Source of the DNA: Tubulanus polymorphus | Taxonomy: Eukaryota > Animalia > Nemertea | Assembly: GCF_964204645.1 (NCBI RefSeq) | Contig: NC_134026.1 | Span: 31,115,432 to 31,179,431 of the forward strand | Reading direction: 5' to 3' | DNA length: 64,000 nt | In this document: positions 1 through 64,000 of the stretch, one piece after another | Position numbering within the stretch: the stretch's first letter is position 1 | Layout: each line of letters opens with the position of its first letter | The notes under the pieces: model-generated | What the model saw: only the letters and a program-made list of their open reading frames with translations | The model's database searches: none | Told to the model about the DNA's origin: nothing | Program-made: the position numbers and the translations under genes

Positions 1-1275
1 ACTCGATAGAAAGATGGAATATTCGATATTCCAGAAAATGTTAGAAATATATTTGTTTATGTCTTAAAAGCAAAAACTGTAGTTTACTTACTGATCATGG
101 CTATACTGATAAAGTGTAAACCCTGAAAAAAAGTGTGAAATATTTATTGAGTTTGGACCCATTTAGCCGTCTGCCCAAGAATTTTCGTTTGTGAAAATTA
201 TCACAAGAGACAAAACCAGAAAACTGGAATCATAATTCATTTACTTACCGGTACGAACGTGCGTGCCTGATGGAACTAACTGAATTCAGCTTTTAATCTC
301 ATCCTGTGAGAGTCTGTTTTTTATAACCCTGGAGAGAGATAAGGGTTCAGAGTATTCTAGTAATTCAATATGACGATGTCAATTCATCGTTTGTTCAGTT
401 TTAGTGAATGAGAGAAATTTGAAGCCAGTTTCAATCGTTGAGTATAATGGTTTAGTACTTGGGCAAATTCAGCTGAATCGAGCACTATTTTTTGTGCTTT
501 TTATCGGATGGATTTTACACTGAATTTATCATCCATATGTTAAATTTATTTCTTATAAAATCCAGTTTCTAAAAGTGTCCTGGTAAAATGTATAATACAC
601 TGGTGTTTTTAGTTCATTTTCAATAAAAATGTCTCAGGTGAAGCCCTGAACACATGTGAAATGTGGACGATTAGTTTTTGAAAGTGAGCTGATGAAATGT
701 CTCTAATATTTGGTGTTTGTAGTTAATTTTCAATTAAAATGTTCCAGGTGAAGTTCTGAACACCGGTTCGAGTTCTTGCATGTAAAAACACGATCGATGA
801 AGCCATGGACCGTAAAACGTTTTAGAGTCCATCGTGGTGATACCCACCCACAGTGAGCTGGAAGTAAAGACCACTTGAATGACAAGCAATTTTCCAGTAA
901 CAACTGAAATAAACATTTACCATAGTTACAGTACTTCACATCAATTATTTAAGTGAATTTTACAGCCACTCAGTAATCAAGCGTCTCACTTTATTAGTGT
1001 AAATATGCGTATGTTGTTAAACCAATGACTATCCAGATATGAAACGTATTTCAATGACAAAATGGTGAATTTGTGGATTATAACTCTGATCGCAATTTCA
1101 TTAACTGATTTTTGTCAGGCATGTTCGTGCAATGTTACTGCGACGATAGGTAATTCTTTTGTTGCGAAATCTTTCGTTTATCCACGAATTTGAAATTTAC
1201 TCTCTTAAAAAGTGCGAAAAGCAAAAAGTGAAAATGATGATTTACTTGGAAGTAACTGATCGATTCGAATTTCAG

Positions 1276-4200
1276 GCGTTCTCGTAGATAAAAGTAATGA
1301 TTTTGGGAAAATGAAAACAGCAATTCGCAAAGCGTTAGAACCAACATCATGTGAAATGAAACTGGTACTGAAAGAGTTGAAATCATCAACTGATAATGAG
1401 GCTGGTATAACTAATGAAGGTCGGTTTAATATCTCCGACATCGATGATTTTGATGTCTTAAAACTTGTCTTAAAACGTTTCTTTTTAAAGAAGATTTTTG
1501 CCTGTTTATGTTAAGTCACTGAGTTCTAATATTGATATTTCATTGCGGGGTGCGGGCAGTTTGTGATTTGGATAAAAATGGAATTTCTGTTTTGATAATG
1601 GTCACGAAAACCAAACCAGCTTCGTTATCACTATTCGAACAAATTCAACTTCCGGTTTTACAAATATCCTGGATTAACTACGTAAGTTCTTATAATGGGT
1701 ATTGAAAAAAATTCTATAATTCAAAAATGAATTTGATTATGATGGTCACATTATAAGTGCATTATTTGTTGCTCTCTATACAGGATGGAATCAGTGGTCG
1801 ATTGAAACCAGGAAAATTTACCAGACAAACTGTGTTTATCCCTCAAATCCAGCTAATTGAAGTGGTTCAAGCTGCCATTGTCAAAGAGAAATGGAATCAA
1901 TTGGTTTTATTCTTCGATTATTCATCCGGTAAAAATTCCGTCGTCAGCCGCGATCGCCCATGGAGAGCGCCCAATTCGGGCCGGGTCAAATTTGGCCCGT
2001 GCCAAGATTAGGCCTTGGCCAATCGTTCAAGTACTGGTGTAAACTGGGTTTGAGTTTTTGTTTGACATGAGCCAAATTTGACCGGATTTTTGAACCAGAA
2101 CCAGAACCAGGACCAGACCCGTGCCAAACAAATAATCACCAATACGTAATTCCTTGTGGAACTAGCTGATTGGTTCTGGAAGTGACTAACCTCACTCATT
2201 AGCATGGATCAGACTCCGGGCCATTTTCATCCGGGTCAGGTTTTCTCCGTGTGATCGCGGCTTCAAATCAACAGTATAAGTCTTATCCGTTCTCAGACTT
2301 TATGCTTTTTTCAATTTTCGAAGCACTGATTTCTTTCCAAAAATATGGGAGGGTGAAGGGAAAAATAGAAATTAAAAAGATTCATAATAATACACGTTTT
2401 AAAATGGAAGGGATCAGGAAATAGATAGAAATAATTTTTTTTTATTATTTGAGTATTTTCCACAATTAACCTCGGAAGAACTGCAGAAGAAAATTTCATT
2501 GCATAAATAAATTGTGCTGCATTTCATTCAAATAATTGGAGAAATAACGAAAATACAAAGGGCTAAAAAATTCCATGTTGATGATTTTTGCAGAATTTGA
2601 GGAGCGATGATTAAAGTTATTAAAAAAGATCTAGCAGTCGTTTATAGGCACAAAATATAGAAATTACATTTCGAAACTACTAAATATCACTAGAGTCGAA
2701 TAAATTTCTACTTACAGATAACATTATCGATATAGTCAACAGCATGAAACGATGGATTTATAAAAATATGATTAAAATAATGTCGTTTAATATGAACAAA
2801 ACGACTTATAATAAAGACATCAAAAGACTTATCGAAACGGAAAATAGATTTCTTCTTATCTGCAGTCTTCAAAATATACAGCGTATATTCGGCTGGGTAA
2901 GTGACTTATCTGTACTCTCAGAGGATATAAACAGTCAAACTTACATCAGTCGATGTCATCAGATCAAGTCGTCACATTCAACTATCACAACTATTCTGAG
3001 TCTCAATTTGTATTGCTAATTCAATTTACTAAATGTAAATCATCGTTTGGATAAGTCGTCACATCTACGACCAGCGAGTTTCACTGAATCTTCCAAACGT
3101 TTTTCCAACCCATGAAATTCCATAGTTGCTATATATCTATTTATTGTAGGTTCACCAGCACGGTATATATAAATGGCATTTAACCGATAACTATTGGTTG
3201 ATAGTTGGTGACAACTATAATCACGCGATAATTGAAGACTTTCTTCACGACGGAGATAACGTGTTGGTTATTGATTATGCAGTAAACAAGAAATCGTTTA
3301 TAAATCAGGTATTTATACATCAAGTATAACTGTTTTCTGTTTAGCTGAAACCGTGTGGGAATGCTGGATATTAGCGAGGGTTATTTCATATAGAATTAAA
3401 AATCTCTTGTCTTGGGGCTATAGTTTTCTTCTTCTTGCAGATGCATCTTTTAAAACATCTTGAAAAATGTTCCATCTTACGGTAGAAAGTGCTGACTTCA
3501 TAAAAGTTTCTTAAGAATCTGGATATAACTTTTTTTTTCATAAATCTTCTCTAGTTTTTTCTTCTTATAGATATTTCAATTGGATGATTTTCCTCAAATC
3601 GAATAAAAAGCTGAATTCAAAGCTAACCGGTTTTTTCTCGTTCCTATCGATGAGTCTTGAAAACTGCCCTCGAAAATACCTGGTCCTGGACATAGAAAAC
3701 ATTTCTGATCGGTTATGAATGGAAAATAAATTCGACAAAAATCATGATCGAAATTAAAATGTCTTCGTCCTTTTGTTCAGGTTGTGTGGATTGTAGCATC
3801 GGTGCAAAGGGCTTTAAACGAAACGATAAAATCAGGAGTGACCGAAATGAATAAGAGTTGTAGATATTCACAAATCGCGTGGCCAATTGGAAAAACTATT
3901 CTAGACAATATTGAGGTCAGTTTGCTGCAGGGGTGTTTTGTTTTAACTAATCTTACAGAACGTATGAATGACAAACGGCAAACTGCACAATACTGCAGTA
4001 AACCTCGGCTTACTTGGAGAAACTGTGACCACACGCAAAATTTGAAGTTAAAGATTGGAAAAAATTCATCTGGAATTCAGAAAATAATTTCTTTTTTTGT
4101 TCGAGTTGTTAAAAGTCTGAGTTGACAATGTCGGAGTTCAGTGAGGTATTACTGTACTGATTCGAGTTCAGCCGACCGTTTACTGGAGAATAATGCATTT

Positions 4201-7200
4201 TGGCGAATAGCTCTGCTTGCATGCAAGCAATTTCATTATAACGTCATTTTCTATATCGGAGATTAACTTTATATGAATAATTGGGTTTTTTTTTCCCACG
4301 ACAGACACCTGGTAGAAACGATAGTCAACAAGAAGGCAGTATAGACGTCATGACGGCATCAGTCAGACAACATCCAACTTTCAGCACAGTTCATAGAATT
4401 AGAAATATAAAGCAACTGGAACGTCTGGAAGTTCTTTATCCAATGAAAACATACGGATTTTGCAATAGAACTTTCCATGTTATGTCTATTGAGGTGAGTT
4501 TGTGACAACAAGGTTTAAAGTTGTTAAACTTATAGTTTCTTTCCCATCGATTATTGCCACATAAAATTTATTTCTTCTTTTAGATCTTCTAAATTCATAA
4601 ATCGAATTAATCTATATTTATTTTACAGTATTTTCCCTACCACTTTTTCAATTTCAAAACCGGAAAATGGGAAGGAATAGTAATAGATTTACTGATCGAA
4701 TTATCTAAACGTATGAACTTCAGGTAACTTTCTCCACGCTTATCAAGCTCCACACAAAACATAGCAAATTAGCAGTTTTCAAGCGTCATTTTAACCCCTG
4801 TGAAGCTGGCTCCCGGTTCCCGGTTCCCGGTTCCTTATTCGGCTCCCGGTTCAAAAGCATTTTGAATCGGGAGCTGAACCAGTAGCCGGCTCCCGGTTCC
4901 CGATTCGGCTCCCGATTCAAAATGTTTTTGAATCGGAAGCCGAATAAGGAACCGGGAACCGGGAGCCAGCTTCACAGGGGTGTCATTTTAACACTTCTTC
5001 ATTTTATTTGTTGTATATAGTTATGTCATATCACCAGCACCTGATAACACATGGGGTGTGCCTAAGAATGGAACGTGGAATGGAATGATCGGAGCTCTTA
5101 TCAAGAAGGTATGTAACTTTATTTAGAGGAAGTAATCCCTAGTTAGTTACCTTATCGTTGGTGGTAAGCTTTTTATAATCGGATGGGCTTATACCAAGAA
5201 GTGGTTTGTGAAAATATCCGATCGGGGAACTAAACCACAGTCAGGTTTAGAGAAATCCCACAATAATCACAATAATCCCACAAAGACTAATTAACCATCC
5301 GGATTGATGGCTGATATAGTCTTTAGCCGAAATGTTGCACTACTGTGTCATTAAGGGCTTCACATCTTTAGCTGAATTTATAGTGGGATTTCCCTCGTTT
5401 ATTCATCTTACACGGGAATTTATGTAATTCATCGACCGGGATTTATCAACCGAATATTCATCCACTGCTGTAGAAATGATGCTGGACTATATTTGCAGGA
5501 GACAGATATGTTAGCTGTTATATTGACTGTTACTGCTGAACGAAATGCAGTCCTCGATTATACAACACCGTTTCTCGATGATAAAACAATAATGGTCATA
5601 AAGAAATCGACATCTGAAAACATTTTCTTGTTCCTGTCGCCATTCTCGAATATGGTCTGGTATTGTTCCATTATTGCAGTACCAAGTAAGCTGGTAAACT
5701 TGTATTCTTTAAACCCCAAATTGGGACGGTTTCGACTTTATTTTACATCGTGAAGCCAATAGATCATTGTCAACATGTTCAGAATCTTCTAGTTATGGGT
5801 TATGTTTTTGTTTTCCAGCTATAGGTTTATTGCTGGCGCTATTCACGAGAATAACTCCGCACCGTGGTAAACAGAAGAACCACCCGCTGAAAGAACCAAA
5901 ACATTCAATTTGGTACACATTGGGTTCGATTGTACAACAAGGTAGGGCCTTGGAAACACAGATTATACGTATCTCCCAATCTATGAAATCGAATGCTCAA
6001 TGACTGATTCATTTTTCCCTTTTCAATGTCGTCAATTATTTTTGGCCGTATTTTGATATATCAGGGAAAGTTAATTGATTGTTTAATTGTTTCAGGTGGA
6101 GTACATCTTCCTGAAGCGCTTTCCGGACGGTTATTGGTAGCTCTTTGGTGGGGGTTTGTTATCGTCCTGTTGGCGTCGTACAGCGGCAGTTTAGTCGCGT
6201 ATTTGTCATTACAAAATGACAAACCTTTCATATCGAAAATAAATGAATTACCGGAAATGAGAGAGAAAGGTTACAAATACGGAGTATTGAAGGACGCCGC
6301 TCTGCAGAATATATTCCAGGTAAGCAACACCGCCGCCTGGATTTCAACCCTTACTCGTATTCGATCCAGTTCTACCGTTACAGATCGAATTCAGTTTTAA
6401 TGTTTTAATCAATTCAATGTTTTAACTTCTGGATCAAGCTTCACAGTCATATGGCTCAGATTTACAATTATATAAGCTCATTCTAAGCTAACATTTTAGT
6501 TATATAGCCAATCTTACAACGTAAGACCAATTCAAGCTAAGTTTGGTCTAAAACAAATTAAAAAACTTAAAACCAGTCTAAGGCCTTCTTAGTTCTAAAG
6601 CCAATCTAACATTCTAAGACCAGTCTATTTAAGATTAAAGACGATTTGATGGACTTTGTCATGGCTGTCCAGTTATATTGAACTCACCACGGTGTCCTGA
6701 TTACTGTCGCCCTGAATCCAACAACATTCGTTTCTATGATGGATTTTTCGTGTTTAACAGACGGCTACAGATGGAATCTATGAAGAAGTCTGGACCGGAA
6801 TGAAAGACGATGAAAACAATTTCATGCCGACAAATTACGACGGAATGAAACGTGTTTTAAACGATAAATACATTTATCTTACATCGAAATATTTGCTGGA
6901 GTCACGAAATATGAGTTTATTCCCTAAAGACGAACAGTGTTCATTAACGCAAGCGAAACAAGAGTTTCTAGGGACGTATTACGCATTGGGATTCCCTCAA
7001 GACAGTCCACACGTGACACGATTCTCTATGGAGTAAGTATGCCTCCCCCTAGGCCCCCGTAACCAGCAGATAATGGCGCGGGACAACGGTGCTTTCTGTT
7101 GTTTACAAGTCACGTCTGCGTTTAGAAACTGAGGAGTGTCACAGATTCAAAAATAAAAAAACCCATGTCTAGTTCTTTGATGAATGTTAATACGTTGACC

Positions 7201-7830
7201 TTCGTGTACCGGTACTAAAAACTAAAACATTTTTCTGATACCCGAGAAAATCCCAGCTTCCTTGCTGCAGGGGATTAGAAATCTTGGACCTCTCTTACGA
7301 ATGATTAACACAACCCACGAGTTATGGTTAGAAAAATTGCTGGTAAGATTCAAGAATAGGGGACTAGTGGTTAGGATTAGGGTTAGGGTTAGGTTTAGTT
7401 CCCTAATCATCATTAATTACTATATACATTACTATAATTACTATATACATTACTATCATTATATATCATCATTATCAATTACTAATATTATTACTTAATT
7501 GATTACTATCACTACATATATATTGCTATAGTCCCCTATTCTTGAATCGCACCAAATTGCTTTTTTTTCATTTTCAGGATATTGCGAATTTTGGAAATTG
7601 GATTGGTCAATTATTGGAAATCCACGTACAAATCGGGCTATCAATGCGACTCAACGAATCATGTGAACCAACAAGACATCAGCCTTCAGAAAGCGCAGGG
7701 GGCTTTCTACATGCTGTTCATAGGACTGTTTACTGGATTACTGGCTCTCATTGTTGAGAAGATCGTTTCCGTTTGTCAGAAGGATAAAGTGAGGGCGGTA
7801 CCAGAGACGAACCAACACAGACATAAATAA
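1276..7830 (+). CDS. Ionotropic glutamate receptor (AMPA/kainate-like iGluR). Multi-exon, 5' end lies outside the window.
   Basis: Exons (GT-AG): ~1276-1419 and 1784-1928 (amino-terminal domain; 'QLIEVVQAAIVKEKWNQLVLFFDYSS' resembles the iGluR amino-terminal-domain 'HYKWEKFVYLYD'), 3150-3308, 3781-3915, 4305-4493, 4629-4723, 5021-5108 ('NGTWNGMIGALIKK', S1 lobe), 5499-5696 ('ETDMLAVILTVTAERNAVLDYTTPFL', matching 'ADLAVAPLTITxER..DFSKPF'), 5819-5941 (pore loop '..WYTLGSIVQQG'), 6096-6319 (M3 '..LLASYSGSLVAYLSL', cf. SYTANLAAF), 6761-7032 (S2 lobe), 7577-7830 (M4 'ILEIGLVNYWKSTY..C', stop TAA at 7828-7830). The first two exons are assigned at lower confidence. Confidence 0.85.
1947..2258. mobile_element. 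MITE (family C) with terminal inverted repeats GCCGCGATC(G/A)C..GGAGA, lying in an iGluR intron.
   Basis: The 5' end 'gccgcgatcgcccatggagag' is the reverse complement of the 3' end 'ctccgtgtgatcgcggc'. A related partial copy starts at 44579. Confidence 0.6.
4796..4981. mobile_element. Palindromic MITE / long hairpin with ~45-bp near-perfect terminal inverted repeats
   Basis: 'cccctgtgaagctggctcccggttcccggttcccggttcc...' at the 5' end mirrors '...ggaaccgggaaccgggagccagcttcacagggg' at the 3' end. It lies in an iGluR intron. Confidence 0.7.
7349..7546. mobile_element. MITE-like element with 19-bp terminal inverted repeat TTCAAGAATAGGGGACTAG, carrying an internal (TTAGGG)n tract and an AT-rich microsatellite
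   Basis: 7349-7367 'ttcaagaataggggactag' is the reverse complement of 7529-7546 'tagtcccctattcttgaa'. Inside are 'ttaggattagggttagggttaggtttag' at 7371-7404 and (ATTACTATATACATTACT)n. Confidence 0.6.
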
Positions 7831-8908
7831 ATAAATTATAGAAATATGATGTTTATTCTACTTCTACTAGGTTATATACAACTCCTTAAAATTACACTTT
7901 TTACTATTTACATAATTATTTACATCATCGTAACTAGTTACAGTTTCTCTTTTACAGATAAAAACACAACTTTTTAAAATTAAAAACAATCTCTGTTGAG
8001 ACACGTGAATAAAATGAACACAGTTTAAAATGAGTAGAAATGAAGAATTCTAAATGATTCGCGTTTGGAATTCCAGTTTGGAGTTCATTTACACAGTAGA
8101 CTCTGCAACCTGAGTCGGATCTTTCGGGACCATAAAAATATATCCGATTTTAGTGATATCCGAGTTGGATGCTATGTATTTCATATATAGTGCCATAAAA
8201 AATATTTCATCCATCATCAGAGTTGAATGAATCCACTCCGGCGGAGTCTACTGTAATGTTTGCTTAAGGCAACAAATATCCTCCTATTTGGATATTTAGA
8301 ACCTCCTATTTATAACAATTACGCTGAACCTAACTGGGACAAACTGAGACCAGTGGCTAAACGGGTCCGAGTTCAGATTCAGATTTTGTCCGAGTCAGTC
8401 ATAAGTCTGAAGATACCATAATCTATAAATGCTTGGTTATCGTGGTCTATCACTGACGGGTGGAATCTTACAGCTGTTGATTTATTGCACTTGAAACGCT
8501 ATCGTGTGACTGTCTATATTCCTTGAGTGATTGTAAAATCTGACATGTCCTCCGATGGTTTCAATACTAAATTCTGAAGCGAAAATAAATCAGTTTCATT
8601 CATTTATTAATCCGCAAAATTGTTTTAAATTTTAATTAATGAATTTTCGTTCAAAGTCTCAGATTGAAAACTATAATTTACAGTTCATTAAGGAACTCGA
8701 CAATAAAAATAATGGAGTTCAACTCTCACATGAGTAAGGTCGGTCATCATTGACTTTGTTTTTCTAGGGTTCATACTAAACTAGTGGAGGAAGAACAGAG
8801 CTGAATTTCATAAACATTGGGGAGCAAAATAATAATCTTTGTGAACATTTTGAAATTTGTCAGTTATTACCACAGTTCTTCAATCTTTGTAACACTGAGG
8901 ATTTACCC

Positions 8909-9762
8909 GTGGGGTTAAACTTTGATATCCAGGCTATGAAACCAGGCCCAGCAGGTAAAGGATTAACCCCTAGGGGTAGCTTTGATACCCGGTCTATGAA
9001 ACCAGGCCCAGCAGGTAAAGGATTAACCCCTAGGGGTAGCTTTGATACCCGGTCTATGAAACCAGGCCCAGCAGGTAAAGGATTAACCCCTAGGGGTAGC
9101 TTTGATACCCGGTCTATGAAACCAGGCCCAGCGGGTAAAGGATTAACCCCTAGGGGTAGCTTTGATACCCGGTCTATGAAACCAGGCCCAGCGGGTAAAG
9201 GATTAACCCCTAGGGGTAGCTTTGATACCCGGTCTATGAAACCAGGCCCAGCAGGTAAAGGATTAACCCCTAGGGGTAGCTTTGATACCCGGTCTATGAA
9301 ACCAGGCCCAGCAGGTAAAGGATTAACCCCTAGGGGTAGCTTTGATACCCGGTCTATGAAACTAGGCCCAGCGGGTAAAGGATTAACCCCTAGGGGTAGC
9401 TTTGATACCCGGTCTATGAAACCAGGCCCAGCGGGTAAAGGATTAACCCCTAGGGGTAGCTTTGATACCCGGTCTATGAAACCAGGCCCAGCGGGTAAAG
9501 GATTAACCCCTAGGGGTAGCTTTGATACCCGGTCTATGAAACCAGGCCCAGCAGGTAAAGGATTAACCCCTAGGGGTAGCTTTGATACCCGGTCTATGAA
9601 ACCAGGCCCAGCGGGTAAAGGATTAACCCCTAGGGTTAGCTTTGATACCCGGTCTATGAAACCAGGCCCAGCAGGTAAAGGATTAACCCCTAGGGGTAGC
9701 CTTGATACCCGGTCTCTGAAACCAGGCCCAGCAGGTAAAGGATTAACCCTATCAATGAAATC
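8909..9762. repeat. 60-bp minisatellite, about 14 near-identical units
   Basis: Unit 'accaggcccagc(a/g)ggtaaaggattaacccctaggggtagctttgatacccggtctatgaa'. The 302-aa ORF at 8909..9817 is an in-frame artefact because 60 is divisible by 3. The array lies between the convergent 3' ends of the iGluR and NCAPH genes. Confidence 0.95.
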
Positions 9763-9859
9763 TAGGGTTTGCTTGGTATTCTTAAAACAATCAGGTCGAA
9801 TGAATACTGTTAGATAATGGACTCAATCAATAATCTCAATGGATCAATCGTATATTTAC

Positions 9860-12800
9860 CTTTTCATTAGCAAGATGTAGTAAACAAACAAATGCGATCG
9901 GAACGCTTAAATTCTTCGCCATATTTTTGGAGACTTTATTCGGTAGAACGTCGACGAGTTCGCTGAATGTGTGAGTTCCGTTGACGCTATCGTTTAAACG
10001 AGGCGTTTGAGGAGTTTCATCATTCTCCTGTTAAACATAAAATACAACAGTCAAATTAACTCCGACAACAAGAATCAGGGTTCGTCGTACACTTCAACCG
10101 GAATTCCAGGAGGTGTATGAACCCTGAAGAATTGAACTAGAAATCTAGCAGCAGACAGTGTGCGCGTTGCCCCAGATCTCACGGGACCAATAAATTCTCA
10201 ATTCGAGGTACCCGGCGCACCCGCAGCAGGGATGGGTCATTATCAAGATAGATTGAAATAAGAAAACATGTTTGGTGCATGCTATAATCCGAGATAAGAG
10301 TCTGTACATAGGGTCAAAATTTCTTCAAGAAATCGGAGGATATCGAACTGATAAGAGAATAATTTATGATGTAAATGAAATGAAATGAACGCTATCAATA
10401 TAAATAGCTACCTGTACCTTGTCACCCTCGGGGGGAACCATTAAAACATTCCACATACTGTGCTTCAATTTTTTCACGTCCATTTTTTTCGCAGCTTTAG
10501 CGTAAGCGATATCGATTTTACTGACCTGTAATCAAACAAATTTAACTCGTATTATTTTAAACTGGAGACCAATAACAGGAACCGAATCCTCAACTATTCG
10601 AATCCAGGTTTCATGAAAAAGTTAAGCTCTAATTTTTGGTTTAATTACTGAATTGATTACTTCATATTTTCAATAAGAACAATTCAAACTCAACCGTTTC
10701 AAAATTGGATCCTGATCTTACTTTTTTTGGTTGTTCGAGTAAATTATCTCCGGTTAACATCGAAGAACCTTCACCAGCGCCTCCGACATCATCACCTAGA
10801 AAATTATCGGCGGTTTGTTGACTTAAATCGGACATCTGACTGAATTCACCTCCAGCAGTGAAATCAAAACCACCAGCATCGTCATCATCATCTTCCACTG
10901 CAGCAGTCTGTATTCAATAGAAATATACATTCAAAATAGTTATGTAGTATTTTCACCCCTCCCCCTGAGAACTGGAAATCACGAACTTACATCGGCTGGA
11001 CAGAAATTATCGCGATCATTCGCGTTATCATAATCATAATCAGCGACACTAGCGTCGAGATCTTCAGTTGAGTTGTACGTCTGTCGTCGAATCTATTTCA
11101 AATATAATTAAAATTAATTTCTAGGAAACGCTTTTCAAGATCTAGTTCCACAGTTGTGATTTAGAGATAGTTAGAATAACATTGACCAGGTATAAATCAA
11201 AGCCTGTCTATAGGGAACGCGTGCGAGACCAAGCAAGAACTGTTCACTGTAGACATTTTTTTACTTTAGTTTATTTTCAATGAGTTTTAACTCTGAAATC
11301 TCAACTGTGGAACAGGATACTGGATCCAGTTCCAGAGTTAGAGTTAACTCTGATTGAAATCTTAACTTTCTAATCTTCTAACTTTTTATAATGTGATTTT
11401 AGAATGTAAAGTGCTGTGGTTTAGTTCTTAGAAACCGTGCTACCGGGTATATAAGAAAATATATTATCATTATTATTATAACTACATTTACAGCTGATTA
11501 CCGGTAGTAGAAACATGTATTTCAATACTTACTAAAACTTTCGGTTTTCCAAACAATCTGAATAGTTCACAAGGGTCGTAGTGTAAATCATCTGGTAATG
11601 TTAACATCGTGGAACTGTATTTATTTAACGTTGCTTTATTCACAGTCGTTGCTGCCCTCGTTTTCTTGAAATAAACTTCAAAATCAACTGCCTCCGAATC
11701 ATAATCTATTTTAAACGCTGCCTTTTTAGTTTTCGGTTTCTTTTCTTTCGACACGTCTGAAATATTCAAGTAAAAAAAAATTGACCACTTCTCCCTTCTG
11801 ACGATCAGCAATAACTTTCGGTAATTTACGTACCTTTAGTCTGTCCCTTGACCTTCCAATGCGAAGGTCCAGCCCACGTTGTAAGCAATGAAGAATTGAA
11901 GTATGAATATTCACTAGGTTGCGTAGATAGAACTTGTATAAGTTCTCCGACTGTTCCACTTCTATCAAATCATCGAAACAAATACAAAATACAGTAGACC
12001 GTTATTATCTCAGATATCACAGGACTGATCAGTTTTCTGCGAGTGAATTGCGAGGCTTGCAGAGTCCAGTGAACAGATTCAGAACTTACTTGATATTACT
12101 AACTACACTATTAACCATACGAGCCTCTTGACTATCACAACGTATTTCATCAGATTCACCGAAAACTTCATCACCTCGATCTAAAAAATCATATCAAACA
12201 TGACGTGAATCTACTAAACGCGGCTAGGATGGTGATTTTACACCGAGGATAAATTGAATTAGAATAGAAATCGGGACTCAAAAATAGAGATAAACTTTAA
12301 AGGCCAGGGTAAAAAGAAGTACTAATAACTTCAAGGACTTTTTCGGCAATTTTTGACTCGAAAATAAGTACTCTCCAGTTAAATGAGGGCCCATAAGGAA
12401 GCATTTTCGCAAAGCCTTTGCCGGAATACTAGTCATGTAGACCAATCATATATACCAGGCTAATTCCATAACACTTTCCTTCAGTCAAATTTGGAAGGAC
12501 TTTTTTATCAAAAGGAAGGACTTAGAGCCAAAGAGAAGGACAAAGATGATGTTTGTCCAAACTTTTTCCAAAAGAAGGACAAAGAAGGACTTGGAAGGAC
12601 CGCTGGAAACCCTGTTTAGAACTGCCGTATTATAGCCTAAAGGTCAACCCCTGTTTTGGGCTAATCAATTCAAGTTAATGTAGTATGAACTGCTGTTATA
12701 ACTACATCAAGTTGTTGTTTGTTCACTCACCATCAGCAGCACCGTAATCCTCATCATCCGTGTAACCCTCGTGAGTAGGTTGATACTGGTGAGGATCGTT

Positions 12801-15756
12801 AGGAATCGGTTCGGGTTCTGCTTCCATATCGAACGCGTGACTGTCGGTTTTACCAAATAAAACACTCGACGAACCCTACACAAATAAATGAACTAAATTT
12901 AACTGATGGACCGACATGACTAGACTGTTTGATACTGATTTAACTGAGGGACCGACATGACTAGACTGTCTGATACTGATTTAACTGAGGGACCGACATG
13001 ACTAGACTGTCTGATACTGATTTAACTGATGGACCGACATGACTAGACTGTCTGATACTGATTTAACTGAGGGACCGACATGACTAGACTGTCTGATACT
13101 GATTTAACTGATGGACCGACATGACTAGACTGTTTGATACTGATTTAACTGAGGGACCGACATGACTAGACTGTCTGATACTGATTTAACTGAGGGACCG
13201 ACATGACTAGACTGTCTGATACTGATTTAACTGAGGGACCGACATGACTAGACTGTTTGATACTGATTTAATGCCGTTCTCTTGTTAGTCACTTACGAGA
13301 CAATTTTTATCCCAGTTCGTAAATGTGAAATCAGCGAATGCTGGACACACTTGAACATCTTCAAAATCACGTCCTCGGAACTGACCTGAAAATAAATCAC
13401 ATTCTTAATCACAGGTTTACAGGGTTCATAGTTGTAAGGCTAACTGGTTGATGTGGAACTGGATGTATAACTGGTGGTTGTGGAACTCACTGGACTCTGT
13501 CGATATATCGAGAACTTTTTCGTGTTCGTTAATAGTTCTATGGGTTGTTGCCATGACGACTGCGTTTGAATCGAGCTGTAGCTGAGATGAGTTGTCGACT
13601 GTGTATAGATGATTCAATAACAGACCGGTGGTGCCACCTTCATCGAACGTCGAAGCCATTTGATGAAATAACGGATCAACCTGGAAAACATTGTAAAACC
13701 ATAAAAATGATTCGGTTATAAATAGAGTCGGCTGTGCTTCTGTCTCCAGACTGCGTGTCTAGGAGCTGATTGCATCACACGCCACGTATCATAAAATATC
13801 TAACTCCAATTCATATAATAATGAGCCATCCGTGCTCCGGCTACCTCGGAGTAAACTGATTGGATCCGAAGCAAGCGCCGTCTACTGGAGGAGAATATTA
13901 CTTAAAACTCACCTCAAATTCCAGATCAAATTTTTTCACTTTGATATTTTTGAGATTTGTTTCTACTGTTTTACCGGACTGAAATGAGAACAATATACAA
14001 TATCAAACATACTCGAGATTGATATATCAAGAGTGAAATCTCAAAATAAAAATCTCAGATATCAAGTTTTCTTATCCTGCCGACAATTGAGGAGTTCAAC
14101 TGATTTTACCAGGAACTCGATCAATCAATTTGAAGGTCAAATTTGCGCAGTGTTGTCATCATAGATTTTCTGAAGTTCAGGCCCCGAGTTACAGTTAGCC
14201 AAATGAGGAACCGAGCGAGGGGAAGATTGAGGTTTTCTTACCCTTCGAAATCGTTTCTGTTTCTTAGCCACTTGTTGTGAACAATCCTCCTGATTATCAA
14301 CTTCATTCCCACCATCTTCCGCATTATTCGAATCTACGATAAATCAAATTCATCTTGTGAAATATTTTAAGACCAAGATTTTAAGGGGCCACGCATCCAT
14401 GAGAGGGACAAAGTCAAATTTTCACTATGTAGATTATGCTCAGAATTATGATCTTTATTGATGAGGGAATTTTTTAGAAATATTCCAATGAATTAAGAGA
14501 GAAATCACGGGTGAAATGAAAACAAACCTTTCTGTCCGAGTCCACCTAACATTTTATACGTATCTGAGTGTATCGCATCAACTCTTCCCGCGTATATTTT
14601 AGCACTAGCGTCTAACGTAGAACTAGCAACCTGTATAATTATAATCCATTCATTACAAATCAACCGAACGCAATTAAACTTTTCACGGACCTAGAAATGT
14701 TTAAAATTTAATACCTGAAAATTGCTCATTTCTTTTTTCTTGATCAGATCAGCCATATAATCGATAAGATGAAGACCAAATGCATTTTTCGCATTAATTT
14801 TCTGTAAAAGAGAATTATTTTCTAAAATATTTTCAGCCACATTTGAGTTGATCAGAGTAGTCACTAGTGTTATCCACAATGCCTCTTGCACTAAATCTAA
14901 GAACTCAAGTGGTTGAGGGAACCTGACTGGTTTGAAGGATGCTCTGAATGGAGCTCAGTTTGGGTTGAAGGAATTTAACTTACATTTTCAGCTGATAATT
15001 TGATACAGTTTGTATAATGTTCAGATAGTTGTGCGTTACTGAGACCGTGGAGAGGAGCCGTTCGAGATCTGAAACAAATCAAACTCCAGTCATCACAGTG
15101 TCACATTAATGAAGTCATCTCTATTTTTGAGTCCCAATTTTGCAATTCAATTTACAAAAGTGTAAGTTATCATTTTGATAAATCATCAGTTGCAAGTCGG
15201 GCCGGTTCCATAGTCGTGGCTTAGACTTAAGACCAGTCTAAGACCATCTTAGTTCTATAACCAATCTAACAACTTAAGACCACTTTTCGTCTTTTAGACT
15301 TAAGTCTCGACTATGGAACCAGCCCCTCAAGTCTTGTCGACTTGAGTTCAGTTAAACTCGAGTTAAACATCTCTATTTTCTAATCTCAATTCAATCCAAA
15401 TGACGACTTACACTTAGTAAATTATACGTCTAATTCAAGTACAAGTCATCAATCAGTCACAGACATCAGCTGTGAGTTTCATCATACCTGTCAGTAGGAC
15501 TGGATCCAGGGCTGCTCAGGTGCATTCGTTGAAGTTCTAAAACTTTCGATCGGCGTCGAGCTTTTTTCTCCGCGATGTCGTCGTTCTCCCGGGCGACGCT
15601 CGTCGGGGACGACATCGACCCGGAGCCGCCGCCCGTGAACACCGACACATGACGTCTCGTAGAGGGCGACACGTAATCCTGTCGAGGAGTTACAGTCTGA
15701 ACGTGTGAAACACTTCCTCCCCCTGTCGGTGTTTTAAATACACTATCAGCCGCCAT
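9860..15756 (-). CDS. NCAPH: Condensin complex subunit 2 (kleisin NCAPH / Barren). Multi-exon; the 3'-terminal exon is not resolved.
   Basis: ATG at 15754-15756 and first exon 15488-15756 ('[29 protein letters not shown]', matching human 'NDDEKERLQRRRSRVFDLQ'). Exon ~14714-14880 ('[20 protein letters not shown]', cf. human '[20 protein letters not shown]'). Exon 14528-14630 ('[28 protein letters not shown]'). Exon 12731-12875 (acidic region). Exon within ~11488-11811 ('[28 protein letters not shown]', cf. '[27 protein letters not shown]'). Exon 10722-10907 ('[11 protein letters not shown]..'). Exon ~10431-10537 ('[20 protein letters not shown]'). Exon 9860-10027 ('..[21 protein letters not shown]', matching human '[21 protein letters not shown]'), followed by the donor 'gtaaat', so at least one more 3' exon exists. 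Confidence 0.9.
12888..13270. repeat. 41-bp tandem repeat (~9 units) in an NCAPH intron
   Basis: Unit 'aactga(g/t)ggaccgacatgactagactgt(c/t)tgatactgattt'. Confidence 0.9.
15199..15326. mobile_element. MITE family A (terminal inverted repeats GGGCCGGTTCCATAGTC ... GACTATGGAACCAGCCCC)
   Basis: 128 bp with perfect inverted termini. The internal 'cttagacttaagaccagtctaagacca..agttctataaccaatctaacaacttaagacca' core is shared with copies at 18608, 29267, 33447-34150, 37782, 38650 and (degenerate) 48826. Confidence 0.8.
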
Positions 15757-16357
15757 CTATAACAATCACAATAAAATAAAGCAGTTAGTTGATTTGAATT
15801 GCGTTCATTTGAAATTGAAGCCAAATTTGGAGCTTTAAAATCATCAAAACATAATAAAATCATTTACAATCGATTCTCATTAATATCATTCTCACTTTTA
15901 GATGGTTTTATACCTGTAGATTATTCCGTAGAGCGATATTTTAACGGTTAAACTAAGTATCGCCCGACGAACAATTCAATAGCCGCGCCCAGTATAACCC
16001 GCTCGCTGAACCGTCGATCATTGATTTATTCCACAATGAAACGATCAGATTCTACAAGTGGGTTTTTCCATATAATTAGAATAAAATATATCTATATTCA
16101 GCATAAATTTAGCACTAATTCCTGTTCAAAATCAGTTTCTTTTACATTAACAAAGCACCGTTTCGTTGAATCAGTTTTGTAATTAGTATTGCGTGGGGCT
16201 AATTCGGTTGGTAAATCATGACTCTCTGTAACCCTAACCCTAGCCGTAACCCTAACCCTAGCTAACCAAATACACCCGAGTACAGAGAACGCGGATCCCG
16301 ATCTCGGACTGACGAGACGGACTGGGACTCGGAATACGACACGGACTAATAACCAAC
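15757..16357. promoter_or_regulatory. Head-to-head (bidirectional) promoter interval between NCAPH (-) and DDX56 (+), containing an interstitial telomeric repeat
   Basis: 601 bp separates the two start codons. (CCCTAA)n-like 'taaccctaaccctagccgtaaccctaaccctagctaacc' lies at ~16228-16268, about 90 bp upstream of the DDX56 ATG. Confidence 0.6.
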
Positions 16358-19300
16358 ATGGCGGACGAAGAGAAATCTCGTGTTTTGCAATGGAATGAAA
16401 TGGATTTAGACGACAGAATTCTCCTGGTAAAGTCTTAATACGATGTAACAAACCAAGAACAGACAATCATAGCTGTTACATAATTAGAAAACACAGTTAT
16501 TCAATGTCAGGCGATCTTAATCTGGGCATCCATTTTTGACTGAAATTGAAACTCAAATCCAAGTCAAATCATCAATTCAACAACTTCAATCATTCATTCA
16601 CACAACACAACTTCAAAACAAAATGTTGGCCTACAACGTTGCATGCAGGTCCAGCATTTAGCATTTAGGGCAATGGAATGAGCAAGTTGGACTACTACAC
16701 TTGCCAGCCCACCTCAAACTGTTTTGCCTTTTTTGGCAATTAATCTGCCGTTTTTGGCGTGACAGATGTTGATGATTGTGATAGATTCTATAGTTGTTTA
16801 TTTTATAGGCGATATCTAAATTAGGATGGGCCGAACCGACGATGATCCAAGAGAAAGCGATACCTTTAGCTCTTCAGGGTAAAGATATTCTGTCTCGAGC
16901 TCGAACTGGATCCGGAAAAACTGCTGCATACGCGATACCAGTTATACAGAAAATACTCAACTCTAAACAGGTGGGAGACGAATCTTAGAATAATATAGAC
17001 CCAGTTTCACCAAATAGTCCTGCTAAAAACTAAAGTTTTCGGTTACACATTTTTGCTGCAAGTTCAAACTTAACCATTTGATTTGAAGCTTAAATTTTTT
17101 CACGAAACTGAACCCGGGAGCAAAGGAAAATTTCTGAATCCTTGAGAAGAGTTCCTGCATTCTAGAATCCAATCATTTGAAATCTTGATATTTTTAACAG
17201 ATGTTGATGTTATATTTTTTACAGTTAGCTACGGAACAGACTGTAAAGGCGTTCGTGCTCACCCCGACGAAGGAACTGTCGCATCAAGCTTACAAAAATA
17301 TCCTTGATTTAACGGCGAATTGTTCTAAAGAAGTAAAATGTATCGATATTTCTGGTCAGATTGAGTTGGACGCTCAGAGACCGATGTTAATGGAACAGCC
17401 CGATGTCGTAGTCGGTCCGCCCAGTCGTATATTCGCGCATTTAAAAGCCGGAAATTTGAAAGTGAAAGAATCGTTAGAACTTCTGGTCATCGATGAAGCA
17501 GATTTAGTTTTCTCGTTCGGTTACGAAAATGACGTCAAACAAATATTGAAATATTTACCGAAGATATTTCAGTCGTTTTTGATGTCAGCGACGCTCAGCG
17601 AAGACGTGAAATCACTGAAAAAACTCGTTCTTCATAATCCGGTGATCTTAAAACTGGAGGAGGCTCGACTTCCGGAAACCAGTCAACTTACGCAGTATCA
17701 TATCAAGTGAGTTTATACGTGAACATATCATTTAGGACTAACTTTAGAGAGACCTGAACACTGGGGTCTTACAGATCAAACAAAATAGGAGGAAATCAGG
17801 GAATTTTGCTCAGTAGGATAATCGGGCAATTTGAATTTTTAGTATCTTGTTCTTGCTCTGGTGATGAGTGACACAAACAGCCCTCACTGAGGATGTCTTA
17901 TAATTCGATCAGGGAATTCAAATTCTAACCTCTTATCTGTAAGAGCCCTATGAAAATGTGTTTATTATAACCAATTGAATTTAGAGAATAGTTTTAAACT
18001 ATTGCGTTATTTTTGCTCTATGTTTTAGATGTGAACAAGAAGACAAGTTTGTACTGATTTATGCGCTGTTTAAATTGAGATTGATTTTGGGTAAATCTCT
18101 AATCTTCGTCAATAGTGTTGACAGATGTTATAAATTGAAACTGTTTCTGCGACAGTTCGGAATTGGTACATGCGTTCTGAATTCAGAACTACCCGGAAAC
18201 TCTCGGTACGTACCGATATTAGATACGTTTTAAATGTTTTAGGTACAAAAGATGAATTTGTTTTGATGGTATTTATTACAGGTGTCACATTGTAAATCAG
18301 TTCAACGATGGTTTATACGATGTATTGATTTCCTCAGATGAACGCGCCGACCAGATTCAACAGAAAGGCAGTCAGAAAAACCGTAAGAAAAGGTACCTAT
18401 CATTTTATATTAACTGATGTTTGAAAAATTATTCTGACATTCTCAAGGAACCTTAGCGGCAATTGATTTCAAATACAGTGAAATGTGGTCGCCTTGTATG
18501 CCTCGGATTATTGCGTGTCCCACACGACAAAATGTTAAAGATTGTCCTAATTTAATCCTTGTGATGACCAGCCATCATCACTCTGGAGAATTTACTTGCT
18601 GCCCTCTGGGCCCAGTTCCATAGTCATGGCTTAGACTTAAGACCAACTTAAGGCCATCTTAGTTCTATAACCAATCTTACAACTTAAGACCAGTGTAAAC
18701 TAAATTTGGTTCTTTAACCAATCTAACAACTTACGACCAGTCTTAAAATCTAAGTCCATTTTTGGACTTAAGTCTCAACTGAGGAACCGGCCCTCTCCGG
18801 TCAAATTTACTAGCTGCCTCAGGGAGTAAATTCATTGGTCTTGTGAAATCGTGATTAGAGTCTCTTCTTGCATTAAGTATTTTATTTTTTCTTAGGAAGA
18901 AGGATCTCGAATCAGGAGTTTCACGTGGTATCGATTTTCAGAAAGTTTCGAACGTAATAAACTTTGATTTTCCGATGGATGTGGATTCGTATATTCACCG
19001 AGTTGGACGGACCGCTCGCGGCGACTGTAAAGGAACCGCTCTATCATTCGTCAGTTTAGACGAAATGCCGCGTCTAGAAGAAATAGAAAATACATTATCT
19101 GATAGCACGCGTGAGTACAATACACAATAAAACTAATTATATGCAAATATATTCACTGATAAAACTAATTATGCAGATTTATTCATGTGTTTGTTTGTGT
19201 TTGATTGGTGGAATTTTCATTTATTTCAAGCGGAAGGGACGAGTTTGTTTAAACCGTATAATTTCAAGATGGACGAATTGGAAGGTTTTAGATATAGAGC

Positions 19301-20595
19301 AAAGGTTCGTATTACAGTCAAACTTGACTTAGTCACATTACGGAAGTCATTTGAGTCTCAATTTGTTGTATTTCCAATTCTATTTACTCAGTGTAAGTAG
19401 TTTATGTAATTGATCGTCACAATGACTTAGTCAACAGGGTCCAGTTCCACAGTTCTGAGTTAAGATTTGACCCTGGGTTAAAACATTGAAAATGAACTAA
19501 CTTTAACTCAGAGTTAACTCTGACTCAGAACTGTGGAACTGGGTCCAGTTTGATAGAATCATTATTTAATGTAACTTTCACTATAATCATTGTATGATGT
19601 TAAATGTTTGTAGGATGCGATGAGAATGGTGACTACGATTGCTATTAAACAGGCTCGAGTCAAAGAAATAAAAGCTGAACTATTAACGTCAGAAAAATTG
19701 AAAGTACGTCCTTTAAAATGGAATATGAACTCGTTGTCGTTTTTGTTGATGTTAGGAAAGATTTTATGAAGTGAAACGATGTTTATATCTTTTCAGTCGT
19801 ATTTTGAAGATAATCCTCGAGATTTACAGGTTTTAAGACACGATACAAACTGTAATCCAATTAGAACTCAGTCTCATATGAAGAATGTACCGGATTATAT
19901 TAGTAAGTTATATCATTATTTACCACAAAAGAAAGCCGTAGGCTGATTTACATACTGTGACAGGTCTTAGATACACTTAGGCAGGACAGTATAGACTTTA
20001 TTTACAGACAGCCTCTTAGTTTTGATATTTCAATGTCCTTTGTGAAGAACGCACCTCAAATTATCAAGGTGCTGCCATTAAAAGTCCTATCTTGTCTCTC
20101 TTGTTTATGTCTTCTACGGTTTTGTTTAAAAGTATTTAGAATTCTTCTCTTATTTAAAAGATTTGTGTACTTATAAGTTTCCCTGATTGTACCCTGTTGT
20201 GGATGGCAGCGTCAGGGTTGTAGATTCACACTCTTCAGTCTGGGAGAGGCTCAGTGTTTTACCAGTGTTAGTCATATCGACGACAGTATTTTAATGTATC
20301 TCTATTTTGACCAACTCAATGGCTGTTTTTCTCTCGTGCAGTTCCGCCGACGCTACAGAAATTAAAACGACCGATTTCTTCGACTAAAACTGGAGTTTGG
20401 AAAAAGAAGAGTAAAGAACAGGAACGAAGACCTACTCGAGGAGAATTAAAATATCAGGTATGTTTTAACTCCGTGTGAAACCTTTTAACCCGTCGTGAAG
20501 CACACGCTCAATAAACTCCTCTCTCTTTTCAGAAACGAAAAGCCGATCCTCTGAAAAGTTTTGAATTCAGAACAGAAGCCAAAAGAAAGAAATGA
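16358..20595 (+). CDS. DDX56: Probable ATP-dependent RNA helicase DDX56 (nucleolar DEAD-box helicase); 11 coding exons
   Basis: Exons 16358-16426, 16809-16970 ('[39 protein letters not shown]', near-identical to human DDX56 '[39 protein letters not shown]'; Q-motif and motif I), 17225-17706 (PTKELS, VIDEAD, SAT motifs), 18029-18205, 18292-18392, 18896-19109 ('HRVGRTARG', motif VI), 19231-19304, 19614-19703, 19796-19902, 20342-20457, 20533-20595 (stop TGA). AATAAA-like signal at ~20611. Confidence 0.93.
18608..18793. mobile_element. MITE family A copy in a DDX56 intron
   Basis: 'gggcccagttccatagtcatggcttagacttaag...ctcaactgaggaaccggccc'. Confidence 0.75.
19436..19546. mobile_element. MITE family B (terminal inverted repeats GGGTCCAGTTCCACAGTTCTGAGTTA ... 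TAACTCTGA(C)TCAGAACTGTGGAACTGGGTCC)
   Basis: Near-perfect hairpin. Related copies or fragments lie at 11286-11360, 30732-30858, 39295-39420, 44473-44557, 45301-45515 (double), 48330-48385 and 61946-62014. Confidence 0.75.
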
Positions 20596-20799
20596 TGTTT
20601 TTAATAACAAAATAAAATTGATAAATTTCAAATTTGATCGAGTTGCCTTTGACTGACTAGTGGAATGTGGACTCCTCCTGGTGGAATGTGGACTCTATCA
20701 AACAGATGAGACGAGAAGATACATTAAACAGAATCTCTTGAGAGACAAAAAGACAAAAATGTTTTTAAATAAAAATTTCCGAGTTTATTTGTTAACATT

Positions 20800-22565
20800 T
20801 TATGCTAATATTTCAACCATTTGGTTAATGATACTGTCTAATCTATCGGCAGGAATAATCATAACGGTTCTGTACGAGTCGAATTCCTCGTCCTCATCGT
20901 CCCAGTCTCCTCCGACAGCGGTATCCTTCTCACTGTTCACGCAATACGAGAAATTAAATATCGCCTCCTGAAATAACAATGATGAACAAATTAAACTGAA
21001 TCTGAAGACTCTGGAAAAACCTCTCAAAAACATAAACAGGGAAGAGTGGAGATCTAGGAAGCTAAGAGTCTAAAGGAACAGTCGGGTTATTTTCCAGGTC
21101 ACATTCCTGTTCAGCGAAAGAAACATTTTGCATTTGGAATACAATAGATTCAATTTCAACGTGAATGAGTTTAGTCAAATTTGCAGGTTTCAACGACATT
21201 TATCTTGACAAAAAGGCAGGAAAGGTAAGGGGCTGGACCGCCTGACATTACCACCTAAATTTCGTCCTTGATTAAAGTAAAACCTGAATCTACCTGGAAA
21301 AAGAGTTCCTCCTCCGCGTTTTGGAAGATCAGTTCCAACGATTCATCTTTCTTTTTCATCTTCGATTTTGTGTCCTTTAAAACGTTCGTTTTACTGATCA
21401 TTAAAAAGTTCTTGAATTCGAATTTCATTTTCTTCTGATTCGCTTTCTCAATTTCCTTTCTACAAAATTAAGCGATCATTTTAACGATGACGATAAGACG
21501 TATTGAGGATATTTTCAGAAACTGAACGAAGATTTTCTACTAACTTTAACGCTTGAAACGAAGGTAAAGCTATTTGTGGCGGGATATTGATGAATCTTTC
21601 GTTGATTAAAAATCCTAAACATTGTCGCGAATCGCTGAAATAATTCTTAAACTGATCTCTTTTATTACAATCATTGCACCTTTCTGTTAACGTCGAGACC
21701 ATTTGTTTTACGAAATCAGCGTCCTGTAATGGAATAAATGAATTTGATAATTTACAATCAAAGAGCATCCGATTTACTTGGTTTCCGATTAGCAAATAAT
21801 CTCTACCTTTTTGACGGTAACATTGATTACAGAAATGACACCGAAAACTTCATTAGAATCGCTGATATCTTCATCATCTTCTTCTTCTGATAATTCACAT
21901 TGCTATAGAATATAAGTTCAGGTTTATTAAGCGTCTGCTCAAATCTCGTTTTAATGTTCACTTTACAATGATGATACAGACTTACTTTTATGATACTTCC
22001 GACATAATTTTGGGCGATTATCATATCTGACATTTCTGTCAGGTCAATATTGGCTTTGATAAACAGCTGAAAATAAAACAAAAAAGTTCAAATATAAATC
22101 ATTTATAAGCTTTTTAAATCTTTTAAGCCGTAAGGAATGTAAATAATTTAAGCCTTCAATAATTTTGATGGGAATTTTTAAAATGGTTTTCATTCAAAGA
22201 CTTTAATTTACCTGTTGTAATAGTCTACGGATGCCATGGAAATCACTGTCATCTGCTGTTCTCGCTTCAAAATCAATTTGAATCTCCTGCAAAAAAGTAG
22301 CACACGATGGATTCGAACCCAGTTGATAAAACGCCACTAGTTAACATATGAGACTAGGGTCGAATCCCATAAATATTCCATAACAACATGATTTAATATG
22401 GAATTTGGATCGATGGATTACCTTTTCCAACATTTCGTCATCACTGTTTTCACTTTCATCGTCATCCTCACTGTCATTTTCCTCCACATCTGGGTCGTTA
22501 GTCTCTTCATTTTCCAATTTTTTCATTTCATCCTCGACCGCTCGCTTTTTCCTGGGCGCAGCCAT
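20800..22565 (-). CDS. BCCIP: BRCA2 and CDKN1A-interacting protein (BCCIP); 7 coding exons
   Basis: Exons (- strand) 22422-22565 ('MAAPRKKRAVEDE..acidic..EMLEK'), 22212-22286 ('EIQIDFEARTADDSDFHGIRRLLQQ', matching human 'VNIEFEAYSLSDNDYDGIKKLLQQ'), 21986-22066 ('LFIKANIDLTEMSDMIIAQNYVGSIIK', matching 'LKAPVNTAELTDLLIQQNHIGSVIK'), 21807-21902, 21545-21723 ('..FLINERFINIPPQIALPSFQAL', matching 'LLLSERFINVPPQIALPMYQQL'), 21294-21459 ('..FQNAEEELFFQ', matching 'FANAEEEFFYE'), 20800-20967 ('EAIFNFSYCVNSE..YRTVMIIPADRLDSIINQMVEILA*'). It converges tail-to-tail with DDX56: the stops are ~205 bp apart. Confidence 0.92.
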
Positions 22566-23097
22566 CTTGTTTTTATAAATGTGGAATCTATTTCTGAAAC
22601 AATGGTTCCAAAGTTATCCGATATTTGTTATATTTTTCAATCAAATTTTACTAGAATTGTCGGTAATTAGTTTTTTTTAATTTTACTGTTCAATTTGATA
22701 AAAGACTTTCTCAAATCCTAACTGTGCACAGAAACGCGTGCTTCCTAGCACATCATCGTGCCAGCGTTATAGTTTTAGTTTTAATAGTAGAAAGGTCCCG
22801 AAATAGGTTATTTCTATTTTAAATGAATGAATTAGTTTTCCTATGGGGCCCATCAAATGTGGTAAGAAATATAAGATGGAAGAAATATTCTATACGCTAT
22901 CATGCCATGGCTTATGAGAGTGTCCGTAGTTTATTCTGGATTTATGTGTGGCCAAAACGAATGCACCCAGTAGTTTTTCAAATGCCACCTAGATGGCGGC
23001 AAAGTCTGGTCGAATATTTTTTCGGAATCGCTTGCGGTCAAACGCCGGGACGATTAGAAAATAATTGATAATTCACGAATTTCGTTCTCATTTTCAG

Positions 23098-26000
23098 GGG
23101 AAATCGATTCACTGTCATTCTTTATCGGGTTTGAGTTTATCATCGACGAAATGGTTCGCAGAAAATCCCGAATCAGGATTGCGTTCATTTATTATGCACG
23201 CAACATCACTAATCAAAGAGGTAAAAATGCATTTTTGTTGCCTTTTTAATGTTTTTCACTTTGTTTTGTTGAAACTTTAGAACTCTTTGATTTTAGAGTA
23301 AGAAAGTCATTATAGATGATGACACCACATTGAAAGTTCGTAAAGCATTTATTGACTTCATAAAGAAGAAGGTATTTAAGAGATTTTATGCCAATGATGA
23401 TAGTGAAAATTATGAAATCTGAAGTATATGTTGTCCATGATTTCAGTTGGATATAAGATGCAAGTTTTCGTGCATCAAATGCTTCCCAAAGTTCGGTACA
23501 GATCAACTATTATGGGCTAGAGAATTCAGGAGAGCCGAGATAGCAAACGAAAGCATTGAAAGAGTCCATATTACTATTGACGATGGCGTCTTAGACTCGT
23601 GGAAATATAACGATAGTCAATTACATTGTTTACCAGGTTAAACATACACATGATATTCAGAATCGTTTTGTAAAAAAAAATATTTCAATCCTTTTCAAAA
23701 TTCATCTGTTTGATATTTGTAGACTGTCCATCGAAAACCGAGGAAAACTTAGAGATTACAGAAATAAAGTTGCCTTTGATCTTTCATTCGTTTTATAAGG
23801 TCATCCATTCTCCTATTTGAATAACGAACTCATAGATCGTCATATGTCACGTACTAAGTATGTTTTGTTGTATGTTTACAGGCAGATAAACCATGTTTAT
23901 TAATTGAACGCGAATGTTTTATAAATACTGATGCTTCAAAACTTAAAAACATCATTTCTCATTGGTTGAATTTAAACCCTATAGGATGGATAGTAGTAAT
24001 TACTCCTTATTCACCAGGTATAGTATATATCTTGCACATTTTGAGATGAAATATAGTGGAAAATGTTATGCAGAATGAGTTTGTTTACGGTGCTATTTCA
24101 GGATCAAGTTTTCAATCACGTTTATCAAAACAGAATGAAGTTCTTAGACATTTTATCACGCAGGTAAATGAGGAAAGTGTTTGTCGATTCTTTCGATATT
24201 ATGAATTTTCAAATTGAATGAACGGTTGTTTTTTAAATACAGTTAGAAGTTCCGATTTATGAAGTGAGTTTAGATGAAGCAATCGGAAAGAGCTCATTTT
24301 TACAGCCTCCACAAAGTGGATTATTAGCATTCATTCATAGATTGTTCCTCATCAATTTACATCATAAGGTAATTAATAATTATCACACTATAGACTCCTT
24401 ACTAAATTCGGTGCATTTACTGAAAAGGTTCGCTTGTTAATTCACTACTGAACAAGGCAGGACCAATTGTATTTACAGTAGATATGTCCAGTAATTGTCA
24501 GTAATCATGATTTTCCTCTAATAGAGAATTGTTTATACTTCAGTACACGTTGCTTCTGTGTCAGTCTCCAAATCTCATCAAATGTGCAATAAATATTGGA
24601 ATGAAATACATGAAGGTAAAATAACGAAATGAAAATATTCCTGAACGTTCGAGAAAATTGCATTCACTCGATATTTTACCTGTTTCAGAATGAAAAAGTG
24701 TTAAAAGACCCTAAACTGGTATGTCTTGAAATAGAAAGCTCAATTTCAGTCACTGGATTCGAGAAATGGGTCATAGTTTTCACAATTAATGTTACAGATA
24801 GTGTGCAATCAGGCATTTAATAAACCTGCAATACCCGAGATGTTGTCAAGCATAGAAACTAAATGGATGTTGGATACAGAGCCAGATTTAACTATACCTC
24901 TACAACATCTAAACAGACGGCAAACTGAAAACAACTGGCTTCATATCCACCACGATGTTGGACACGGGATTTCTGTGCATCTATTCTGCAAAGATGAAAT
25001 GACGTTAGGAAGGTATGATGAAATTTCTCGTCAAGTTCAGATCACCAGCATTGAACACGAAATAAGATTTAGATTGAATATTTTTTCTGATCTGATGCAG
25101 ATTCACTGAGAAGCACATCGAAACGAGTACTCCAATACATGAATCAGGAAGTAGACTAGTACCAGACACAGCCGACCGAGTGGAGTTTCTCAACCCGACT
25201 TTTGATCAAGATGAAAGTATTCTAGAAACGACGACATCTGAACAACGTCCCCGTGAAAACAGATCAATAGAATCATCGAAACCTAAGACAGTTGTTTTAT
25301 CATCACCTAATAAACGTCAATTACCGGCTTGGATGAATACATCGCCTAAAAAACATAAATATGTCAAACGGTAAATATAGGTCCCACACCTGAAGAGTAA
25401 AACTTCAAGGTCTCTTTTTTCTTGCTGGTGACAAATGGCACGAGAAACTCCTTCAGAAGAAACAGAGGGAATTGTGGTTCCCTGATTTTTATGAATCCAG
25501 CACAGTCATGATTAGGTGCAATGAGGGTGGATTCTAAAATGCATGAATGTTACACAAGGTTTTGATGAATCTTTGATTCAATTGTTTTCATATGGATTTA
25601 TTTTTTTAGAGGAGTTATAACAACTAAATATATCCTGACTCCTGATGAACTTGTACAAGTTGCTAAACAAGTATTGGACCAGGTAAACACTGAATTAATG
25701 TTCAAATAATCAATGAATGTTTTTATTTTGATTTGTTGTTGATATTTGTTTTAGGAAAATAGTGATGAGGAAATGACGGAAATGCAGCAGCCTGTTACAG
25801 ATGCACCAGATCAGCAGCAGCCTGTTAAAGATGCAATGGATCAGCAGCTCCCTGTTACAGGTGCAATGGATCAACAGCTACCTGTTACAGGTGCAATGGA
25901 TCAGCAGCAGCCTGTTAAAGATGCAATGGATCAGCAGCTCCCTGTTACAGGTGCAATGGATCAGCAGCTACCTGTTACAGGTGCAATGGATCAGCAGCTA

Positions 26001-26354
26001 CCTGTTACAGGTGCAATGGATCAGCAGCTCCCTGTTACAGGTGCAATGGATCAGCAGCTACCTGTTACAGGTGCAATGGATCAGCAGCTACCTGTTACAG
26101 GTGCAATGGATCAGCAGCTACCTGTTAGAGGTGCAATGGATCAGCAGCTACCTGTTACAGGTGCAATGGATCAGCAGCTACATGTTACAGGTGCAATGGA
26201 TCAGCAGCTACCTGTTACAGATGCACCAGATCTAGCAAACAGCAGTAAACATAGACTTGAAGAAGATAAGACGGATCAAAACCAGAAACTGAATCCAATC
26301 TCGAATAATGTAAAGAAACAAACTGAAATCGATTTGTCATTTTTAGATTTTTGA
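23098..26354 (+). CDS. Uncharacterised conserved-looking protein with a C-terminal Ku-binding-motif-like peptide (..SPNKRQLPAWM..) and a terminal DQQLPVTGAM decapeptide repeat. Multi-exon; the N-terminal exon or exons are not resolved.
   Basis: Exons 23098-23220, 23447-23636, 23886-24017, 24102-24163, 24243-24368, 24544-24615, 24689-24718 (30-nt micro-exon), 24798-25012 (contains 'NNWLHIHHDVGHGISVHLF'), 25101-25370 (ends '..SSPNKRQLPAWMNTSPKKHKYVK'), 25610-25682, 25755-26354 (stop TGA). All junctions are GT-AG and keep one continuous frame. A candidate first exon is ~22905-23004 ('MAYESVRSLFWIYVW..'). It shares a ~250-530 bp divergent promoter with BCCIP. I recognise no confident named homolog. 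Confidence 0.6.
25790..26225 (+). repeat. In-frame coding 30-bp minisatellite (~14 units) encoding (D/Q)QQLPVTGAM
   Basis: Unit 'gatcagcagctacctgttacaggtgcaatg' with synonymous variants ctc/cta and point substitutions (T>K, P>H, T>R). The alternative-frame ORF 25801..26235 is an artefact. Confidence 0.9.
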
Positions 26355-26446
26355 TCTTTTTATTGCGATTTTTATATTTTAATAAAATATACACAGGAAA
26401 GTTTTAAATGCAAGTTTTGGTAAATTGAATGAGGGTTGAATCGAGG

Positions 26447-28436
26447 TTAGAATGATTGAACAGATTTTAAACAGCGATCTTTGAAAAACACATGATTCTT
26501 AGCTTTGATTTGTTTGGCGACTGATTTGAAGAAAGACGTCAGGGCTGGAGTGTTTTTCGGTCTTTTTTTCATTGGTTCATCATCATCTTCATCATCCCTG
26601 AAACATTAGAGACATCATCACTATAATCATCTATACTGGAATTGATGTTTTGACAAATATTGAATTAGTCCAATTTGCTGAGACGAGCATCATGTTGATA
26701 ACAAATCAAAATGATCTACATCGATGGTAAAATAAATTAGAAATTGGGACTTCAAAAAGAGATGACTTCAGAAATTTGACTGAGTTTGACTCGTGAACAT
26801 ACCAATGAACAGGAACACATTTCTTCTCTATTGCGGAGTATGCTGTAGACCAACTTATACGCACAAAATGTGGAAAACCAAATACTGGATCAATACTGTC
26901 GACCATGAACTTCTTAGTTTGTGGATCTGGAAGGAGAAAAATTTATACTGACGAAATATCAACTTAAAATCAGCATCAAATTAATAGATTTTGAAGAAGG
27001 GGACATTCATTCCTAAAGATGGATGTATTTTAGGCATTATTTACAAAGAAAAGATGGTCAAATTTCGTCCCCTCTTCTTTAAACACGTATATGTACTTTA
27101 TAAATGGGAATTTAAACAGTACCTGCAGGATAACCCGAACCAAAACCACCTTCTGGAACTTTGATCTTTTCACCCTCAGTAAATTCCCATGATTTGGTGG
27201 CCCTATCTCTCGCTACCTAGAAATAAATGTTTGTAATAATCAAAAATACGATCGTCATAAACTATAGGAAATAATATCGAAATATAACTTACTTTAGCAC
27301 AAATACTGGCAGCACTGACTATAGGGTAGATACTATCAGCCTTTTTAGCTACTGTGATATTCAAATTTGGGAATATTTTCGATAGTTTCTCCTGATATTT
27401 CTCGGGAGGTCCAACTGTATCTACATAAACCTATAACGTAACAGATAATCTATCACTGAGTTCTCAGTGTAACATCTAATGTAATATCTAATGTAATACC
27501 TAGTTAAATATCTAGTGTAAAATATCTAGTGTAAAATATCTAATGTAACATCTTGTGTAATATCTAATGTAATACCTAGTTAAATATCTAGTATAATATC
27601 TAATGTAAAATACCTAGTGTAATATCTAATGTAATATCTAATATAATGACTGGTGTAATGTCTAGTGTAATACCTAGTGTAATATCTAATGTAATGGCTG
27701 GTGTAATATCTAGTGTAATACCTCAGTTAGATTGACACCTCTTTCAATGGACCTCTGTATGAGACCAATAGCTGTATCATGAGATATCGCATTCAGATTA
27801 TATTTCGCTCTGGAAAATAAATAAGAAATAGAGAAAATAGAGACGACTTCTTGAGTTTGAATGTGGAAACTTTGTAAATCTGACAACCTTTTCAGCATAC
27901 TAGTTGATATATAGTGAGGTGAGAGTATATCAACTGTCCAACCAATCATTTCTTCTGCTTCTTCTAATTTTGTAAATAATTCTTCGCGTTGTTCTTCAGT
28001 CAAAGTCTTTGAATCTGTTATAATGAAAATATATCGAATATTGCTATTTCAATTCGAATTCGGTCAAACTTGTGACACCTATCAACATCATATATTCTAC
28101 TCACCCGCAAAACCAATTTCTTTTAATTTGTCGTTGCTTGCAACTGGGCAATATGATATTCCATACACCATCGGGCCTAAAATCAAAATCATACATCATT
28201 AATATAGCGTCCGGCGTTATAGGACCCGAACATCGACAAACTTTCCACCAGCTGGTGCTGCCATCGGGCGGTATTAACGAAAATTAAACATATATATTTG
28301 CTTATTTACCTAAAACTGGACCCCTTCCAGCTTCATCAATACCCAGACAACACGGTTCAACCTTACATATCTCCGGAACATCACATTCTAATTTGAGATT
28401 TTGAGTATTATTATCCGTGAAACGTTTTATATCCAT
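26447..28436 (-). CDS. RNASEH2A: Ribonuclease H2 catalytic subunit A; 8 coding exons
   Basis: Exons (- strand) 28310-28436 ('[20 protein letters not shown]', matching human '[14 protein letters not shown]'), 28105-28176 ('[11 protein letters not shown]'), 27888-28014 ('[38 protein letters not shown]', matching 'DSKTLLESERERLFAKMED..VGWALDVLSPNLISTSMLG'), 27722-27809 ('[18 protein letters not shown]', matching 'VKYNLNSLSHDTATGLIQ'), 27293-27430, 27123-27216 ('[18 protein letters not shown]'), 26803-26926 ('[17 protein letters not shown]', matching 'EPVFGFPQFVRFSWRTA'), 26447-26597 ('..[15 protein letters not shown]'). The stop lies only ~93 bp from the stop of the convergent upstream gene. Confidence 0.93.
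27430..27720. repeat. Degenerate AT-rich tandem repeat (14-28-bp subunits 'taatgtaatatctaatgtaata(c)ctagt') inside an RNASEH2A intron
   Basis: Direct visual periodicity. Confidence 0.85.
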
Positions 28437-28901
28437 CTTCATTCGGAGGAAAGTCCAATAAAATTCAATTCAATTCAAACCGGAAGCAGGAAGTGTTCAA
28501 CTGGTTGAACTAAAAACCGAAACGAAACTACATTGAATACTATTTTCTGGAAAATTTCTGAAGAAAATAATTTGAAGATGAATCCAGGTAAATCCAGGAG
28601 TGTCGGTATATAGTGATCCCTGCGGGAGGGAGGGGCTGCTGCAGCTGGTGGGGCGAGAAGAGAGAACTCAGTCTCTTATCCATATCTTCCCCTACCCCCT
28701 AACTAAATAACTAAAACCCTTACCTTTATTATTGCCTTGGCTTTTGTGTTTTCTTATTCATTTAGATTCAGGCTAGTTACCCCCTAAATTGCAGTTGAGT
28801 TATACACCCGCTAAAAAAGTGACCCCTTTTTATCTGATCCTTACCCCCTAAACTGCAATTTAACCAACAACCAGTTGAGCAGTTTTCAATATATATACTC
28901 G
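28437..28901. promoter_or_regulatory. Bidirectional promoter interval between RNASEH2A (-) and VPS51 (+)
   Basis: 465 bp separates the two ATGs. A G/C-rich patch lies at 28615-28660. The 17-20-mer 'TACCCCCTAAA(T/C)TGCA(G/A)TT' occurs twice, at ~28781-28800 and ~28843-28862. Confidence 0.55.
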
Positions 28902-31900
28902 ATGTCTAATTTTGCCGCAGGTGAAGATGAAGACAGTCAGAGTAAACGACGTAAACATGGAATGCTTAAGATGTATTACGGAATAGCAGACGATCAGAGC
29001 GGAGCGTCTGCTTCTATTGATCCGTGCGATATTAACGGAGCTCATTTCAAAGCTGATATATTCTTGAATAAACTCCTCCGCGAGAAGAGTCTCGCTGAGT
29101 TAATGGATAAAGAGTCTGAGATGGTTAAGAATATTAAATCCCTAGACAGTGATATGCAGACATTGGTTTATGAGAATTACAACAAGTTTATCAGTGCTAC
29201 TGATACTATTAGAAAGGTCAGGTTACAGATTATTCACGGGCTTTGACGCAACCTTGTTTATCCCCAGGGACGAGTTCCATAGTCATGACTTAGACTTTAG
29301 GTCTAAGACCAGACTAAACTCATTTTGTTTCTATAACCAATCTAACAACTAAGACCAGTAGTCAAGATTTGAGATCATTTTTTGGACTTTTTAAGTCTCA
29401 ACTATGGAACTGTCACCTGTATCCTAGTAAGACAATTACTTGGATATTTGGGGTAAACAAGTTTGTGTCAGGACCTTTTGCATACTCCAAATGCTTTTTA
29501 TCCAAATGGCTTTTATTAAAGTCTTCTTGCCGTTATAGATGAAGAATGATTTTAAGAAGATGGAAGATGAAATGGATCGTTTAGCTACGAATATGGAATC
29601 AATAACAGAATTCAGCGGTCGAATTAGTACAACATTACAGGATCGTAGACAACAGATCACTAAACTAGCCGGAGTTCATATACTACTTAAAAAGGTTCAA
29701 TTTAACAATCTGAAGCACGTCTCTAAATGTTTTTCTTACACGTTTTTGTAAATGTTTCTTTCTCTGATTTCAGCTTCAATTCCTATTTGAATTACCAGCG
29801 CGTCTTAAAAAGTGTATTGAAATGAAAGCTTACAGTCAGGCAGTGCGGTATGATATCTACTTGTATATTACCTACTGCCGTATTACCGGTATTACTGTAT
29901 TGTATTCTGATTTCTATCGTATTTTCCAGATATTACACGAAAGCTCAGAAAGTTTTATGTCACTATCAGGACATGCCTTCATTTCACGGTATACAACAAG
30001 ACTGTAATGAAATTGTCAAAGAACTGCGATCGAAATTGAAAGAGAAATTCCGCGATAAAGAGGTGGTGTTTTACCCTTGGAAAATTCTAGTATTTCGCTT
30101 TCTATCAGTATTGTAAACATGGATATTTTATCTGATCATTTTTCAGTCAACTCCGAAAGAATTAGCTGAATGTGTCGATTTGTTGCTACAATTGAATGAA
30201 CCAGCTGAAGAACTATGTGAGGAATTCTTATCTCAGTAAGTGTGTTAGTTAACAGCCAATTAACCAGCCAGCTTACTTCATAAACTATTCAACCAGCCAG
30301 CTAACTGCACAAACCAGTCCGTCAGCCAACCATCTAGCGAGGTGACCACCAAACCAGTTGACCAGCCAGACATCCATCTTTTTATTTTTCAGTGCTCAGC
30401 AGAAAATAGATGAAGATCTTCAGAAGTTGGAGTATCAGTTAAAATTACAATCAGGAGAAATAGAACCAAAAACTACAACTGAAGTTGAACGTCCTTCAGA
30501 TGTTTATCTAGACGTCAATTTACCGGTGGTAAGATCAATATTCATTTCGTTTATGATTAGAATGAAAAATATTCACAAGAATTTTACAAAATCATCGAAG
30601 CAACTTTTCTGCCTATTTCAGAAAGAGCAGCCAGTGGTGTGTTTTATATTGTATTTATTGGGCATGATTCATAGAAAGTAACAAATAACGTCACCCTTTT
30701 AGATAAAGAATATTCCTCGTATTATTTAATAGTGTAAAACTCAGGATTCAGTTCCACAGTTTGCTGGTTAAGATTCAACCTTGAGTTATGATTAGTTCAT
30801 AACCGATGTTTTAACTCTATTGAGTCTAAAATCTAGAACAGGTAAAACTGTAGAACCGAGTCCTGGGTAAAACTAGTTACTAATTGTGTTTGTAGATGTT
30901 TAACTTTGTGAGTTAAAGATGGTGGAAATTATACTTAATCATTGCACGATTTAGAATTGTTCCAGAAAATGCATGTCACACCTTGTTTTGATCATTTTAA
31001 ATGTAGTTTAGTTAAAAATTTTAGATATGATACATTAATTTTACATAGAAATCCAACAAAAATTAACCATTAACCAATTCATAGTTATATTCATACTTTC
31101 ACTTATTACTAATACATGTGTTATTTTTATGTGCACAGCTTTAAAATGTTCACCTTTTTCTGTGTGTGATGATTCATCTTTTGGGCCCATTTGCTGCCAG
31201 GACCCAGTTCACAAACTTGTCCGGTTAAATTTGACTCCAAAATTAGAATTCATTCTCGATGTTTTATCTCTGGAGTCAAATTCTAACCGTGGAACTGCAT
31301 CCATGTTGATAGATACCACAGTAACAGTTTTAATTGTTAAGTCAGTTATCCACTTATTTACTCTAGCCTACTTTTAGGACAACTAAACCTCTGAAGGTTC
31401 AATAGAAATTGCTCTAACGATTCTATTTTAGAACTGTTTAAAATGTTTTACTTCATTGTAGTTGATTTTAACAAGAATTTTCTTTCTGAAATGCTGTAGG
31501 ATATTTTGGAGTTTATTGATATCGGTTGTAATGGTTTTCTCAGTAACGTGTGTCTGGTGATTGCTGTTTACAATGATATGTTCCTCAAAGGAGAAAGGTA
31601 TGAAATCAATCTCTCCGATCCTCCCCTCCCCCCTCCCCAGTCCTACGAATAGTCAGTGAATATTGAGATGATGTCTATTTATGTTACAGTGAATCTTTTG
31701 ATGGCATCGCTTTGAAGAAATTAGTTATATTTATAAATGGATTGATGGAAAGATATTTCTCTTTTGTGGAAAGACGAGTTCAACTTGAGGTAAGATTAAT
31801 TTCTATCAACTGCTAGGACACAGGGCTCTTATAGATCAGCAGAAAAAATCGGGGAATTCCAAATCTGATTTTCCCTGCATCAAAAATCTGAGAATTGACC

Positions 31901-34900
31901 ATCGACCCATCGCCTTTTGGGCCGACCACGCTTTCTGGCTCCTTCAGGGATGCCCTGGAAAATGGTATTGGCCATTAACCCTTGGGCTCTCATCATGTGG
32001 CCAGACCAGAACATCTTCTTTGGTTTGAAAACAACTAGCTGATTAGACTGCCTCTTGAGTCTAGACCTGTTGAAATCTATCCTGATTGCAAGTAGCAGTT
32101 TTATTTATTTGTTTGTTTATTTCACAGAAAGCGACAGGTGATAATACGATTCTAGTTCGAGCTTTAGATCGATTTCACAGACGTCTTCAAGCGATGAATA
32201 AATTGCTACCGGATACGGATTTCTCTCGAGCTGGGATGGATATTGTACGGAGAGCCACTCGCGACCGCGTCGAACATTATCTTCAATCCTGTCGACAAAA
32301 CTTTTCTGGTGCGTTATTCACATCACGTCAATGTTACATATGTCAAAGAAAAAGGGTACATTGTCAAAAACAATAGATAGATAATGTCAGAAAAGGATAT
32401 TTTCTGTAGAAAAATGCAGAATTTTGTTTAAAATTCTGTAAACAAATCTAATTTTTCCTGCTGAAAGCTACTGCCACAAGAATTAAGTTTTCTAAGTGAT
32501 TTGTGGTAGAAGATTTGATAAGACACTCAGATCTTACCCTCGGGTTTTCATTTCTACTCGCTATGATTCATTATTGAATAATCATTTGTAGATTGTTTGA
32601 CTGACATCAGACAAACTCTCGCCGCGCCTCGACTTGTAGCTAAAAACGAAGGTTTATCCGGTCTGGCGGAATTATTGAATATGACCATCAGTTCAGTTGT
32701 CGATCAAGTGAAATCAGTTTTAGTAAATCTTCAAGCGTTTATAGCGTCTGATATCACGTTCGCGATGAAGTCATATTTTCGAGGTCCGTTTTGCACGGAG
32801 GATGTAAGAGAAGGTCTCGTTGTCAGCTTTATAAAACACATTCTACAAGTATGTAAGGTAAGGTCTATAACCGTTGATGAAGTTCATCTTGTAATGATAT
32901 AAGATCAGGGTCCGATCTAAGCACTTGTCCGATTGCCCGGGACAAGTATATTCTCATCAGGGCAAGTAAGTTATCATTATTACTTGTCCGCTGGGCTAGT
33001 GCAATTTCATTTCACATAACTTTTTTCCCACTCGATACAACGGATGATAGTGCCACCAATCAGACTGCCTGTGTAGGGCAAGTAGCTTTTGGAGGGGGCA
33101 AGCGAAATTTCAGATATGCTTGCCCCCGGGCAAGTGGCTTTCATTCCTTAGATCGGACCCTGAAGATGCAACACAGTTCCTCTGTTATCAGTCTATTGAT
33201 TTTCTCTGTTGATTTATTACAGGAATTTTGTCAAGGAACCGCTGATAAGGGTTCAGCTGCTCCTGCTTTACTATTGATTTTATCGCGGTTGTGTCAAGAT
33301 TTAGAATCATCCACCATACATTACCTTGTAAGTACCTCCATCTGTTTTTGATTGGACTCCACAGATTCGGGAATTATCTCCTGGCTCAGAATACACTCTA
33401 CCTATTCCAGAATAGTATAATCTGTATGTAAACACGTAAACAACCAGGGCCCAGTTGCATAGTCAAGGCTTAGACTTAAGACCCGTCTAAGACCAACTTA
33501 GTTCTATAGCTAATCTATTAACTTAAGACCAGTCTTAAGATTTAAGACCACTTTTGGACTCAAGTCATGACTGTGCAACTGGCCCCAGGGGCTGGTTGCA
33601 TAGTCATGGCTTAGACTTAAGACCCGTCTAAGACCAACTTAGTTCTATAGCTAATCTAACAATTTAAGACCAGTCTTAAGATTTAAGACCACTTTTGGAC
33701 TCAAGTCATGACTACGCAACTGGCCCCAGGGGCCGGTTGCATAGTCATGGCTTAGACTTAAGACCCGTCTAAGACCAACTTAGTTCTATAGCCAATCTAA
33801 CAACTTAAGACCAGTCTTAAGATTTAAGACCACTTTTGGACTTAAGTCATGACTGTGCAACTGGCCCCAGGGGCTGGTTGCACAGTCATGGCTTAGACTT
33901 AAGACCAGTCTAAGACCAATTTAGTTCTATAGCCAATCTAACAACTTAAGACCATTCTTAAGATTTAAGACCACTTTTGGACTTAAGTCATGACTGTGCA
34001 ACTGGCCCCAGGGGCTGGTTGCATAGTCATGGCTTAGACTTAAGACCCGTCTAAGACCAACTTAGTTCTATAGCTAATCTAACAACTTAAGACCAGTCTT
34101 AAGATTTAAGACCACTTTTGGACTTAAGTCACGACTGCGCAACTGGCCCCAGAAGCTACTAGTGGTAGTAGAGAGATTGACATTGGTCTCTTGGTCTCTA
34201 CGAATTCGGGAATTTTCTTCTAGTGTGCTCGTTCGACCAACATACGCTCTACCTATTCCGGGATAGCATAATCTCTCAATCTGATAGAGAAGCCGGTAGA
34301 GAGTTTTGTAGGTTTTGATTGGTCTCTACCTACGTTCTCTTTGAATGGTCTCAGTCGCATCTGTCTCGACCAGAATATACTCAACCTATTCCAGAATAGC
34401 TGAAAGAGAAACAGCCAGTAGGGAGTAGAAGGATAACCACACTCAAACGTGGTGAACGGATAACAAGATAAAAAACCCGCTACTCTACAGACACCTGACG
34501 ATGATCTCTAGGGTGAGATCGAAACGTCGTGTATTTTATATATTTCAGATTGTTCGAATAAATAAATTCTTGTTTTTAAATTCTTTTAATCTGTAGATAG
34601 TGGGTTTTTATCTTATTAGCCAGTAGAGAGTCTGTAATCTGGAAATGCTATTCTTAAACTGGAATACGTTCAATCAAAACCTGCTTAAATTATTATATGT
34701 TCAATGATGAATTCTGAGTTAAATTCTCCTCTGATTTTATCTTTATTTATTTACAGTTGACTTTGACAGAAGAATTGTTCTCGTGTATGACCGATCATAA
34801 ATTCAACGTAACGCCTTTAATTGATTTGACGAACGATGCTAAAGGAACTGCTCAATTATTACTGGATCATTACGTTCATATTCAAGGATTTACAATCTCA

Positions 34901-37900
34901 CAGGTAACAGTAGCGCCATCTACACAAACTATTCATAAACTATCAGCTAATTAAGCCCCCCTCCATCCTCTGAGCTTCAATCAGCAGATTGCAAGAGAGG
35001 AACCAGGATTTGAACCGCAGGACGGTGGATTGATGAGCGGTTTATGGTACCCACTCTTTCAACCACCCCACCCACTCACTCACTCACCCATACACCCACC
35101 CACCTCACCCACCCACCCACCTCAAACACCCAACCACCGACCTCACCCACCCACCCACCCACCTCACCCACTCAGCTACATCTCTTGTATTGTCGTCATA
35201 TTTTGTAGATGATTCGTAAAAGTGTTGAAACGAGAGACTGGCAAAATACGATCGAACCGCGTAACGTTCGAGCCGTCATGAAACGTATTGTTGAAGATAT
35301 CACGGCAACAGACGGACAAGTTGGTCAGTTATACGAGGAGGGGACGCGGAAAGAGAATAGTGACTCGAGTAGGAAAACGTATAGTGTTAGTAAACCACCT
35401 CGATCGCAATGGAGTTATACACCCAGGTATAATATATACCACACAACTTCAATACCTACTAAATCACTCTATTTTCATCTGTGTGGGATTGATTTATTTG
35501 GATATTTCGCTTAATCTATTTGAACACATACCTCAAATCGGTTTAAAGACATCCAGTGAGACAAGTATATCCAACCCAACTCAATACTACAGTGAAACTT
35601 TAAAGCCTAACTCACCCAGTCCTAGTTCATGGTACTCTATACTATCAAACTGACCACACGGGTGTTAAGGTTCTCAGTGAAAGCTTACTAGGACATGGCC
35701 AGCTCAAGACTTTTCACTATCTGGGACAAAACATGAAATCATTTTCTAATTTCCTTTTCTTGTTTTCCGTTCACCCAGTCCTGGTAGTGTGGTTGTCTCC
35801 AGAGTTGTACATCAGAGACTAGGGTTGGAGTTGTCCAGGACCACTATGTAACACTGGGTTCACCCAGTCCTGGTAGTGTGGTTGTCTCCAGAGTTGTACA
35901 TCAGAGACTAGGGTTGGAGTTGTCCAGGACCACTATGTAACACTGGGTTCACCCAGTCCTGGTAGTGTGGTTGTCTCCAGAGTTGTACATCAGAGACTAG
36001 GGTTGGAGTTGTCCAGGACCACTATGTAACACTGGGTTCACCCAGTCCTGGTAGTGTGGTTGTCTCCAGAGTTGTACATCAGAGACTAGGGTTGGAGTTG
36101 TCCAGGACCACTATGTAACACTGGGTTCACCCAGTCCTGGTAGTGTGGTTGTCTCCAGAGTTGTACATCAGAGACTAGGGTTGGAGTTGTCTAGGACCAC
36201 TATGTAACACTGGGTTCACCCAGTCCTGGTAGTGTGGTTGTCTCCAGAGTTGTACATCAGAGACTAGGGTTGGAGTTGTCCAGGACCACTATGTAACACT
36301 GGGTTCACCCAGTCCTGGTAGTGTGGTTGTCTCCAGAGTTGTACATCAGAGACTAGGGTTGGAGTTGTCCAGGACCACTATGTAACACTGGGTTCACCCA
36401 GTCCTGGTAGTGTGGTTGTCTCCAGAGTTGTACATCAGAGACTAGGGTTGGAGTTGTCCAGGACCACTATGTAACACTGGGTTCACCCAGTCCTGGTAGT
36501 GTGGTTGTCTCCAGAGTTGTACATCAGAGACTAGGGTTGGAGTTGTCTAGGACCACTATGTAACACTGGGTTCACCCAGTCCTGGTAGTGTGGTTGTCTC
36601 CAGAAATGTACATCAGAGACTAGGGTTGGAGTTGTCCAGGACCACTATGTAACACTGGGTTCACCCAGTCCTGGCTCTCTGTCGCTCTACGATCCTAGTG
36701 TCTGTGGTACATCAGAGACTAAGGTTCTTGGTGAATCTATAACTCAAACTTTACTTATCTCAGACCATTTTTGCCACTGGTCCCAGTTTCTGTGAGTTAG
36801 ACGAGGATAACTGTGTATATTGTAGGCTGTCTATCTACCATACTGATAATATATTGTAATGTAATGTTGTATTATATTGTAGCACTATAGACAACAGTCT
36901 CATGTCAAACATACAGAAATTGTTCTCAGAGAAAATTGAAATATTCAGCGCCGTAGAATTTTCCAAAGTATCCGTTTTAACTGGTATCATTAAAATAAGT
37001 CTGAAGGTAAGAAAAACCTATCAATATTTCATCATTTTTTATTTGTTTATAAACGGTAGTTTAAGATTTAATGAATATTTATTTGTGTTTTTTAGACGTT
37101 TCTGGAATGCGTTCGATTAAGAACCTTCGGTCGATACGGTTTACAACAAATACAAGTTGATACACATTATTTACAGTTATATTTATGGAGATTTGTATCT
37201 GATGAGAAGTAAGTACCAGGTTATGTGATACCTGCTCATTAACGTCAACTGTGTGTGAACCACTGTTCTATTTTAGCACCTATGGGGCTATAGAGTGTTA
37301 CGAACCTCAAACTGATGGAGCTCGGTGTGGTTTCAATAGATTTTGACTCATTTTCTCTGCAGCATTTCAACACTCATTTACTTCCATTCCGACAACGCTA
37401 TTATAAGTAGCTTTATTAACAGAAGATTAATGTTACGGTATATAGATATGCTTAAGTCTTTTGACAAGACATTATTAGCAATACAGTGGATAAACAATTA
37501 CCTGATACCTGATACCCTCGCATAGTTAGGATAGGATAAGATTGTCAATTTGTATAGGGTTTTTCAAATTACAGAATTATTATCAAAGGCGCTCCCCTGA
37601 AACAGGTGATGACTTGAACAGAGATGTCTCGAGCTGTCGTTGTAATCCTGACCGGAGAGAGGGTTGGTGTTAGGGGATTCCGTACGATGTGTACAACTGT
37701 CTCAAAAGCACGACCCACTGAAGTTGGGTTTACTGGATTTTCAGTATCAGATCCTGGCTCTCCACTCTTGTTCCTGTTCTTGGCCCAGTTTCACAGTCAT
37801 GGCTTAGACTTAAGACTAATTTAAGACGATCTTAGTTCTATAACCAATCTAACAACTTAAGACCAGTCTTGAAATTTAAGACCATTTTTGGACTTAAGTC

Positions 37901-38421
37901 TCAACTGAGGAACCAGCACCTGGTTTATAATGAAACATGATGAAATGTATCTGATACCTGATTTTTATCGTTATTTTAGTTTGGTTCATTTTCTATTGGA
38001 TGAAATAGTTGGAAGTACAGTACATCGATGCCTGGATGCCGTTATGATGGAACAGAGTGTAAGTTTTAATCCCTGTCATATTTCATTGTTTTATCGCGAT
38101 GGATATTGAAATCATAAAATACCTTATGCTTTATGTTAATGATATGCGAATGTCAAAGGCTTAATAATTCACATTTTTTGTACACGAAAAATCGAAATCG
38201 GTTTTTTGGTGAAAATTCTAAATCCCCAATAAACTGTTCATGCATTTGAATAAAGAATTATCTCTGATTTATATCATGCGCACCAATTACATCCTCGCTT
38301 GCCAGGGCTTCGTCAAACCAATCCCTGGCAAGCGAGGGCTGCTCATTTCTACAGGATTCAATGAATATATAAGATGAATTTTATTTTGTAGGTGATTGAT
38401 TTGATTTGTGAACGAGGTTGA
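28902..38421 (+). CDS. VPS51: Vacuolar protein sorting-associated protein 51 (GARP/EARP complex subunit); 17 coding exons
   Basis: Exons 28902-29216 ('[38 protein letters not shown]', identical over long stretches to human VPS51), 29539-29694 ('[19 protein letters not shown]..'), 29774-29847, 29930-30062, 30147-30235, 30393-30528, 31500-31597, 31690-31789, 32128-32308 ('[12 protein letters not shown]'), 32592-32857, 33223-33327, 34757-34903, 35209-35426 ('[20 protein letters not shown]'), 36883-37006 ('[22 protein letters not shown]'), 37096-37208 ('[15 protein letters not shown]'), 37980-38058, 38392-38421 ('VIDLICERG*'). Confidence 0.93.
29267..29417. mobile_element. MITE family A copy (VPS51 intron 1)
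   Basis: 'gggacgagttccatagtcatgacttagac...ctcaactatggaactgtcacc'. Confidence 0.7.
30732..30858. mobile_element. MITE family B copy (VPS51 intron 6)
   Basis: 'caggattcagttccacagtttgctggttaag..ctgtagaaccgagtcctgg'. Confidence 0.6.
32905..33153. mobile_element. MITE with terminal inverted repeats CAGGGTCCGATCTAAG(C/G)A..TTGCCC (singleton family E) in VPS51 intron 10
   Basis: 32905 'cagggtccgatctaagcacttgtccgattgcccgg' is the reverse complement of 33118 'gggcaagtggctttcattccttagatcggaccctg'. It also has internal 'gggcaagt' sub-repeats. Confidence 0.65.
33447..34150. mobile_element. Head-to-tail tandem array of 5 MITE family A copies (period ~140 bp) in VPS51 intron 11
   Basis: Each unit runs 'ggg(c/g)c(c/t)(a/g)gttgcatagtcatggcttagacttaagacccgtctaagaccaacttagttctatagctaatctaacaa(c/t)ttaagaccagtcttaagatttaagaccacttttggact(c/t)aagtcatgact(g/a)(t/c)gcaactggcccc'. 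Unit starts are at ~33447, 33589, 33729, 33869 and 34009. Confidence 0.85.
35030..35200. repeat. C-rich microsatellite (CCCA/CCCACC/CTCA)n, G-rich on the minus strand
   Basis: 'ccaccccacccactcactcactcacccatacacccacccacctcacccacccacccacctcaaacacc..'. It lies in VPS51 intron 12. The ORF 35030..35212 is an artefact. Confidence 0.9.
35775..36690. repeat. 89-bp satellite, ~10 units, in VPS51 intron 13
   Basis: Unit 'cacccagtcctggtagtgtggttgtctccagagttgtacatcagagactagggttggagttgtccaggaccactatgtaacactgggtt' at >97% identity. Confidence 0.95.
37782..37917. mobile_element. MITE family A copy (VPS51 intron 15)
   Basis: 'tggcccagtttcacagtcatggcttagacttaag...ctcaactgaggaaccagcacc'. Confidence 0.7.
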
Positions 38422-38649
38422 GATGACGTCACGAAATGAAAGAGCTGCATTCGAAACGATTTATAACTTACTCTCAATGTGAAATATTCATCATCTCCCA
38501 GAAAAAGTTTCATTATTCTTTTCAGAAATATCTTGACTTATTCAGTAAAACTTCTGGTTGTGCAATAACCGCCAGTTGGTATTTGACTTCAGGGTTGAAA
38601 CATGAATCAATGATAAAGAGAACTAGATAACTATGGATTACTGGATCCA

Positions 38650-38914
38650 AGGGTCAGTTCTAGTCATGAGTTAGATTTAAGACCAGTCTAAGACCGTTTT
38701 AGTTCTATAGCCAATCTACAATTTCATACCAGTCTCAGCTCATATTAGTTCTATAACCGATCTAACAACTTAAGGCCAGTCTAAGCTCATTTTGGTTCTA
38801 TAACCAATCTAACAATACAGTCTAAGCTCTGTTTGGTTCTATAACCAATCTATCAACTAAAGACCAGTCTTAAGATTTAGACCACTTCTGGATTCAAGTC
38901 ATACTGTGCAACCT
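38650..38914. mobile_element. Compound/expanded MITE family A copy just downstream of VPS51
   Basis: 'gggtcagttctagtcatgagttagatttaagaccagtctaagacc' start and 'gtcatactgtgcaacc' end. The internal 'agttctataaccaatcta(a/t)caa..' sub-unit is repeated about 4 times. Confidence 0.6.
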
Positions 38915-39294
38915 TGGAGTTATTCCAAGGTGCAACAGGTTGTTTGGTTAGTAGGTGTATGTAGTACAGAAAGTTTTGAGACAAAGGATTTTTTTCAAGC
39001 ATCAAAGAATCGAAGTATCATGATCTATTCTGTAGTGTTTGTAATATATGAGTGAATTGATTGTCTGATTACAATGAATACGAATTTTAAATTCCATGTT
39101 TGAATAGTTTGTTCAAACATTAAAAATACTAGGTCTCTCTATTGTAGCGAGCTGAGGACGATGTGGTAACATATGTGAAACGTTTGCGTGAAAATAATAT
39201 CTGTATAATAAATATTAATATATTGAAACTGAGTTTGAGTTATGATATGGATTGATGATGAATCACAGGGTCCCAGTTGCTTAAAGGTTAGCTG

Positions 39295-39420
39295 AAGATA
39301 GCCGTGTGGACCTGGCTCCACAGTTGCCGAATTGCGATTTGACTCGGAGTTAACTCATCGAAAATGAACTAATTTAAACTCAGAGTTAACTCTAACTCAC
39401 AACTGTGGAACTGAGTCCTG
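39295..39420. mobile_element. MITE family B copy
   Basis: 'ggacctggctccacagttgccgaattgcgatttgactcggagttaactcatcgaaaatgaactaatttaaactcagagttaactctaactcacaactgtggaactgagtcc'. Confidence 0.7.
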
Positions 39421-42189
39421 AGTTGGTGGTTAACTCTAACTCAATTGATCATTTCGTCCACTCTGAATTTTCGAGCCTAGGCTTGAGTTGAGTCGCCTAG
39501 AACGGTATTCATGACTGTAATATTAAGGAACATGCATCTCTTAATCGTCTCGAGGGCTCGTGTTGCCAACGAAGGAATGCGATCTTGCATTGTCAACTAC
39601 ATGTATAGGGCACACGCCTCCATTCACAGCGGGTATCATGAATAGAAGATCCACTAACTCATTACAGTTTGATCAATGTTGTCATGAAATATCGTTATTG
39701 TATCCACGGGAACTAATCTTTATAAATATCATACGAAATAACAGTGAATTCTAGTGGTTGTTCACGTACTACACTCTGTCACCAATTTGCCTGGAGATGG
39801 TTTGACTTATGAGACACTTTTTATGGTCTATTAGTAAAAAGAAGAATTCTAAAGAAAACCTTTCCATGACATTATAGTACGATACGTATATAATATGTAC
39901 GGCAGGGTCTAGAATAAGAAGACAGTTGTTGTTTGAGAAGATCATATCTTTAACAATAATAATGACGATACCTTTGATAATACTTAACATATGCGGATCT
40001 TGAGGATTGTATTTCAATCTAAATGAAATATGCACCAATTTTGTTGTTTGTTAGACGTTCTACTTTTTCCTGCTCCAAACTTATTTTAGTTTGATCTAAA
40101 ACGACGAGTCCATGGTTCGTTTTTAAGTTTATCAGTAAATTGCGTACGTGTATCATATCAAAAAGAAGTTATTACTACTAAATTGTACTCGGTAGCCTAT
40201 AGCGGGGGACAAATTCATTTCATAAATCATCGAAAATTCAAACGCGAATGATAAATTACGATTTGAAATATTCAAACATTGTACTGATGCTACGTACGTT
40301 CCACGTCGCAGCTGGAATAAAGTTTGACAGTTTTGCGGATTATATTTCCATCTTTCTCATGCAAAACGAAGGATTTGCACATGAATATGAAAAAGGGTTG
40401 AATCCTTCTTTCATCGCGTCGTCGTTATAGGGGCTAGCGCGCGGGTAAAGCTTAATGGATAGAGGTATAGAGATCATTAATTCACTGGCGGCAGGTTGTT
40501 TTCAGAGCTGCGATGACGATTTTCCTTATTTACAACCTGTTGCAAATCGTTACCTGCATATAATTCAAACCTATAGTATTAATTCACAAACCGCTCTCCA
40601 TTTCACGTTAATGTTCACGTTTTCTTATTCGGTTTTAGCTCGAACGAAATAAAATCGTTTTATATCATCGAAATTGCTCAGCGTCGGCCATTAAAAATTC
40701 CAGATGTCGCCCATAATGGAAATGTAATTTTGTTTTATACCGGAGGTATTGACCAGGAATAAATGATGAGTATTTTTAAAATTCGCATCTATCAACCTGC
40801 ATTGAACGAGGGGGAGGGGGGACGGTAATTATACTAACGATAAAAACCTAGAAACCTTAATGCGTGTAGGGCCTACAGACAACAGCTGATCACACGAACA
40901 CTAAGTCAACTGTATTCATTCATTTTTGAATGTATTATCATTGAATTTGCATCAAGATGAACTAAAATTCGAGTATAGTTTTTACTGCAGTTAAATGTGA
41001 GTCCTCAGTCAATCCTCCACATCAGCAGCTTCAAGGAACTTCCAACGTGTCACCAACCGAAAATTCTCATATGCGCAAAGCCTGTGTGATGCTCTAATGA
41101 GTTTTGTATTTGTCTTACCTTCTGGAACGGTAGTTTTTGAATCCGTTGGATTTGAGGGGGGGGGGGGGTGTAGGGCATCCTGTGATTTCGTTCACCATGT
41201 GTTACTATACAGAACCACGGACCATCGATGCAGTTCCTGTGACGACCGATCAACCGTACCACAAAACCTTAACATCTGGCTCCAGTTTCGCCGTTGTGAG
41301 TGTGAGTGAGTTAAAAATAGTGGAACTGGACCCTGGATCCAGTTTCTTGAAACAGTTTATGCCCAAAACGGTTAAATTTGAATTGATGTCCTCATTGAAA
41401 ATTTACGTTATAGCAATTAAACAAAGAATTTCAATTTTAACTTTACATGAAAATGAACTGGATGCGCCCAATTTAACTAAATCGTTTGATTACCCAAGTT
41501 GCCCTTATTTCTTGTTTTCGATCAGAAAAACAATTCCATTTAAAGTTGAAACTGTCCATGAAATTGGGCCCACACTTTTTGATTCTGCGGTTTGATTTGA
41601 ACCGCAGGCAGCAATGAATCATCGAACGACGTTTTCTCTTTTTTTCACAGATATCAAATTCTTCCATAAAACACGTAGTATTTGTAGAAGAAGATCATTT
41701 TGCATACATTTACAAAGCTGAATTAACGTGACACTATAGGAATATAGATTTATAGATTTTGATCAGGACGCCAATGATGAACCACACGTTTGAGCCTGAC
41801 AAACGAATTAGGTCCATTTAGAATTGAAGTATATATATATATATGTGTATAAATACATTTTTTGAGCCATTAAACTATTCGTAAAGCTGGATCAATGCGC
41901 GTGCGTCAGTTAATACAGTACTGATGGTAAATTGAATTTCATAACCGAAACAGGTGCTGGTGCTGCACATAATATACACACCCTATACTCAATCTATGGT
42001 CTGGACATTTTTCATTGAATTATATTAAATTCAGTCATCAAACAAATGACAGTATTTGTTTTGAGGTAGGCCTATACGTGTGTTCGGCGATGAAAACAGG
42101 AGGTAAGAAATGCATTGAACCGCAGCCCGCCGGGGTTTATCAATCTTTATATTTAATTTCGTGATGAATCAGTAAAAACCCACAATCAT

Positions 42190-42400
42190 GTATGAAAAAA
42201 AAAACTAAGAGAGCAGTGACGTTTTGACTCAAGAGCCATTTTCAAAACTATGCGAGTAGTGACGTTTAGACTCAATTCTCTGAGCCATTTTCAAAACTAT
42301 GCGAGTAGTGACGTTTAGACTCAATTCTCTGAGCCATTTTCAAAACTATGCGAGTAGTGACGTTTAGACTCAATTCTATCAGCTATTTTCAATGCAGTTT
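42190..42400. repeat. ~61-bp tandem repeat, 3.5 units
   Basis: 'agtgacgtttagactcaattctctgagccattttcaaaactatgcgagt' iterated. Confidence 0.85.
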
Positions 42401-44472
42401 CAAAAATCAGTTTTTAAAATAGGGCTAATATAGAATAGAGTTGAAATTGAGTCGAACGCTCTCTTCATAACTGTGGAATCTTTCTTCAAATGAATTCAAG
42501 CCAGTCACTCGTCATTTCATGAAGTCAGCCGGAGATTTAGGTGAATAAAAAAAAGAAGAATTTTATGAATTACTAAATCAAAAATATACTTAAAGTTACA
42601 CGTTGGCATATTTTTTTGTCAATGTCAGATTAACTACTGGGGATTCTATGGATGCATTCTATTAAACCCAGCATGATTTAAACGGTTTGTCGTGTGGTAG
42701 GTCTCGTGTATATTGTGCCTGTGATCGTGAGCATGACTAAATCCAGTAGTCCCTGCATCAAACAGATGTATTCCACAACCTGACACCATTCCTCTTATTG
42801 CTATAATTACGATCAGTTTTAACTATGTCGTACCGACATGTCGGTACCCGCTTCATTATATAGATCTAACAGCTCAAATCAATCCATTGATACATCGATT
42901 AATCGGGTTTATAATGTACAATAGTTTATATGCGCAAGTTGTATAAATGGGTTCCCCTGTTGGTAGAAATCCCGGGCTGTTTGACTCCTAAGGTCTGTAT
43001 AAAAATGACGGACCCAGGATCGTGACCTATCAGTTGTTGGTCTCTGTTGAGAGATAGCACCGGAGATGGAAATATCACAGTTGACAGTTTTTACAGGTAA
43101 GTTCTCAATTTTAATTCGTCTTTTTAAACTCACGAAATTGTATTTAATAATCGAAGACTTGTGGCGTACGCTACAAAACATATATTTCTTATAAAGAAGT
43201 TGGAACTTTTATTGGGTAAGGGTAAGCAGTGAAATAGGTTACGAATTGGAGATAAGTTGAATATGGCAATTAATTTTATGATTCTTATCAAATTTATATT
43301 TTTTTCATTAAGAAGTTTCCAATGCGATATATTCCAAGTAGCTTTAAAATCACTTATAGAAATATTAGAAAGTCGAAAAGTTGAATAAACTGCACTAGCT
43401 CAAGGAAACATTTCGAACTATGTTATTCTTAGTGTGCAGGGATTTTCAATATGATCTTTACAACACGGACTAAAGAGTGTTTCATCAATGGTTTTCAAGA
43501 AGTTTAGTTGGGTTCTGAAGCAGCATTAAACTAATTGCTCCTCGATATTAACAAGTTTCTGCACTTCAGTTTGATGAGTTCGAGAGGGTATAAATTTACT
43601 ATTCAATTGTATGAAATGTTTGATAATTCATAAACCATTAATTAAAATGTGATCTGTTTAAATTTGGGTCCTGGGGCTGCTGCTGCACACGTGGCAAGTT
43701 TGGTCACATATGTGCGCATATATACGCGTCAATGTTAGGGCTGGACTCTGATTGGACCCTGCAAGTTTAATCCATATGAACAAAATCACTGCAAAATGAA
43801 TTCAATATGATTTATTACCAAATGTTACCGGACTCATGTGACCACGTGGTCCACAACAGTCAATCGTACAAACGGTTTTATATACGTACACGTTTTCATC
43901 AACTGATTTCATCTAATATCAGACGAGAGAATAGAAAAAAGAGTCCGAAATGTTTCCTTGAATCTATTTTCTAATTCGATTTTTGACCATTATCGCTACA
44001 GACATCTTCATACGTATAACTAATCATTGTGTTGTGTATAACTGTAGGATTCCTGGAAGATTACATTAGTATCCATATTCTAACACTGTTCCTAAATATG
44101 ACTATTAGGATTGAGTCGAAACGTTGAAATGAACTATCAGCTACAAGGAAACATTTTAGGACACTTTTCTTCCATATTTTGTTGTGGGATTTTATATTAT
44201 CGTTACAACATGGACTCAGCAGTTGGACTCGTTTCATCGAAGGTTCTCAACTAACGCGTATTTGATTGTAGAGTTTACTGGAAAATACGGAAAAGGAATT
44301 ATTAGTGTATCTGTCGCTTTTTGATCTCAAATAATCTTCATTAGAACAACGTGACGTCATATTCAGCTTTGATCGATAACGAGTTAGAGTCAGATAAGTA
44401 ATTTTTTAAGTAAATCCTGATGAATCGATAATATTGGCTTATAATAAATGTTCCAGGAATGTAGTCAATTGA

Positions 44473-44557
44473 CGGCCAGTTCCGCAGTTGTTGAGTTTAG
44501 ATTTGACCTTAGAGAGTTTACTCATTTAAAATGACTCGACAACTGTGGAACTGGATC
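44473..44557. mobile_element. MITE family B copy, immediately followed at 44579-~44730 by a partial MITE family C copy
   Basis: 'ggccagttccgcagttgttgagtttagatttgacc..caactgtggaactggatcc', then 'gccgcgatcacacgggcg...' whose start equals the terminal inverted repeat of the element at 1947-2258. Confidence 0.6.
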
Positions 44558-45300
44558 CTGAGTTCAGAGTTAACTCTAAAGCCGCGATCACACGGGCGTT
44601 TTTGCCCGTCCAAAAACATCGGACCAGGCCCGAGCCAAATTTTAGCACGGGACAAATGAAAGCATTTGAATCGCAACTGGTTCCGGAAATGGCTTTGCTT
44701 TGTTCGAGCCTTATTTTGGCTGTTAGATAAACTTTTGGATTTTCTAATTTTTACTCATCAATTGTGGAATTTTCGGTTTCATTCGTGATTCATCGGTATC
44801 CGTCATTATCAGCACACCACAGCTTGCTATCAGGTGGTTCATACCTATCATATTCATCAGTGCCTATCGCTAAAATCATTCAGTCCATATATTGACAATT
44901 CATCATTCTGCAAATTCTGTAAGATATATGATCTGTGTTCATGGACTCAAGTTCTACGTTTATGTTGTTTTAAAGTATTTTTCATATCGACATTTCACAT
45001 TACACCTGGGCTATTCCAAATTATTCCAACGCGTCAAGTAATTCACAGTGAAGTTATATTGTTTCAGCTGTTGAACCACGTACTCTCTACCTCAGTCACC
45101 ACCACATACACTGCCGCGGTCTCGCTCTCGTGCTCCTGGTTATGTGTAAATGTGACCGTTATAATGGGCATTTTGATTAACTAAATGCTCCTTGTAATGA
45201 TCATAATTATACGTAATTTTCTGACGTCAGAAACCGAAAGGAACGGAAGCAAGGATGGATTTATGCAGGGCGACGGAAGGGCTGATTGGTTACAGTGTTA

Positions 45301-45515
45301 CTGGATCCAGATCCACAGCTGTTCCGTAAGAATTCGCTTGATTTGAAACGTTGAATATGAATGAACTTATAGAGTTTACTCTAACTTACAACTGGATCCA
45401 GTCCTACAGTTTGTGAGGGCTAGAGTTAACTCTGAGTTCATTATTCATTTTCGAATGTTGTCAAACTCTTGAGTCAGATCTAACCCAGAACTGTGGAACT
45501 AGGTCCTGCAGAGGT
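45301..45515. mobile_element. Two adjacent MITE family B copies
   Basis: 'ctggatccagatccacagctgttccg..caactggatccagtcctacagtttgtgag..cccagaactgtggaactaggtcc'. Confidence 0.55.
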
Positions 45516-48500
45516 CACTAGTTGCTCAATGGTTGATTAACGTTAACCATCAGATAAATACCATCATTGTTACACAATGACATTTTGATATTGTCACTAT
45601 ACAGTGTCAACTATTGGTTGGTTACTCTAACTAATAATCTTTTGAGCAACAGCATCGACGGGACCCAAGTTTCATTGAGGCTCCTCGCACGTGCACAGGT
45701 CCCAACTCGGACCCTGGATCGGATAAACTCAAACAAACTTTGGTTTGCGAGAAAACCGTTCGGTAAGTGAGAATCACGTGTGGCACAATAACTCCTATCA
45801 ATCTCAGGTATGATATAAGTGTTGTTTGAATGAATATTTTGCCGCTGGTACGGGATGCAGTCAGTGTTAGCATATATTGGGCATAGCAAATATTGGCGGC
45901 ATAATTTTACATTTCTCTGCGCACACGACGAATATATAAATGAATTGAAGGATTGTCGAACACAAAAGGAACCGGCGGCGGCGGCGGCCGTCCCATCGTT
46001 AACGGTGTGACAGGTTTTTACCCGTATCTCGCTAAACAATAGGAACAAAGGTCGCACTCCAACCGAGCACGTGCTGACGCGAGTTGGTTTATAGCGCAAC
46101 CTTCCTTATTTACAAAAGAAACCCATTATGCAAACTCAACTCACCGAAACATTTTTGCATTTCAAATGCGCATAGCGATATGTTTTTATATATTGGAGAG
46201 GGGAATCATATTCATGTCTCTTTATTATCAATGATATTGAATTGGATATAAAAGCGCGACTCGGTGCGGGGACATGCGAGAACCTGTTGCTAACGTGAAT
46301 ACGATATAAAATTGGTGGGAAGAATAGTCGGTTTGTCATTAGTAAAGAAGCTAGACTCGAGGACGGACCGATGATTGACTGACTCCTCAGGCGCGGAGCA
46401 GCCGGAGACAGTCATCTCTCTCAATGGACTACACCCGCTAGCTGTATGGCGGTTAACTATTACTGACGCGGAAATTGTGCAATTTTTTCTTGATTCGTGT
46501 TTAGCTCTAATGGGGTTAATCAGTGTTAATTATTTGCAATTAAGGAATATATGCGACCGCGATGATGTTATATCAGCGTGATAGAGAGGTGTATCTCAGT
46601 TTCGGAGGATACGGATGCTGCTGCTGCTGATGCTGATGTTTGTCGTTTACTATACTAAGTAGTAGTGCCGCAGGTAGATTAGTTAAACGATACCTGCTCA
46701 TTACTGCTTACTATAGAACTCGACTTCAACAACAAAAACAAACTAATATTCGGCTGATATATATCCGACACCAGTTCATTTTCATTTCTGAATTCGGGCT
46801 ATAATGATATGTATATAGATTTTGAATTCGTCTGTTCTTCGGGTGAATTTATCATGATTCATTCCGTTTTCGATGGTAACAGCAGGTCTTTAAAATATGC
46901 TTTCCATTATAATCTGTCACACATGATGTGCATACATATTTTCGATATATATTTAACATATTTGAATATATATACATTTGTTAAGTTTGTCTGCAACAAG
47001 TTGGTACCAGGGTAACGCATTGCAGTCAACAGTCGGTGTCGTTATGTTCGGTGGCATGGTGATTTCGGATTCGAATCGTTCACTCAGGCCAAATACTAAG
47101 TACTTGTGCCGCAGGAGCTGCATTCAATATCTCCTGTCGTTCCAGTACTTAATCTGAGGCCAGTCTAATCAACTTACTAAAACTGTTCGAGAAATGTGAA
47201 ATTTTAGCTACACTGACGCGAGATATGAGGTGAGAAAATGACAGTTTTATCGGGACTGTATGTGCTAAAATTTACACTAGTTTTGATACTAAATCCAAAC
47301 TGATGTTATCAATATTTTGTCAAGTATCTATGATTCAGAGCAAGAGCATCTTATGTCCAGCGGGCGAGGCCTCACTTGGATACTTAAACCATTCAACATT
47401 GTATTGATGATAACTAATGGTTTTGAACGCTATATAATCTAAAATATCTGCAGGCCTATAAGATTTATGGCAGAAATATGTGGGATTAAGTTTATATTTC
47501 AAAACTAAATTGCTGTCGACACAGTTGATAATGATAGATATTATTGAAAATATTTTTAACTAATTTCTGAATCTAAATTAATGATTTGTGAATTGTGATG
47601 TTATCTTCGACATTTTCATTGCTTATTTATTGATAAATAAATCTATGATTTTGAATTGCAAACCGTTGCGTTATCAGTTTTAATTCAATCCATAAACTAC
47701 AGATAATTTACTGAATTCTGAATTGAATATTCTCTTCGTTTTTGTTTAAAGAATAACATATTCTGCCATTCCCTTCATCGGAAAACAGCGGATGCAAGCC
47801 TTGAATGAAATTCCCATTTATTTAGCAATGGTCGGACCTACGCCGGTGGTTCGGACGCTGGTATGTGAGGATCGGGAATGTGGTTTGTGCACTGGTAAGC
47901 GAGGTTTGGGTAAGGGATTCCAGCCCTGGCAAGCAAGGTAAACACGGTAACCAGTCTACTCGAGATACAGACCAGAAACCAGTCTATTTGTTTCTTGTCT
48001 ATTTTGTCGCTTTACTGGGCTGAAAAGTGGTATTCTAGTTAAAAGTACATAATATCTTCCATGCGAATAAAGTTCCTTGTAAAGGTATCGTTTTGCTGAT
48101 TTTTTTCTGCGCCGATAGATGGCGAATAGGAGGATCAGTTTCGCTGGTACGGTTCGGTCGTCTCTTCATAAATAGCCCACGTGCCTGCAGAGCTATCGGC
48201 TTCTACTGTCCACACAATCTAGAAAAATATATAAATACATACTTCATTCTATTTAAAAGCGTCTTTAACAAAAGGATTACGATAACAAATTGAAAAATAA
48301 AATCTAGTTCCCTAGAACGCCGTCTGCATCTAACACAGTCAAATTCTAACTCAGAACTGAGTGCAGTTCTTTAAGTTCAGGACCCAGATAAAGAGTCGTT
48401 AAAGTTAACCAACATTATGTTGGGAGAATCCATGTCACTCAGATAGACTCGCTTGTAGTCTGGACTGATGCATTTGTACGCATTTTGGAGCCGTGGAAAG

Positions 48501-49109
48501 GCCTAGTGTTTACATCAGTGTTTGATCTGCAAAAGAAATAAAAAAACCGGTCTCCGTATTCGATATCGGAAACATGTGAGACGAAACTTCAGTTATGAAT
48601 AACACACAAAAGAAGAATTGATATGTAATCAGTATCAGTGAGTTATTAGACTGTATCACATTAATACCCATTATTAAACACGCACACACTTACAGACACA
48701 CCTACAAATCATCGACAAACCCTCAGAAAAAAACAACGAGACGGATTTTTTGTCGGATTTTTATTTCGCCCATTTTCTTACTGTCGCCGATATCAACAGA
48801 TATGTTTCTGTCAACTGTAAACCTAGGCCCGCAGTTTTACAGTGATAGCTTAAAGACCATCTTCAGTACCAGCTTTTCTAACAACCTCAGGCCATATAGC
48901 TCGATGATTAAAGACCACTTTTGGGCCAAAGTTACGACTGGGAATTTCGGATACGGTTCCACAGATATAAACCAAACCACGCCCGCCTAACGCCTGATTT
49001 TTTCTGAGAATGTAACTTCTACATTTTGACTAGGAACTAGTCCGAGGAACTAGTCAAACGAACCCAGATACACCGTCATAGTCTCTATACCAACTGAATC
49101 CTAAAAAAT

Positions 49110-49620
49110 AGATTCTGCAGCCAATATGGCGTGAGAGGACCCGATCAGTTTTCTACGGAAGCAACTTATTGTCACTGGTTATATCTTTAATTATATATTG
49201 TTCACGATGTAGAAATCATTTCGTCTTAAAAAACAAAACAAATACTGCTACAAAAATCGCGATTTATGTTTCGATATGGCGTTACAGAGCCCAAATGTTC
49301 TGCAGTCAATATGGCGTATCAAGCCCCAAATATTCTGCAGAAGAGCTTCAATTGAAACATGGCGTGAGAGGACCCGATCGGTTTTCCTACAAACAAATGA
49401 ATAATTGTCACTAATTCTCTTAAATGTTCAAAGATTAATCATTCCATATGGTTTGTCAATCATTTAGTCTTAGAAAAGAGCAAATACTGTTACTATAAAC
49501 TCCTAAAATCACGTTGTCTTCTACATGGCGTGTCAGGCCCCAAATGTTCTGCAGTCAATATGGCGTGTCAAGCCCCAAACAGTCTGCCGAATAGCTTCAA
49601 TTGAGACATGATTCAGAGTG
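49110..49620. repeat. Tandem duplication of a ~250-bp unit (each unit contains 'tgttctgcagtcaatatggcgt(a/g)tcaagccccaaa')
   Basis: Visible direct repeats of 'caatatggcgtgagaggacccgatc(a/g)gttttc' and 'ccaaatgttctgcagtcaatatggcgt'. Confidence 0.7.
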
Positions 49621-49639
49621 GTCCTGATACTAAATAGAG

Positions 49640-49830
49640 GATGTACAAGGGTGTCCCGGGTTCGAACCCAGTTATTACTGATACTGATTAAGAGTGGTAT
49701 TGGTGCTGAAAAAGGATGTACAGGGGTGTCCCGGGTTCAAACCCAATAATTACTGAAAGTGGTTCTGGAGTGGTCCTGATGATGAATAGAGGATGAACTG
49801 GGGTGTCCCGGGTTCGAACCGTGTAAATAC
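49640..49830. repeat. ~85-bp tandem repeat (3 units) carrying a tRNA T-arm-like box 'GGGTGTCCCGGGTTCGAACC'
   Basis: Three copies of 'agtggt.ctg..ga.gga tgtaca(a/g)gggtgtcccgggttc(g/a)aacc...tactga'. These are not foldable as complete tRNAs. Confidence 0.6.
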
Positions 49831-49866
49831 TGAATACTGTTCGAACCCATATATATTTTAACCGTC

Positions 49867-49996
49867 AAGTGCTGCCCCTATAAATATCGTTGACGGTGAA
49901 CTAACTCATTACTCGCGCGCCGCAGTAGGAAAATTGAACTATCAGTTAGTTCACAAATTTACCGCTTATGATACACATAGGGGCAGCACCTTACAG
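49867..49996. repeat. Nested palindrome / hairpin element
   Basis: Outer arms 'caagtgctgcccctat' and 'ataggggcagcacctt'. Inner arms 'gtgaactaactcat' and 'atcagttagttcac'. GC core 'cgcgcgccgc'. Confidence 0.7.
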
Positions 49997-50342
49997 TAAA
50001 AAACCGACTGCATGCGCAGAATAAGAATTGAATAGATTCGTAATTAAGAGAGCGATCACAGGGTTCACTCACTCACACTACCGATCACAATTTGGGACTG
50101 CTGTTATTGACGTTTCAAATTATACCCTCTGAAATTACATCCATCATCTGCAACAGTAAGGCCAAAATTGTTTTAAACATGGGTCAGTGGTGCTGTAATC
50201 TTTTTTCCTAAATTCATGATCCATTAAATTATTTCATCTTCAAATCAATATCACCGAGTAGGCCACCCCTCATCACAATCTGAAATGTAAAAAAAAGAAA
50301 AAGAGTTGGGGCAAATTACCAAGTCCCGTGAAATAAAAAAGC

Positions 50343-50426
50343 GAAGTTCGAACCGGCAGGACTCGAAACTGCGGTCTCCGGGTTACCAGGCGGGAATTCT
50401 AACCACTAGACCATAGATCTGTGGTA
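50343..50426 (-). pseudogene. tRNA-Asp-derived Pol III element (degenerate tRNA pseudogene or SINE head) with a T6 terminator
   Basis: The minus strand reads 'GATCTATGGTCTAGTGGTTAGAATTCCCGCCTGGTAACCCGGAGACCGCAGTTTCGAGTCCTGCCGGTTCGAACTTCGCTTTTTT'. A-box 'TGGTCTAGTGG'. B-box 'GTTTCGAGTCC'. It tracks the canonical tRNA-Asp '..GTATCCCCGCCTGTCACGCGGGAGACCGGGGTTCGATTCCCCG' segment by segment. The acceptor and anticodon stems no longer pair, so it is not a functional tRNA. Confidence 0.6.
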
Positions 50427-50689
50427 ATCACTCGGGTGTGTAAGTTTGTCTCGTATGTGATTTCGTATGTGTTCAGTTTGCTTAAAATCGATTTTCAGAA
50501 TGTATCTTAAACAGTTTGTCAAACGGATTAAGTTAAACAGATAACTGGGGTAAACTGAGGACACATCAGTGTGAATATTAATTGAATTTGCGTGGATTTG
50601 AACCAAATGGAATTTTTGTGGCGTTGATCAGGTTCGAATCCCATCAGAAAATTATTTTCTAGACTTGGCGGTAATATTGGTACTTTTCA

Positions 50690-50771
50690 TTGGTCAGGAT
50701 CAGTGACGTCACACTGTCAGTATAAAAACTCAGGTCAGCTGATCCCTCCTTCCAGTTCGGCCATTTTTCAG
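50690..50771 (+). promoter_or_regulatory. Pol II core promoter (palindromic CRE TGACGTCA at 50704-50711; TATAAAA at 50721-50727) plus a short non-coding first exon ending at the donor 'cag|gtaagc' (50771)
   Basis: CRE-to-TATA spacing is ~10 bp. The predicted TSS at ~50750 is followed ~20 nt later by a consensus 5' splice site. The matching acceptor 'ttacattgcag' lies at 51395, immediately before the CAG-rich 5'UTR and the ATG at 51520. Confidence 0.6.
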
Positions 50772-51519
50772 GTAAGCAAACGTCGTCCATTTTATTTAAT
50801 TCTTTCGATAAAATTTATTTATCAATCTTACTTGTAAATTTTATACATATAGACCTTAGGTTTCGCATACGGCTTTATGTAAGACAATTTCAAGAGTTCC
50901 GAAAGTTCGGATTATATCATATAGGTGTTTAATTATGACATTTCCATTTTGACGTTCCTTTTGCTCTAAATTGTCCAAATGGTGTTTTTAACATTTAGAA
51001 GTAAATTTCAACGTTTGATTTGCAATTTCGCTCTCGTAATAATGAAGACGTTATTGTGATTTTATTGAGGAAATTTATTAAACTTATTTATGAAATTTTC
51101 GGAAGCAGTTTTTCTGGTGTTCAAATCTAGCGCTAAAGCGGCTAGTTGACATGCCTAGGTGTAATACACAGACAGCTCAGTCTATTGAACCATGACTCGA
51201 ATCCATAGAAACCTTTCATTCGAAGCGTCGTTCAACTTAATCCTGCTGGCTTCTATATCTATTATTAAGAAAATAATGATAAAATAATTTAATGTTAATT
51301 ATTATTATTACTTAATAGAAACTCGATTTAGCTATTTCTTTGAGTCAATAATTTTCGATTTTCTTGATTTTTATAAGATTGTTTTTACATTGCAGTAGCA
51401 GCAGCAGCATCAACAGCAGCAGTTAAAAAAGCAACAGTTATAAAAGCAACAGCAGCAGTACAACGACAACTACAACAATTACAACTTCAACAATTAAAAC
51501 TTGAACTTCAACTTTGAAT

Positions 51520-54500
51520 ATGTCTACAAAATATGACCTTTTTTCGGGACTGTTGAAGCTGGTTCGCGCCGAGGTGCTGACGCTCGACCCTGAAACCCTC
51601 GGCGCGTTTTTTGATTTGAGTAAGTACAAAGTCTACTTCATCAATCTCAATCTGGGGTATCTCAAATTCTCGATTATTTTTCATGAACATCTCAAATTAT
51701 TTGATTTCCAACATCCGAAATTATTTGATCTCAAATTCACAATCACAATTATTTTATCTCAAATCTCCGCATTATTTGATTTCCTAAATCTCAAATTGTC
51801 TAAATCTCAATTATTTCAAATATCATCAATTAAAAAATCTAATATCATCTAATGTCAATTTCTTTCAATTCTCTTTTTAAGTTTGGAAAACTCTCAAACT
51901 TAATTGAATTTGCTATCGAATCTATGGTGAATTAAGTTTGAATTGAATTGAATTGAATAGTGAGTAGAGGCTCTGGTGGATGAGAATTAACTCGAGGAAG
52001 TAACTTCATTTCCTGGTTTCGGTTCCAAATATTGTCCAAATTGTGAAATATTCATCATGTTATTCATATTCCAGTCAATAGAGATAAGTTACAACATAAA
52101 TAATTTAAACTGTGTAGGCTTCCAGACCAATGCATTTCATAGAAAATCCTGATTTATGTTTAATAAATCAAGTAACTGGACTGCGCGGTTCAGTCCATTT
52201 AGTCAGGAAGCAGACTGCAGTTTAGTCCTTATTTTAATCAGTAACTGGACTGCGGTGTAGTCCATATTTTAGTCAATAACTGTACTACCGTTTAATCCAT
52301 ATTTTAGTCAATAACTGGACTGCGGTGTAGTCCATGTTTTAGTGGACTACCGTTTAATCCATATTATAGTCAATAACTGGACTGCGGTGTAGTCCATGTT
52401 TTAGTGGACTATGGTTTAGTCCATATTTTAGTCAATAACTGGACTGCGGTGTAGTCCATATTTTAGTGTACTATGGTTTAGTCCATATTTTAGTCAATAA
52501 CTGGACTGCGGTTTAGTTGATAGTTTAGTCAGGAACCGCACGGCTGTTTAGTTTATATCCAGATACCCGTCACATTATGGGACCAACTTTTAAGATACCG
52601 CTGAAAAGTAGCACTAGTACTTTACGGTACTTTTGTTTTTCTCTGCGACTCCAGGATCCGAAAACATGTGATTTTCTTTTTTTATTAATCATTCATCAAC
52701 CGTCAGGAAATTCAGGATCACTATTTTTGATTGATTGGTTAAACTTTATTCCTCGTATCTCAAGGTAGTTGCTCAAAACAGTTTGAGATGCGGAGATTAT
52801 GGCAGGAAGGAGGTACATCTCGCCACTGCTATCATGAGCTTATCTGTGAACTAGTCTCAAGCCGCACCCACTCAATGTTTATACTAGATCTAAACTGATG
52901 TTTGATACAAATGTCCTTCACTAACTGGGCTCATAGTCAGAATCTTCATCGTCTAATTGTTGGCGAATCCTAGATATTGTGGCCTTGCGGCAAATACAGT
53001 TTGCACACGATTTATTTTGTAATGGATTCATTATTACGGTCAAAGGTTGGCACCTTGTTAGGTACTGAGTCTTATACAGTGAGTTTACTCAGTATCCGGA
53101 CCACAGTTTACTCAGTATCCGGACCACAGTTTACTCAGTATCCAGACCACAGTTTACTCAGCATCCGGATGACAGTTTACTCAGTATCCGGACCACAGTT
53201 TACTCAGTATCCGGATCACAGTTTACTCAGTATCCGGACCACAGTTTACTCAGTATCCGGACCACAGTTTACTCAGTATCCGGACCACAGTTTACTCAGT
53301 ATCCGGATTACAGTTTAGTCAGTAACGGAACTGTGTGATTCATTTCGTTCTGAGACCAGATTTTATCAAATTTCCTCTAGCTGTTCTTCAGATAATCTTC
53401 ACCCGTCAAGGGATTCGAACCCACTACGCTAAAGCTGTTCGCCGAATCCCTTGACCTCATGAGTCGTTACTAGCTGACCAGAATCCGGTTGTACCAATTA
53501 CAGCGCTTGTTACAAACGATATAAGGCTTCTGTTGGAATTACCGATAAATGGACCAATCAGCGAACAAGAAAGTATTTCGCAAGTCGATATATGACGTCA
53601 TGCGCAACAGCGCCAGTAATGAAATCACGCGTCGTGAAGCCAGGGGGGCTGGTGGAAGCGAGTTTGGGAGTGATACCGGACCCCTGGCAAGCGAGGATGT
53701 CTTCAGATAGGCCTACCCTTTGACTTAATGTTTTATTTTTCAGAATTCTTTTATTTTCTTGAAGCGATAAAAAGTATTTCCTCTACCGTTATCCAGGCCT
53801 GACATTTATCTAGGTCTATCCTGTTTTACACCTTACAAGTTCGACGTGGACATTTCGTATTGTTTTTTCTGTAAACAACTGCAGCTGTATTTATAGTGAA
53901 TTATTCCACTGAATGATTCTATATTTGAAGGGTAAGTAGTGACTTATTTGAAATACTTAATAAATTCATGTGAAATAGGCCTAAATTCTAAATATCGTTT
54001 ATTGTTCGCTGTTTAATGATGTTTGATTTTTATAGATAAAAATCTTATTATAATTTGTAGTGAATGGATTTAATTGTATGAAGTTGCAGCTGTGGACTGT
54101 GTCGTGTGAAATGGTTTTTACACCTGGTGGTTGTTTCTTAAAGTAAAAGTTTTTTGATTGATGATGAAAATACAGAAAATAAAGAAGAAATTTGAATGAA
54201 ATTTTTTGTGTCGTTTTTCTGTTTGTCATGAAATGAAAATGAATAAGACTTACTTAGCAGAATCCATAGGGAAATGTGCAGAACTCGAAGGAAATATCAC
54301 CATTTTGGAACTAAAATTCGAACTAAGGTTCGAATCCATGACGACCTGGTTTCCCAGAATGCTTCCCGTATCCCGTAAATGTTCACTTCATTTCCGTTTA
54401 TTCTCTGCCTGAACCGGTAAACTGTAATGGCTGTTCGCCTATATTATAGAATACATGTATGTACTATCAACCTTCTATCTCTGTTAGCAAAAATACATAA

Positions 54501-57500
54501 AAACATGAGAACATCTTTATTTTTGCTGTTAGTGATTAGGCCTTATGTTCTATTAATGCACACGCATGACTTAAATTGGTCATAATTTCCATTACTCAAA
54601 GAGGACATCACAAGTGAACTGAATCGTAGGAAAATGTTGCGGGATAAAGAAACATGAAATGTCCAGTCTATTGAAGGACTTGTGTCTAGTATATTATCTC
54701 TTTCAGTGCCCATGTGTAATAAGAGAAAAACCCTCAGAGTGCCCATCATTGTTACCTAAAAAGTAGGAAAATCAATAGAAACTTTGGAGCTCCGTAGAGT
54801 GAAAACTGTAAGAGATAAAGCTTTATGGTAATTGAAAAGTTTGTAGGGTATGAATGACCCTTGGATAATTTTGGTGGTAATTTTTCTTACTGAAAGTGAC
54901 GTCCTATGCAAATGAGCTAATTTGCATGAATTATAATCGGTGACCTATTTATTTGATAACCCCCTAAATTTCATGTATCAAAATGAACAAATCTGGTATC
55001 TAGCCTCAGCTAAAAGCTGACAATGGAATATTCTATGTCTACGGTCACAAATATATATTTTATGGGTAATTATAATTAGTAAATGAGCTAATAATTAAAT
55101 CACGTGACCTCCGGATAAGTACCCGCTACTTTCAAACGCAAAAAACTCAAATATTTTGAATAGCAACACCACAAAAACGCAGCATAAAAACTTACTAACA
55201 TTTAATCAAGCCATCTAGCGGCAGGTTTCTCCGCTGAATTCTATGCGACTAAACTGCTATAAGAAATGTCGATGAAAGTCGACAGGGCACTGTACGACCA
55301 GAAATAATCTGTAGACGAAAGTCGACTGGGCACTGAAAAAGTTATAGAAGGAATTTGGGGATTCACTACATGGTCAGATTGTATACAATACAAAGAAATT
55401 GATCATTTTGACCGCTATTAGGCTCAATAAATCTTTTCATCAATTGATTTTTGCAATTCTTAAAAACCGGTAACTGCCTAATTAGGTATGAAAATAAAGG
55501 TGCCAAACTGTAGCGGATTAGGCGGAGTCTACTGCATAATGAATACCACTTTAAAATGGCTGTGCATGGAATTTTGTTGATCTGAATAAATCAATCGTTG
55601 GTGTAAGATGAATTATACATTCTAGGTAAGTTATGCAATGAATATGTGGAGTACCGATAGGCCTATTGCTGACAATGAATATTCTATTGGGAATAATGAA
55701 TTACAGCCATTTGTGTTGATAGCTAAATATTGTTCTTCAAAATGAATGTATTATATTTGTAGTGAGTGTTGTTTCTGAAGGTGCAGTAGTGGGCAGTGTT
55801 GTGTGAAATGGTTTTTACTGGTTTTAGATTCAGCGAAGTGAAATTATTTATGTCGTTTTTCTGTTTTAATTCATGCTGTAAATAGTTTAAACAATAAAAT
55901 ATTAAAAAATCAGTCATAATTTTATCTTCATTTTTGATAAAATATAATATGTTATACACACTTGCCTCATGTTCAGGGGAAATAAAATGCAAATTCTCCC
56001 ACTTATCGTGGATGGAGTGTGGCCCTGTATGCAATCAAAAAGTGTTCTACAAAATGATTGAATAGATTTCTGAAGTGTGGACAAATTTTTCACTCATCCA
56101 ATTGAAAAGTAATTACTGAATAAAAGGGATTATCGATCAATTTTTTGTTTACAGCGCGACATCTGTTTTAAATTAGATCTTTTATCGTTGCAAAGTTTCC
56201 ATTTCAATTGGTTGACAAATGAAAAGTTATCATGCGTGTTATTCCAAAGAGGTTCCCAGATTTTGAAAACAAGGGTCATGGGTAACAATTCCATTGATTA
56301 TTCATTATAATGTATAGTTTTTGTCACCTGGAACCTGGTACGTCATCACCCCCAGACAAAAATCAAGTGTATTTTTGATTCATGATTTGCTACCAAAATT
56401 GATTGTCGGTAATTATAGGATGTAATTTATTACAATCAGTAGTTCCAGTAATGAATTAACAAAAGTGTTAGTCGCCAGCAACTAGCAAAGTACCCGTCCA
56501 CATACAGCGTTGGTTCTGAAACATATAAGTATATAAGACATAAAAATACCATTATTAAAAATTGTATTGAAAGATTCAATTATCAGCCTCACTGATGATA
56601 TACTGTCGACTTATCGTTATTATGTAATGGATGATGCAAATTATGAGAGCGGTAAAAAGTGAAGTTACAACAGCGTTAGTCGTACAACCATATCGTACAA
56701 CCAGTGACATGATCACTTCTCACAAAATAAGCTTACGATTGCTTCCAAACATTCAAATGACCCTTCTTACCCTACTTTGTTCGTTCTTCCATCACGTCAC
56801 ATTCACCTATTGGATAACTGCATCATTTTATAGGTTAATATCTAGAAATACGATAATTATATGCGAGCATGTCATTTATGTGTAATATGCATGATCCTTA
56901 ATGTTTTTTTTTTCATTCCAGATTTAGACATCATAGACTCTATCAACCACGACCAGTCTGAAGCAGCCCGCAGAGCACTTCAAGAATTTAAAGAAATTTA
57001 TACAAGGTGTGTATCTCTCTGCGGGCCTAAGGAACCAACTCCTCCAGAAATCATTCCACCTTTTGAGTTGGTTCCTTTGCAGGAGGTGGACCCTGCTTCT
57101 CCCGTAAATGTGGAGCAGGAGGTCGCCCCTGCAGTGGTGACCCCGACAGAGGCGCCACAGCTTCAGACGCCTTCACTGCGTCGGTCGCCCCGTCGTAATA
57201 CAAAAGAAATAGATTATACAGAAGGTACGGGGCGTCCGAAATCAAAAAAAAAAGGCAAACGTGCAGCTCGTCCTCCCCCACTTCCGCAACCAAATTTTGA
57301 GGAGGAGAGCAGTGATGAGGAGGAATTCGCCACTCCTGGAGCGCCACCACCAGGGCCCGCAACACCACCACCTCGCGATGATATTAGACCACCACGACGA
57401 CCACGACAACCACCTGCAACTACTACTAATTCTACTACTACTACCACTACTACCACTACTAAGAAAAGACGACCACGACCACCTACTTCAACTGCGACTA

Positions 57501-57787
57501 GTACTACTACAACTTCGACAACTAGATCAAATAATACAAGAAATAGAAAAAGAAGACTTGAAGATGAAGAAAGTGATGATGATTACGAAAATAATAATAC
57601 GCCCGCCCAGGCATCGACATCGGGCGCTCCAGCGGGGCCACCACCTTCCCCCGCTGTCGAGCTCATCGCGCGCGGCCCTGGTTGGTCAAGAAACATCGAG
57701 TATAAAGATCCTATTAGAATGCTCCGCGATGTTGAAGGGGCCTTTAAAGGAAAATATCAATTAGTAAAACGTCGGCGAACACAATAG
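51520..57787 (+). CDS. Orphan gene with two coding exons: a conserved-looking N-terminal 33-aa helix-like segment plus a long basic/Pro/Thr/Ser-rich low-complexity C-terminal exon
   Basis: Coding exon 1 at 51520-51619 ('MSTKYDLFSGLLKLVRAEVLTLDPETLGAFFDL', donor 'a|gtaagt'). Acceptor 'tttttttcattccag' at 56921. Coding exon 2 at 56922-57787 keeps the frame ('N-LDIIDSINHDQSEAARRALQEFKEIYTRC..PPPLPQP..TTTTTTTTTKKRRPRPP..KRRLEDEESDDDYENN..GWSRNIEYKDPIRMLRDVEGAFKGKYQLVKRRRTQ*'). The 5.3-kb intron is packed with satellites. The 5'UTR exon begins at 51396 with (CAG/CAA)n. Intermediate small exons cannot be excluded. Confidence 0.5.
52180..52545. repeat. Variable ~60-65-bp tandem repeat ('gtccatattttagtcaataactggactgcggtgtagtccatgttttagtggactatggtttag')
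   Basis: Visual periodicity. Confidence 0.85.
53080..53335. repeat. 23-bp tandem repeat 'ccggaccacagtttactcagtat', ~11 units
   Basis: The ORF 52977..53318 is an artefact of this array. Confidence 0.9.
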
Positions 57788-58229
57788 TATAATATCAGCC
57801 CCTTCACTCGCCATCACCCGGGCAACAACATCAGCCCATGCACGTCTGCAGATCGGCACTTCTTGAAACTCAGTTTTCCCTTCCTCCTTCGTCGATCTGC
57901 AGGTTGCGCAGTGTTAAATATCTGTCAACACTCCTTGAACCAGTGGGCGTGCAGTCCTTCCTTATTTTTATTTGAAAAAAATATGAAAAAATAAAAACCA
58001 GCCTTGTAAATATGGATTTTATGGAGTTTTACGGTTAATCTCCAAAAAAATTTAAAAAGATAAAAATATAAAAAAATTCATAATCATTTCATCAATTTAT
58101 TTATTTTTTGGATGAAAGGAAATTTTTATCCATCATCTCATTCATATACATTTTATATCATTTATTTATTTCTTTTTTTTTTGACTGTACGTCCCACTGT
58201 GTTCCACACCATTTTTGTTCCGACCCATA

Positions 58230-58700
58230 TTCATTAAGATTCATTGTGCTTCTCACAATGCTGAAGCATTTACCATCTTTGCTTCTACTTTGCAGTAGTA
58301 ACCATCCATACCACCTGATTGTGGAAGTAGCCTTCTTAGGAGTCATCTATCCTAATCCTATGGTCAGCCTTTTCAAATGTCTTTCGGGATATAGACCATC
58401 CTTGCTACTACTTCTATTACAATACCTTATTATGAAGGTTCATTTTGCTTCTCATGATGCTGAAGCATTTACCATCTTTGCCACTACTTAGCAGCAGTAA
58501 CCATCCATACCACCTGATTGTGGAAGTAGCCTTCTTAGGAGTCATCAATTTTAATCCTATGGTCAGCCTTTTCAAATGTCTTTCGGGATATAGACCATCC
58601 TTGCTACTACTTCTATTACAATACCTTATTATGAAGGTTCATTTTGCTTCTCATGATGCTGAAGCATTTACCATCCTTGTCACTACTTACTACTATGGTC
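58230..58700. repeat. ~207-bp tandem repeat, ~2.3 units
   Basis: 'gctgaagcatttaccatctttgc.actact..gcag.agtaaccatccataccacctgattgtggaagtagccttcttaggagtcatc' is repeated. The overlapping ORFs 58108..58491 and 58445..58711 are artefacts. Confidence 0.85.
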
Positions 58701-58789
58701 GGCCGTTGTAAATCTCTTTCGAGATATGCAGGGAATCAATTCCTACAATAACTCCTATGGAGTTTGAAAAAAGTGGATTTTTCAAATCA

Positions 58790-58960
58790 AAAGGAACAGC
58801 TATGATTCACATAATGTGATTCTTTATCGAACTTTATCGGAACATGGAGAAGGAATAGCTATGTTTCACACATAATGCGTTTCCTTATGAAGCTGAAAAT
58901 AACGTGGAGAAGGAACAGCTATGTTTCACATAATGCGATTCCTTAGGAAACTACATTGAA
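58790..58960. repeat. ~60-bp tandem repeat, 3 units ('ggaacagctatg(a/t)ttcacataatg(t/c)gattc(t/c)tta')
   Basis: Visual periodicity. Confidence 0.8.
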
Positions 58961-59589
58961 ACAGATTGTTCAATGTTCCATGTTGCCCCCTCCCCCAAAT
59001 ACTATGACGTTTATACGTCAAGTGTAAAACCATTATATCGTTATTAACATATTCGTTTTTCTAATTACAGAATTAAAGATAAATTTAATATGACATGAAA
59101 ACTTGAATGATTGAAATGTTAATATCTAATGCTCAACGACGGAGGGAAATCCTTCACATGTGATCGGAAGGATTTAAAATGTTTACTCATAAGGAAAAGG
59201 AATATATATTTATATACGTGAGATTGCCTGGATTAAAAATTGCACAAGAAAGGAAACCACAGCAAAGACTACGGTAATCAATTTCATTACATTTCTTGTG
59301 TGTGAAACCATCACCATCTGGATCGGTGATCAATGCATGAATTTATGAGTTCATAATTGAACATAGGATAGAATAGGAAAATGCAAAAATCTGCAAAAAT
59401 GCATCGATTAAGAATCTCTGATAAAGAAAGTATAAAATAAAGATCTTGGATTGGAAAATTCGTTGTTATCACATCAGTGATCGGGTTTTACTGATTGATA
59501 TTGATCTCTACTGATTCTAACGATCACCAGGATCAAGGGTTGAGAATTCAAAATTCTTGTTGATGATAAGTCTGCATCTCTTGTTGAGA

Positions 59590-59800
59590 TCAATAAGGCA
59601 TATGAGAGAGGAGGTCTGATATATGAGAGAAGAGGTTCAGGGAGGTATGAGAGAGGAGGTTCAGGGAATAAAGAGTTTATGGAGATATGATAGAGGAGTT
59701 TATGGAGATATGATAGAGGAGTTTATGGAGATATGAGAGAGGAGTTTAGGGAGATATGAGAGAGAGGAGTTTAGAGAGATATGATAGAGGAGATGGTCTA
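59590..59800. repeat. ~27-bp purine-rich tandem repeat ('gagaggag(g)tttatggagatatgata')
   Basis: Visual periodicity. Confidence 0.8.
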
Positions 59801-60699
59801 AAAGGAAAATTGTTAAGTTAATAACAATCGAGCAACTCAGTAATAGACGCCACTCTGACATAAGTAACTCCTGGTCCTCGATTGGGATCTAGATTGCAGG
59901 AATTGCGTTTAGCAATTGAAATATGGTTGATAGAGCGTGGAATTGTTTCCATGTAGGCGAGCAATGCACTAAACACACGTCAGATTAAGGCTGTTGAGAG
60001 TGAATTATCAATAGATGTAAGAAATCTACGATGAAGTTAATTGCAAGAGGTCTATCATTCATATTGCAGTTAATCAGATCAGGTTCTCAGGTGCTTCCTT
60101 GGTCCCCAAAAATGGCATAAGTTGTATTAAAGTATGCGATATATTCTACAAATTTATTACATGAAATGTGGCTACTTGTAGTTTCTCAGCCACTTGGTAA
60201 TTATTGTTGTGAAGAGGTCACGAAATCCAGCATCATCAATAGATTTCTACTCACTGAGATCCAGTCAGACTGCACATGTTGAACAGTTTGTTGTATTTTT
60301 GTGGTACCAGTTATTTCACTTGCCGAGAATGAACAAAATTCCTAAATTTTGAGTCCTTCAGTGCTGAAATTCCAATTTAATACAAATTTTGAGTTCTTGA
60401 TCTTAACTTTCCAAAAATTTGAACTTTTCCTATCCTAATTTGTCCAAAATTTCATACCAGTTCTCAAAATTATTTGCAGTTTTTGAATATCTGCGGAATA
60501 TGATTAATTATTTTCCTGGTTTCGTTTTTACTATTGCCCAAAATCATACCTTATATGAATTATTATCACTTATTTGATTCTTTCACTGATTGATTACAGG
60601 TCTTTTGGGGTTTGGTTCAATATTGTGATTGATCAAGGTGATCCATCTAAAACTATTTCATCGGCATCAATTTTGAAATATTCATATCTGAAAACAATT

Positions 60700-61110
60700 T
60701 CATTGATACTTCTAAACTAGTAATTCTAAAAAAATTCTAAAAACAATTTTACACGTATCTTAAGACCATTCTAGAAACGATTTTAAATTATTTCAATTCT
60801 AATGTAAATATTTTATCTGAATTTTAATCTATTAAAGAAACTATTTTATATCTGAATTTTAAAATACCTATGATATCTAAAAACTATTTTATCTTAATTT
60901 TAATCTATTAAAGTAACTATTTCATATCTGAATTTTGAAATACCTATGATATCTAAAAACTATTTTATCTGAATATTATACTATTTCATTTGTATATATT
61001 TTATCTCAAAGTATCTTTTTAAACTGTTTTATTCGTATATATTTTAAAAAATATTTCATTTGTATATATATTCTTTTAAAACATTGTTTTATTTGTATTT
61101 CAATACTAAC
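60700..61110. repeat. AT-rich ~62-bp tandem repeat ('tctgaattttaatctattaaagaaactattttatatctgaattttaaaatacctatgatatctaaaaactattttatc')
   Basis: Visual periodicity. Confidence 0.75.
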
Positions 61111-62369
61111 TAAAAGATCAATTTAATGAAATATTTTATATTTGACTATCACTGTGTATATTCGAACCCCAGTGATTTCATGAGAATGGAATAACTGAAG
61201 GTCCAGGTTTTATCACCGAATACTCTTTGACACAATTACGTGGTCCACAACACAGATATAAATAGTGGTTATATAAAAGGCCCATGTTGTATATAGTGCA
61301 CGCATAAAGAGCTTTTACTCGTAGTTGATATAGGCTTTGTAAATATGAAATGTGATTGAGAACTTTTTCTCATACTTTCTTTTCCTTTTTTCTTATAATT
61401 TTATTATCAATTTTCTACCAACAACAGAAAATGCACTCATTTTCAGTCGGTGTTTCACAATAATGGAATGCAACAAATAAAAAAAAAAAGTGCAAGTGTA
61501 TTTTTCATATGATATTTTCAGCATCTCGACGTATGAAATTGACGTAGATTATTGAAGCGTAGATTCAGAAAATCACTACTAGGTGGCGTGTCAGATTATT
61601 AGTTCAATGACATCAGATAGATATAATAATACAACCACTTGTAGTACAAACAGTAACAACAAACTTTATTTTCCTGCACAATATACAAATCGTAGTAAAG
61701 TCCAATACTATCTTTGAATTAGAACTTCCTCTAGCCTAAATGCTTGCAGTCATGTTATTATTTTTATTGGACATCATCTCAGTTTTTTAGTCTTTGAACG
61801 TAATGATAATCTATAGTATTTTTGGAAATGATATAAAACAACGCTACTTTGATGTCATCATAACAAAATATGTCGCTGAAAACATCATATAGAAAATACA
61901 CTCAGATTTTTTTATTTTATTTATTTCGTTCCATACAAAACCGTACTCAGTTCCACAGTTTGATTTGGATACAAGAATTTAAATACATACAATTGCACAA
62001 CTGTTGAACTGGGATTTGTTAAATTGTGAGCATGACGTTTATAATTAATCACTAGTGTGTTTCAAGTTAGCCTTAGTTTAGATTAGTTTGTTTTTGTTAA
62101 GTCATTTTATTAATTTTTTTGCGGTTTTAAATTTAATTTGTTCCAGTTGATTTAAGTCTAGTTTAGTTTAAGTTTAAGTTTGTTTAGGTCAAGTTGATTA
62201 AGTTGTAACTATTGATGTTAACTTAAAGTATGTATAAACCTCTGATAAACTGAGGGTCAATTTATCTTATGATAAGTTACACTCAGGTTATTAATCACTA
62301 ATCCCTTTTGAGATCTCATTATTTTATGCAGTTCAGAGATTTTCACTGAATAAAATAGTAACATCTTGG

Positions 62370-63235
62370 AATATGATGAACTGAGGGTCAATTCATCAAT
62401 GATGAAATAACTCTCAGGATCATCAATAAAACAATGAATGAAATGAGGGTAAATTCATCATTGTTGAAATCACTCTCAGGATCATCATTAAAACAATGAA
62501 TGAACTGAGGGTAAATTCATCATTGTTGAAATCACTCTCAGGATCATCATTAAAACAATGAATGAACTGAGGGTAAATTCATCATTGTTGAAATCACTCT
62601 CAGGATCATCATTAAAACAATGAATGAACTGAGGGTAGGTAAATTCATCATTGTTGAAATCACTCTCAGGATCATCATTAAAACAATGAATGAACTGAGG
62701 GTGAATTCATCATTATTGAAATCACTCTCAGGATCATCATTAAAACAATGAATGAACTGAGGGTAAATTCATCATTGTTGAAATCACTCTCAGGATCATC
62801 ATTAAAACAATGAATGAACTGAGGGTAAATTCATCGTTGTTGAAACTACTCTCAGGATCATCATTAAAACAATGAATGAACTGAGGGTGAATTCATCATT
62901 ATTGAAATCACTCTCAGGATCATCATTAAAACAATGAATGAACTGAGGGTGAATTCATCATTATTGAAATCACTCTCAGGATCATCATTAAAACAATGAA
63001 TGAACTGAGGGTAAATTCATCATTGTTGAAACTACTCTCAGGATCATCATTAAAACAATGAATGAACTGAGGGTAAATTCATCATTGTTGAAACTACTCT
63101 CAGGATCATCATTAAAACAATGAATGAACTGAGGGTAAATTCATCATTGTTGAAATCACTCTCAGGATCATCATTAAAACAATGAATGAACTGAGGGTAA
63201 ATTCATCATTGTTGAAATCACTCTCAGTTCATTGC
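62370..63235. repeat. 60-bp satellite, ~14 units, each unit self-complementary
   Basis: Unit 'aatgaatgaactgagggtaaattcatcattgttgaaatcactctcaggatcatcattaaaacaatg'. Within each unit 'ctgagggt' faces 'actctcag'. Confidence 0.95.
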
Positions 63236-64000
63236 AAATATTTTAGCGTTAACAGCAGTTTTAATTACCCCCTTGTTTTCTTGTTATTGATAGTTACATC
63301 AGAAGTTATAGAGTTTTTATCTTTTTTTCACCGCTTTCAAGGTTCTCGTACACATTTCATGCAGCTTTTTCATTCAATATCAATATCATCTTCACTTGCC
63401 AGGTTTTAATTGTCGTCTGCCGAAGCTCATGCCAACATAAATCCTGGCTGCCAACTCTTCAGTGGTCTACTACATTGCTCAAGATTTCTTGGGTAGACAG
63501 GTTACCACTGAGCAGCCACCAGTCTATGTATTAAGTCAATCAGATGCATTGTTTTTTCCCGATTCGCTACACACATGATTGACTAGATATAAAGACTGGT
63601 GGCCGCTTAGCAGCAACCTGTCGACCCGAGATAGCTTGGACAATGTAAGAGACCAATGAAGGGTTTGTGACTGGGGTTTGTGTAAGCGTGAGTGCCGGTG
63701 GGCGACAATAAAACCCTGGTGATTGGGGATGTATCGATGTACATATCAACACTCAAAAAGCCAAACATAATAGGCGGCATTATTATTGGGAGGTGCACCT
63801 GGCCTAATATACCGCGCGGTAAAAACCACTCTTTCTGTGGTTGTGTAGTACCAGTAATTGATGATCATCGAGTGAGTGATTGGCCTGGCCCAGTTATTCC
63901 ATTCTGAAATCACTTGGGTTCCGATTATGATTGACAAATATAGAATATTTCATCAAATTGATCGACACATTTTATCCGTACTTGTACATATTGTAAATAT

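What the first reader, a model, noticed from the sequence alone, without database searches (positions are those of the whole stretch)
25101..25370. Uncharacterised gene product carries an APLF/CYREN/WRN-type Ku-binding motif ('NKRQLPAWM') near its C-terminus
The exon at 25101-25370 ends '...KTVVLSSPNKRQLPAWMNTSPKKHKYVK'. The A-type Ku-binding motif of APLF ('RKRILPTWM'), CYREN/MRI and WRN has the consensus [RK]-[RK]-x-L-P-x-W-[MF] embedded in a basic, disordered tail. The peptide here matches every conserved position (K-R-x-L-P-x-W-M) and sits in the same kind of basic low-complexity context. The rest of the protein (11+ exons, 23098-26354) has no FHA/PBZ or helicase signature I can recognise. 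It does contain an HD-phosphohydrolase-like 'HHDVGHG' string (cf. 'HDxGHGPFSH'). The gene sits in a cluster with BCCIP, RNASEH2A and NCAPH and shares a divergent promoter with BCCIP. It could be an undescribed invertebrate NHEJ accessory factor.
Basis: partly seen in the sequence, partly recalled or inferred. Interest (0 to 1): 0.68.

Follow-up and report, generated by a model that had tools for sequence, protein, structure and literature searches.

The report
Long-form CYREN/MRI with PNKP-like body
The flagged peptide is a real, evolutionarily conserved Ku-binding motif in the ribbon-worm counterpart of the human DNA-repair 'microprotein' CYREN/MRI, which here is a 702-residue protein whose repair-adaptor tail hangs off a folded, apparently inactive copy of the DNA-end enzyme PNKP.

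Summary
Exon 25101-25370 (+) encodes ...SSPNKRQLPAWMNTSPKKHKYVK, with the motif at 25312-25335. It is exon 12 of a 14-exon gene (21165-26354) that reproduces Tubulanus polymorphus LOC141899192 (702 aa) exactly.

The motif match alone is not significant (about 0.5 expected per proteome). Conservation is what supports it. In about 40 homologs from nemerteans, molluscs, annelids, a brachiopod, echinoderms, a hemichordate and amphioxus, R-x-[LI]-P-x-W-M is a sharp island in an otherwise unalignable, disordered linker.

[quoted passage not shown] Profile comparison with mammalian CYREN gives hhalign P = 3.8e-10 with clean controls. Amphioxus versus mammal gives BLASTP E = 2e-6.

The N-terminal roughly 410 residues fold confidently as a polynucleotide-kinase-like P-loop domain plus a PNKP/GmhB-type HAD domain. 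The HAD nucleophile is lost in the whole family. The Walker A motif is degenerate in Tubulanus.

The 'HD-phosphohydrolase' idea is not supported. A 2023 preprint already noted, in one sentence, a sea-urchin PNKP-like protein fused to a CYREN-like Ku-binding motif, so novelty is moderate. Ku binding is inferred, not shown.

The parts
21165..21224 (+). Exon 1 (residues 1-20, MSLVKFAGFNDIYLDKKAGK). It encodes the first beta-strand and the start of the degenerate P-loop. It lies inside an intron of the minus-strand BCCIP gene.
   Evidence: Exact match to the N-terminus of P0001, with a GT donor. Strand E11-15 in the model. BCCIP exon pieces flank it on the minus strand.
21192..23784 (+). Domain 1, about residues 10-170 (exons 1-5, introns included): a polynucleotide-kinase-like P-loop fold. 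Walker A is degenerate in Tubulanus (KKAGKGKS, against the family's GPPxxGK[ST]). The 'IIDDD' motif is retained.
23788..25170 (+). Domain 2, about residues 172-412 (exons 5-12, introns included): HAD-phosphatase fold of the PNKP/GmhB/HisB-N type. The catalytic motif I is replaced (E-R-E in Tubulanus, Q-W-E in the family), so this is a predicted pseudo-phosphatase.
24948..24968 (+). It is not a conserved motif.
   Evidence: Only the final Gly is conserved (26/34). The string lies in beta-hairpin 358-381 of domain 2.
25101..25370 (+). Exon 12, the finding's exon (residues 389-479). It runs from inside the last helix of the folded body, through the disordered linker, to the Ku-binding motif and its basic flank.
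   Evidence: Exon-to-residue map. Helix 384-397, then pLDDT below 50 for 414-461 and 470-484.
25312..25335 (+). A-type Ku-binding motif core K460-R-Q-L-P-A-W-M467. It is followed by the basic flank NTSPKKHKYVKR, up to 25370 and the first base of exon 13.
   Evidence: Matches the published minimal core R-x-x-P-x-W. Conservation island. Carries the Met after Trp that raises Ku80 vWA affinity more than 30-fold in human MRI and APLF. Aligns with the mammalian CYREN KBM in profile comparison.
25610..25682 (+). Exon 13 (residues 479-503, RGVITTKYILTPDELVQVAKQVLDQ): the counterpart of the CYREN/MRI multimerization domain (MuD), a short strand followed by a helix.
   Evidence: Family block T-V-Y-x-M-[TS]-E-x-E-L-x-x-x-A-x-x-[IV]-L-K-Q aligns with mammalian TVYCMNEAE[LI]VDVALGILIE. 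Helix 490-511 has block-mean pLDDT of about 93. Human MuD is defined as residues 49-81.
25784..26225 (+). Lineage-specific 30-bp tandem repeat, 14.7 copies, encoding the decapeptide MDQQLPVTGA within the disordered spacer.
   Evidence: Tandem Repeats Finder, 93% matches. Absent from homologs. It causes the spurious Pfam DUF3203 hit.
26325..26354 (+). C-terminal motif EIDLSFLDF followed by the stop codon. It is a shortened version of the family's C-terminal D-[LF]-S-[FI]-L-D-[DE]-I-F-(S), the candidate counterpart of CYREN's XLF-like motif ...YVREIFFS.
   Evidence: 21 long-form proteins end in this motif, and 117/120 mammalian CYRENs end in ...EIFFS-type. Collinear terminus-to-terminus alignments are individually weak: hhalign P 0.099, BLASTP E 0.43.

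Best explanation
The finding lies in the nemertean ortholog of CYREN/MRI, in a long form that is widespread in non-vertebrate animals.

The protein has two parts.

(1) A folded body of about 410 residues, derived from the same two folds as the DNA-end-processing enzyme PNKP: a polynucleotide-kinase-type P-loop domain followed by a PNKP/GmhB-type HAD domain. In Tubulanus both look catalytically dead. The Walker A motif is degenerate. The HAD aspartate nucleophile is absent, as it is in the whole family.

(2) A disordered tail carrying the three functional modules defined experimentally in human MRI1, in the same order:
- an A-type Ku-binding motif (KRQLPAWM, the flagged peptide);
- a strand-plus-helix multimerization domain (TTKYILTPDELVQVAKQVLDQ);
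- an acidic-hydrophobic motif at the extreme C-terminus (DLSFLDF).

Proposed mechanism (inferred, not shown). The motif folds onto the Ku80 von Willebrand A domain, with Trp466 in the hydrophobic pocket and Met467 strengthening the contact. The helix drives self-association, so several Ku-bound molecules and DNA ends are brought together. The C-terminal motif gives a second contact with Ku or other NHEJ/DDR factors. The pseudo-enzyme body serves as a binding module (for a DNA end, a nucleotide or a phospho-ligand) rather than as a catalyst.

Shown here: the gene structure; conservation of the modules; disorder around the motif; the two folds; loss of the catalytic residues; homology of the family's tail to mammalian CYREN.

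Inferred: Ku binding, multimerization, and the role of the body.
For: Gene model: 14 GT-AG exons reproduce the 702-aa RefSeq protein exactly.

Family: exhaustive phmmer finds 40 relatives (30 at E<=1e-10), aligned through residue ~511 and so including motif and helix. Species span nemerteans, gastropods, bivalves, annelids, a brachiopod, echinoderms, a hemichordate, amphioxus and a coral.

Motif: P and W are invariant in 21/21 of the first alignment. Per-column counts show an island of 3.6-3.9 bits in a linker of about 1 bit. It matches the published core R-x-x-P-x-W (PMC4831024).

Homology to CYREN:
- hhalign of 29 tails against 105 mammalian CYRENs: probability 96.7%, P 3.8e-10, score 72.5, covering KBM and MuD collinearly.
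- Controls: reversed profile 14.9; 20 column shuffles at most 13.5.
- A mammalian CYREN HMM ranks 35 long-form proteins above the best of 1,134 decoys, with amphioxus top at 30.8 bits.
- BLASTP amphioxus against bushbaby CYREN: E 2e-6.
- The CYREN sequences are genuine. All listed hits carry PF15325, and those that are named are called CYREN or 'modulator of retrovirus infection' (some are labelled 'hypothetical protein' or carry no name). They include human isoform 2.

Functional modules in human MRI1 (bioRxiv 10.64898/2026.07.22.740027): A-KBM 9-17; MuD 49-81, with strand 53-57 and helix 58-81, required for NHEJ stimulation; X-KBM at the C-terminus; Met after Trp gives more than 30-fold tighter Ku80 binding.

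Intron position: a human isoform boundary at R46, 8 residues before Y54, corresponds to the Tubulanus intron in a split Arg codon 7 residues before the equivalent Tyr.

Structure: body pLDDT 85-97, tail disordered, helix 490-511 confident.

Folds.

Dead active sites.

Not an annotation fusion: exon 12 encodes both the end of the body and the motif.
Against: - Tubulanus itself does not score above decoys against the mammalian CYREN HMM (5.4 bits, E 1.6). Its assignment is transitive through its family.
- Pfam PF15325 (MRI) hits no long-form member at E<=0.01.
- The C-terminal motif match is weak statistically (P about 0.1; E 0.43). Tubulanus has a shortened version lacking the [DE]-I of ...LD[DE]IF.
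- The MuD equivalent in Tubulanus is divergent (TKYILTPDEL against TVYCMNEAEL).
- The coral member has no recognisable P-x-W.
- No binding, multimerization or localisation data exist for any long-form protein.
- I could not examine Ku80 of Tubulanus. I also could not determine whether non-mammalian vertebrate CYRENs are long or short.
Confidence: 0.82

Rival explanations
1. Convergence. The family is a PNKP-derived protein that independently acquired a Ku-binding short linear motif. It is analogous to CYREN, APLF and WRN, not orthologous to CYREN.
For: Short linear motifs evolve convergently. A-type KBMs occur in unrelated proteins such as APLF, WRN and MRI. PF15325 does not hit the family. 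Tubulanus scores at decoy level against the CYREN HMM. Mammalian CYREN has no folded body.
Against: The similarity is not limited to the motif. KBM, a linker of similar length and the 25-residue MuD align collinearly, with P 3.8e-10 and clean controls. Pairwise, amphioxus against a mammal gives E 2e-6 over 78 residues. A third module sits at the extreme C-terminus in both. The intron before the MuD is at a near-equivalent position. The best-scoring long form is the chordate one, as descent predicts.
Confidence: 0.1
2. Active enzyme. The protein is a Ku-tethered polynucleotide 5'-kinase and/or 3'-phosphatase, that is, a functional PNKP paralog delivered to breaks by the Ku-binding motif.
For: The closest fold and sequence relatives of domain 1 are PNKP and other polynucleotide or RNA kinases. 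About two-thirds of family members keep an intact GPPxxGK[ST] Walker A and the DD motif. Many have an acidic residue next to the position of PNKP's catalytic Asp.
Against: The HAD nucleophile position is Q/E in 35 of 36 sequences and Asp in 1, so phosphatase chemistry is lost family-wide. There is no sequence-level HAD signal. In Tubulanus the Walker A lacks the first Gly and the prolines, and the acidic position is Lys. TIGR01663 scores (at most 32 bits) are far below the 502.8-bit equivalog cutoff, and there is no hit for Tubulanus.
Confidence: 0.06
3. Chance or artefact. The motif is a coincidental match in a low-complexity tail, or the gene model wrongly fuses two neighbouring genes.
For: The strict pattern is expected about 0.5 times per proteome and the minimal core about 360 times. 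The tail contains a recent tandem repeat and low-complexity sequence.
Against: The motif is conserved across at least six phyla, as an island in an unconserved linker. The same body-plus-tail architecture appears in more than 30 independently annotated species. A single exon encodes both the end of the folded body and the motif.
Confidence: 0.02

Closest known systems
CYREN / MRI (human Q9BWK5, Pfam PF15325), NHEJ adaptor and cell-cycle regulator
   Same: The same three modules in the same order: an A-type Ku-binding motif with R-x-[LV]-P-x-W-[ML]; a basic linker; a strand-plus-helix multimerization domain (TVYxM.E.EL...A..IL); a disordered acidic/Ser-rich spacer; and a hydrophobic-acidic motif ending in ...EIF(F)S at the extreme C-terminus. 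The family-level profile match is significant. The intron lies just upstream of the MuD in both.
   Different: Mammalian CYREN is about 150-160 aa, entirely disordered apart from the MuD, and its KBM is at the N-terminus. The Tubulanus protein is 702 aa. A folded body of about 410 residues precedes the KBM, and a 14-copy decapeptide repeat sits in the spacer. PF15325 does not detect it. Tubulanus alone is too divergent to match the CYREN HMM.
PNKP (mammalian bifunctional polynucleotide kinase / 3'-phosphatase; TIGR01663; PDB 3zvl, 3u7e, 1yj5)
   Same: Both folds of the body have PNKP among their best structural matches (kinase; HAD). Both proteins act, or are predicted to act, at DNA double-strand breaks.
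   Different: - No FHA domain.
- The domain order is kinase then HAD. That is the order in phage T4 Pnk (established knowledge), not that of PNKP (HAD then kinase).
- The HAD DxDGT nucleophile is replaced by Q/E-W-E in the whole family.
- The Walker A is degenerate in Tubulanus.
- Recruitment would be through a Ku-binding motif, rather than through FHA binding to phospho-XRCC4/XRCC1.
- Scores are far below the PNKP equivalog threshold.
- No solved chain matches both domains at once.
APLF and WRN A-type Ku-binding motifs
   Same: Core R-x-x-P-x-W followed by Met/Leu in a basic, disordered context. The Met after Trp is as in APLF (RKRILPTWM).
   Different: No FHA/PBZ domains (APLF) and no exonuclease/helicase domains (WRN). 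No similarity outside the motif. In contrast to CYREN, there is no collinear second or third module.
Sea-urchin A0A7M7HMK7 and oyster K1RRV0, listed as CYREN orthologs in bioRxiv 10.1101/2023.05.26.542399
   Same: [quoted passage not shown] That is the same architecture as found here in Diadema, Patiria, bivalves and Tubulanus.
   Different: The preprint gives only a table entry and one sentence. It mentions only the KBM. It does not mention the MuD or the C-terminal motif, the dead HAD site, the variable Walker A, or the phyletic spread. I could not retrieve those two accessions to align them directly.

Membership tests
A-type (APLF-like) Ku-binding motif | Minimal core R-x-x-P-x-W (Grundy et al. 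2016) | tested here: met
   R461-Q-L-P464-A-W466. Family counts: R 23/34, P 32/34, W 31/33.
A-type (APLF-like) Ku-binding motif | Hydrophobic residue before Pro, and Met/Leu after Trp (Met gives high affinity) | tested here: met
   L463 ([LIV] 33/34) and M467 (M 28, L 4 of 33). Role of Met.
A-type (APLF-like) Ku-binding motif | Lies in a disordered, basic, accessible segment | tested here: met
   pLDDT below 50 for 414-461 and 470-484, with a bump at the motif. Flank NTSPKKHKYVKR. [KR] at +4 in 24/31.
A-type (APLF-like) Ku-binding motif | [quoted passage not shown] | not testable with these tools
   No complex prediction or binding assay was available.
CYREN / MRI | Significant sequence or profile similarity to bona fide CYREN | tested here: met
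   Family level: hhalign P 3.8e-10 with controls; 35 members above all decoys; BLASTP E 2e-6. Caveat: Tubulanus alone scores 5.4 bits, which is decoy range.
CYREN / MRI | Match to Pfam PF15325 (MRI) at its threshold | tested here: not met
   No hit at E<=1 for Tubulanus, and none at E<=0.01 for 21 family members.
CYREN / MRI | Multimerization domain: short strand (VYCMN) plus amphipathic helix downstream of the KBM | tested here: met
   T484-K-Y-I-L-T-P-D-E-L...A497...L501. Family counts: T 25/33, Y 28/33, M 26/33, E 29/33, L 28/33, A 31/33. Helix 490-511 confident. Aligned to human 49-81. Multimerization itself was not tested.
CYREN / MRI | C-terminal XLF-like motif (X-KBM) at the extreme C-terminus | tested here: inconclusive
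   Family ...D[LF]S[FI]LD[DE]IF(S), against CYREN ...YVREIFFS, both terminal. The alignments are collinear but weak (P 0.099, E 0.43). Tubulanus ends ...DLSFLDF.
CYREN / MRI | Small (about 157 aa), essentially fully disordered microprotein with an N-terminal KBM | tested here: not met
   702 aa. Residues about 25-410 are confidently folded. The KBM is at residues 460-467.
PNKP (TIGR01663 equivalog) | Score above the equivalog cutoff; FHA + HAD + kinase architecture | tested here: not met
   Best 32 bits against a cutoff of 502.8, kinase segment only, and no hit for Tubulanus. No FHA in Pfam. The order is kinase then HAD.
PNKP (TIGR01663 equivalog) | HAD motif I DxDGT with an Asp nucleophile | tested here: not met
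   At the end of the first core strand of domain 2: E-R-E in Tubulanus; Q27/E8/D1 - W29 - E28 in the family. The position was assigned from HAD topology, not from a residue-level superposition.
PNKP (TIGR01663 equivalog) | Kinase Walker A [AG]xxxxGK[ST] | tested here: not met
   Tubulanus has K-K-A-G-K-G-K-S: the first Gly/Ala is replaced by Lys and the prolines are lost. Many homologs keep it intact.
PNKP-like folds (polynucleotide-kinase P-loop; HAD subfamily with GmhB/HisB-N/PNKP) | Structural similarity of each domain | tested here: met
   The HHDVGHG residues are not conserved except the last Gly. The segment is a beta-hairpin in an alpha/beta HAD fold. There is no Pfam HD hit.

The most novel reading that the evidence does not exclude
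The mammalian 'microprotein' CYREN/MRI is the surviving tail of an ancient protein of about 700 residues, present from at least the bilaterian ancestor. That protein coupled a PNKP-derived end-sensing module (a dead phosphatase plus a kinase that may still be active in some lineages) to Ku through an A-type KBM, a multimerization helix and an XLF-like C-terminus. Mammals, or vertebrates, lost the body. In invertebrates with an intact P-loop, the protein could be a Ku-tethered polynucleotide kinase that replaces or complements FHA-mediated PNKP recruitment.
Probability: 0.3. Interest if true: 0.75.

Novelty: new member of a known kind. Interest (0 to 1): 0.55.

Why it matters
CYREN/MRI is currently presented as a vertebrate or mammalian intrinsically disordered microprotein of 157 residues, and as the least conserved NHEJ factor.

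This locus and its relatives show that the same three-module tail exists across invertebrate phyla, attached to a well-folded PNKP-like pseudo-enzyme. That has several consequences:
- It gives CYREN an evolutionary origin that can be tested.
- It supports the recently proposed multimerization domain and the high-affinity Trp-Met form of the motif, because both are conserved over more than 500 million years.
- It raises a concrete question: what did the lost body do at Ku-bound ends?
- It gives invertebrate genome annotators a name for about 40 'uncharacterized' proteins.

The basic observation for sea urchin and oyster is already in a 2023 preprint, which limits the novelty. No function has been shown experimentally.

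Tried and rejected
1. I first looked for a start codon just upstream of 23098. The ORF MAAKSGRIFF... at 22993 could not be spliced in frame. The true exon 1 is at 21165-21224.
2. The Pfam DUF3203 hit (E 6e-7) lies entirely on the MDQQLPVTGA tandem repeat and is spurious.
3. The word-indexed database search with the single protein found only the query itself. Repeating it with the full family alignment was swamped by low-complexity words and again returned only the query, which wasted one capped search. The exhaustive phmmer search was what found the family.
4. A PDB sequence search with the single protein found nothing. With the domain-2 profile it found only noise.
5. The AFDB Foldseek library was not available. 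I therefore could not ask whether any vertebrate protein keeps the two-domain body.
7. The HD-phosphohydrolase reading of HHDVGHG was rejected.
8. I considered whether the decapeptide repeat (QQLPVTGAM) derives from the KBM (RQLPAWM). The shared QLP is too little to argue from, so I dropped it.
9. Accessions in the preprint's Table S1 could not be fetched, so direct alignment with the oyster and urchin entries, and the lengths of the frog, chicken and zebrafish CYRENs, remain unchecked.
Full report
**1. The observation**

The + strand of 25101-25370 reads, in one frame without stops...KTVVLSSPNKRQLPAWMNTSPKKHKYVK, flanked by an AG acceptor and a GT donor. I joined the open segments between 23098 and 26354 by GT-AG sites into one frame of 13 exons. 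The large protein database returned an identical NCBI model: 'uncharacterized protein LOC141899192 [Tubulanus polymorphus]', a nemertean, 702 aa. Its first 20 residues come from a further exon at 21165-21224. The 14-exon splice reproduces the model residue for residue. The core KRQLPAWM is residues 460-467, window 25312-25335.

**2. Is the match more than chance?**

Not by itself. The published minimal core R-x-x-P-x-W (Grundy et al. 2016, PMC4831024) is expected about 360 times. Conservation therefore had to decide.

An exhaustive phmmer search of 1.84 billion representative proteins found 40 relatives, 30 of them at E<=1e-10. Many align from residue ~21 to ~511, so they cover the motif. All that carry a name are 'uncharacterized' or 'hypothetical'. 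They come from another nemertean, gastropods, bivalves, annelids, a brachiopod, a sea star, a sea urchin, a hemichordate, amphioxus and a coral.

In the alignment the motif is an island. R461 is present in 23/34, [LIV]463 in 33/34, P464 in 32/34, W466 in 31/33, M467 in 28/33 (4 have Leu) and [KR]470 in 24/31. That is 3.6-3.9 bits at P, W and M, against about 1 bit in the surrounding linker. The family consensus is R-x-[LI]-P-x-W-M-x-x-[KR].

**3. What the tail is**

Two more conserved blocks follow the motif in nearly all members:
- T-V-Y-x-M-[TS]-E-x-E-L-x-x-x-A-x-x-[IV]-L-K-Q, located 5-40 residues downstream;
- a basic patch followed by D-[LF]-S-[FI]-L-D-[DE]-I-F-(S), at the extreme C-terminus.

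This reminded me of CYREN/MRI. To avoid arguing from memory, I queried the database with the human sequence as I recalled it. It returned 295 proteins. The 120 listed were mammalian, 95-214 aa (mostly about 150-160), and all carry Pfam PF15325. [quoted passage not shown] Human isoform 2 is 100% identical over the shared part.

The comparisons with these genuine CYRENs gave the following:
- Profile-profile comparison of 29 invertebrate tails with 105 mammalian CYRENs gave probability 96.7%, P 3.8e-10 and score 72.5 over 67 columns. It aligns the KBM and the TVYCMNEAE[LI]VDVALGILIE block collinearly.
- A reversed profile scored 14.9, and 20 column-shuffled profiles scored at most 13.5.
- Reciprocally, an HMM of mammalian CYREN ranked 35 long-form proteins above the best of 1,134 reversed or shuffled decoys. 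Amphioxus, the nearest relative of vertebrates in the set, ranked first (30.8 bits, E 2.5e-8).
- Plain BLASTP of amphioxus against bushbaby CYREN gave E 2e-6 over 78 residues. A second, collinear HSP joined the two C-termini (E 0.43).

A 2026 preprint on human MRI (10.64898/2026.07.22.740027) defines exactly these modules:
- The A-KBM is at residues 9-17. The Met found after Trp in most species binds the Ku80 vWA domain more than 30-fold more tightly than human Leu.
- A multimerization domain lies at residues 49-81, with strand 53-57 and helix 58-81. It is needed for NHEJ stimulation.
- An X-KBM sits at the C-terminus.

MRI1 and MRI2 share their first 46 residues. Human isoform 2 diverges at the same point. 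That implies an exon junction at R46, 8 residues before Y54. In Tubulanus the intron before the MuD exon splits an Arg codon 7 residues before the equivalent Tyr.

Caveats:
- Tubulanus itself scores at decoy level against the CYREN HMM (5.4 bits), so its assignment is transitive.
- PF15325 detects no long form.
- The C-terminal match is weak on its own.

**4. What the body is**

AlphaFold2 with the 40-sequence family alignment gave a confident fold for residues ~25-410 (block-mean pLDDT mostly 85-97). It gave disorder for 414-461 and 470-484, a small confidence bump at the motif, a confident helix at 490-511, and disorder beyond.

Domain 1 (kinase-like):
- Foldseek against the PDB put mammalian PNKP in the first eight places, followed by bacterial and fungal polynucleotide kinases.
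- The family profile against PDB sequences also put PNKP's kinase region first (E about 0.006).
- NCBIfam's only hit was TIGR01663, the bifunctional polynucleotide phosphatase/kinase. It matched the kinase segment only, in 5 of 6 homologs, far below the cutoff, and did not hit Tubulanus.

Domain 2 (HAD-like):
- Modelled alone, residues 168-415 gave pLDDT 90.4 and pTM 0.90.
- No solved chain matches both domains together.
- The order, kinase then HAD, is that of phage T4 Pnk rather than PNKP (established knowledge).

Catalytic residues:
- At the end of the first core strand of domain 2, where HAD enzymes carry DxDx[TV], the family has Q/E-W-E, with Asp in 1 of 36. Tubulanus has E-R-E.
- The domain has no sequence-level similarity to any solved HAD. 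The phosphatase is therefore predicted to be dead family-wide.
- The kinase Walker A GPPxxGK[ST] is intact in about two-thirds of members, but reduced to KKAGKGKS in Tubulanus. Tubulanus also has Lys where many members have an acidic residue near PNKP's catalytic Asp.

'HHDVGHG' is not conserved and sits in a beta-hairpin.

Exon 12 encodes residues 389-479. It runs from inside the last helix of the body to the KBM, so body and tail are not an annotation fusion.

**5. Mechanism**

Shown here: gene structure, module conservation, disorder around the motif, the two folds, loss of catalytic residues, and homology of the tail to CYREN at family level.

Inferred from the human work:
- the motif docks on the Ku80 vWA domain, with Trp466 in the pocket and Met467 strengthening the contact;
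- the strand-helix module self-associates and so clusters Ku-bound ends;
- the C-terminal motif supplies a second contact;
- the body acts as a non-catalytic binding module.

Rivals are convergence of a short motif on a PNKP-derived protein (0.10), an active Ku-tethered kinase/phosphatase (0.06 for Tubulanus, more open for Walker-A-intact lineages), and chance or artefact (0.02).

**6. Comparison with what is known, and novelty**

Recent literature treats CYREN as a 157-aa disordered microprotein (PMC13276856). A 2023 preprint (10.1101/2023.05.26.542399) calls it 'the least conserved protein'. [quoted passage not shown] Its Table S1 lists oyster K1RRV0 and urchin A0A7M7HMK7 as CYREN orthologs, together with frog, chicken and zebrafish entries.

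The architecture has thus been noticed once. I found no description of the following:
- the conserved MuD and C-terminal motif in the long forms;
- the dead HAD site;
- the variable P-loop;
- the phyletic breadth.

I therefore file the Tubulanus gene as a new member of a known, but barely described, kind.

**7. Verdict**

The HD-domain and divergent-promoter remarks are not supported or only partly supported.
- Interest is moderate (0.55). It is a true positive with a clear evolutionary story and testable predictions, but it is partly anticipated in the literature and has no functional data.

Noticed in passing
window 20800-23097, both strands: Head-to-head gene overlap. BCCIP (Pfam PF13862) is confirmed on minus-strand pieces at 21481-21795, 21827-22081 and 22203-22337. 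Unscanned ORF pieces at 22341-22565 and 20800-21033 look like further BCCIP exons. BCCIP therefore appears to run from 22565 downwards, so exon 1 of the CYREN-like gene (21165-21224, +) lies inside a BCCIP intron. The first BCCIP exons in turn lie inside intron 1 of the CYREN-like gene. This is an overlap, not a simple divergent promoter.
   Followed up: partly
window 25784-26225 (+): A young 30-bp tandem repeat: 14.7 copies, 93% matches. It encodes MDQQLPVTGA in the disordered spacer between the multimerization helix and the C-terminal motif. It is absent from all homologs, where this region instead holds an internal 'LLDDIF' copy and an SPKKK-type basic patch. It produces a spurious Pfam DUF3203 hit.
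   Followed up: partly
homologs P0004, P0005, P0006, P0010, P0013 and others (alignment A1, columns ~880-930): Many long-form proteins carry a second, internal copy of the terminal motif (for example ...LLDDIF..., ...LLDEIFF...). It is followed by a basic SP[KR]KK patch, so the 'LDDIF' element is duplicated in the tail. Tubulanus lacks the internal copy.
   Followed up: no
P0033 (Acropora cervicornis, 717 aa): The coral member keeps the body, the MuD-like helix (TLYCLSPEELLQTAKEIV) and a terminal ...ILDHFI. It has no recognisable P-x-W motif. It carries an inserted Cys/His-rich stretch (UniRef names the protein 'SWIM-type domain-containing'). This may be a gene-model problem or a real difference in cnidarians.
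   Followed up: no
family alignment A2, P0001 positions 16-23 and 38: The kinase P-loop is intact (GPPxxGK[ST]) in Lineus, Patiria, Diadema, Branchiostoma, Glandiceps, Lingula, Owenia, Dimorphilus, Haliotis and Sinanodonta. It is degenerate in Tubulanus and in many gastropods and bivalves. This suggests repeated, lineage-specific loss of nucleotide binding.
   Followed up: partly

Follow-up and report, generated by a model that had tools for sequence, protein, structure and literature searches.

The locus and its dispersed repeats

The window analysed here, a 64-kb stretch of Tubulanus polymorphus DNA, carries Cnd2 (NCAPH) and BCCIP domains on the minus strand according to Pfam, while a DEAD-box gene, VPS51 and a fragment of an ionotropic glutamate receptor were identified on the plus strand. 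Its assignments to Cnd2, to DEAD and to the N-terminal part of VPS51 bear out the host genes named in the original prediction, namely NCAPH, DDX56 and VPS51. Translations of the VPS51 and DDX56 exons had best protein matches that were 69-81% identical, with Saccoglossus at 68% and Branchiostoma at 67%, and PDB relatives were of no help in placing the VPS51 exons. Rfam additionally recognised two mir-252 hairpins in the window, and returned no match on the repeat that is the subject of this study.

This repeat, termed family A, is known to us from the single 64-kb window, from which all inference on it was drawn. Using an HMM of the unit of a tandem array in VPS51 (described below), eight family-A loci were found, comprising the array and seven loci elsewhere, of which five are clear single copies and two are degenerate:

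~6432-6671, plus strand: degenerate copy in the glutamate-receptor-like gene, left flank CTG
15199-15325, plus strand: single copy within an intron of NCAPH (Cnd2), flanked by GTC/CTC
18609-18793, plus strand: single copy in a DDX56-like intron, with 2.2 copies of a 47-bp sub-repeat, flanks CTG/TCT
29268-29416, plus strand: single copy directly following exon 1 of VPS51, flanked by CAG/CTG
37782-37919, plus strand: single copy ~45 bp before the VPS51 exon that is apparently the last, flanked by CTT/CTG
38651-~38917, plus strand: copy with 4.3 copies of the 47-bp sub-repeat and a damaged right end, 92% identical to the array
48839-48943, plus strand: degenerate family-A copy, found by the HMM

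The prediction of dispersed copies holds, with the amendment that the one at 19438 falls within a sister family, whose ends are those of family A and whose core differs. The array does lie in an intron of VPS51, whereas the copy at 38650 lies ~540 bp past the apparent last VPS51 coding ORF and hence is probably not intronic.

Family-A elements are 128-186 bp long, or ~265 bp where extra sub-repeats are present, as the number of 47-bp internal sub-repeats differs: the basic element has one, the copy at 18608 has 2.2 and that at 38650 has 4.3, the last being the internal expansion that had been proposed for this copy. The inverted ends span ~25 nt and start with GG(G)CC.GTT, the 26-nt arms are 88% complementary, and the units fold into strong DNA hairpins (z = -8.8 for an array unit). 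With ≤3 mismatches allowed, GGGCCRGTTCCATAGTC, the motif of the termini, was matched 18 times, compared to 0.11 expected from dinucleotide-preserving shuffles. Homology among the copies ends at one common base, beyond which the flanks are unrelated, and the single copies are 84-92% identical pairwise. All eight loci are on one strand (8/8). [quoted passage not shown] In this respect the prediction of a MITE family with consistent ends and terminal inverted repeats was right, and the CWG duplication described below adds to it.

The sister family, A2, has the same ends as family A (GGTCCAGTTCCACAGTT...) and an unrelated core, and is present in ~9 copies on both strands, of which the following are relevant here:

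11245-11372, minus strand: head-to-tail pair of two degenerate sister-family copies, with a single CAG (11320-11322) between them
19438-19545, plus strand: A2 copy with the shared ends and the different core, perfect CAG/CAG duplication
45395-45505, minus strand: sister-family copy with a perfect duplication, abutting the copy at 45304-45391 (plus strand) in inverted orientation

The two copies of the inverted adjacency have a common CTG at 45392-45394. Wider searches for the repeat yielded no family-A copy in the VPS51 loci of three relatives, no matches in metagenome scans with the core and with the end sequence, and only chance 11-mer matches in sequence printed in papers.

The array in the VPS51 intron

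The array lies in a 1.4-kb intron of VPS51, between exons ending at ~33326 and starting at ~34757. Tandem Repeats Finder reports it at 33454-34152 with a period of 141, 5.0 copies, 95% matches and 0 indels, so that the predicted head-to-tail arrangement of five whole-element copies in a VPS51 intron stands, with a period of 141 instead of 140. Its elements can be delimited as follows:

33445-34152, plus strand: whole array including duplications, CAG-(138-bp element-CAG)x5
33448-33585, plus strand: element 1, at the array edge and more diverged than elements 2-5 (91.5-95% identical to them)
33589-33726, plus strand: element 2
33730-33867, plus strand: element 3
33871-34008, plus strand: element 4
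34012-34149, plus strand: element 5

A check by coordinate showed that the five 138-bp elements are bordered and separated by six triplets, each of which reads CAG; each junction thus contains exactly one target duplication, identical to the outer flanks. A scan for CWG+GG...CC+CWG with matching ends returned the array region only, and 0 matches in the reversed-sequence control. The exact extent of the array is five units plus a 4-nt CCAG overlap, its edges are without a partial unit, and the element ends are complete. All units carry the end variant GTTGCATAGTC/GACTGTGCAAC (GTTGC.../...GCAAC) instead of GTTCCATAGTC, the variant given in the prediction. The array contains no ORF of ≥30 aa, and there is no indication of a host function.

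The five units are of common descent and are 91.5-97% identical pairwise, differing from one another at 16 positions, which argues against assembler copy-paste as the source of the array, as far as can be judged from the assembled sequence. The variants of the array units are absent from most single copies, and the array consensus is 84-88% identical to most of these, its nearest relative being the neighbouring copy at 38650 (92%). As the units share array-specific variants and are more like one another than like most single copies, the array would appear to be a local amplification of one lineage. The amplification is not recent, with units that have aged to a divergence of 3-8%.

The array is embedded in a diverged 133-bp local repeat, X, one unit of which offers a possible paralogous counterpart of the insertion site:

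34400-34425, plus strand: paralogous "empty site" in repeat unit X3, AAACAGC-CAG-TAGGGAGTAG

The array-bearing X unit reads AAACAAC-CAG-(array)-AAGCTACTAG, and the X3 site accordingly has a single CAG with 16/20 matching flanking bases, in what is one case among X units that are only ~60-80% alike.

With a total of 705 bp, where satellite DNA forms arrays of kb to Mb in high genomic abundance, and no further arrays of the 141-bp unit in the window, the five units are a micro-array and not a satellite. The description of the locus as a MITE seeding a satellite was correct in that whole elements are in tandem, and overstated in view of five units (705 bp) only. For seven other arrays in the window (periods of 60, 41, 89, 49, 62, 199 and 75 bp) the rest of the window contains no single copies of the unit, hence they are not further examples of the transition from MITE to tandem repeat.

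Flanking triplets and superfamily placement

To compare flanks, every end was anchored 9 nt outside the conserved GTT, an anchor that was picked after viewing the data. Relative to a background frequency of 3.2-4%, an exact CWG (C-A/T-G) lies outside 9/14 independent ends when family A is taken together with c19437 (binomial P ~1e-10), and outside 18/25 independent ends of both families (P ~1e-20), while positions -4 to -9 of the flanks show no clear conservation. Among the 14 ends, the middle base is A in seven, T in six and G in one, and for both families it is the same on both sides in 7/10 copies; all three flank bases are identical in 3/10 copies, namely the array, c19437 and 45395-45505. 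We read the 3-bp CWG as the target-site duplication that is to be expected of the predicted MITE. An element-owned base would be nearly fixed at such divergence, so that a middle base that is about half A and half T across copies is probably not part of the element. Longer duplications of 5-8 bp (CAAGTC at c15199, TATCC at c29267) were no better than mismatched or random flank pairs and are attributed to chance, and TA, TTAA, TWA and T|T flanks were ruled out by inspection.

Many of the duplications, about half, have decayed. With single copies that are only 84-92% alike and no transposase in the window, the portrayal of family A as highly active is not supported; the family is old and not currently active at the array locus.

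The main remaining doubt on the CWG duplication comes from two copies (c29267 and c30748) that read CAG...CTG, as inverted ends longer by 3 nt would give, and from c18608, which fits TCT/TCT better with a left end longer by 1 nt. The CWG could accordingly form the tips of the inverted ends, which in many hAT elements likewise read CAG...CTG; this would imply another duplication and another superfamily, and the right flanks, which are mostly CTG, would fit this proposal as well. We nevertheless think it unlikely, as the middle base is divided ~50:50 among copies next to element bases that are nearly fixed, three copies read CAG...CAG or CTG...CTG, and the longest shared words of the outer flanks are no better than in mismatched or random pairs; furthermore, an array junction would then require two overlapping, non-complementary ends.

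With the CWG taken as the target duplication, family A can be compared to the NuwaI group of the PHIS (PIF/Harbinger-ISL2EU-Spy) superfamily, which makes CWG duplications, carries 12-61-bp inverted ends with GGG as their usual first bases, and is found in animals only (Han et al., 2015; PMC4482050). As a 3-bp CWG duplication combined with GGG/GG inverted ends allows a superfamily to be assigned by structure, family A and its sister would match the NuwaI group: the consensus duplication is CWG, the inverted ends are within 12-61 bp and begin with GGGCC, GGCCC, GGGCT and the like (some copies starting with GG or GA instead of GGG), and the host is an animal. The definition of NuwaI also includes a PHIS-type DDE transposase and a Myb/SANT ORF (PMC4482050), whereas in the window only non-autonomous copies are present, with no transposase domain in ORFs of ≥90 aa and no Myb/SANT ORF found. 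The transposase must be encoded elsewhere in the genome, by an autonomous element expected to be of the PHIS type.

Internal tandem repeats and strand bias led us to consider a Helentron-type element as well. HINE/DINE-1 elements are recognised by a 3' palindrome, a microsatellite and inverted repeats in subterminal position, insert at T-rich/TT sites and produce no duplication (PMC7492417); like family A they are short and non-autonomous, with central tandem repeats, and reside in gene introns, but none of these hallmarks is present here: family A has CWG flanks, and its inverted repeats are terminal. It is very improbable that family A is no transposon at all, whether an artefact of the assembly, a rolling-circle element of the Helentron type (HINE) or a satellite monomer that has become dispersed: the location of all eight loci on one strand and the internal tandem sub-repeats, as in HINEs and "pearl"-type elements (PMC7492417), are outweighed by terminal inverted repeats at the ends, by the lack of a microsatellite module and of a 3' palindrome, by flanks that are CWG and not T|T, by a short duplication of the sort HINEs do not make, by a second family with common ends and a different core, and by the 16 private or shared differences among the array units.

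Origin of the array and relation to known systems

The account that we regard as probable overall is that of a CWG-targeting, NuwaI-like MITE that formed a head-to-tail dimer sharing one CAG, followed by expansion. The element would insert at C-A/T-G and duplicate these three bases; the array would most likely have started as a head-to-tail dimer of one lineage with a single CAG in common, and we infer that slippage or unequal exchange between repeats of 141 bp then enlarged this dimer to five units. For the dimer itself we favour, tentatively and at just short of an even chance, a second insertion into the CAG that had already been duplicated beside a resident copy. One target duplication per junction has been described as the signature of double insertion, with later expansion by unequal exchange (PMC5932611).

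Two arrangements in the sister family are in keeping with the insertion route, namely the head-to-tail junction at 11320-11322 and the inverted adjacency at 45392-45394. As the latter is impossible by slippage, insertion beside a resident copy evidently does occur. The likeness of the array units, on the other hand, requires the second insertion to have come from the same lineage, and plain duplication would be simpler.

A possible origin, if rather less than a probable one, is a first dimer formed without transposase, by replication slippage or unequal sister-chromatid exchange between the flanking CAG (CCAG) repeats. Hairpin-forming ends would have brought the flanking repeats together, and ordinary unequal exchange would then have enlarged the array. 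The product would be the same in sequence as that of double insertion, every unit is a strong hairpin, and the array consists of exactly five units plus the 4-nt CCAG overlap; the units are moreover monophyletic with lineage-specific variants, and the near-identity of the founding units would be explained automatically. However, a homology of 3-4 nt is very short for exchange, the inverted adjacency sharing CTG (45392-45394) is left unexplained, and slippage across a palindrome is generally held to delete rather than duplicate, deletion being the better known outcome. Apart from the rolling-circle route discussed below, the remaining probability falls to other or unrecognised routes to the first dimer.

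Adjacencies in which neighbouring elements share a duplication were seen three times in the window, compared to ~0.28 expected from random use of CWG sites at the local density (Poisson P = 0.003). The excess is compatible with a transposase that preferentially re-inserts at the CWG duplicated beside a resident copy, and equally with local hopping or slippage. Growth of arrays by transposition itself and not by recombination only, through such preferential re-insertion, seems to us improbable; if it did take place, multi-unit blocks might be mobilised as composite elements, each unit keeping its ends and CWG, and through the spread of the tandem form around the genome the transposase would turn a MITE into a dispersed satellite.

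Hardly credible in comparison is a circularised, excised element that was copied by rolling circle and re-integrated as a concatemer: such a route has been proposed for whole-transposon arrays such as Bari1 (PMC5932611) and would account for internal junctions that are all identical, but the junction CAG equals the outer flanks and the paralogous empty site, which the junction of a circle would match just by chance (~1 in 64), the ends are complete and not trimmed as in Bari1, and the array has no partial edge unit.

The preferred reading, i.e., dimer formation by a CWG-targeting MITE and subsequent expansion, gives the repeat a name and a mechanism, as a Harbinger-like MITE with an array in which a single target duplication is retained at each junction, and the locus illustrates cleanly how a transposon may begin to turn into a tandem repeat in nature. 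For annotators, it implies that the dispersed hairpins belong to one family with the tandem repeat of 141 bp. Tandem dimers of transposons (P, hobo, R1 and Bari1) and transitions from MITE to satellite are already well documented, whereas this step has not been described specifically in the group concerned; the general view of transposons or satellites is unchanged by a case that is tidy and instructive, and unsurprising.

The closest parallel is provided by the dimers described by McGurk and Barbash (2018; PMC5932611), in which, as here, whole elements are arranged head-to-tail with one duplication per junction and edge, and later growth in copy number by unequal exchange is likewise implied. 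Those cases concern P, hobo and R1 in Drosophila, with duplications of 8 nt or 33 nt and with population data, whereas the present array, known from a single assembly, is built of a 138-bp MITE that duplicates 3 nt. Links between MITEs and satellites have been reported for SGM in Drosophila guanche, Xstir and miDNA4 in Xenopus, and pearl, DTC84 and BIV160 in bivalves (PMC6947457; PMC9659126; PMC3879986), which have in common with family A that a MITE either is itself the repeated unit or carries tandem repeats. In most of those cases, however, an internal segment was amplified or the arrays are large, while in family A the whole element with both inverted ends is the repeat unit, in an array of five units.

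A second MITE family with the ends of family A

A sister MITE family is present in the window, whose members are ~105-118 bp in length and combine the ends and CWG (C-A/T-G) flanks of the hairpin MITE family A with a different core.

Sister-family loci
11245-11372
19438-19545
30745-30862
31201-31301
39309-39417
44475-44557
45304-45391
45395-45505

Since ends and CWG flanks are common to two families with different cores, this arrangement implies that a single transposase would have mobilised both. The sister family occurs on both strands. The asymmetric core of family A lies on the + strand in all eight of its loci (window 6432-48943; two-sided binomial p = 0.008), one of which sits within a minus-strand gene. 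The bias could be due to chance or to selection in introns.

Ends and surroundings of family-A insertions

Compared with the single copies starting at 15199, 18609 and 29268, the units of the five-element array in the VPS51 intron (33448-34149) carry a mirrored substitution in both inverted ends, the left changing from GTTCC to GTTGC and the right from GGAAC to GCAAC, so that hairpin pairing is retained. The neighbouring copy at 38650 has the right-arm change only, and these end variants suggest that the two arms co-evolved step by step or that conversion took place between them.

A diverged local repeat flanks the array on both sides and is the source of its putative paralogous empty site. 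The copy at 18609 (window 18580-18830) has an imperfect 17-18-bp direct repeat on both sides, AATTTACTTGCTGCCCTC / AATTTACTAGCTGCCTC, of which the right copy is shifted by 10 bp and forms part of a small hairpin. This copy possibly went into another short repeat.

Local repeat around the array
33352-33446 and 34153-34440, units X1-X3, ~133 bp

Other tandem arrays

Further tandem repeats
8898-9749, 60-bp x 14 array, 97% matches
35769-36674, 89-bp x 10.2 array, units 99% identical
49609-49839, 75-bp x 3 repeat, tRNA B-box-like GGTTCGAACC inside

Read on the minus strand, the 60-bp unit starts with CTG+GGCCTGGTTTCATAGAC, in which 16 of 20 bases are those of the family-A left end plus flank (chance roughly 0.05); the family-A right end is absent from the unit. 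A 302-aa ORF across this array was rejected as a repeat artefact. The 89-bp array, situated downstream of a VPS51 exon (35.2-35.5 kb), has a short palindrome (ACTGGGT TC ACCCAGT) at its junction and is without single copies of its unit within the 64-kb window; the family-A array is much older. At the 75-bp repeat, no tRNA gene was found by ARAGORN.

Additional features and an unrelated hairpin MITE

Additional features
4794-4981, hairpin MITE unrelated to family A, 188 bp, ends ACCCCTGTGAAGC...
16228-16262, (TAACCC)n tract, short and telomere-like, located between NCAPH and DDX56, which are divergent genes
46647-46719 and 47088-47160, + strand, two mir-252 precursor hairpins (Rfam RF00838, 62 and 53 bits)

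The mir-252 precursor hairpins are spaced 440 bp apart and speak for a host among the non-vertebrate bilaterians. The unrelated MITE is bordered by a perfect duplication, GTCATTTTA, at 4785-4793 and 4982-4990, and the 9-bp length of this duplication suggests a Mutator- or Merlin-type element.

What the first reader, a model, noticed from the sequence alone, without database searches (positions are those of the whole stretch)
50690..57787. Orphan gene: CRE+TATA promoter, CAG/CAA-repeat 5'UTR, 100-nt first coding exon, 5.3-kb satellite-filled intron, and a single 866-nt exon encoding a basic Pro/Thr-rich tail with a T9 run
The three pieces fit precisely. The promoter at 50704-50727 drives a 20-nt leader exon whose donor (50771) pairs with the acceptor at 51395. 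The ATG at 51520 opens 'MSTKYDLFSGLLKLVRAEVLTLDPETLGAFFDL'. The donor at 51619 pairs in frame with the acceptor at 56921. The product has a short structured-looking N-terminus and C-terminus ('GWSRNIEYKDPIRMLRDVEGAFKGKYQLVKRRR') around a highly disordered, NLS-rich, poly-Thr or (ACT)n-encoded middle. I recognise no named family. It may be a lineage-specific nuclear protein.
Basis: partly seen in the sequence, partly recalled or inferred. Interest (0 to 1): 0.5.

Follow-up and report, generated by a model that had tools for sequence, protein, structure and literature searches.

The report
Probable three-exon gene, disordered nuclear protein
This stretch of an invertebrate-type genome very probably holds a real but ordinary protein-coding gene for a mostly unstructured, basic, probably nuclear protein that resembles no known family, though the searchable databases contain no close relatives of the organism, so its "orphan" status is untested.

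Summary
A full CRE and a TATA box lie 10 bp apart, a combination found once in the window against 0.01 expected. An Inr-like CCAGTTC follows, then CAG|GTAAGC, an acceptor ending at 51395, and a CAG/CAA-rich leader with no upstream ATG. The ATG is at 51520, the donor TGA|GTAAGT follows 51619, the acceptor T10CATTCCAG ends at 56921, and the join is in frame, giving 321 aa.

The last exon is convincingly coding. It has 287 open codons, against at most 194 in 2000 dinucleotide shuffles. GC at codon positions 1/2/3 is 0.58/0.57/0.33, and only in-frame tandem repeats match its 3-base periodicity.

"Satellite-filled" is overstated. Two arrays cover about 630 of the intron's 5302 nt.

The protein is 35.6 kDa with pI 9.0, rich in Pro, Thr and Arg. 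It has four basic clusters, nine S/T-P sites and acidic Ser patches. AlphaFold predicts only terminal helices.

No Pfam, PDB, 5.8-billion-protein, 1.84-billion-representative, metagenome or viral match was found. However, the neighbouring DDX56 exon finds nothing above 69% identity, so this absence says little.

Best reading: a CREB/ATF-type-driven gene for a disordered nuclear protein. The splice junctions, the transcription start and the function remain inferred. Interest is low.

The parts
50704..50711 (.). Full palindromic cAMP-response element TGACGTCA, -50 to -43 from the inferred start site
   Evidence: The motif occurs 6 times in the window against 0.9 expected. With the TATA box it forms a combination found once, against 0.01 expected.
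50721..50727 (+). TATA box TATAAAA
   Evidence: It lies 33 bp upstream of the Inr-like A at 50754.
50752..50758 (+). Initiator-like CCAGTTC, matching YYANWYY; inferred transcription start at A 50754
   Evidence: Read from the sequence. The start site is inferred, not shown.
50754..50771 (+). Inferred non-coding exon 1, about 18 nt, ending at donor CAG|GTAAGC
   Evidence: The donor scores at the 99.9th percentile of all GT sites in the window. The exon's length depends on the inferred start site.
50772..51395 (+). Intron 1, 624 nt, GC 0.295, acceptor ...TTTTTACATTGCAG
   Evidence: The acceptor is at the 86th percentile, which is moderate.
51396..51519 (+). 5'UTR part of exon 2, rich in CAG/CAA with 15-nt tandem units
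   Evidence: The 142-nt spliced leader has no ATG (P about 0.06 for random intronic 142-mers), an in-frame TGA lies 18 nt upstream of the ATG, and position -3 is A.
51520..51619 (+). First coding segment, 100 nt: 33 codons plus 1 nt, ending at donor TGA|GTAAGT (phase 1)
   Evidence: GC rises to 0.50 exactly between the ATG and the donor. This is the only phase-1 donor with a decent score inside the open frame.
51620..56921 (+). Intron 2, 5302 nt, GC 0.353
   Evidence: No ORF exceeds 113 aa, and that one lies inside a satellite. No Rfam family matches.
52168..52552 (.). Satellite array in intron 2, nested periods of 35, 62 and 124 bp
53082..53324 (.). Satellite array in intron 2: 23-bp unit AGTTTACTCAGTATCCGGACCAC, 10.6 copies, 94% matches
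   Evidence: A tRNA T-arm-like box on the minus strand lies about 90 nt downstream, at about 53410-53422.
56922..57787 (+). Coding part of exon 3, 866 nt including the stop TAG. It follows the acceptor T10CATTCCAG. An in-frame tandem acceptor 6 nt downstream (56927) would remove 2 aa.
   Evidence: 287 open codons against a shuffle maximum of 194. GC1/2/3 is 0.58/0.57/0.33. Periodicity chi-square is 86 against a window median of 6.8. The acceptor is at the 99.4th percentile.
57396..57524 (+). Internal in-frame duplication (57396-57452 and 57468-57524, 79% identical) encoding two [RRPR-PP]-[poly-Thr] units. It contains the (ACT)n microsatellite at 57419-57461 and the T9 run.
57788..58012 (+). 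Inferred 3'UTR with the only AATAAA (57990-57995) in the 900 nt after the stop, followed by CA and a T/GT-rich stretch
   Evidence: The cleavage site is inferred.

Best explanation
This is a genuine three-exon, RNA-polymerase-II protein-coding gene on the + strand.

Gene structure:
- A compact core promoter (full CRE, TATA box, Inr-like element) would start transcription near 50754.
- A very short leader exon is spliced to a CAG/CAA-rich exon that carries the first ATG at 51520.
- After 100 coding nt, a 5.3-kb repeat-bearing intron is removed.
- One long exon supplies the remaining 288 codons and a 3'UTR of about 200 nt ending at AATAAA 57990.

The product is a 321-aa, 35.6-kDa basic protein:
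- an N-terminal helical module of about 65 aa that spans the exon 2/3 junction;
- a disordered centre of about 230 aa, rich in Pro, Thr and Arg. It has four Lys/Arg clusters of classical NLS type, a GRP (AT-hook-like) core, nine Ser/Thr-Pro sites and two acidic Ser patches of CK2 type;
- a C-terminal amphipathic basic helix.

Inferred mechanism: the protein is imported into the nucleus through its basic clusters. It acts as a disordered adaptor, with the terminal helices binding partners and the basic centre contacting nucleic acid or chromatin. Proline-directed and acidophilic phosphorylation tune it. Its transcription responds to CREB/ATF-type factors.

Shown: the sequence features, the coding signal and the predicted disorder with terminal helices. 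Inferred: the transcription start, both splice junctions, nuclear localisation, the mode of action and the inducibility.
For: - Coding signal. The exon-3 ORF is far longer than its composition allows (0 of 2000 shuffles). It is the only open frame of the six, with 1 stop against 6-27 in the others. Third-position GC (0.33) equals the genomic background while positions 1 and 2 are 0.57-0.58. Only in-frame tandem repeats match the periodicity, and it survives removal of the Thr-rich duplication (chi-square 54, 98th percentile).
- Gene anatomy. The CRE+TATA pairing is unique in the window. A near-perfect donor lies 18 nt after the Inr-like A, and a top-1% acceptor lies directly in front of the ORF. 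The only decent phase-1 donor after the ATG joins that acceptor in frame. The leader has no ATG, there is an in-frame stop upstream of the ATG, and -3 is A. A single AATAAA lies about 200 nt after the stop. GC steps up exactly at the ATG-donor segment.
- Not a repeat. The exons and the promoter are single-copy within the window.
- Protein. AlphaFold on the single sequence gives helices at exon-3 residues 2-8 and 13-33 (pLDDT 75-85) and 263-286 (pLDDT about 57), and nothing else. Exon-2 residues 3-20 and 24-31 are helical at low confidence.
- Promoter type. CRE/TATA promoters are the strongly inducible subset of CREB targets in mammals (PMC5740062).
Against: - No expression data and no homologue of any kind, so neither the junctions nor selective constraint can be shown.
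- An 18-nt first exon is unusually short.
- Acceptor 1 and the exonic side of donor 2 are only moderate.
- Codon choice for Pro (CCA/CCT) differs from the neighbouring DDX56 and VPS51 exons (CCG), on small samples.
- About a quarter of the ORF is low-complexity sequence that could expand by slippage.
- NLS, kinase-site and AT-hook assignments are pattern matches in a basic, Pro/Ser/Thr-rich sequence, where such matches are expected by composition.
- AlphaFold confidence is low overall (mean pLDDT 53).
- The CREB inference is carried over from mammals.
Confidence: 0.55

Rival explanations
1. Exon 3 is coding, but the 5' end of the gene is different. It may be joined to unrecognised exons inside the 5.3-kb 'intron' or upstream of 50.7 kb, for example in a transcript that also hosts the two mir-252 hairpins 3.5 kb upstream on the same strand. 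Alternatively, exon 2 may have its own start site, with the CRE/TATA element serving something else.
For: - The leader exon would be only about 18 nt, and acceptor 1 is merely at the 86th percentile.
- mir-252 lies at 46647 and 47088 on the same strand.
- Exon 2's GC3 (0.61) is at the top of the range seen along the coding sequence.
- A second CCAAT + full CRE sits inside intron 2, at 53554-53600.
Against: - The CRE-TATA-Inr-donor order and spacing are canonical, and the combination is unique in the window.
- The exon 2 donor is the only decent phase-1 donor, and it joins in frame.
- The helical N-terminal module reads smoothly across the junction.
- Intron 2 has no ORF above 113 aa outside the satellites and keeps intronic GC.
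Confidence: 0.17
2. The ORF is translated without splicing from the ATG at 56861. That gives a 308-aa protein with a hydrophobic, signal-peptide-like start (MRACHLCVICMILNVFFFIP). It would be a secreted, mucin-like Thr/Pro-rich precursor, and its dibasic clusters would be convertase cleavage sites rather than nuclear import signals.
For: - The ORF is open from 56861.
- Residues 4-19 have a mean Kyte-Doolittle hydropathy of 2.5.
- Upstream lie TCACGTCA (56792-56799), ATTGG (56809-56813) and TTTTATAGG (56826-56834).
- Poly-Thr/Pro tracts and RKRR/KRRR sites suit an O-glycosylated, processed secretory protein.
Against: - The hydrophobic stretch is simply the translation of the polypyrimidine tract and AG of a top-1% acceptor, in AT-rich, intron-like sequence.
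- The TATA-like element is only 32 nt from that ATG, so the ATG would sit at or before the cap.
- The next ATG (56869) is out of frame.
- The mature part has just two Cys, only 4 residues apart (aa 63 and 67).
- The alternating acidic and basic blocks with Ser-acidic patches are typical of nuclear proteins.
- No exact copy of this ORF is on record.
Confidence: 0.07
3. It is not a functional protein gene. The ORF would be a decaying pseudogene or a young proto-gene, or part of a non-coding transcript whose open frame is kept only by GC- and repeat-rich composition.
For: - No homologue or domain anywhere.
- Other frames of the same stretch are also fairly open: 167 aa on the + strand and 106 and 80 aa on the - strand.
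- The stretch holds an (ACT)n microsatellite and an internal duplication.
- The differences between the duplicated units are not concentrated at third positions (5/2/5).
Against: - The open length exceeds every one of 2000 composition-matched shuffles.
- The strong codon-position asymmetry, with GC3 at background, persists without the repeats.
- Start context, splice signals and the poly(A) signal are all intact.
Confidence: 0.12
4. It is a highly diverged member of a known family of short-motif nuclear proteins, not an orphan. Candidates include an AT-hook/HMG-type, nucleosome arginine-anchor, PCNA-binding or Cip/Kip-like protein. Its relatives would be missing from, or unrecognisable in, the databases searched.
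For: - The databases lack close relatives of this organism: DDX56 has a best hit of 69%.
- Motif-level resemblances exist: GRPKSKKKGKR at aa 137-147, RRSPRRNTKEIDY at aa 120-132, LGAFF at aa 27-31, and CVSLCGP with GKY.
Against: - None of the corresponding Pfam models scores even at E<=10, on the whole protein or on its pieces.
- PDB sequence searches give nothing better than E=0.065, and that hit is compositional (CD3-epsilon tail).
- Each resemblance covers only 5-13 residues in a biased sequence.
Confidence: 0.09

Closest known systems
Taxonomically restricted ('orphan') genes encoding intrinsically disordered nuclear proteins
   Same: Few exons and one long low-complexity coding exon. High Pro/Thr/Arg/Ser content. 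Short terminal helices around a disordered centre. No detectable family. Microsatellite-driven internal expansion.
   Different: Restriction to a lineage is not shown here, because the searchable collections lack close relatives of the source organism.
CRE/TATA class of CREB target promoters (mammalian c-fos, Nr4a1/2, Dusp1; PMC5740062)
   Same: A full TGACGTCA lies immediately upstream of a consensus TATA box, within about 50 bp of the inferred start.
   Different: The organism is an unidentified invertebrate-type genome. No binding or induction data exist. The element is 10 bp from the TATA box, and the first exon would be only about 18 nt.
HMGA / AT-hook proteins
   Same: Small, basic and disordered, with a G-R-P core flanked by Lys/Arg (TGRPKSKKKGKR) and acidic Ser-rich patches that look like CK2 sites.
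   Different: Only one such motif is present, and it lacks the Arg before Gly (RGRP). No Pfam match. The helical termini have no counterpart in HMGA.
Mucin-like secreted Thr/Pro-rich proteins
   Same: Poly-Thr and Pro-rich tracts encoded by an (ACT)n-type repeat.
   Different: The spliced model has no signal peptide. Thr-rich tracts make up only about 10% of the protein. They are interleaved with NLS-type basic clusters and acidic patches.
Cip/Kip CDK inhibitors (CDI domain, PF02234)
   Same: Superficial C-x-x-L-x-G-P and G-K-Y strings, a disordered basic protein and a C-terminal KRRR.
   Different: The two strings are about 245 residues apart instead of about 50. No CDI match even at E<=10.

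Membership tests
Eukaryotic spliced protein-coding gene (generic) | An open reading frame longer than composition allows, with codon-position asymmetry | tested here: met
   287 codons against a shuffle maximum of 194. GC1/2/3 is 0.58/0.57/0.33. Periodicity chi-square is 86 against a median of 6.8.
Eukaryotic spliced protein-coding gene (generic) | GT-AG introns with consensus signals that join the coding segments in frame | tested here: met
   This rests on sequence signals only; the junctions were not observed in RNA.
Eukaryotic spliced protein-coding gene (generic) | Transcript evidence: start site, junction reads, polyadenylation | not testable with these tools
   No RNA-seq or cDNA resource for this organism is reachable. 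The exact-ORF look-up found nothing.
Orphan / taxonomically restricted gene | No homologue outside a narrow lineage, despite adequate sampling of relatives | tested here: inconclusive
   No hits. However, the neighbouring DDX56 exon has a best hit of only 69% identity, so sampling of relatives is inadequate.
CRE/TATA CREB-responsive promoter | [quoted passage not shown] | tested here: met
   The definition is taken from PMC5740062. The start site itself is inferred.
CRE/TATA CREB-responsive promoter | CREB/CRTC occupancy and induction by cAMP or Ca2+ | not testable with these tools
   This needs ChIP or an induction experiment.
AT-hook / HMGA | One or more R-G-R-P cores recognised by family profiles | tested here: not met
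   Only T-G-R-P-K at aa 136-140. No Pfam hit at E<=10.
Cip/Kip CDK inhibitor (PF02234) | A contiguous CDI domain of about 50 aa | tested here: not met
   No hit at E<=10 on the whole protein or on its pieces.
Secreted mucin-like protein | An N-terminal signal peptide on the translated product | tested here: inconclusive
   The spliced N-terminus has no hydrophobic core (maximum 15-residue hydropathy 1.2). The unspliced ATG-56861 start does have one (2.5), but it coincides with the acceptor's pyrimidine tract. No signal-peptide predictor is available.
Transposable-element or virus-derived ORF | Similarity to TE or viral proteins, or multiple copies | tested here: not met
   Single copy in the window. 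No Pfam, PHROG or IMG/VR relative. Genome-wide copy number could not be tested.

The most novel reading that the evidence does not exclude
This is a truly lineage-restricted, recently evolved gene encoding a CREB-inducible, immediate-early-type nuclear disordered protein. Its centre would be growing by microsatellite slippage and duplication of a [basic-Pro]-[poly-Thr] unit. That would make it an invertebrate-specific addition to the activity- or stress-induced transcription programme.
Probability: 0.15. Interest if true: 0.45.

Novelty: new member of a known kind. Interest (0 to 1): 0.2.

Why it matters
If the model is right, it adds one more uncharacterised, fast-evolving disordered nuclear protein to an invertebrate gene catalogue. 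That helps annotation, because ab initio pipelines often miss or break genes with an 18-nt leader exon, a 100-nt first coding segment and a 5-kb repeat-bearing intron. The textbook CRE-TATA-Inr promoter would make the gene a convenient candidate reporter of cAMP/CREB signalling in that organism. It does not bear on any long-standing open question, and nothing about its anatomy is unusual for a metazoan gene.

Tried and rejected
- Homology searches all came back empty:
  - Pfam on the whole protein and on three pieces. The only hit was TPR_PATROL1 at 12.5 bits against a cut-off of 27, which I rejected.
  - PHROGs.
  - The 5.8-billion-protein word-indexed search, with the whole protein and with the N-terminus.
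  - A full HMMER scan of 1.84 billion representatives with exon 3.
  - PDB sequences with the whole protein and with both termini. The best hits were the CD3-epsilon tail at E=0.065, which is compositional, and a phage baseplate protein at E=1.
  - JGI metagenome and IMG/VR contigs.
  - An exact-sequence look-up of the 308-aa ORF.
Only exon-wise sequences could be used.
- I could not identify the organism. The best DDX56 relative is an unnamed Logan contig, SRR26183964. The only informatively named hit is Branchiostoma at 58%.
- Rfam at a permissive threshold over 50.0-58.6 kb gave only a sub-threshold tRNA-like hit.
- Inverted-repeat and bacterial promoter/terminator scans were uninformative.
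- Comparing the two internally duplicated units by codon position was uninformative (5/2/5 differences).
- AlphaFold on the exon-2 read-through gave low-confidence helices only.
- I did not run a fold search, because the models are too low in confidence to give meaningful matches.
- A first literature search returned nothing relevant.
- The 33-aa exon-2 query was too short for a locus search.


Full report
**Observation.** I read 50500-58300 and rebuilt the proposed mRNA.
- TGACGTCA is at 50704-50711 and TATAAAA at 50721-50727.
- The first donor is CAG|GTAAGC after 50771, and the first acceptor is TTGCAG ending at 51395.
- Exon 2 is 224 nt. Its first 124 nt are CAG/CAA-rich, and an ATG lies at 51520.
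- The second donor is TGA|GTAAGT after 51619, and the second acceptor is T10CATTCCAG ending at 56921.
- The 100-nt and 866-nt coding pieces join in phase 1 to give 966 nt: 321 codons plus a stop. The quoted N- and C-termini and the T9 run are present.
- An initiator-like CCAGTTC (50752-50758) puts the likely start at A 50754, 33 bp after the first T of the TATA box. The leader exon is therefore about 18 nt.

**Is it more than chance?**
- CRE-N(5-20)-TATAAA occurs once in the 64-kb window, against 0.01 expected. The bare CRE occurs six times against 0.9 expected.
- I scored the splice sites with a generic PWM against all GT and AG sites in the window. Donor 1 is at the 99.9th percentile and acceptor 2 at the 99.4th. 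Donor 2 is at the 93rd (perfect GTAAGT, poor exonic side) and acceptor 1 at the 86th.
- Within the frame opened by the ATG, the donor at 51620 is the only phase-1 donor with a positive score worth noting. It is exactly the phase the downstream ORF needs.
- A tandem acceptor 6 nt further on (56927) is also in frame and would delete two residues.
- The spliced 142-nt leader has no ATG (P about 0.06 for random intronic 142-mers). An in-frame TGA lies 18 nt upstream of the ATG, and position -3 is A. The only AATAAA/ATTAAA in the 900 nt after the stop is at 57990.

**Is exon 3 coding?**
- Its 287 open codons exceed all 2000 dinucleotide-preserving shuffles, which had a mean of 97 and a maximum of 194.
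- That frame has one stop, the terminal one. The other five frames have 6-27.
- GC at codon positions 1/2/3 is 0.58/0.57/0.33. The third position sits at the genomic background, and the window as a whole is 0.37.
- The 3-base periodicity chi-square is 86, against a window median of 6.8 and a 95th percentile of 22. Only two tandem repeats with periods that are multiples of three (8.9-9.8 kb and 25.3-25.9 kb) equal it.
- Removing the Thr-rich duplicated part still leaves a chi-square of 54, the 98th percentile.
- The exons and the promoter are single-copy in the window.
- I therefore regard the "untranslated repeat-derived sequence" refutation as unlikely.
- GC3 varies from 0.12 to 0.61 along the coding sequence, so the GC3-rich exon 2 segment is at the top of that range but only slightly above exon 3's own peak of 0.55. 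Pro codon choice does differ from the neighbouring housekeeping exons.

**The intron.** It is 5302 nt, and "satellite-filled" is too strong.
- Tandem Repeats Finder reports two arrays: 52168-52552 (nested periods of 35, 62 and 124 bp) and 53082-53324 (23 bp, 10.6 copies). Together they cover about 12% of the intron.
- The rest holds tRNA T-arm-like boxes, probably tRNA-derived SINE fragments.
- It also holds a degenerate dispersed repeat (54046-54121 and 55749-55818).
- It contains a CCAAT box plus a second full CRE (53554-53600) and an octamer palindrome (54906-54927).
- There is no Rfam family, and no ORF over 113 aa outside the satellites.

**The protein**. It is 35.6 kDa with pI 9.0, and contains 14% Pro, 12% Thr and 10% Arg.
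- Residues 1-67 and 68-120 are acidic overall.
- A basic block at 121-160 contains RRSPRR and TGRPKSKKKGKR.
- An acidic Ser patch (EEESSDEEE) follows, then Pro-rich sequence.
- Next come two duplicated [RRPR-PP]-[poly-Thr] units, at DNA positions 57396-57452 and 57468-57524, which are 79% identical.
- After these come RNRKRR, a second acidic patch (EDEESDDDYE), and a C-terminus ending in KRRRTQ.
- Pattern matches give four basic clusters of classical NLS type, nine S/T-P sites (one full CDK consensus, SPRR) and several CK2-type sites.
- AlphaFold2 on the exon-3 product, as a single sequence, has a mean pLDDT of 53. It predicts helices only at exon-3 residues 2-8, 13-33 (pLDDT 75-85) and 263-286 (about 57). 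Everything between is unstructured.
- The exon-2 part is helical at low confidence.
- The description "short structured ends around a disordered, NLS-rich middle" therefore holds as a prediction.

**What family?** None could be found. All of the following searches were empty:
- Pfam on the whole protein and in pieces, and PHROGs;
- PDB sequences;
- the 5.8-billion-protein search with the whole protein and with the N-terminus;
- a full HMMER pass over 1.84 billion representatives with exon 3;
- metagenome and viral contigs;
- an exact-ORF look-up.

This absence is weak evidence for orphan status. The 169-aa DEAD-box exon of the neighbouring DDX56 gene (17201-17707) finds nothing better than 69% identity, and its only informatively named hit is amphioxus at 58%. 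The collections therefore contain no close relative of this organism, and a disordered protein would be unrecognisable at that distance.

**Context.**
- All genes in the window are on the + strand:
  - an ionotropic glutamate-receptor-type exon at 6026 (Lig_chan);
  - DDX56 exons at 16.8-19.0 kb;
  - a VPS51 N-terminal exon at 28.9 kb;
  - two mir-252 hairpins at 46.6 and 47.1 kb;
  - the candidate gene.
- mir-252 together with 37% GC fits an invertebrate-type genome. Window CpG o/e is 0.86, so CpG is not depleted. I could not name the species.

**Mechanism (inferred).** The CRE next to a TATA box matches the architecture that marks the strongly inducible subset of CREB targets in mammals (PMC5740062). 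I therefore expect signal-dependent, TATA-directed transcription. The product should enter the nucleus through its basic clusters. It should act as a disordered adaptor whose terminal helices bind partners and whose basic centre contacts nucleic acid or chromatin, under control of proline-directed and CK2-type phosphorylation. Only the sequence features are shown. Every functional step is inference, and the motif resemblances (AT-hook-like GRP, arginine-anchor-like RRSPRR, PIP-like LGAFF, Cip/Kip-like CxxLxGP and GKY) are leads from memory that the Pfam tests did not support.

**Rivals.**
1. The 5' structure is different, for example other exons or a shared transcript with mir-252. The 18-nt leader and the moderate acceptor 1 keep this alive (0.17).
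2. The ORF is translated unspliced from ATG 56861, with a signal-peptide-like start. But that hydrophobic stretch is simply the translated pyrimidine tract of an excellent acceptor, and the TATA-like element upstream is too close to the ATG (0.07).
3. It is a non-functional ORF or proto-gene. The ORF length and the periodicity argue against this (0.12).
4. It is a diverged member of a known family that is unrecognisable here (0.09).

**Verdict.** This is most likely an ordinary, uncharacterised gene for a disordered nuclear protein. Its orphan status and its function are open, and RNA-seq plus comparison with related genomes would settle both. Interest is low.

Noticed in passing
window 46647-46719 and 47088-47160 (+): Two mir-252 precursor hairpins (62 and 53 bits; mature arms CUAAGUAGUAGUGCCGCAGGUA and CUAAGUACUUGUGCCGCAGGAG). 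They are 440 bp apart and 3.5 kb upstream of the candidate promoter, on the same strand. Full CREs lie at 44352 and 45222 upstream of them.
   Followed up: partly
window 8909-9817 (+) and 25773-26354 (+): Long ORFs made wholly of in-frame tandem repeats: a 21-aa unit PGPAGKGLTPRGSFDTRSMK (302 aa) and a 10-aa unit MDQQLPVTGA (193 aa). They show the strongest 3-base periodicity in the window. The Pfam hits are spurious repeat artefacts. It is unknown whether they are coding exons or minisatellites.
   Followed up: partly
window 50348-50420 (-); also about 50631 (+), 53410 (-), 54328 (+): A tRNA-like sequence just below the Rfam cut-off (26.9 against 29 bits) lies about 300 bp upstream of the promoter. 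Several GGTTCGAATCC T-arm-like boxes are also present, probably from tRNA-derived SINE copies. The 23-bp satellite at 53082-53324 lies about 90 nt upstream of one of them.
   Followed up: partly
window 53554-53600 and 54897-54927 (inside intron 2): A CCAAT box plus a second full CRE (TGACGTCA at 53593) sits in a locally GC-richer stretch. A half-CRE is followed by an octamer palindrome, ATGCAAAT...ATTTGCAT. These could be an internal or antisense promoter, or transposable-element remnants.
   Followed up: no
window 54046-54121 and 55749-55818: A degenerate dispersed repeat (78% over 76 nt, with a shared GTCGTTTTTCTGTTT downstream) in direct orientation within intron 2. TAGGCCT motifs (three of them ATAGGCCTA) also recur at about 53710, 53977, 54540 and 55659.
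   Followed up: partly
window 58228-58689, 58791-58949, 59600-59790: More tandem arrays lie immediately downstream of the gene's 3' end: a 199-bp unit x2.3, a 60-bp unit x2.7, and a GAGAGGAGTTTATGGAGATAT-type array seen by eye.
   Followed up: no
whole window; 16821-18206: CpG observed/expected is 0.86 for the window and above 1.1 in the DDX56 and VPS51 exons, so CpG is not depleted. TGACGTCA is about 6-fold over-represented (6 against 0.9 expected).
   Followed up: partly
window 16800-19010 (+), 28875-29243 (+), 6026-6397 (+): Neighbouring conserved genes: DDX56/DBP9-type DEAD-box helicase exons, a VPS51 N-terminal exon (PF08700, 1.6e-18) and a ligand-gated ion-channel exon (PF00060, 2.4e-12).
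   Followed up: yes
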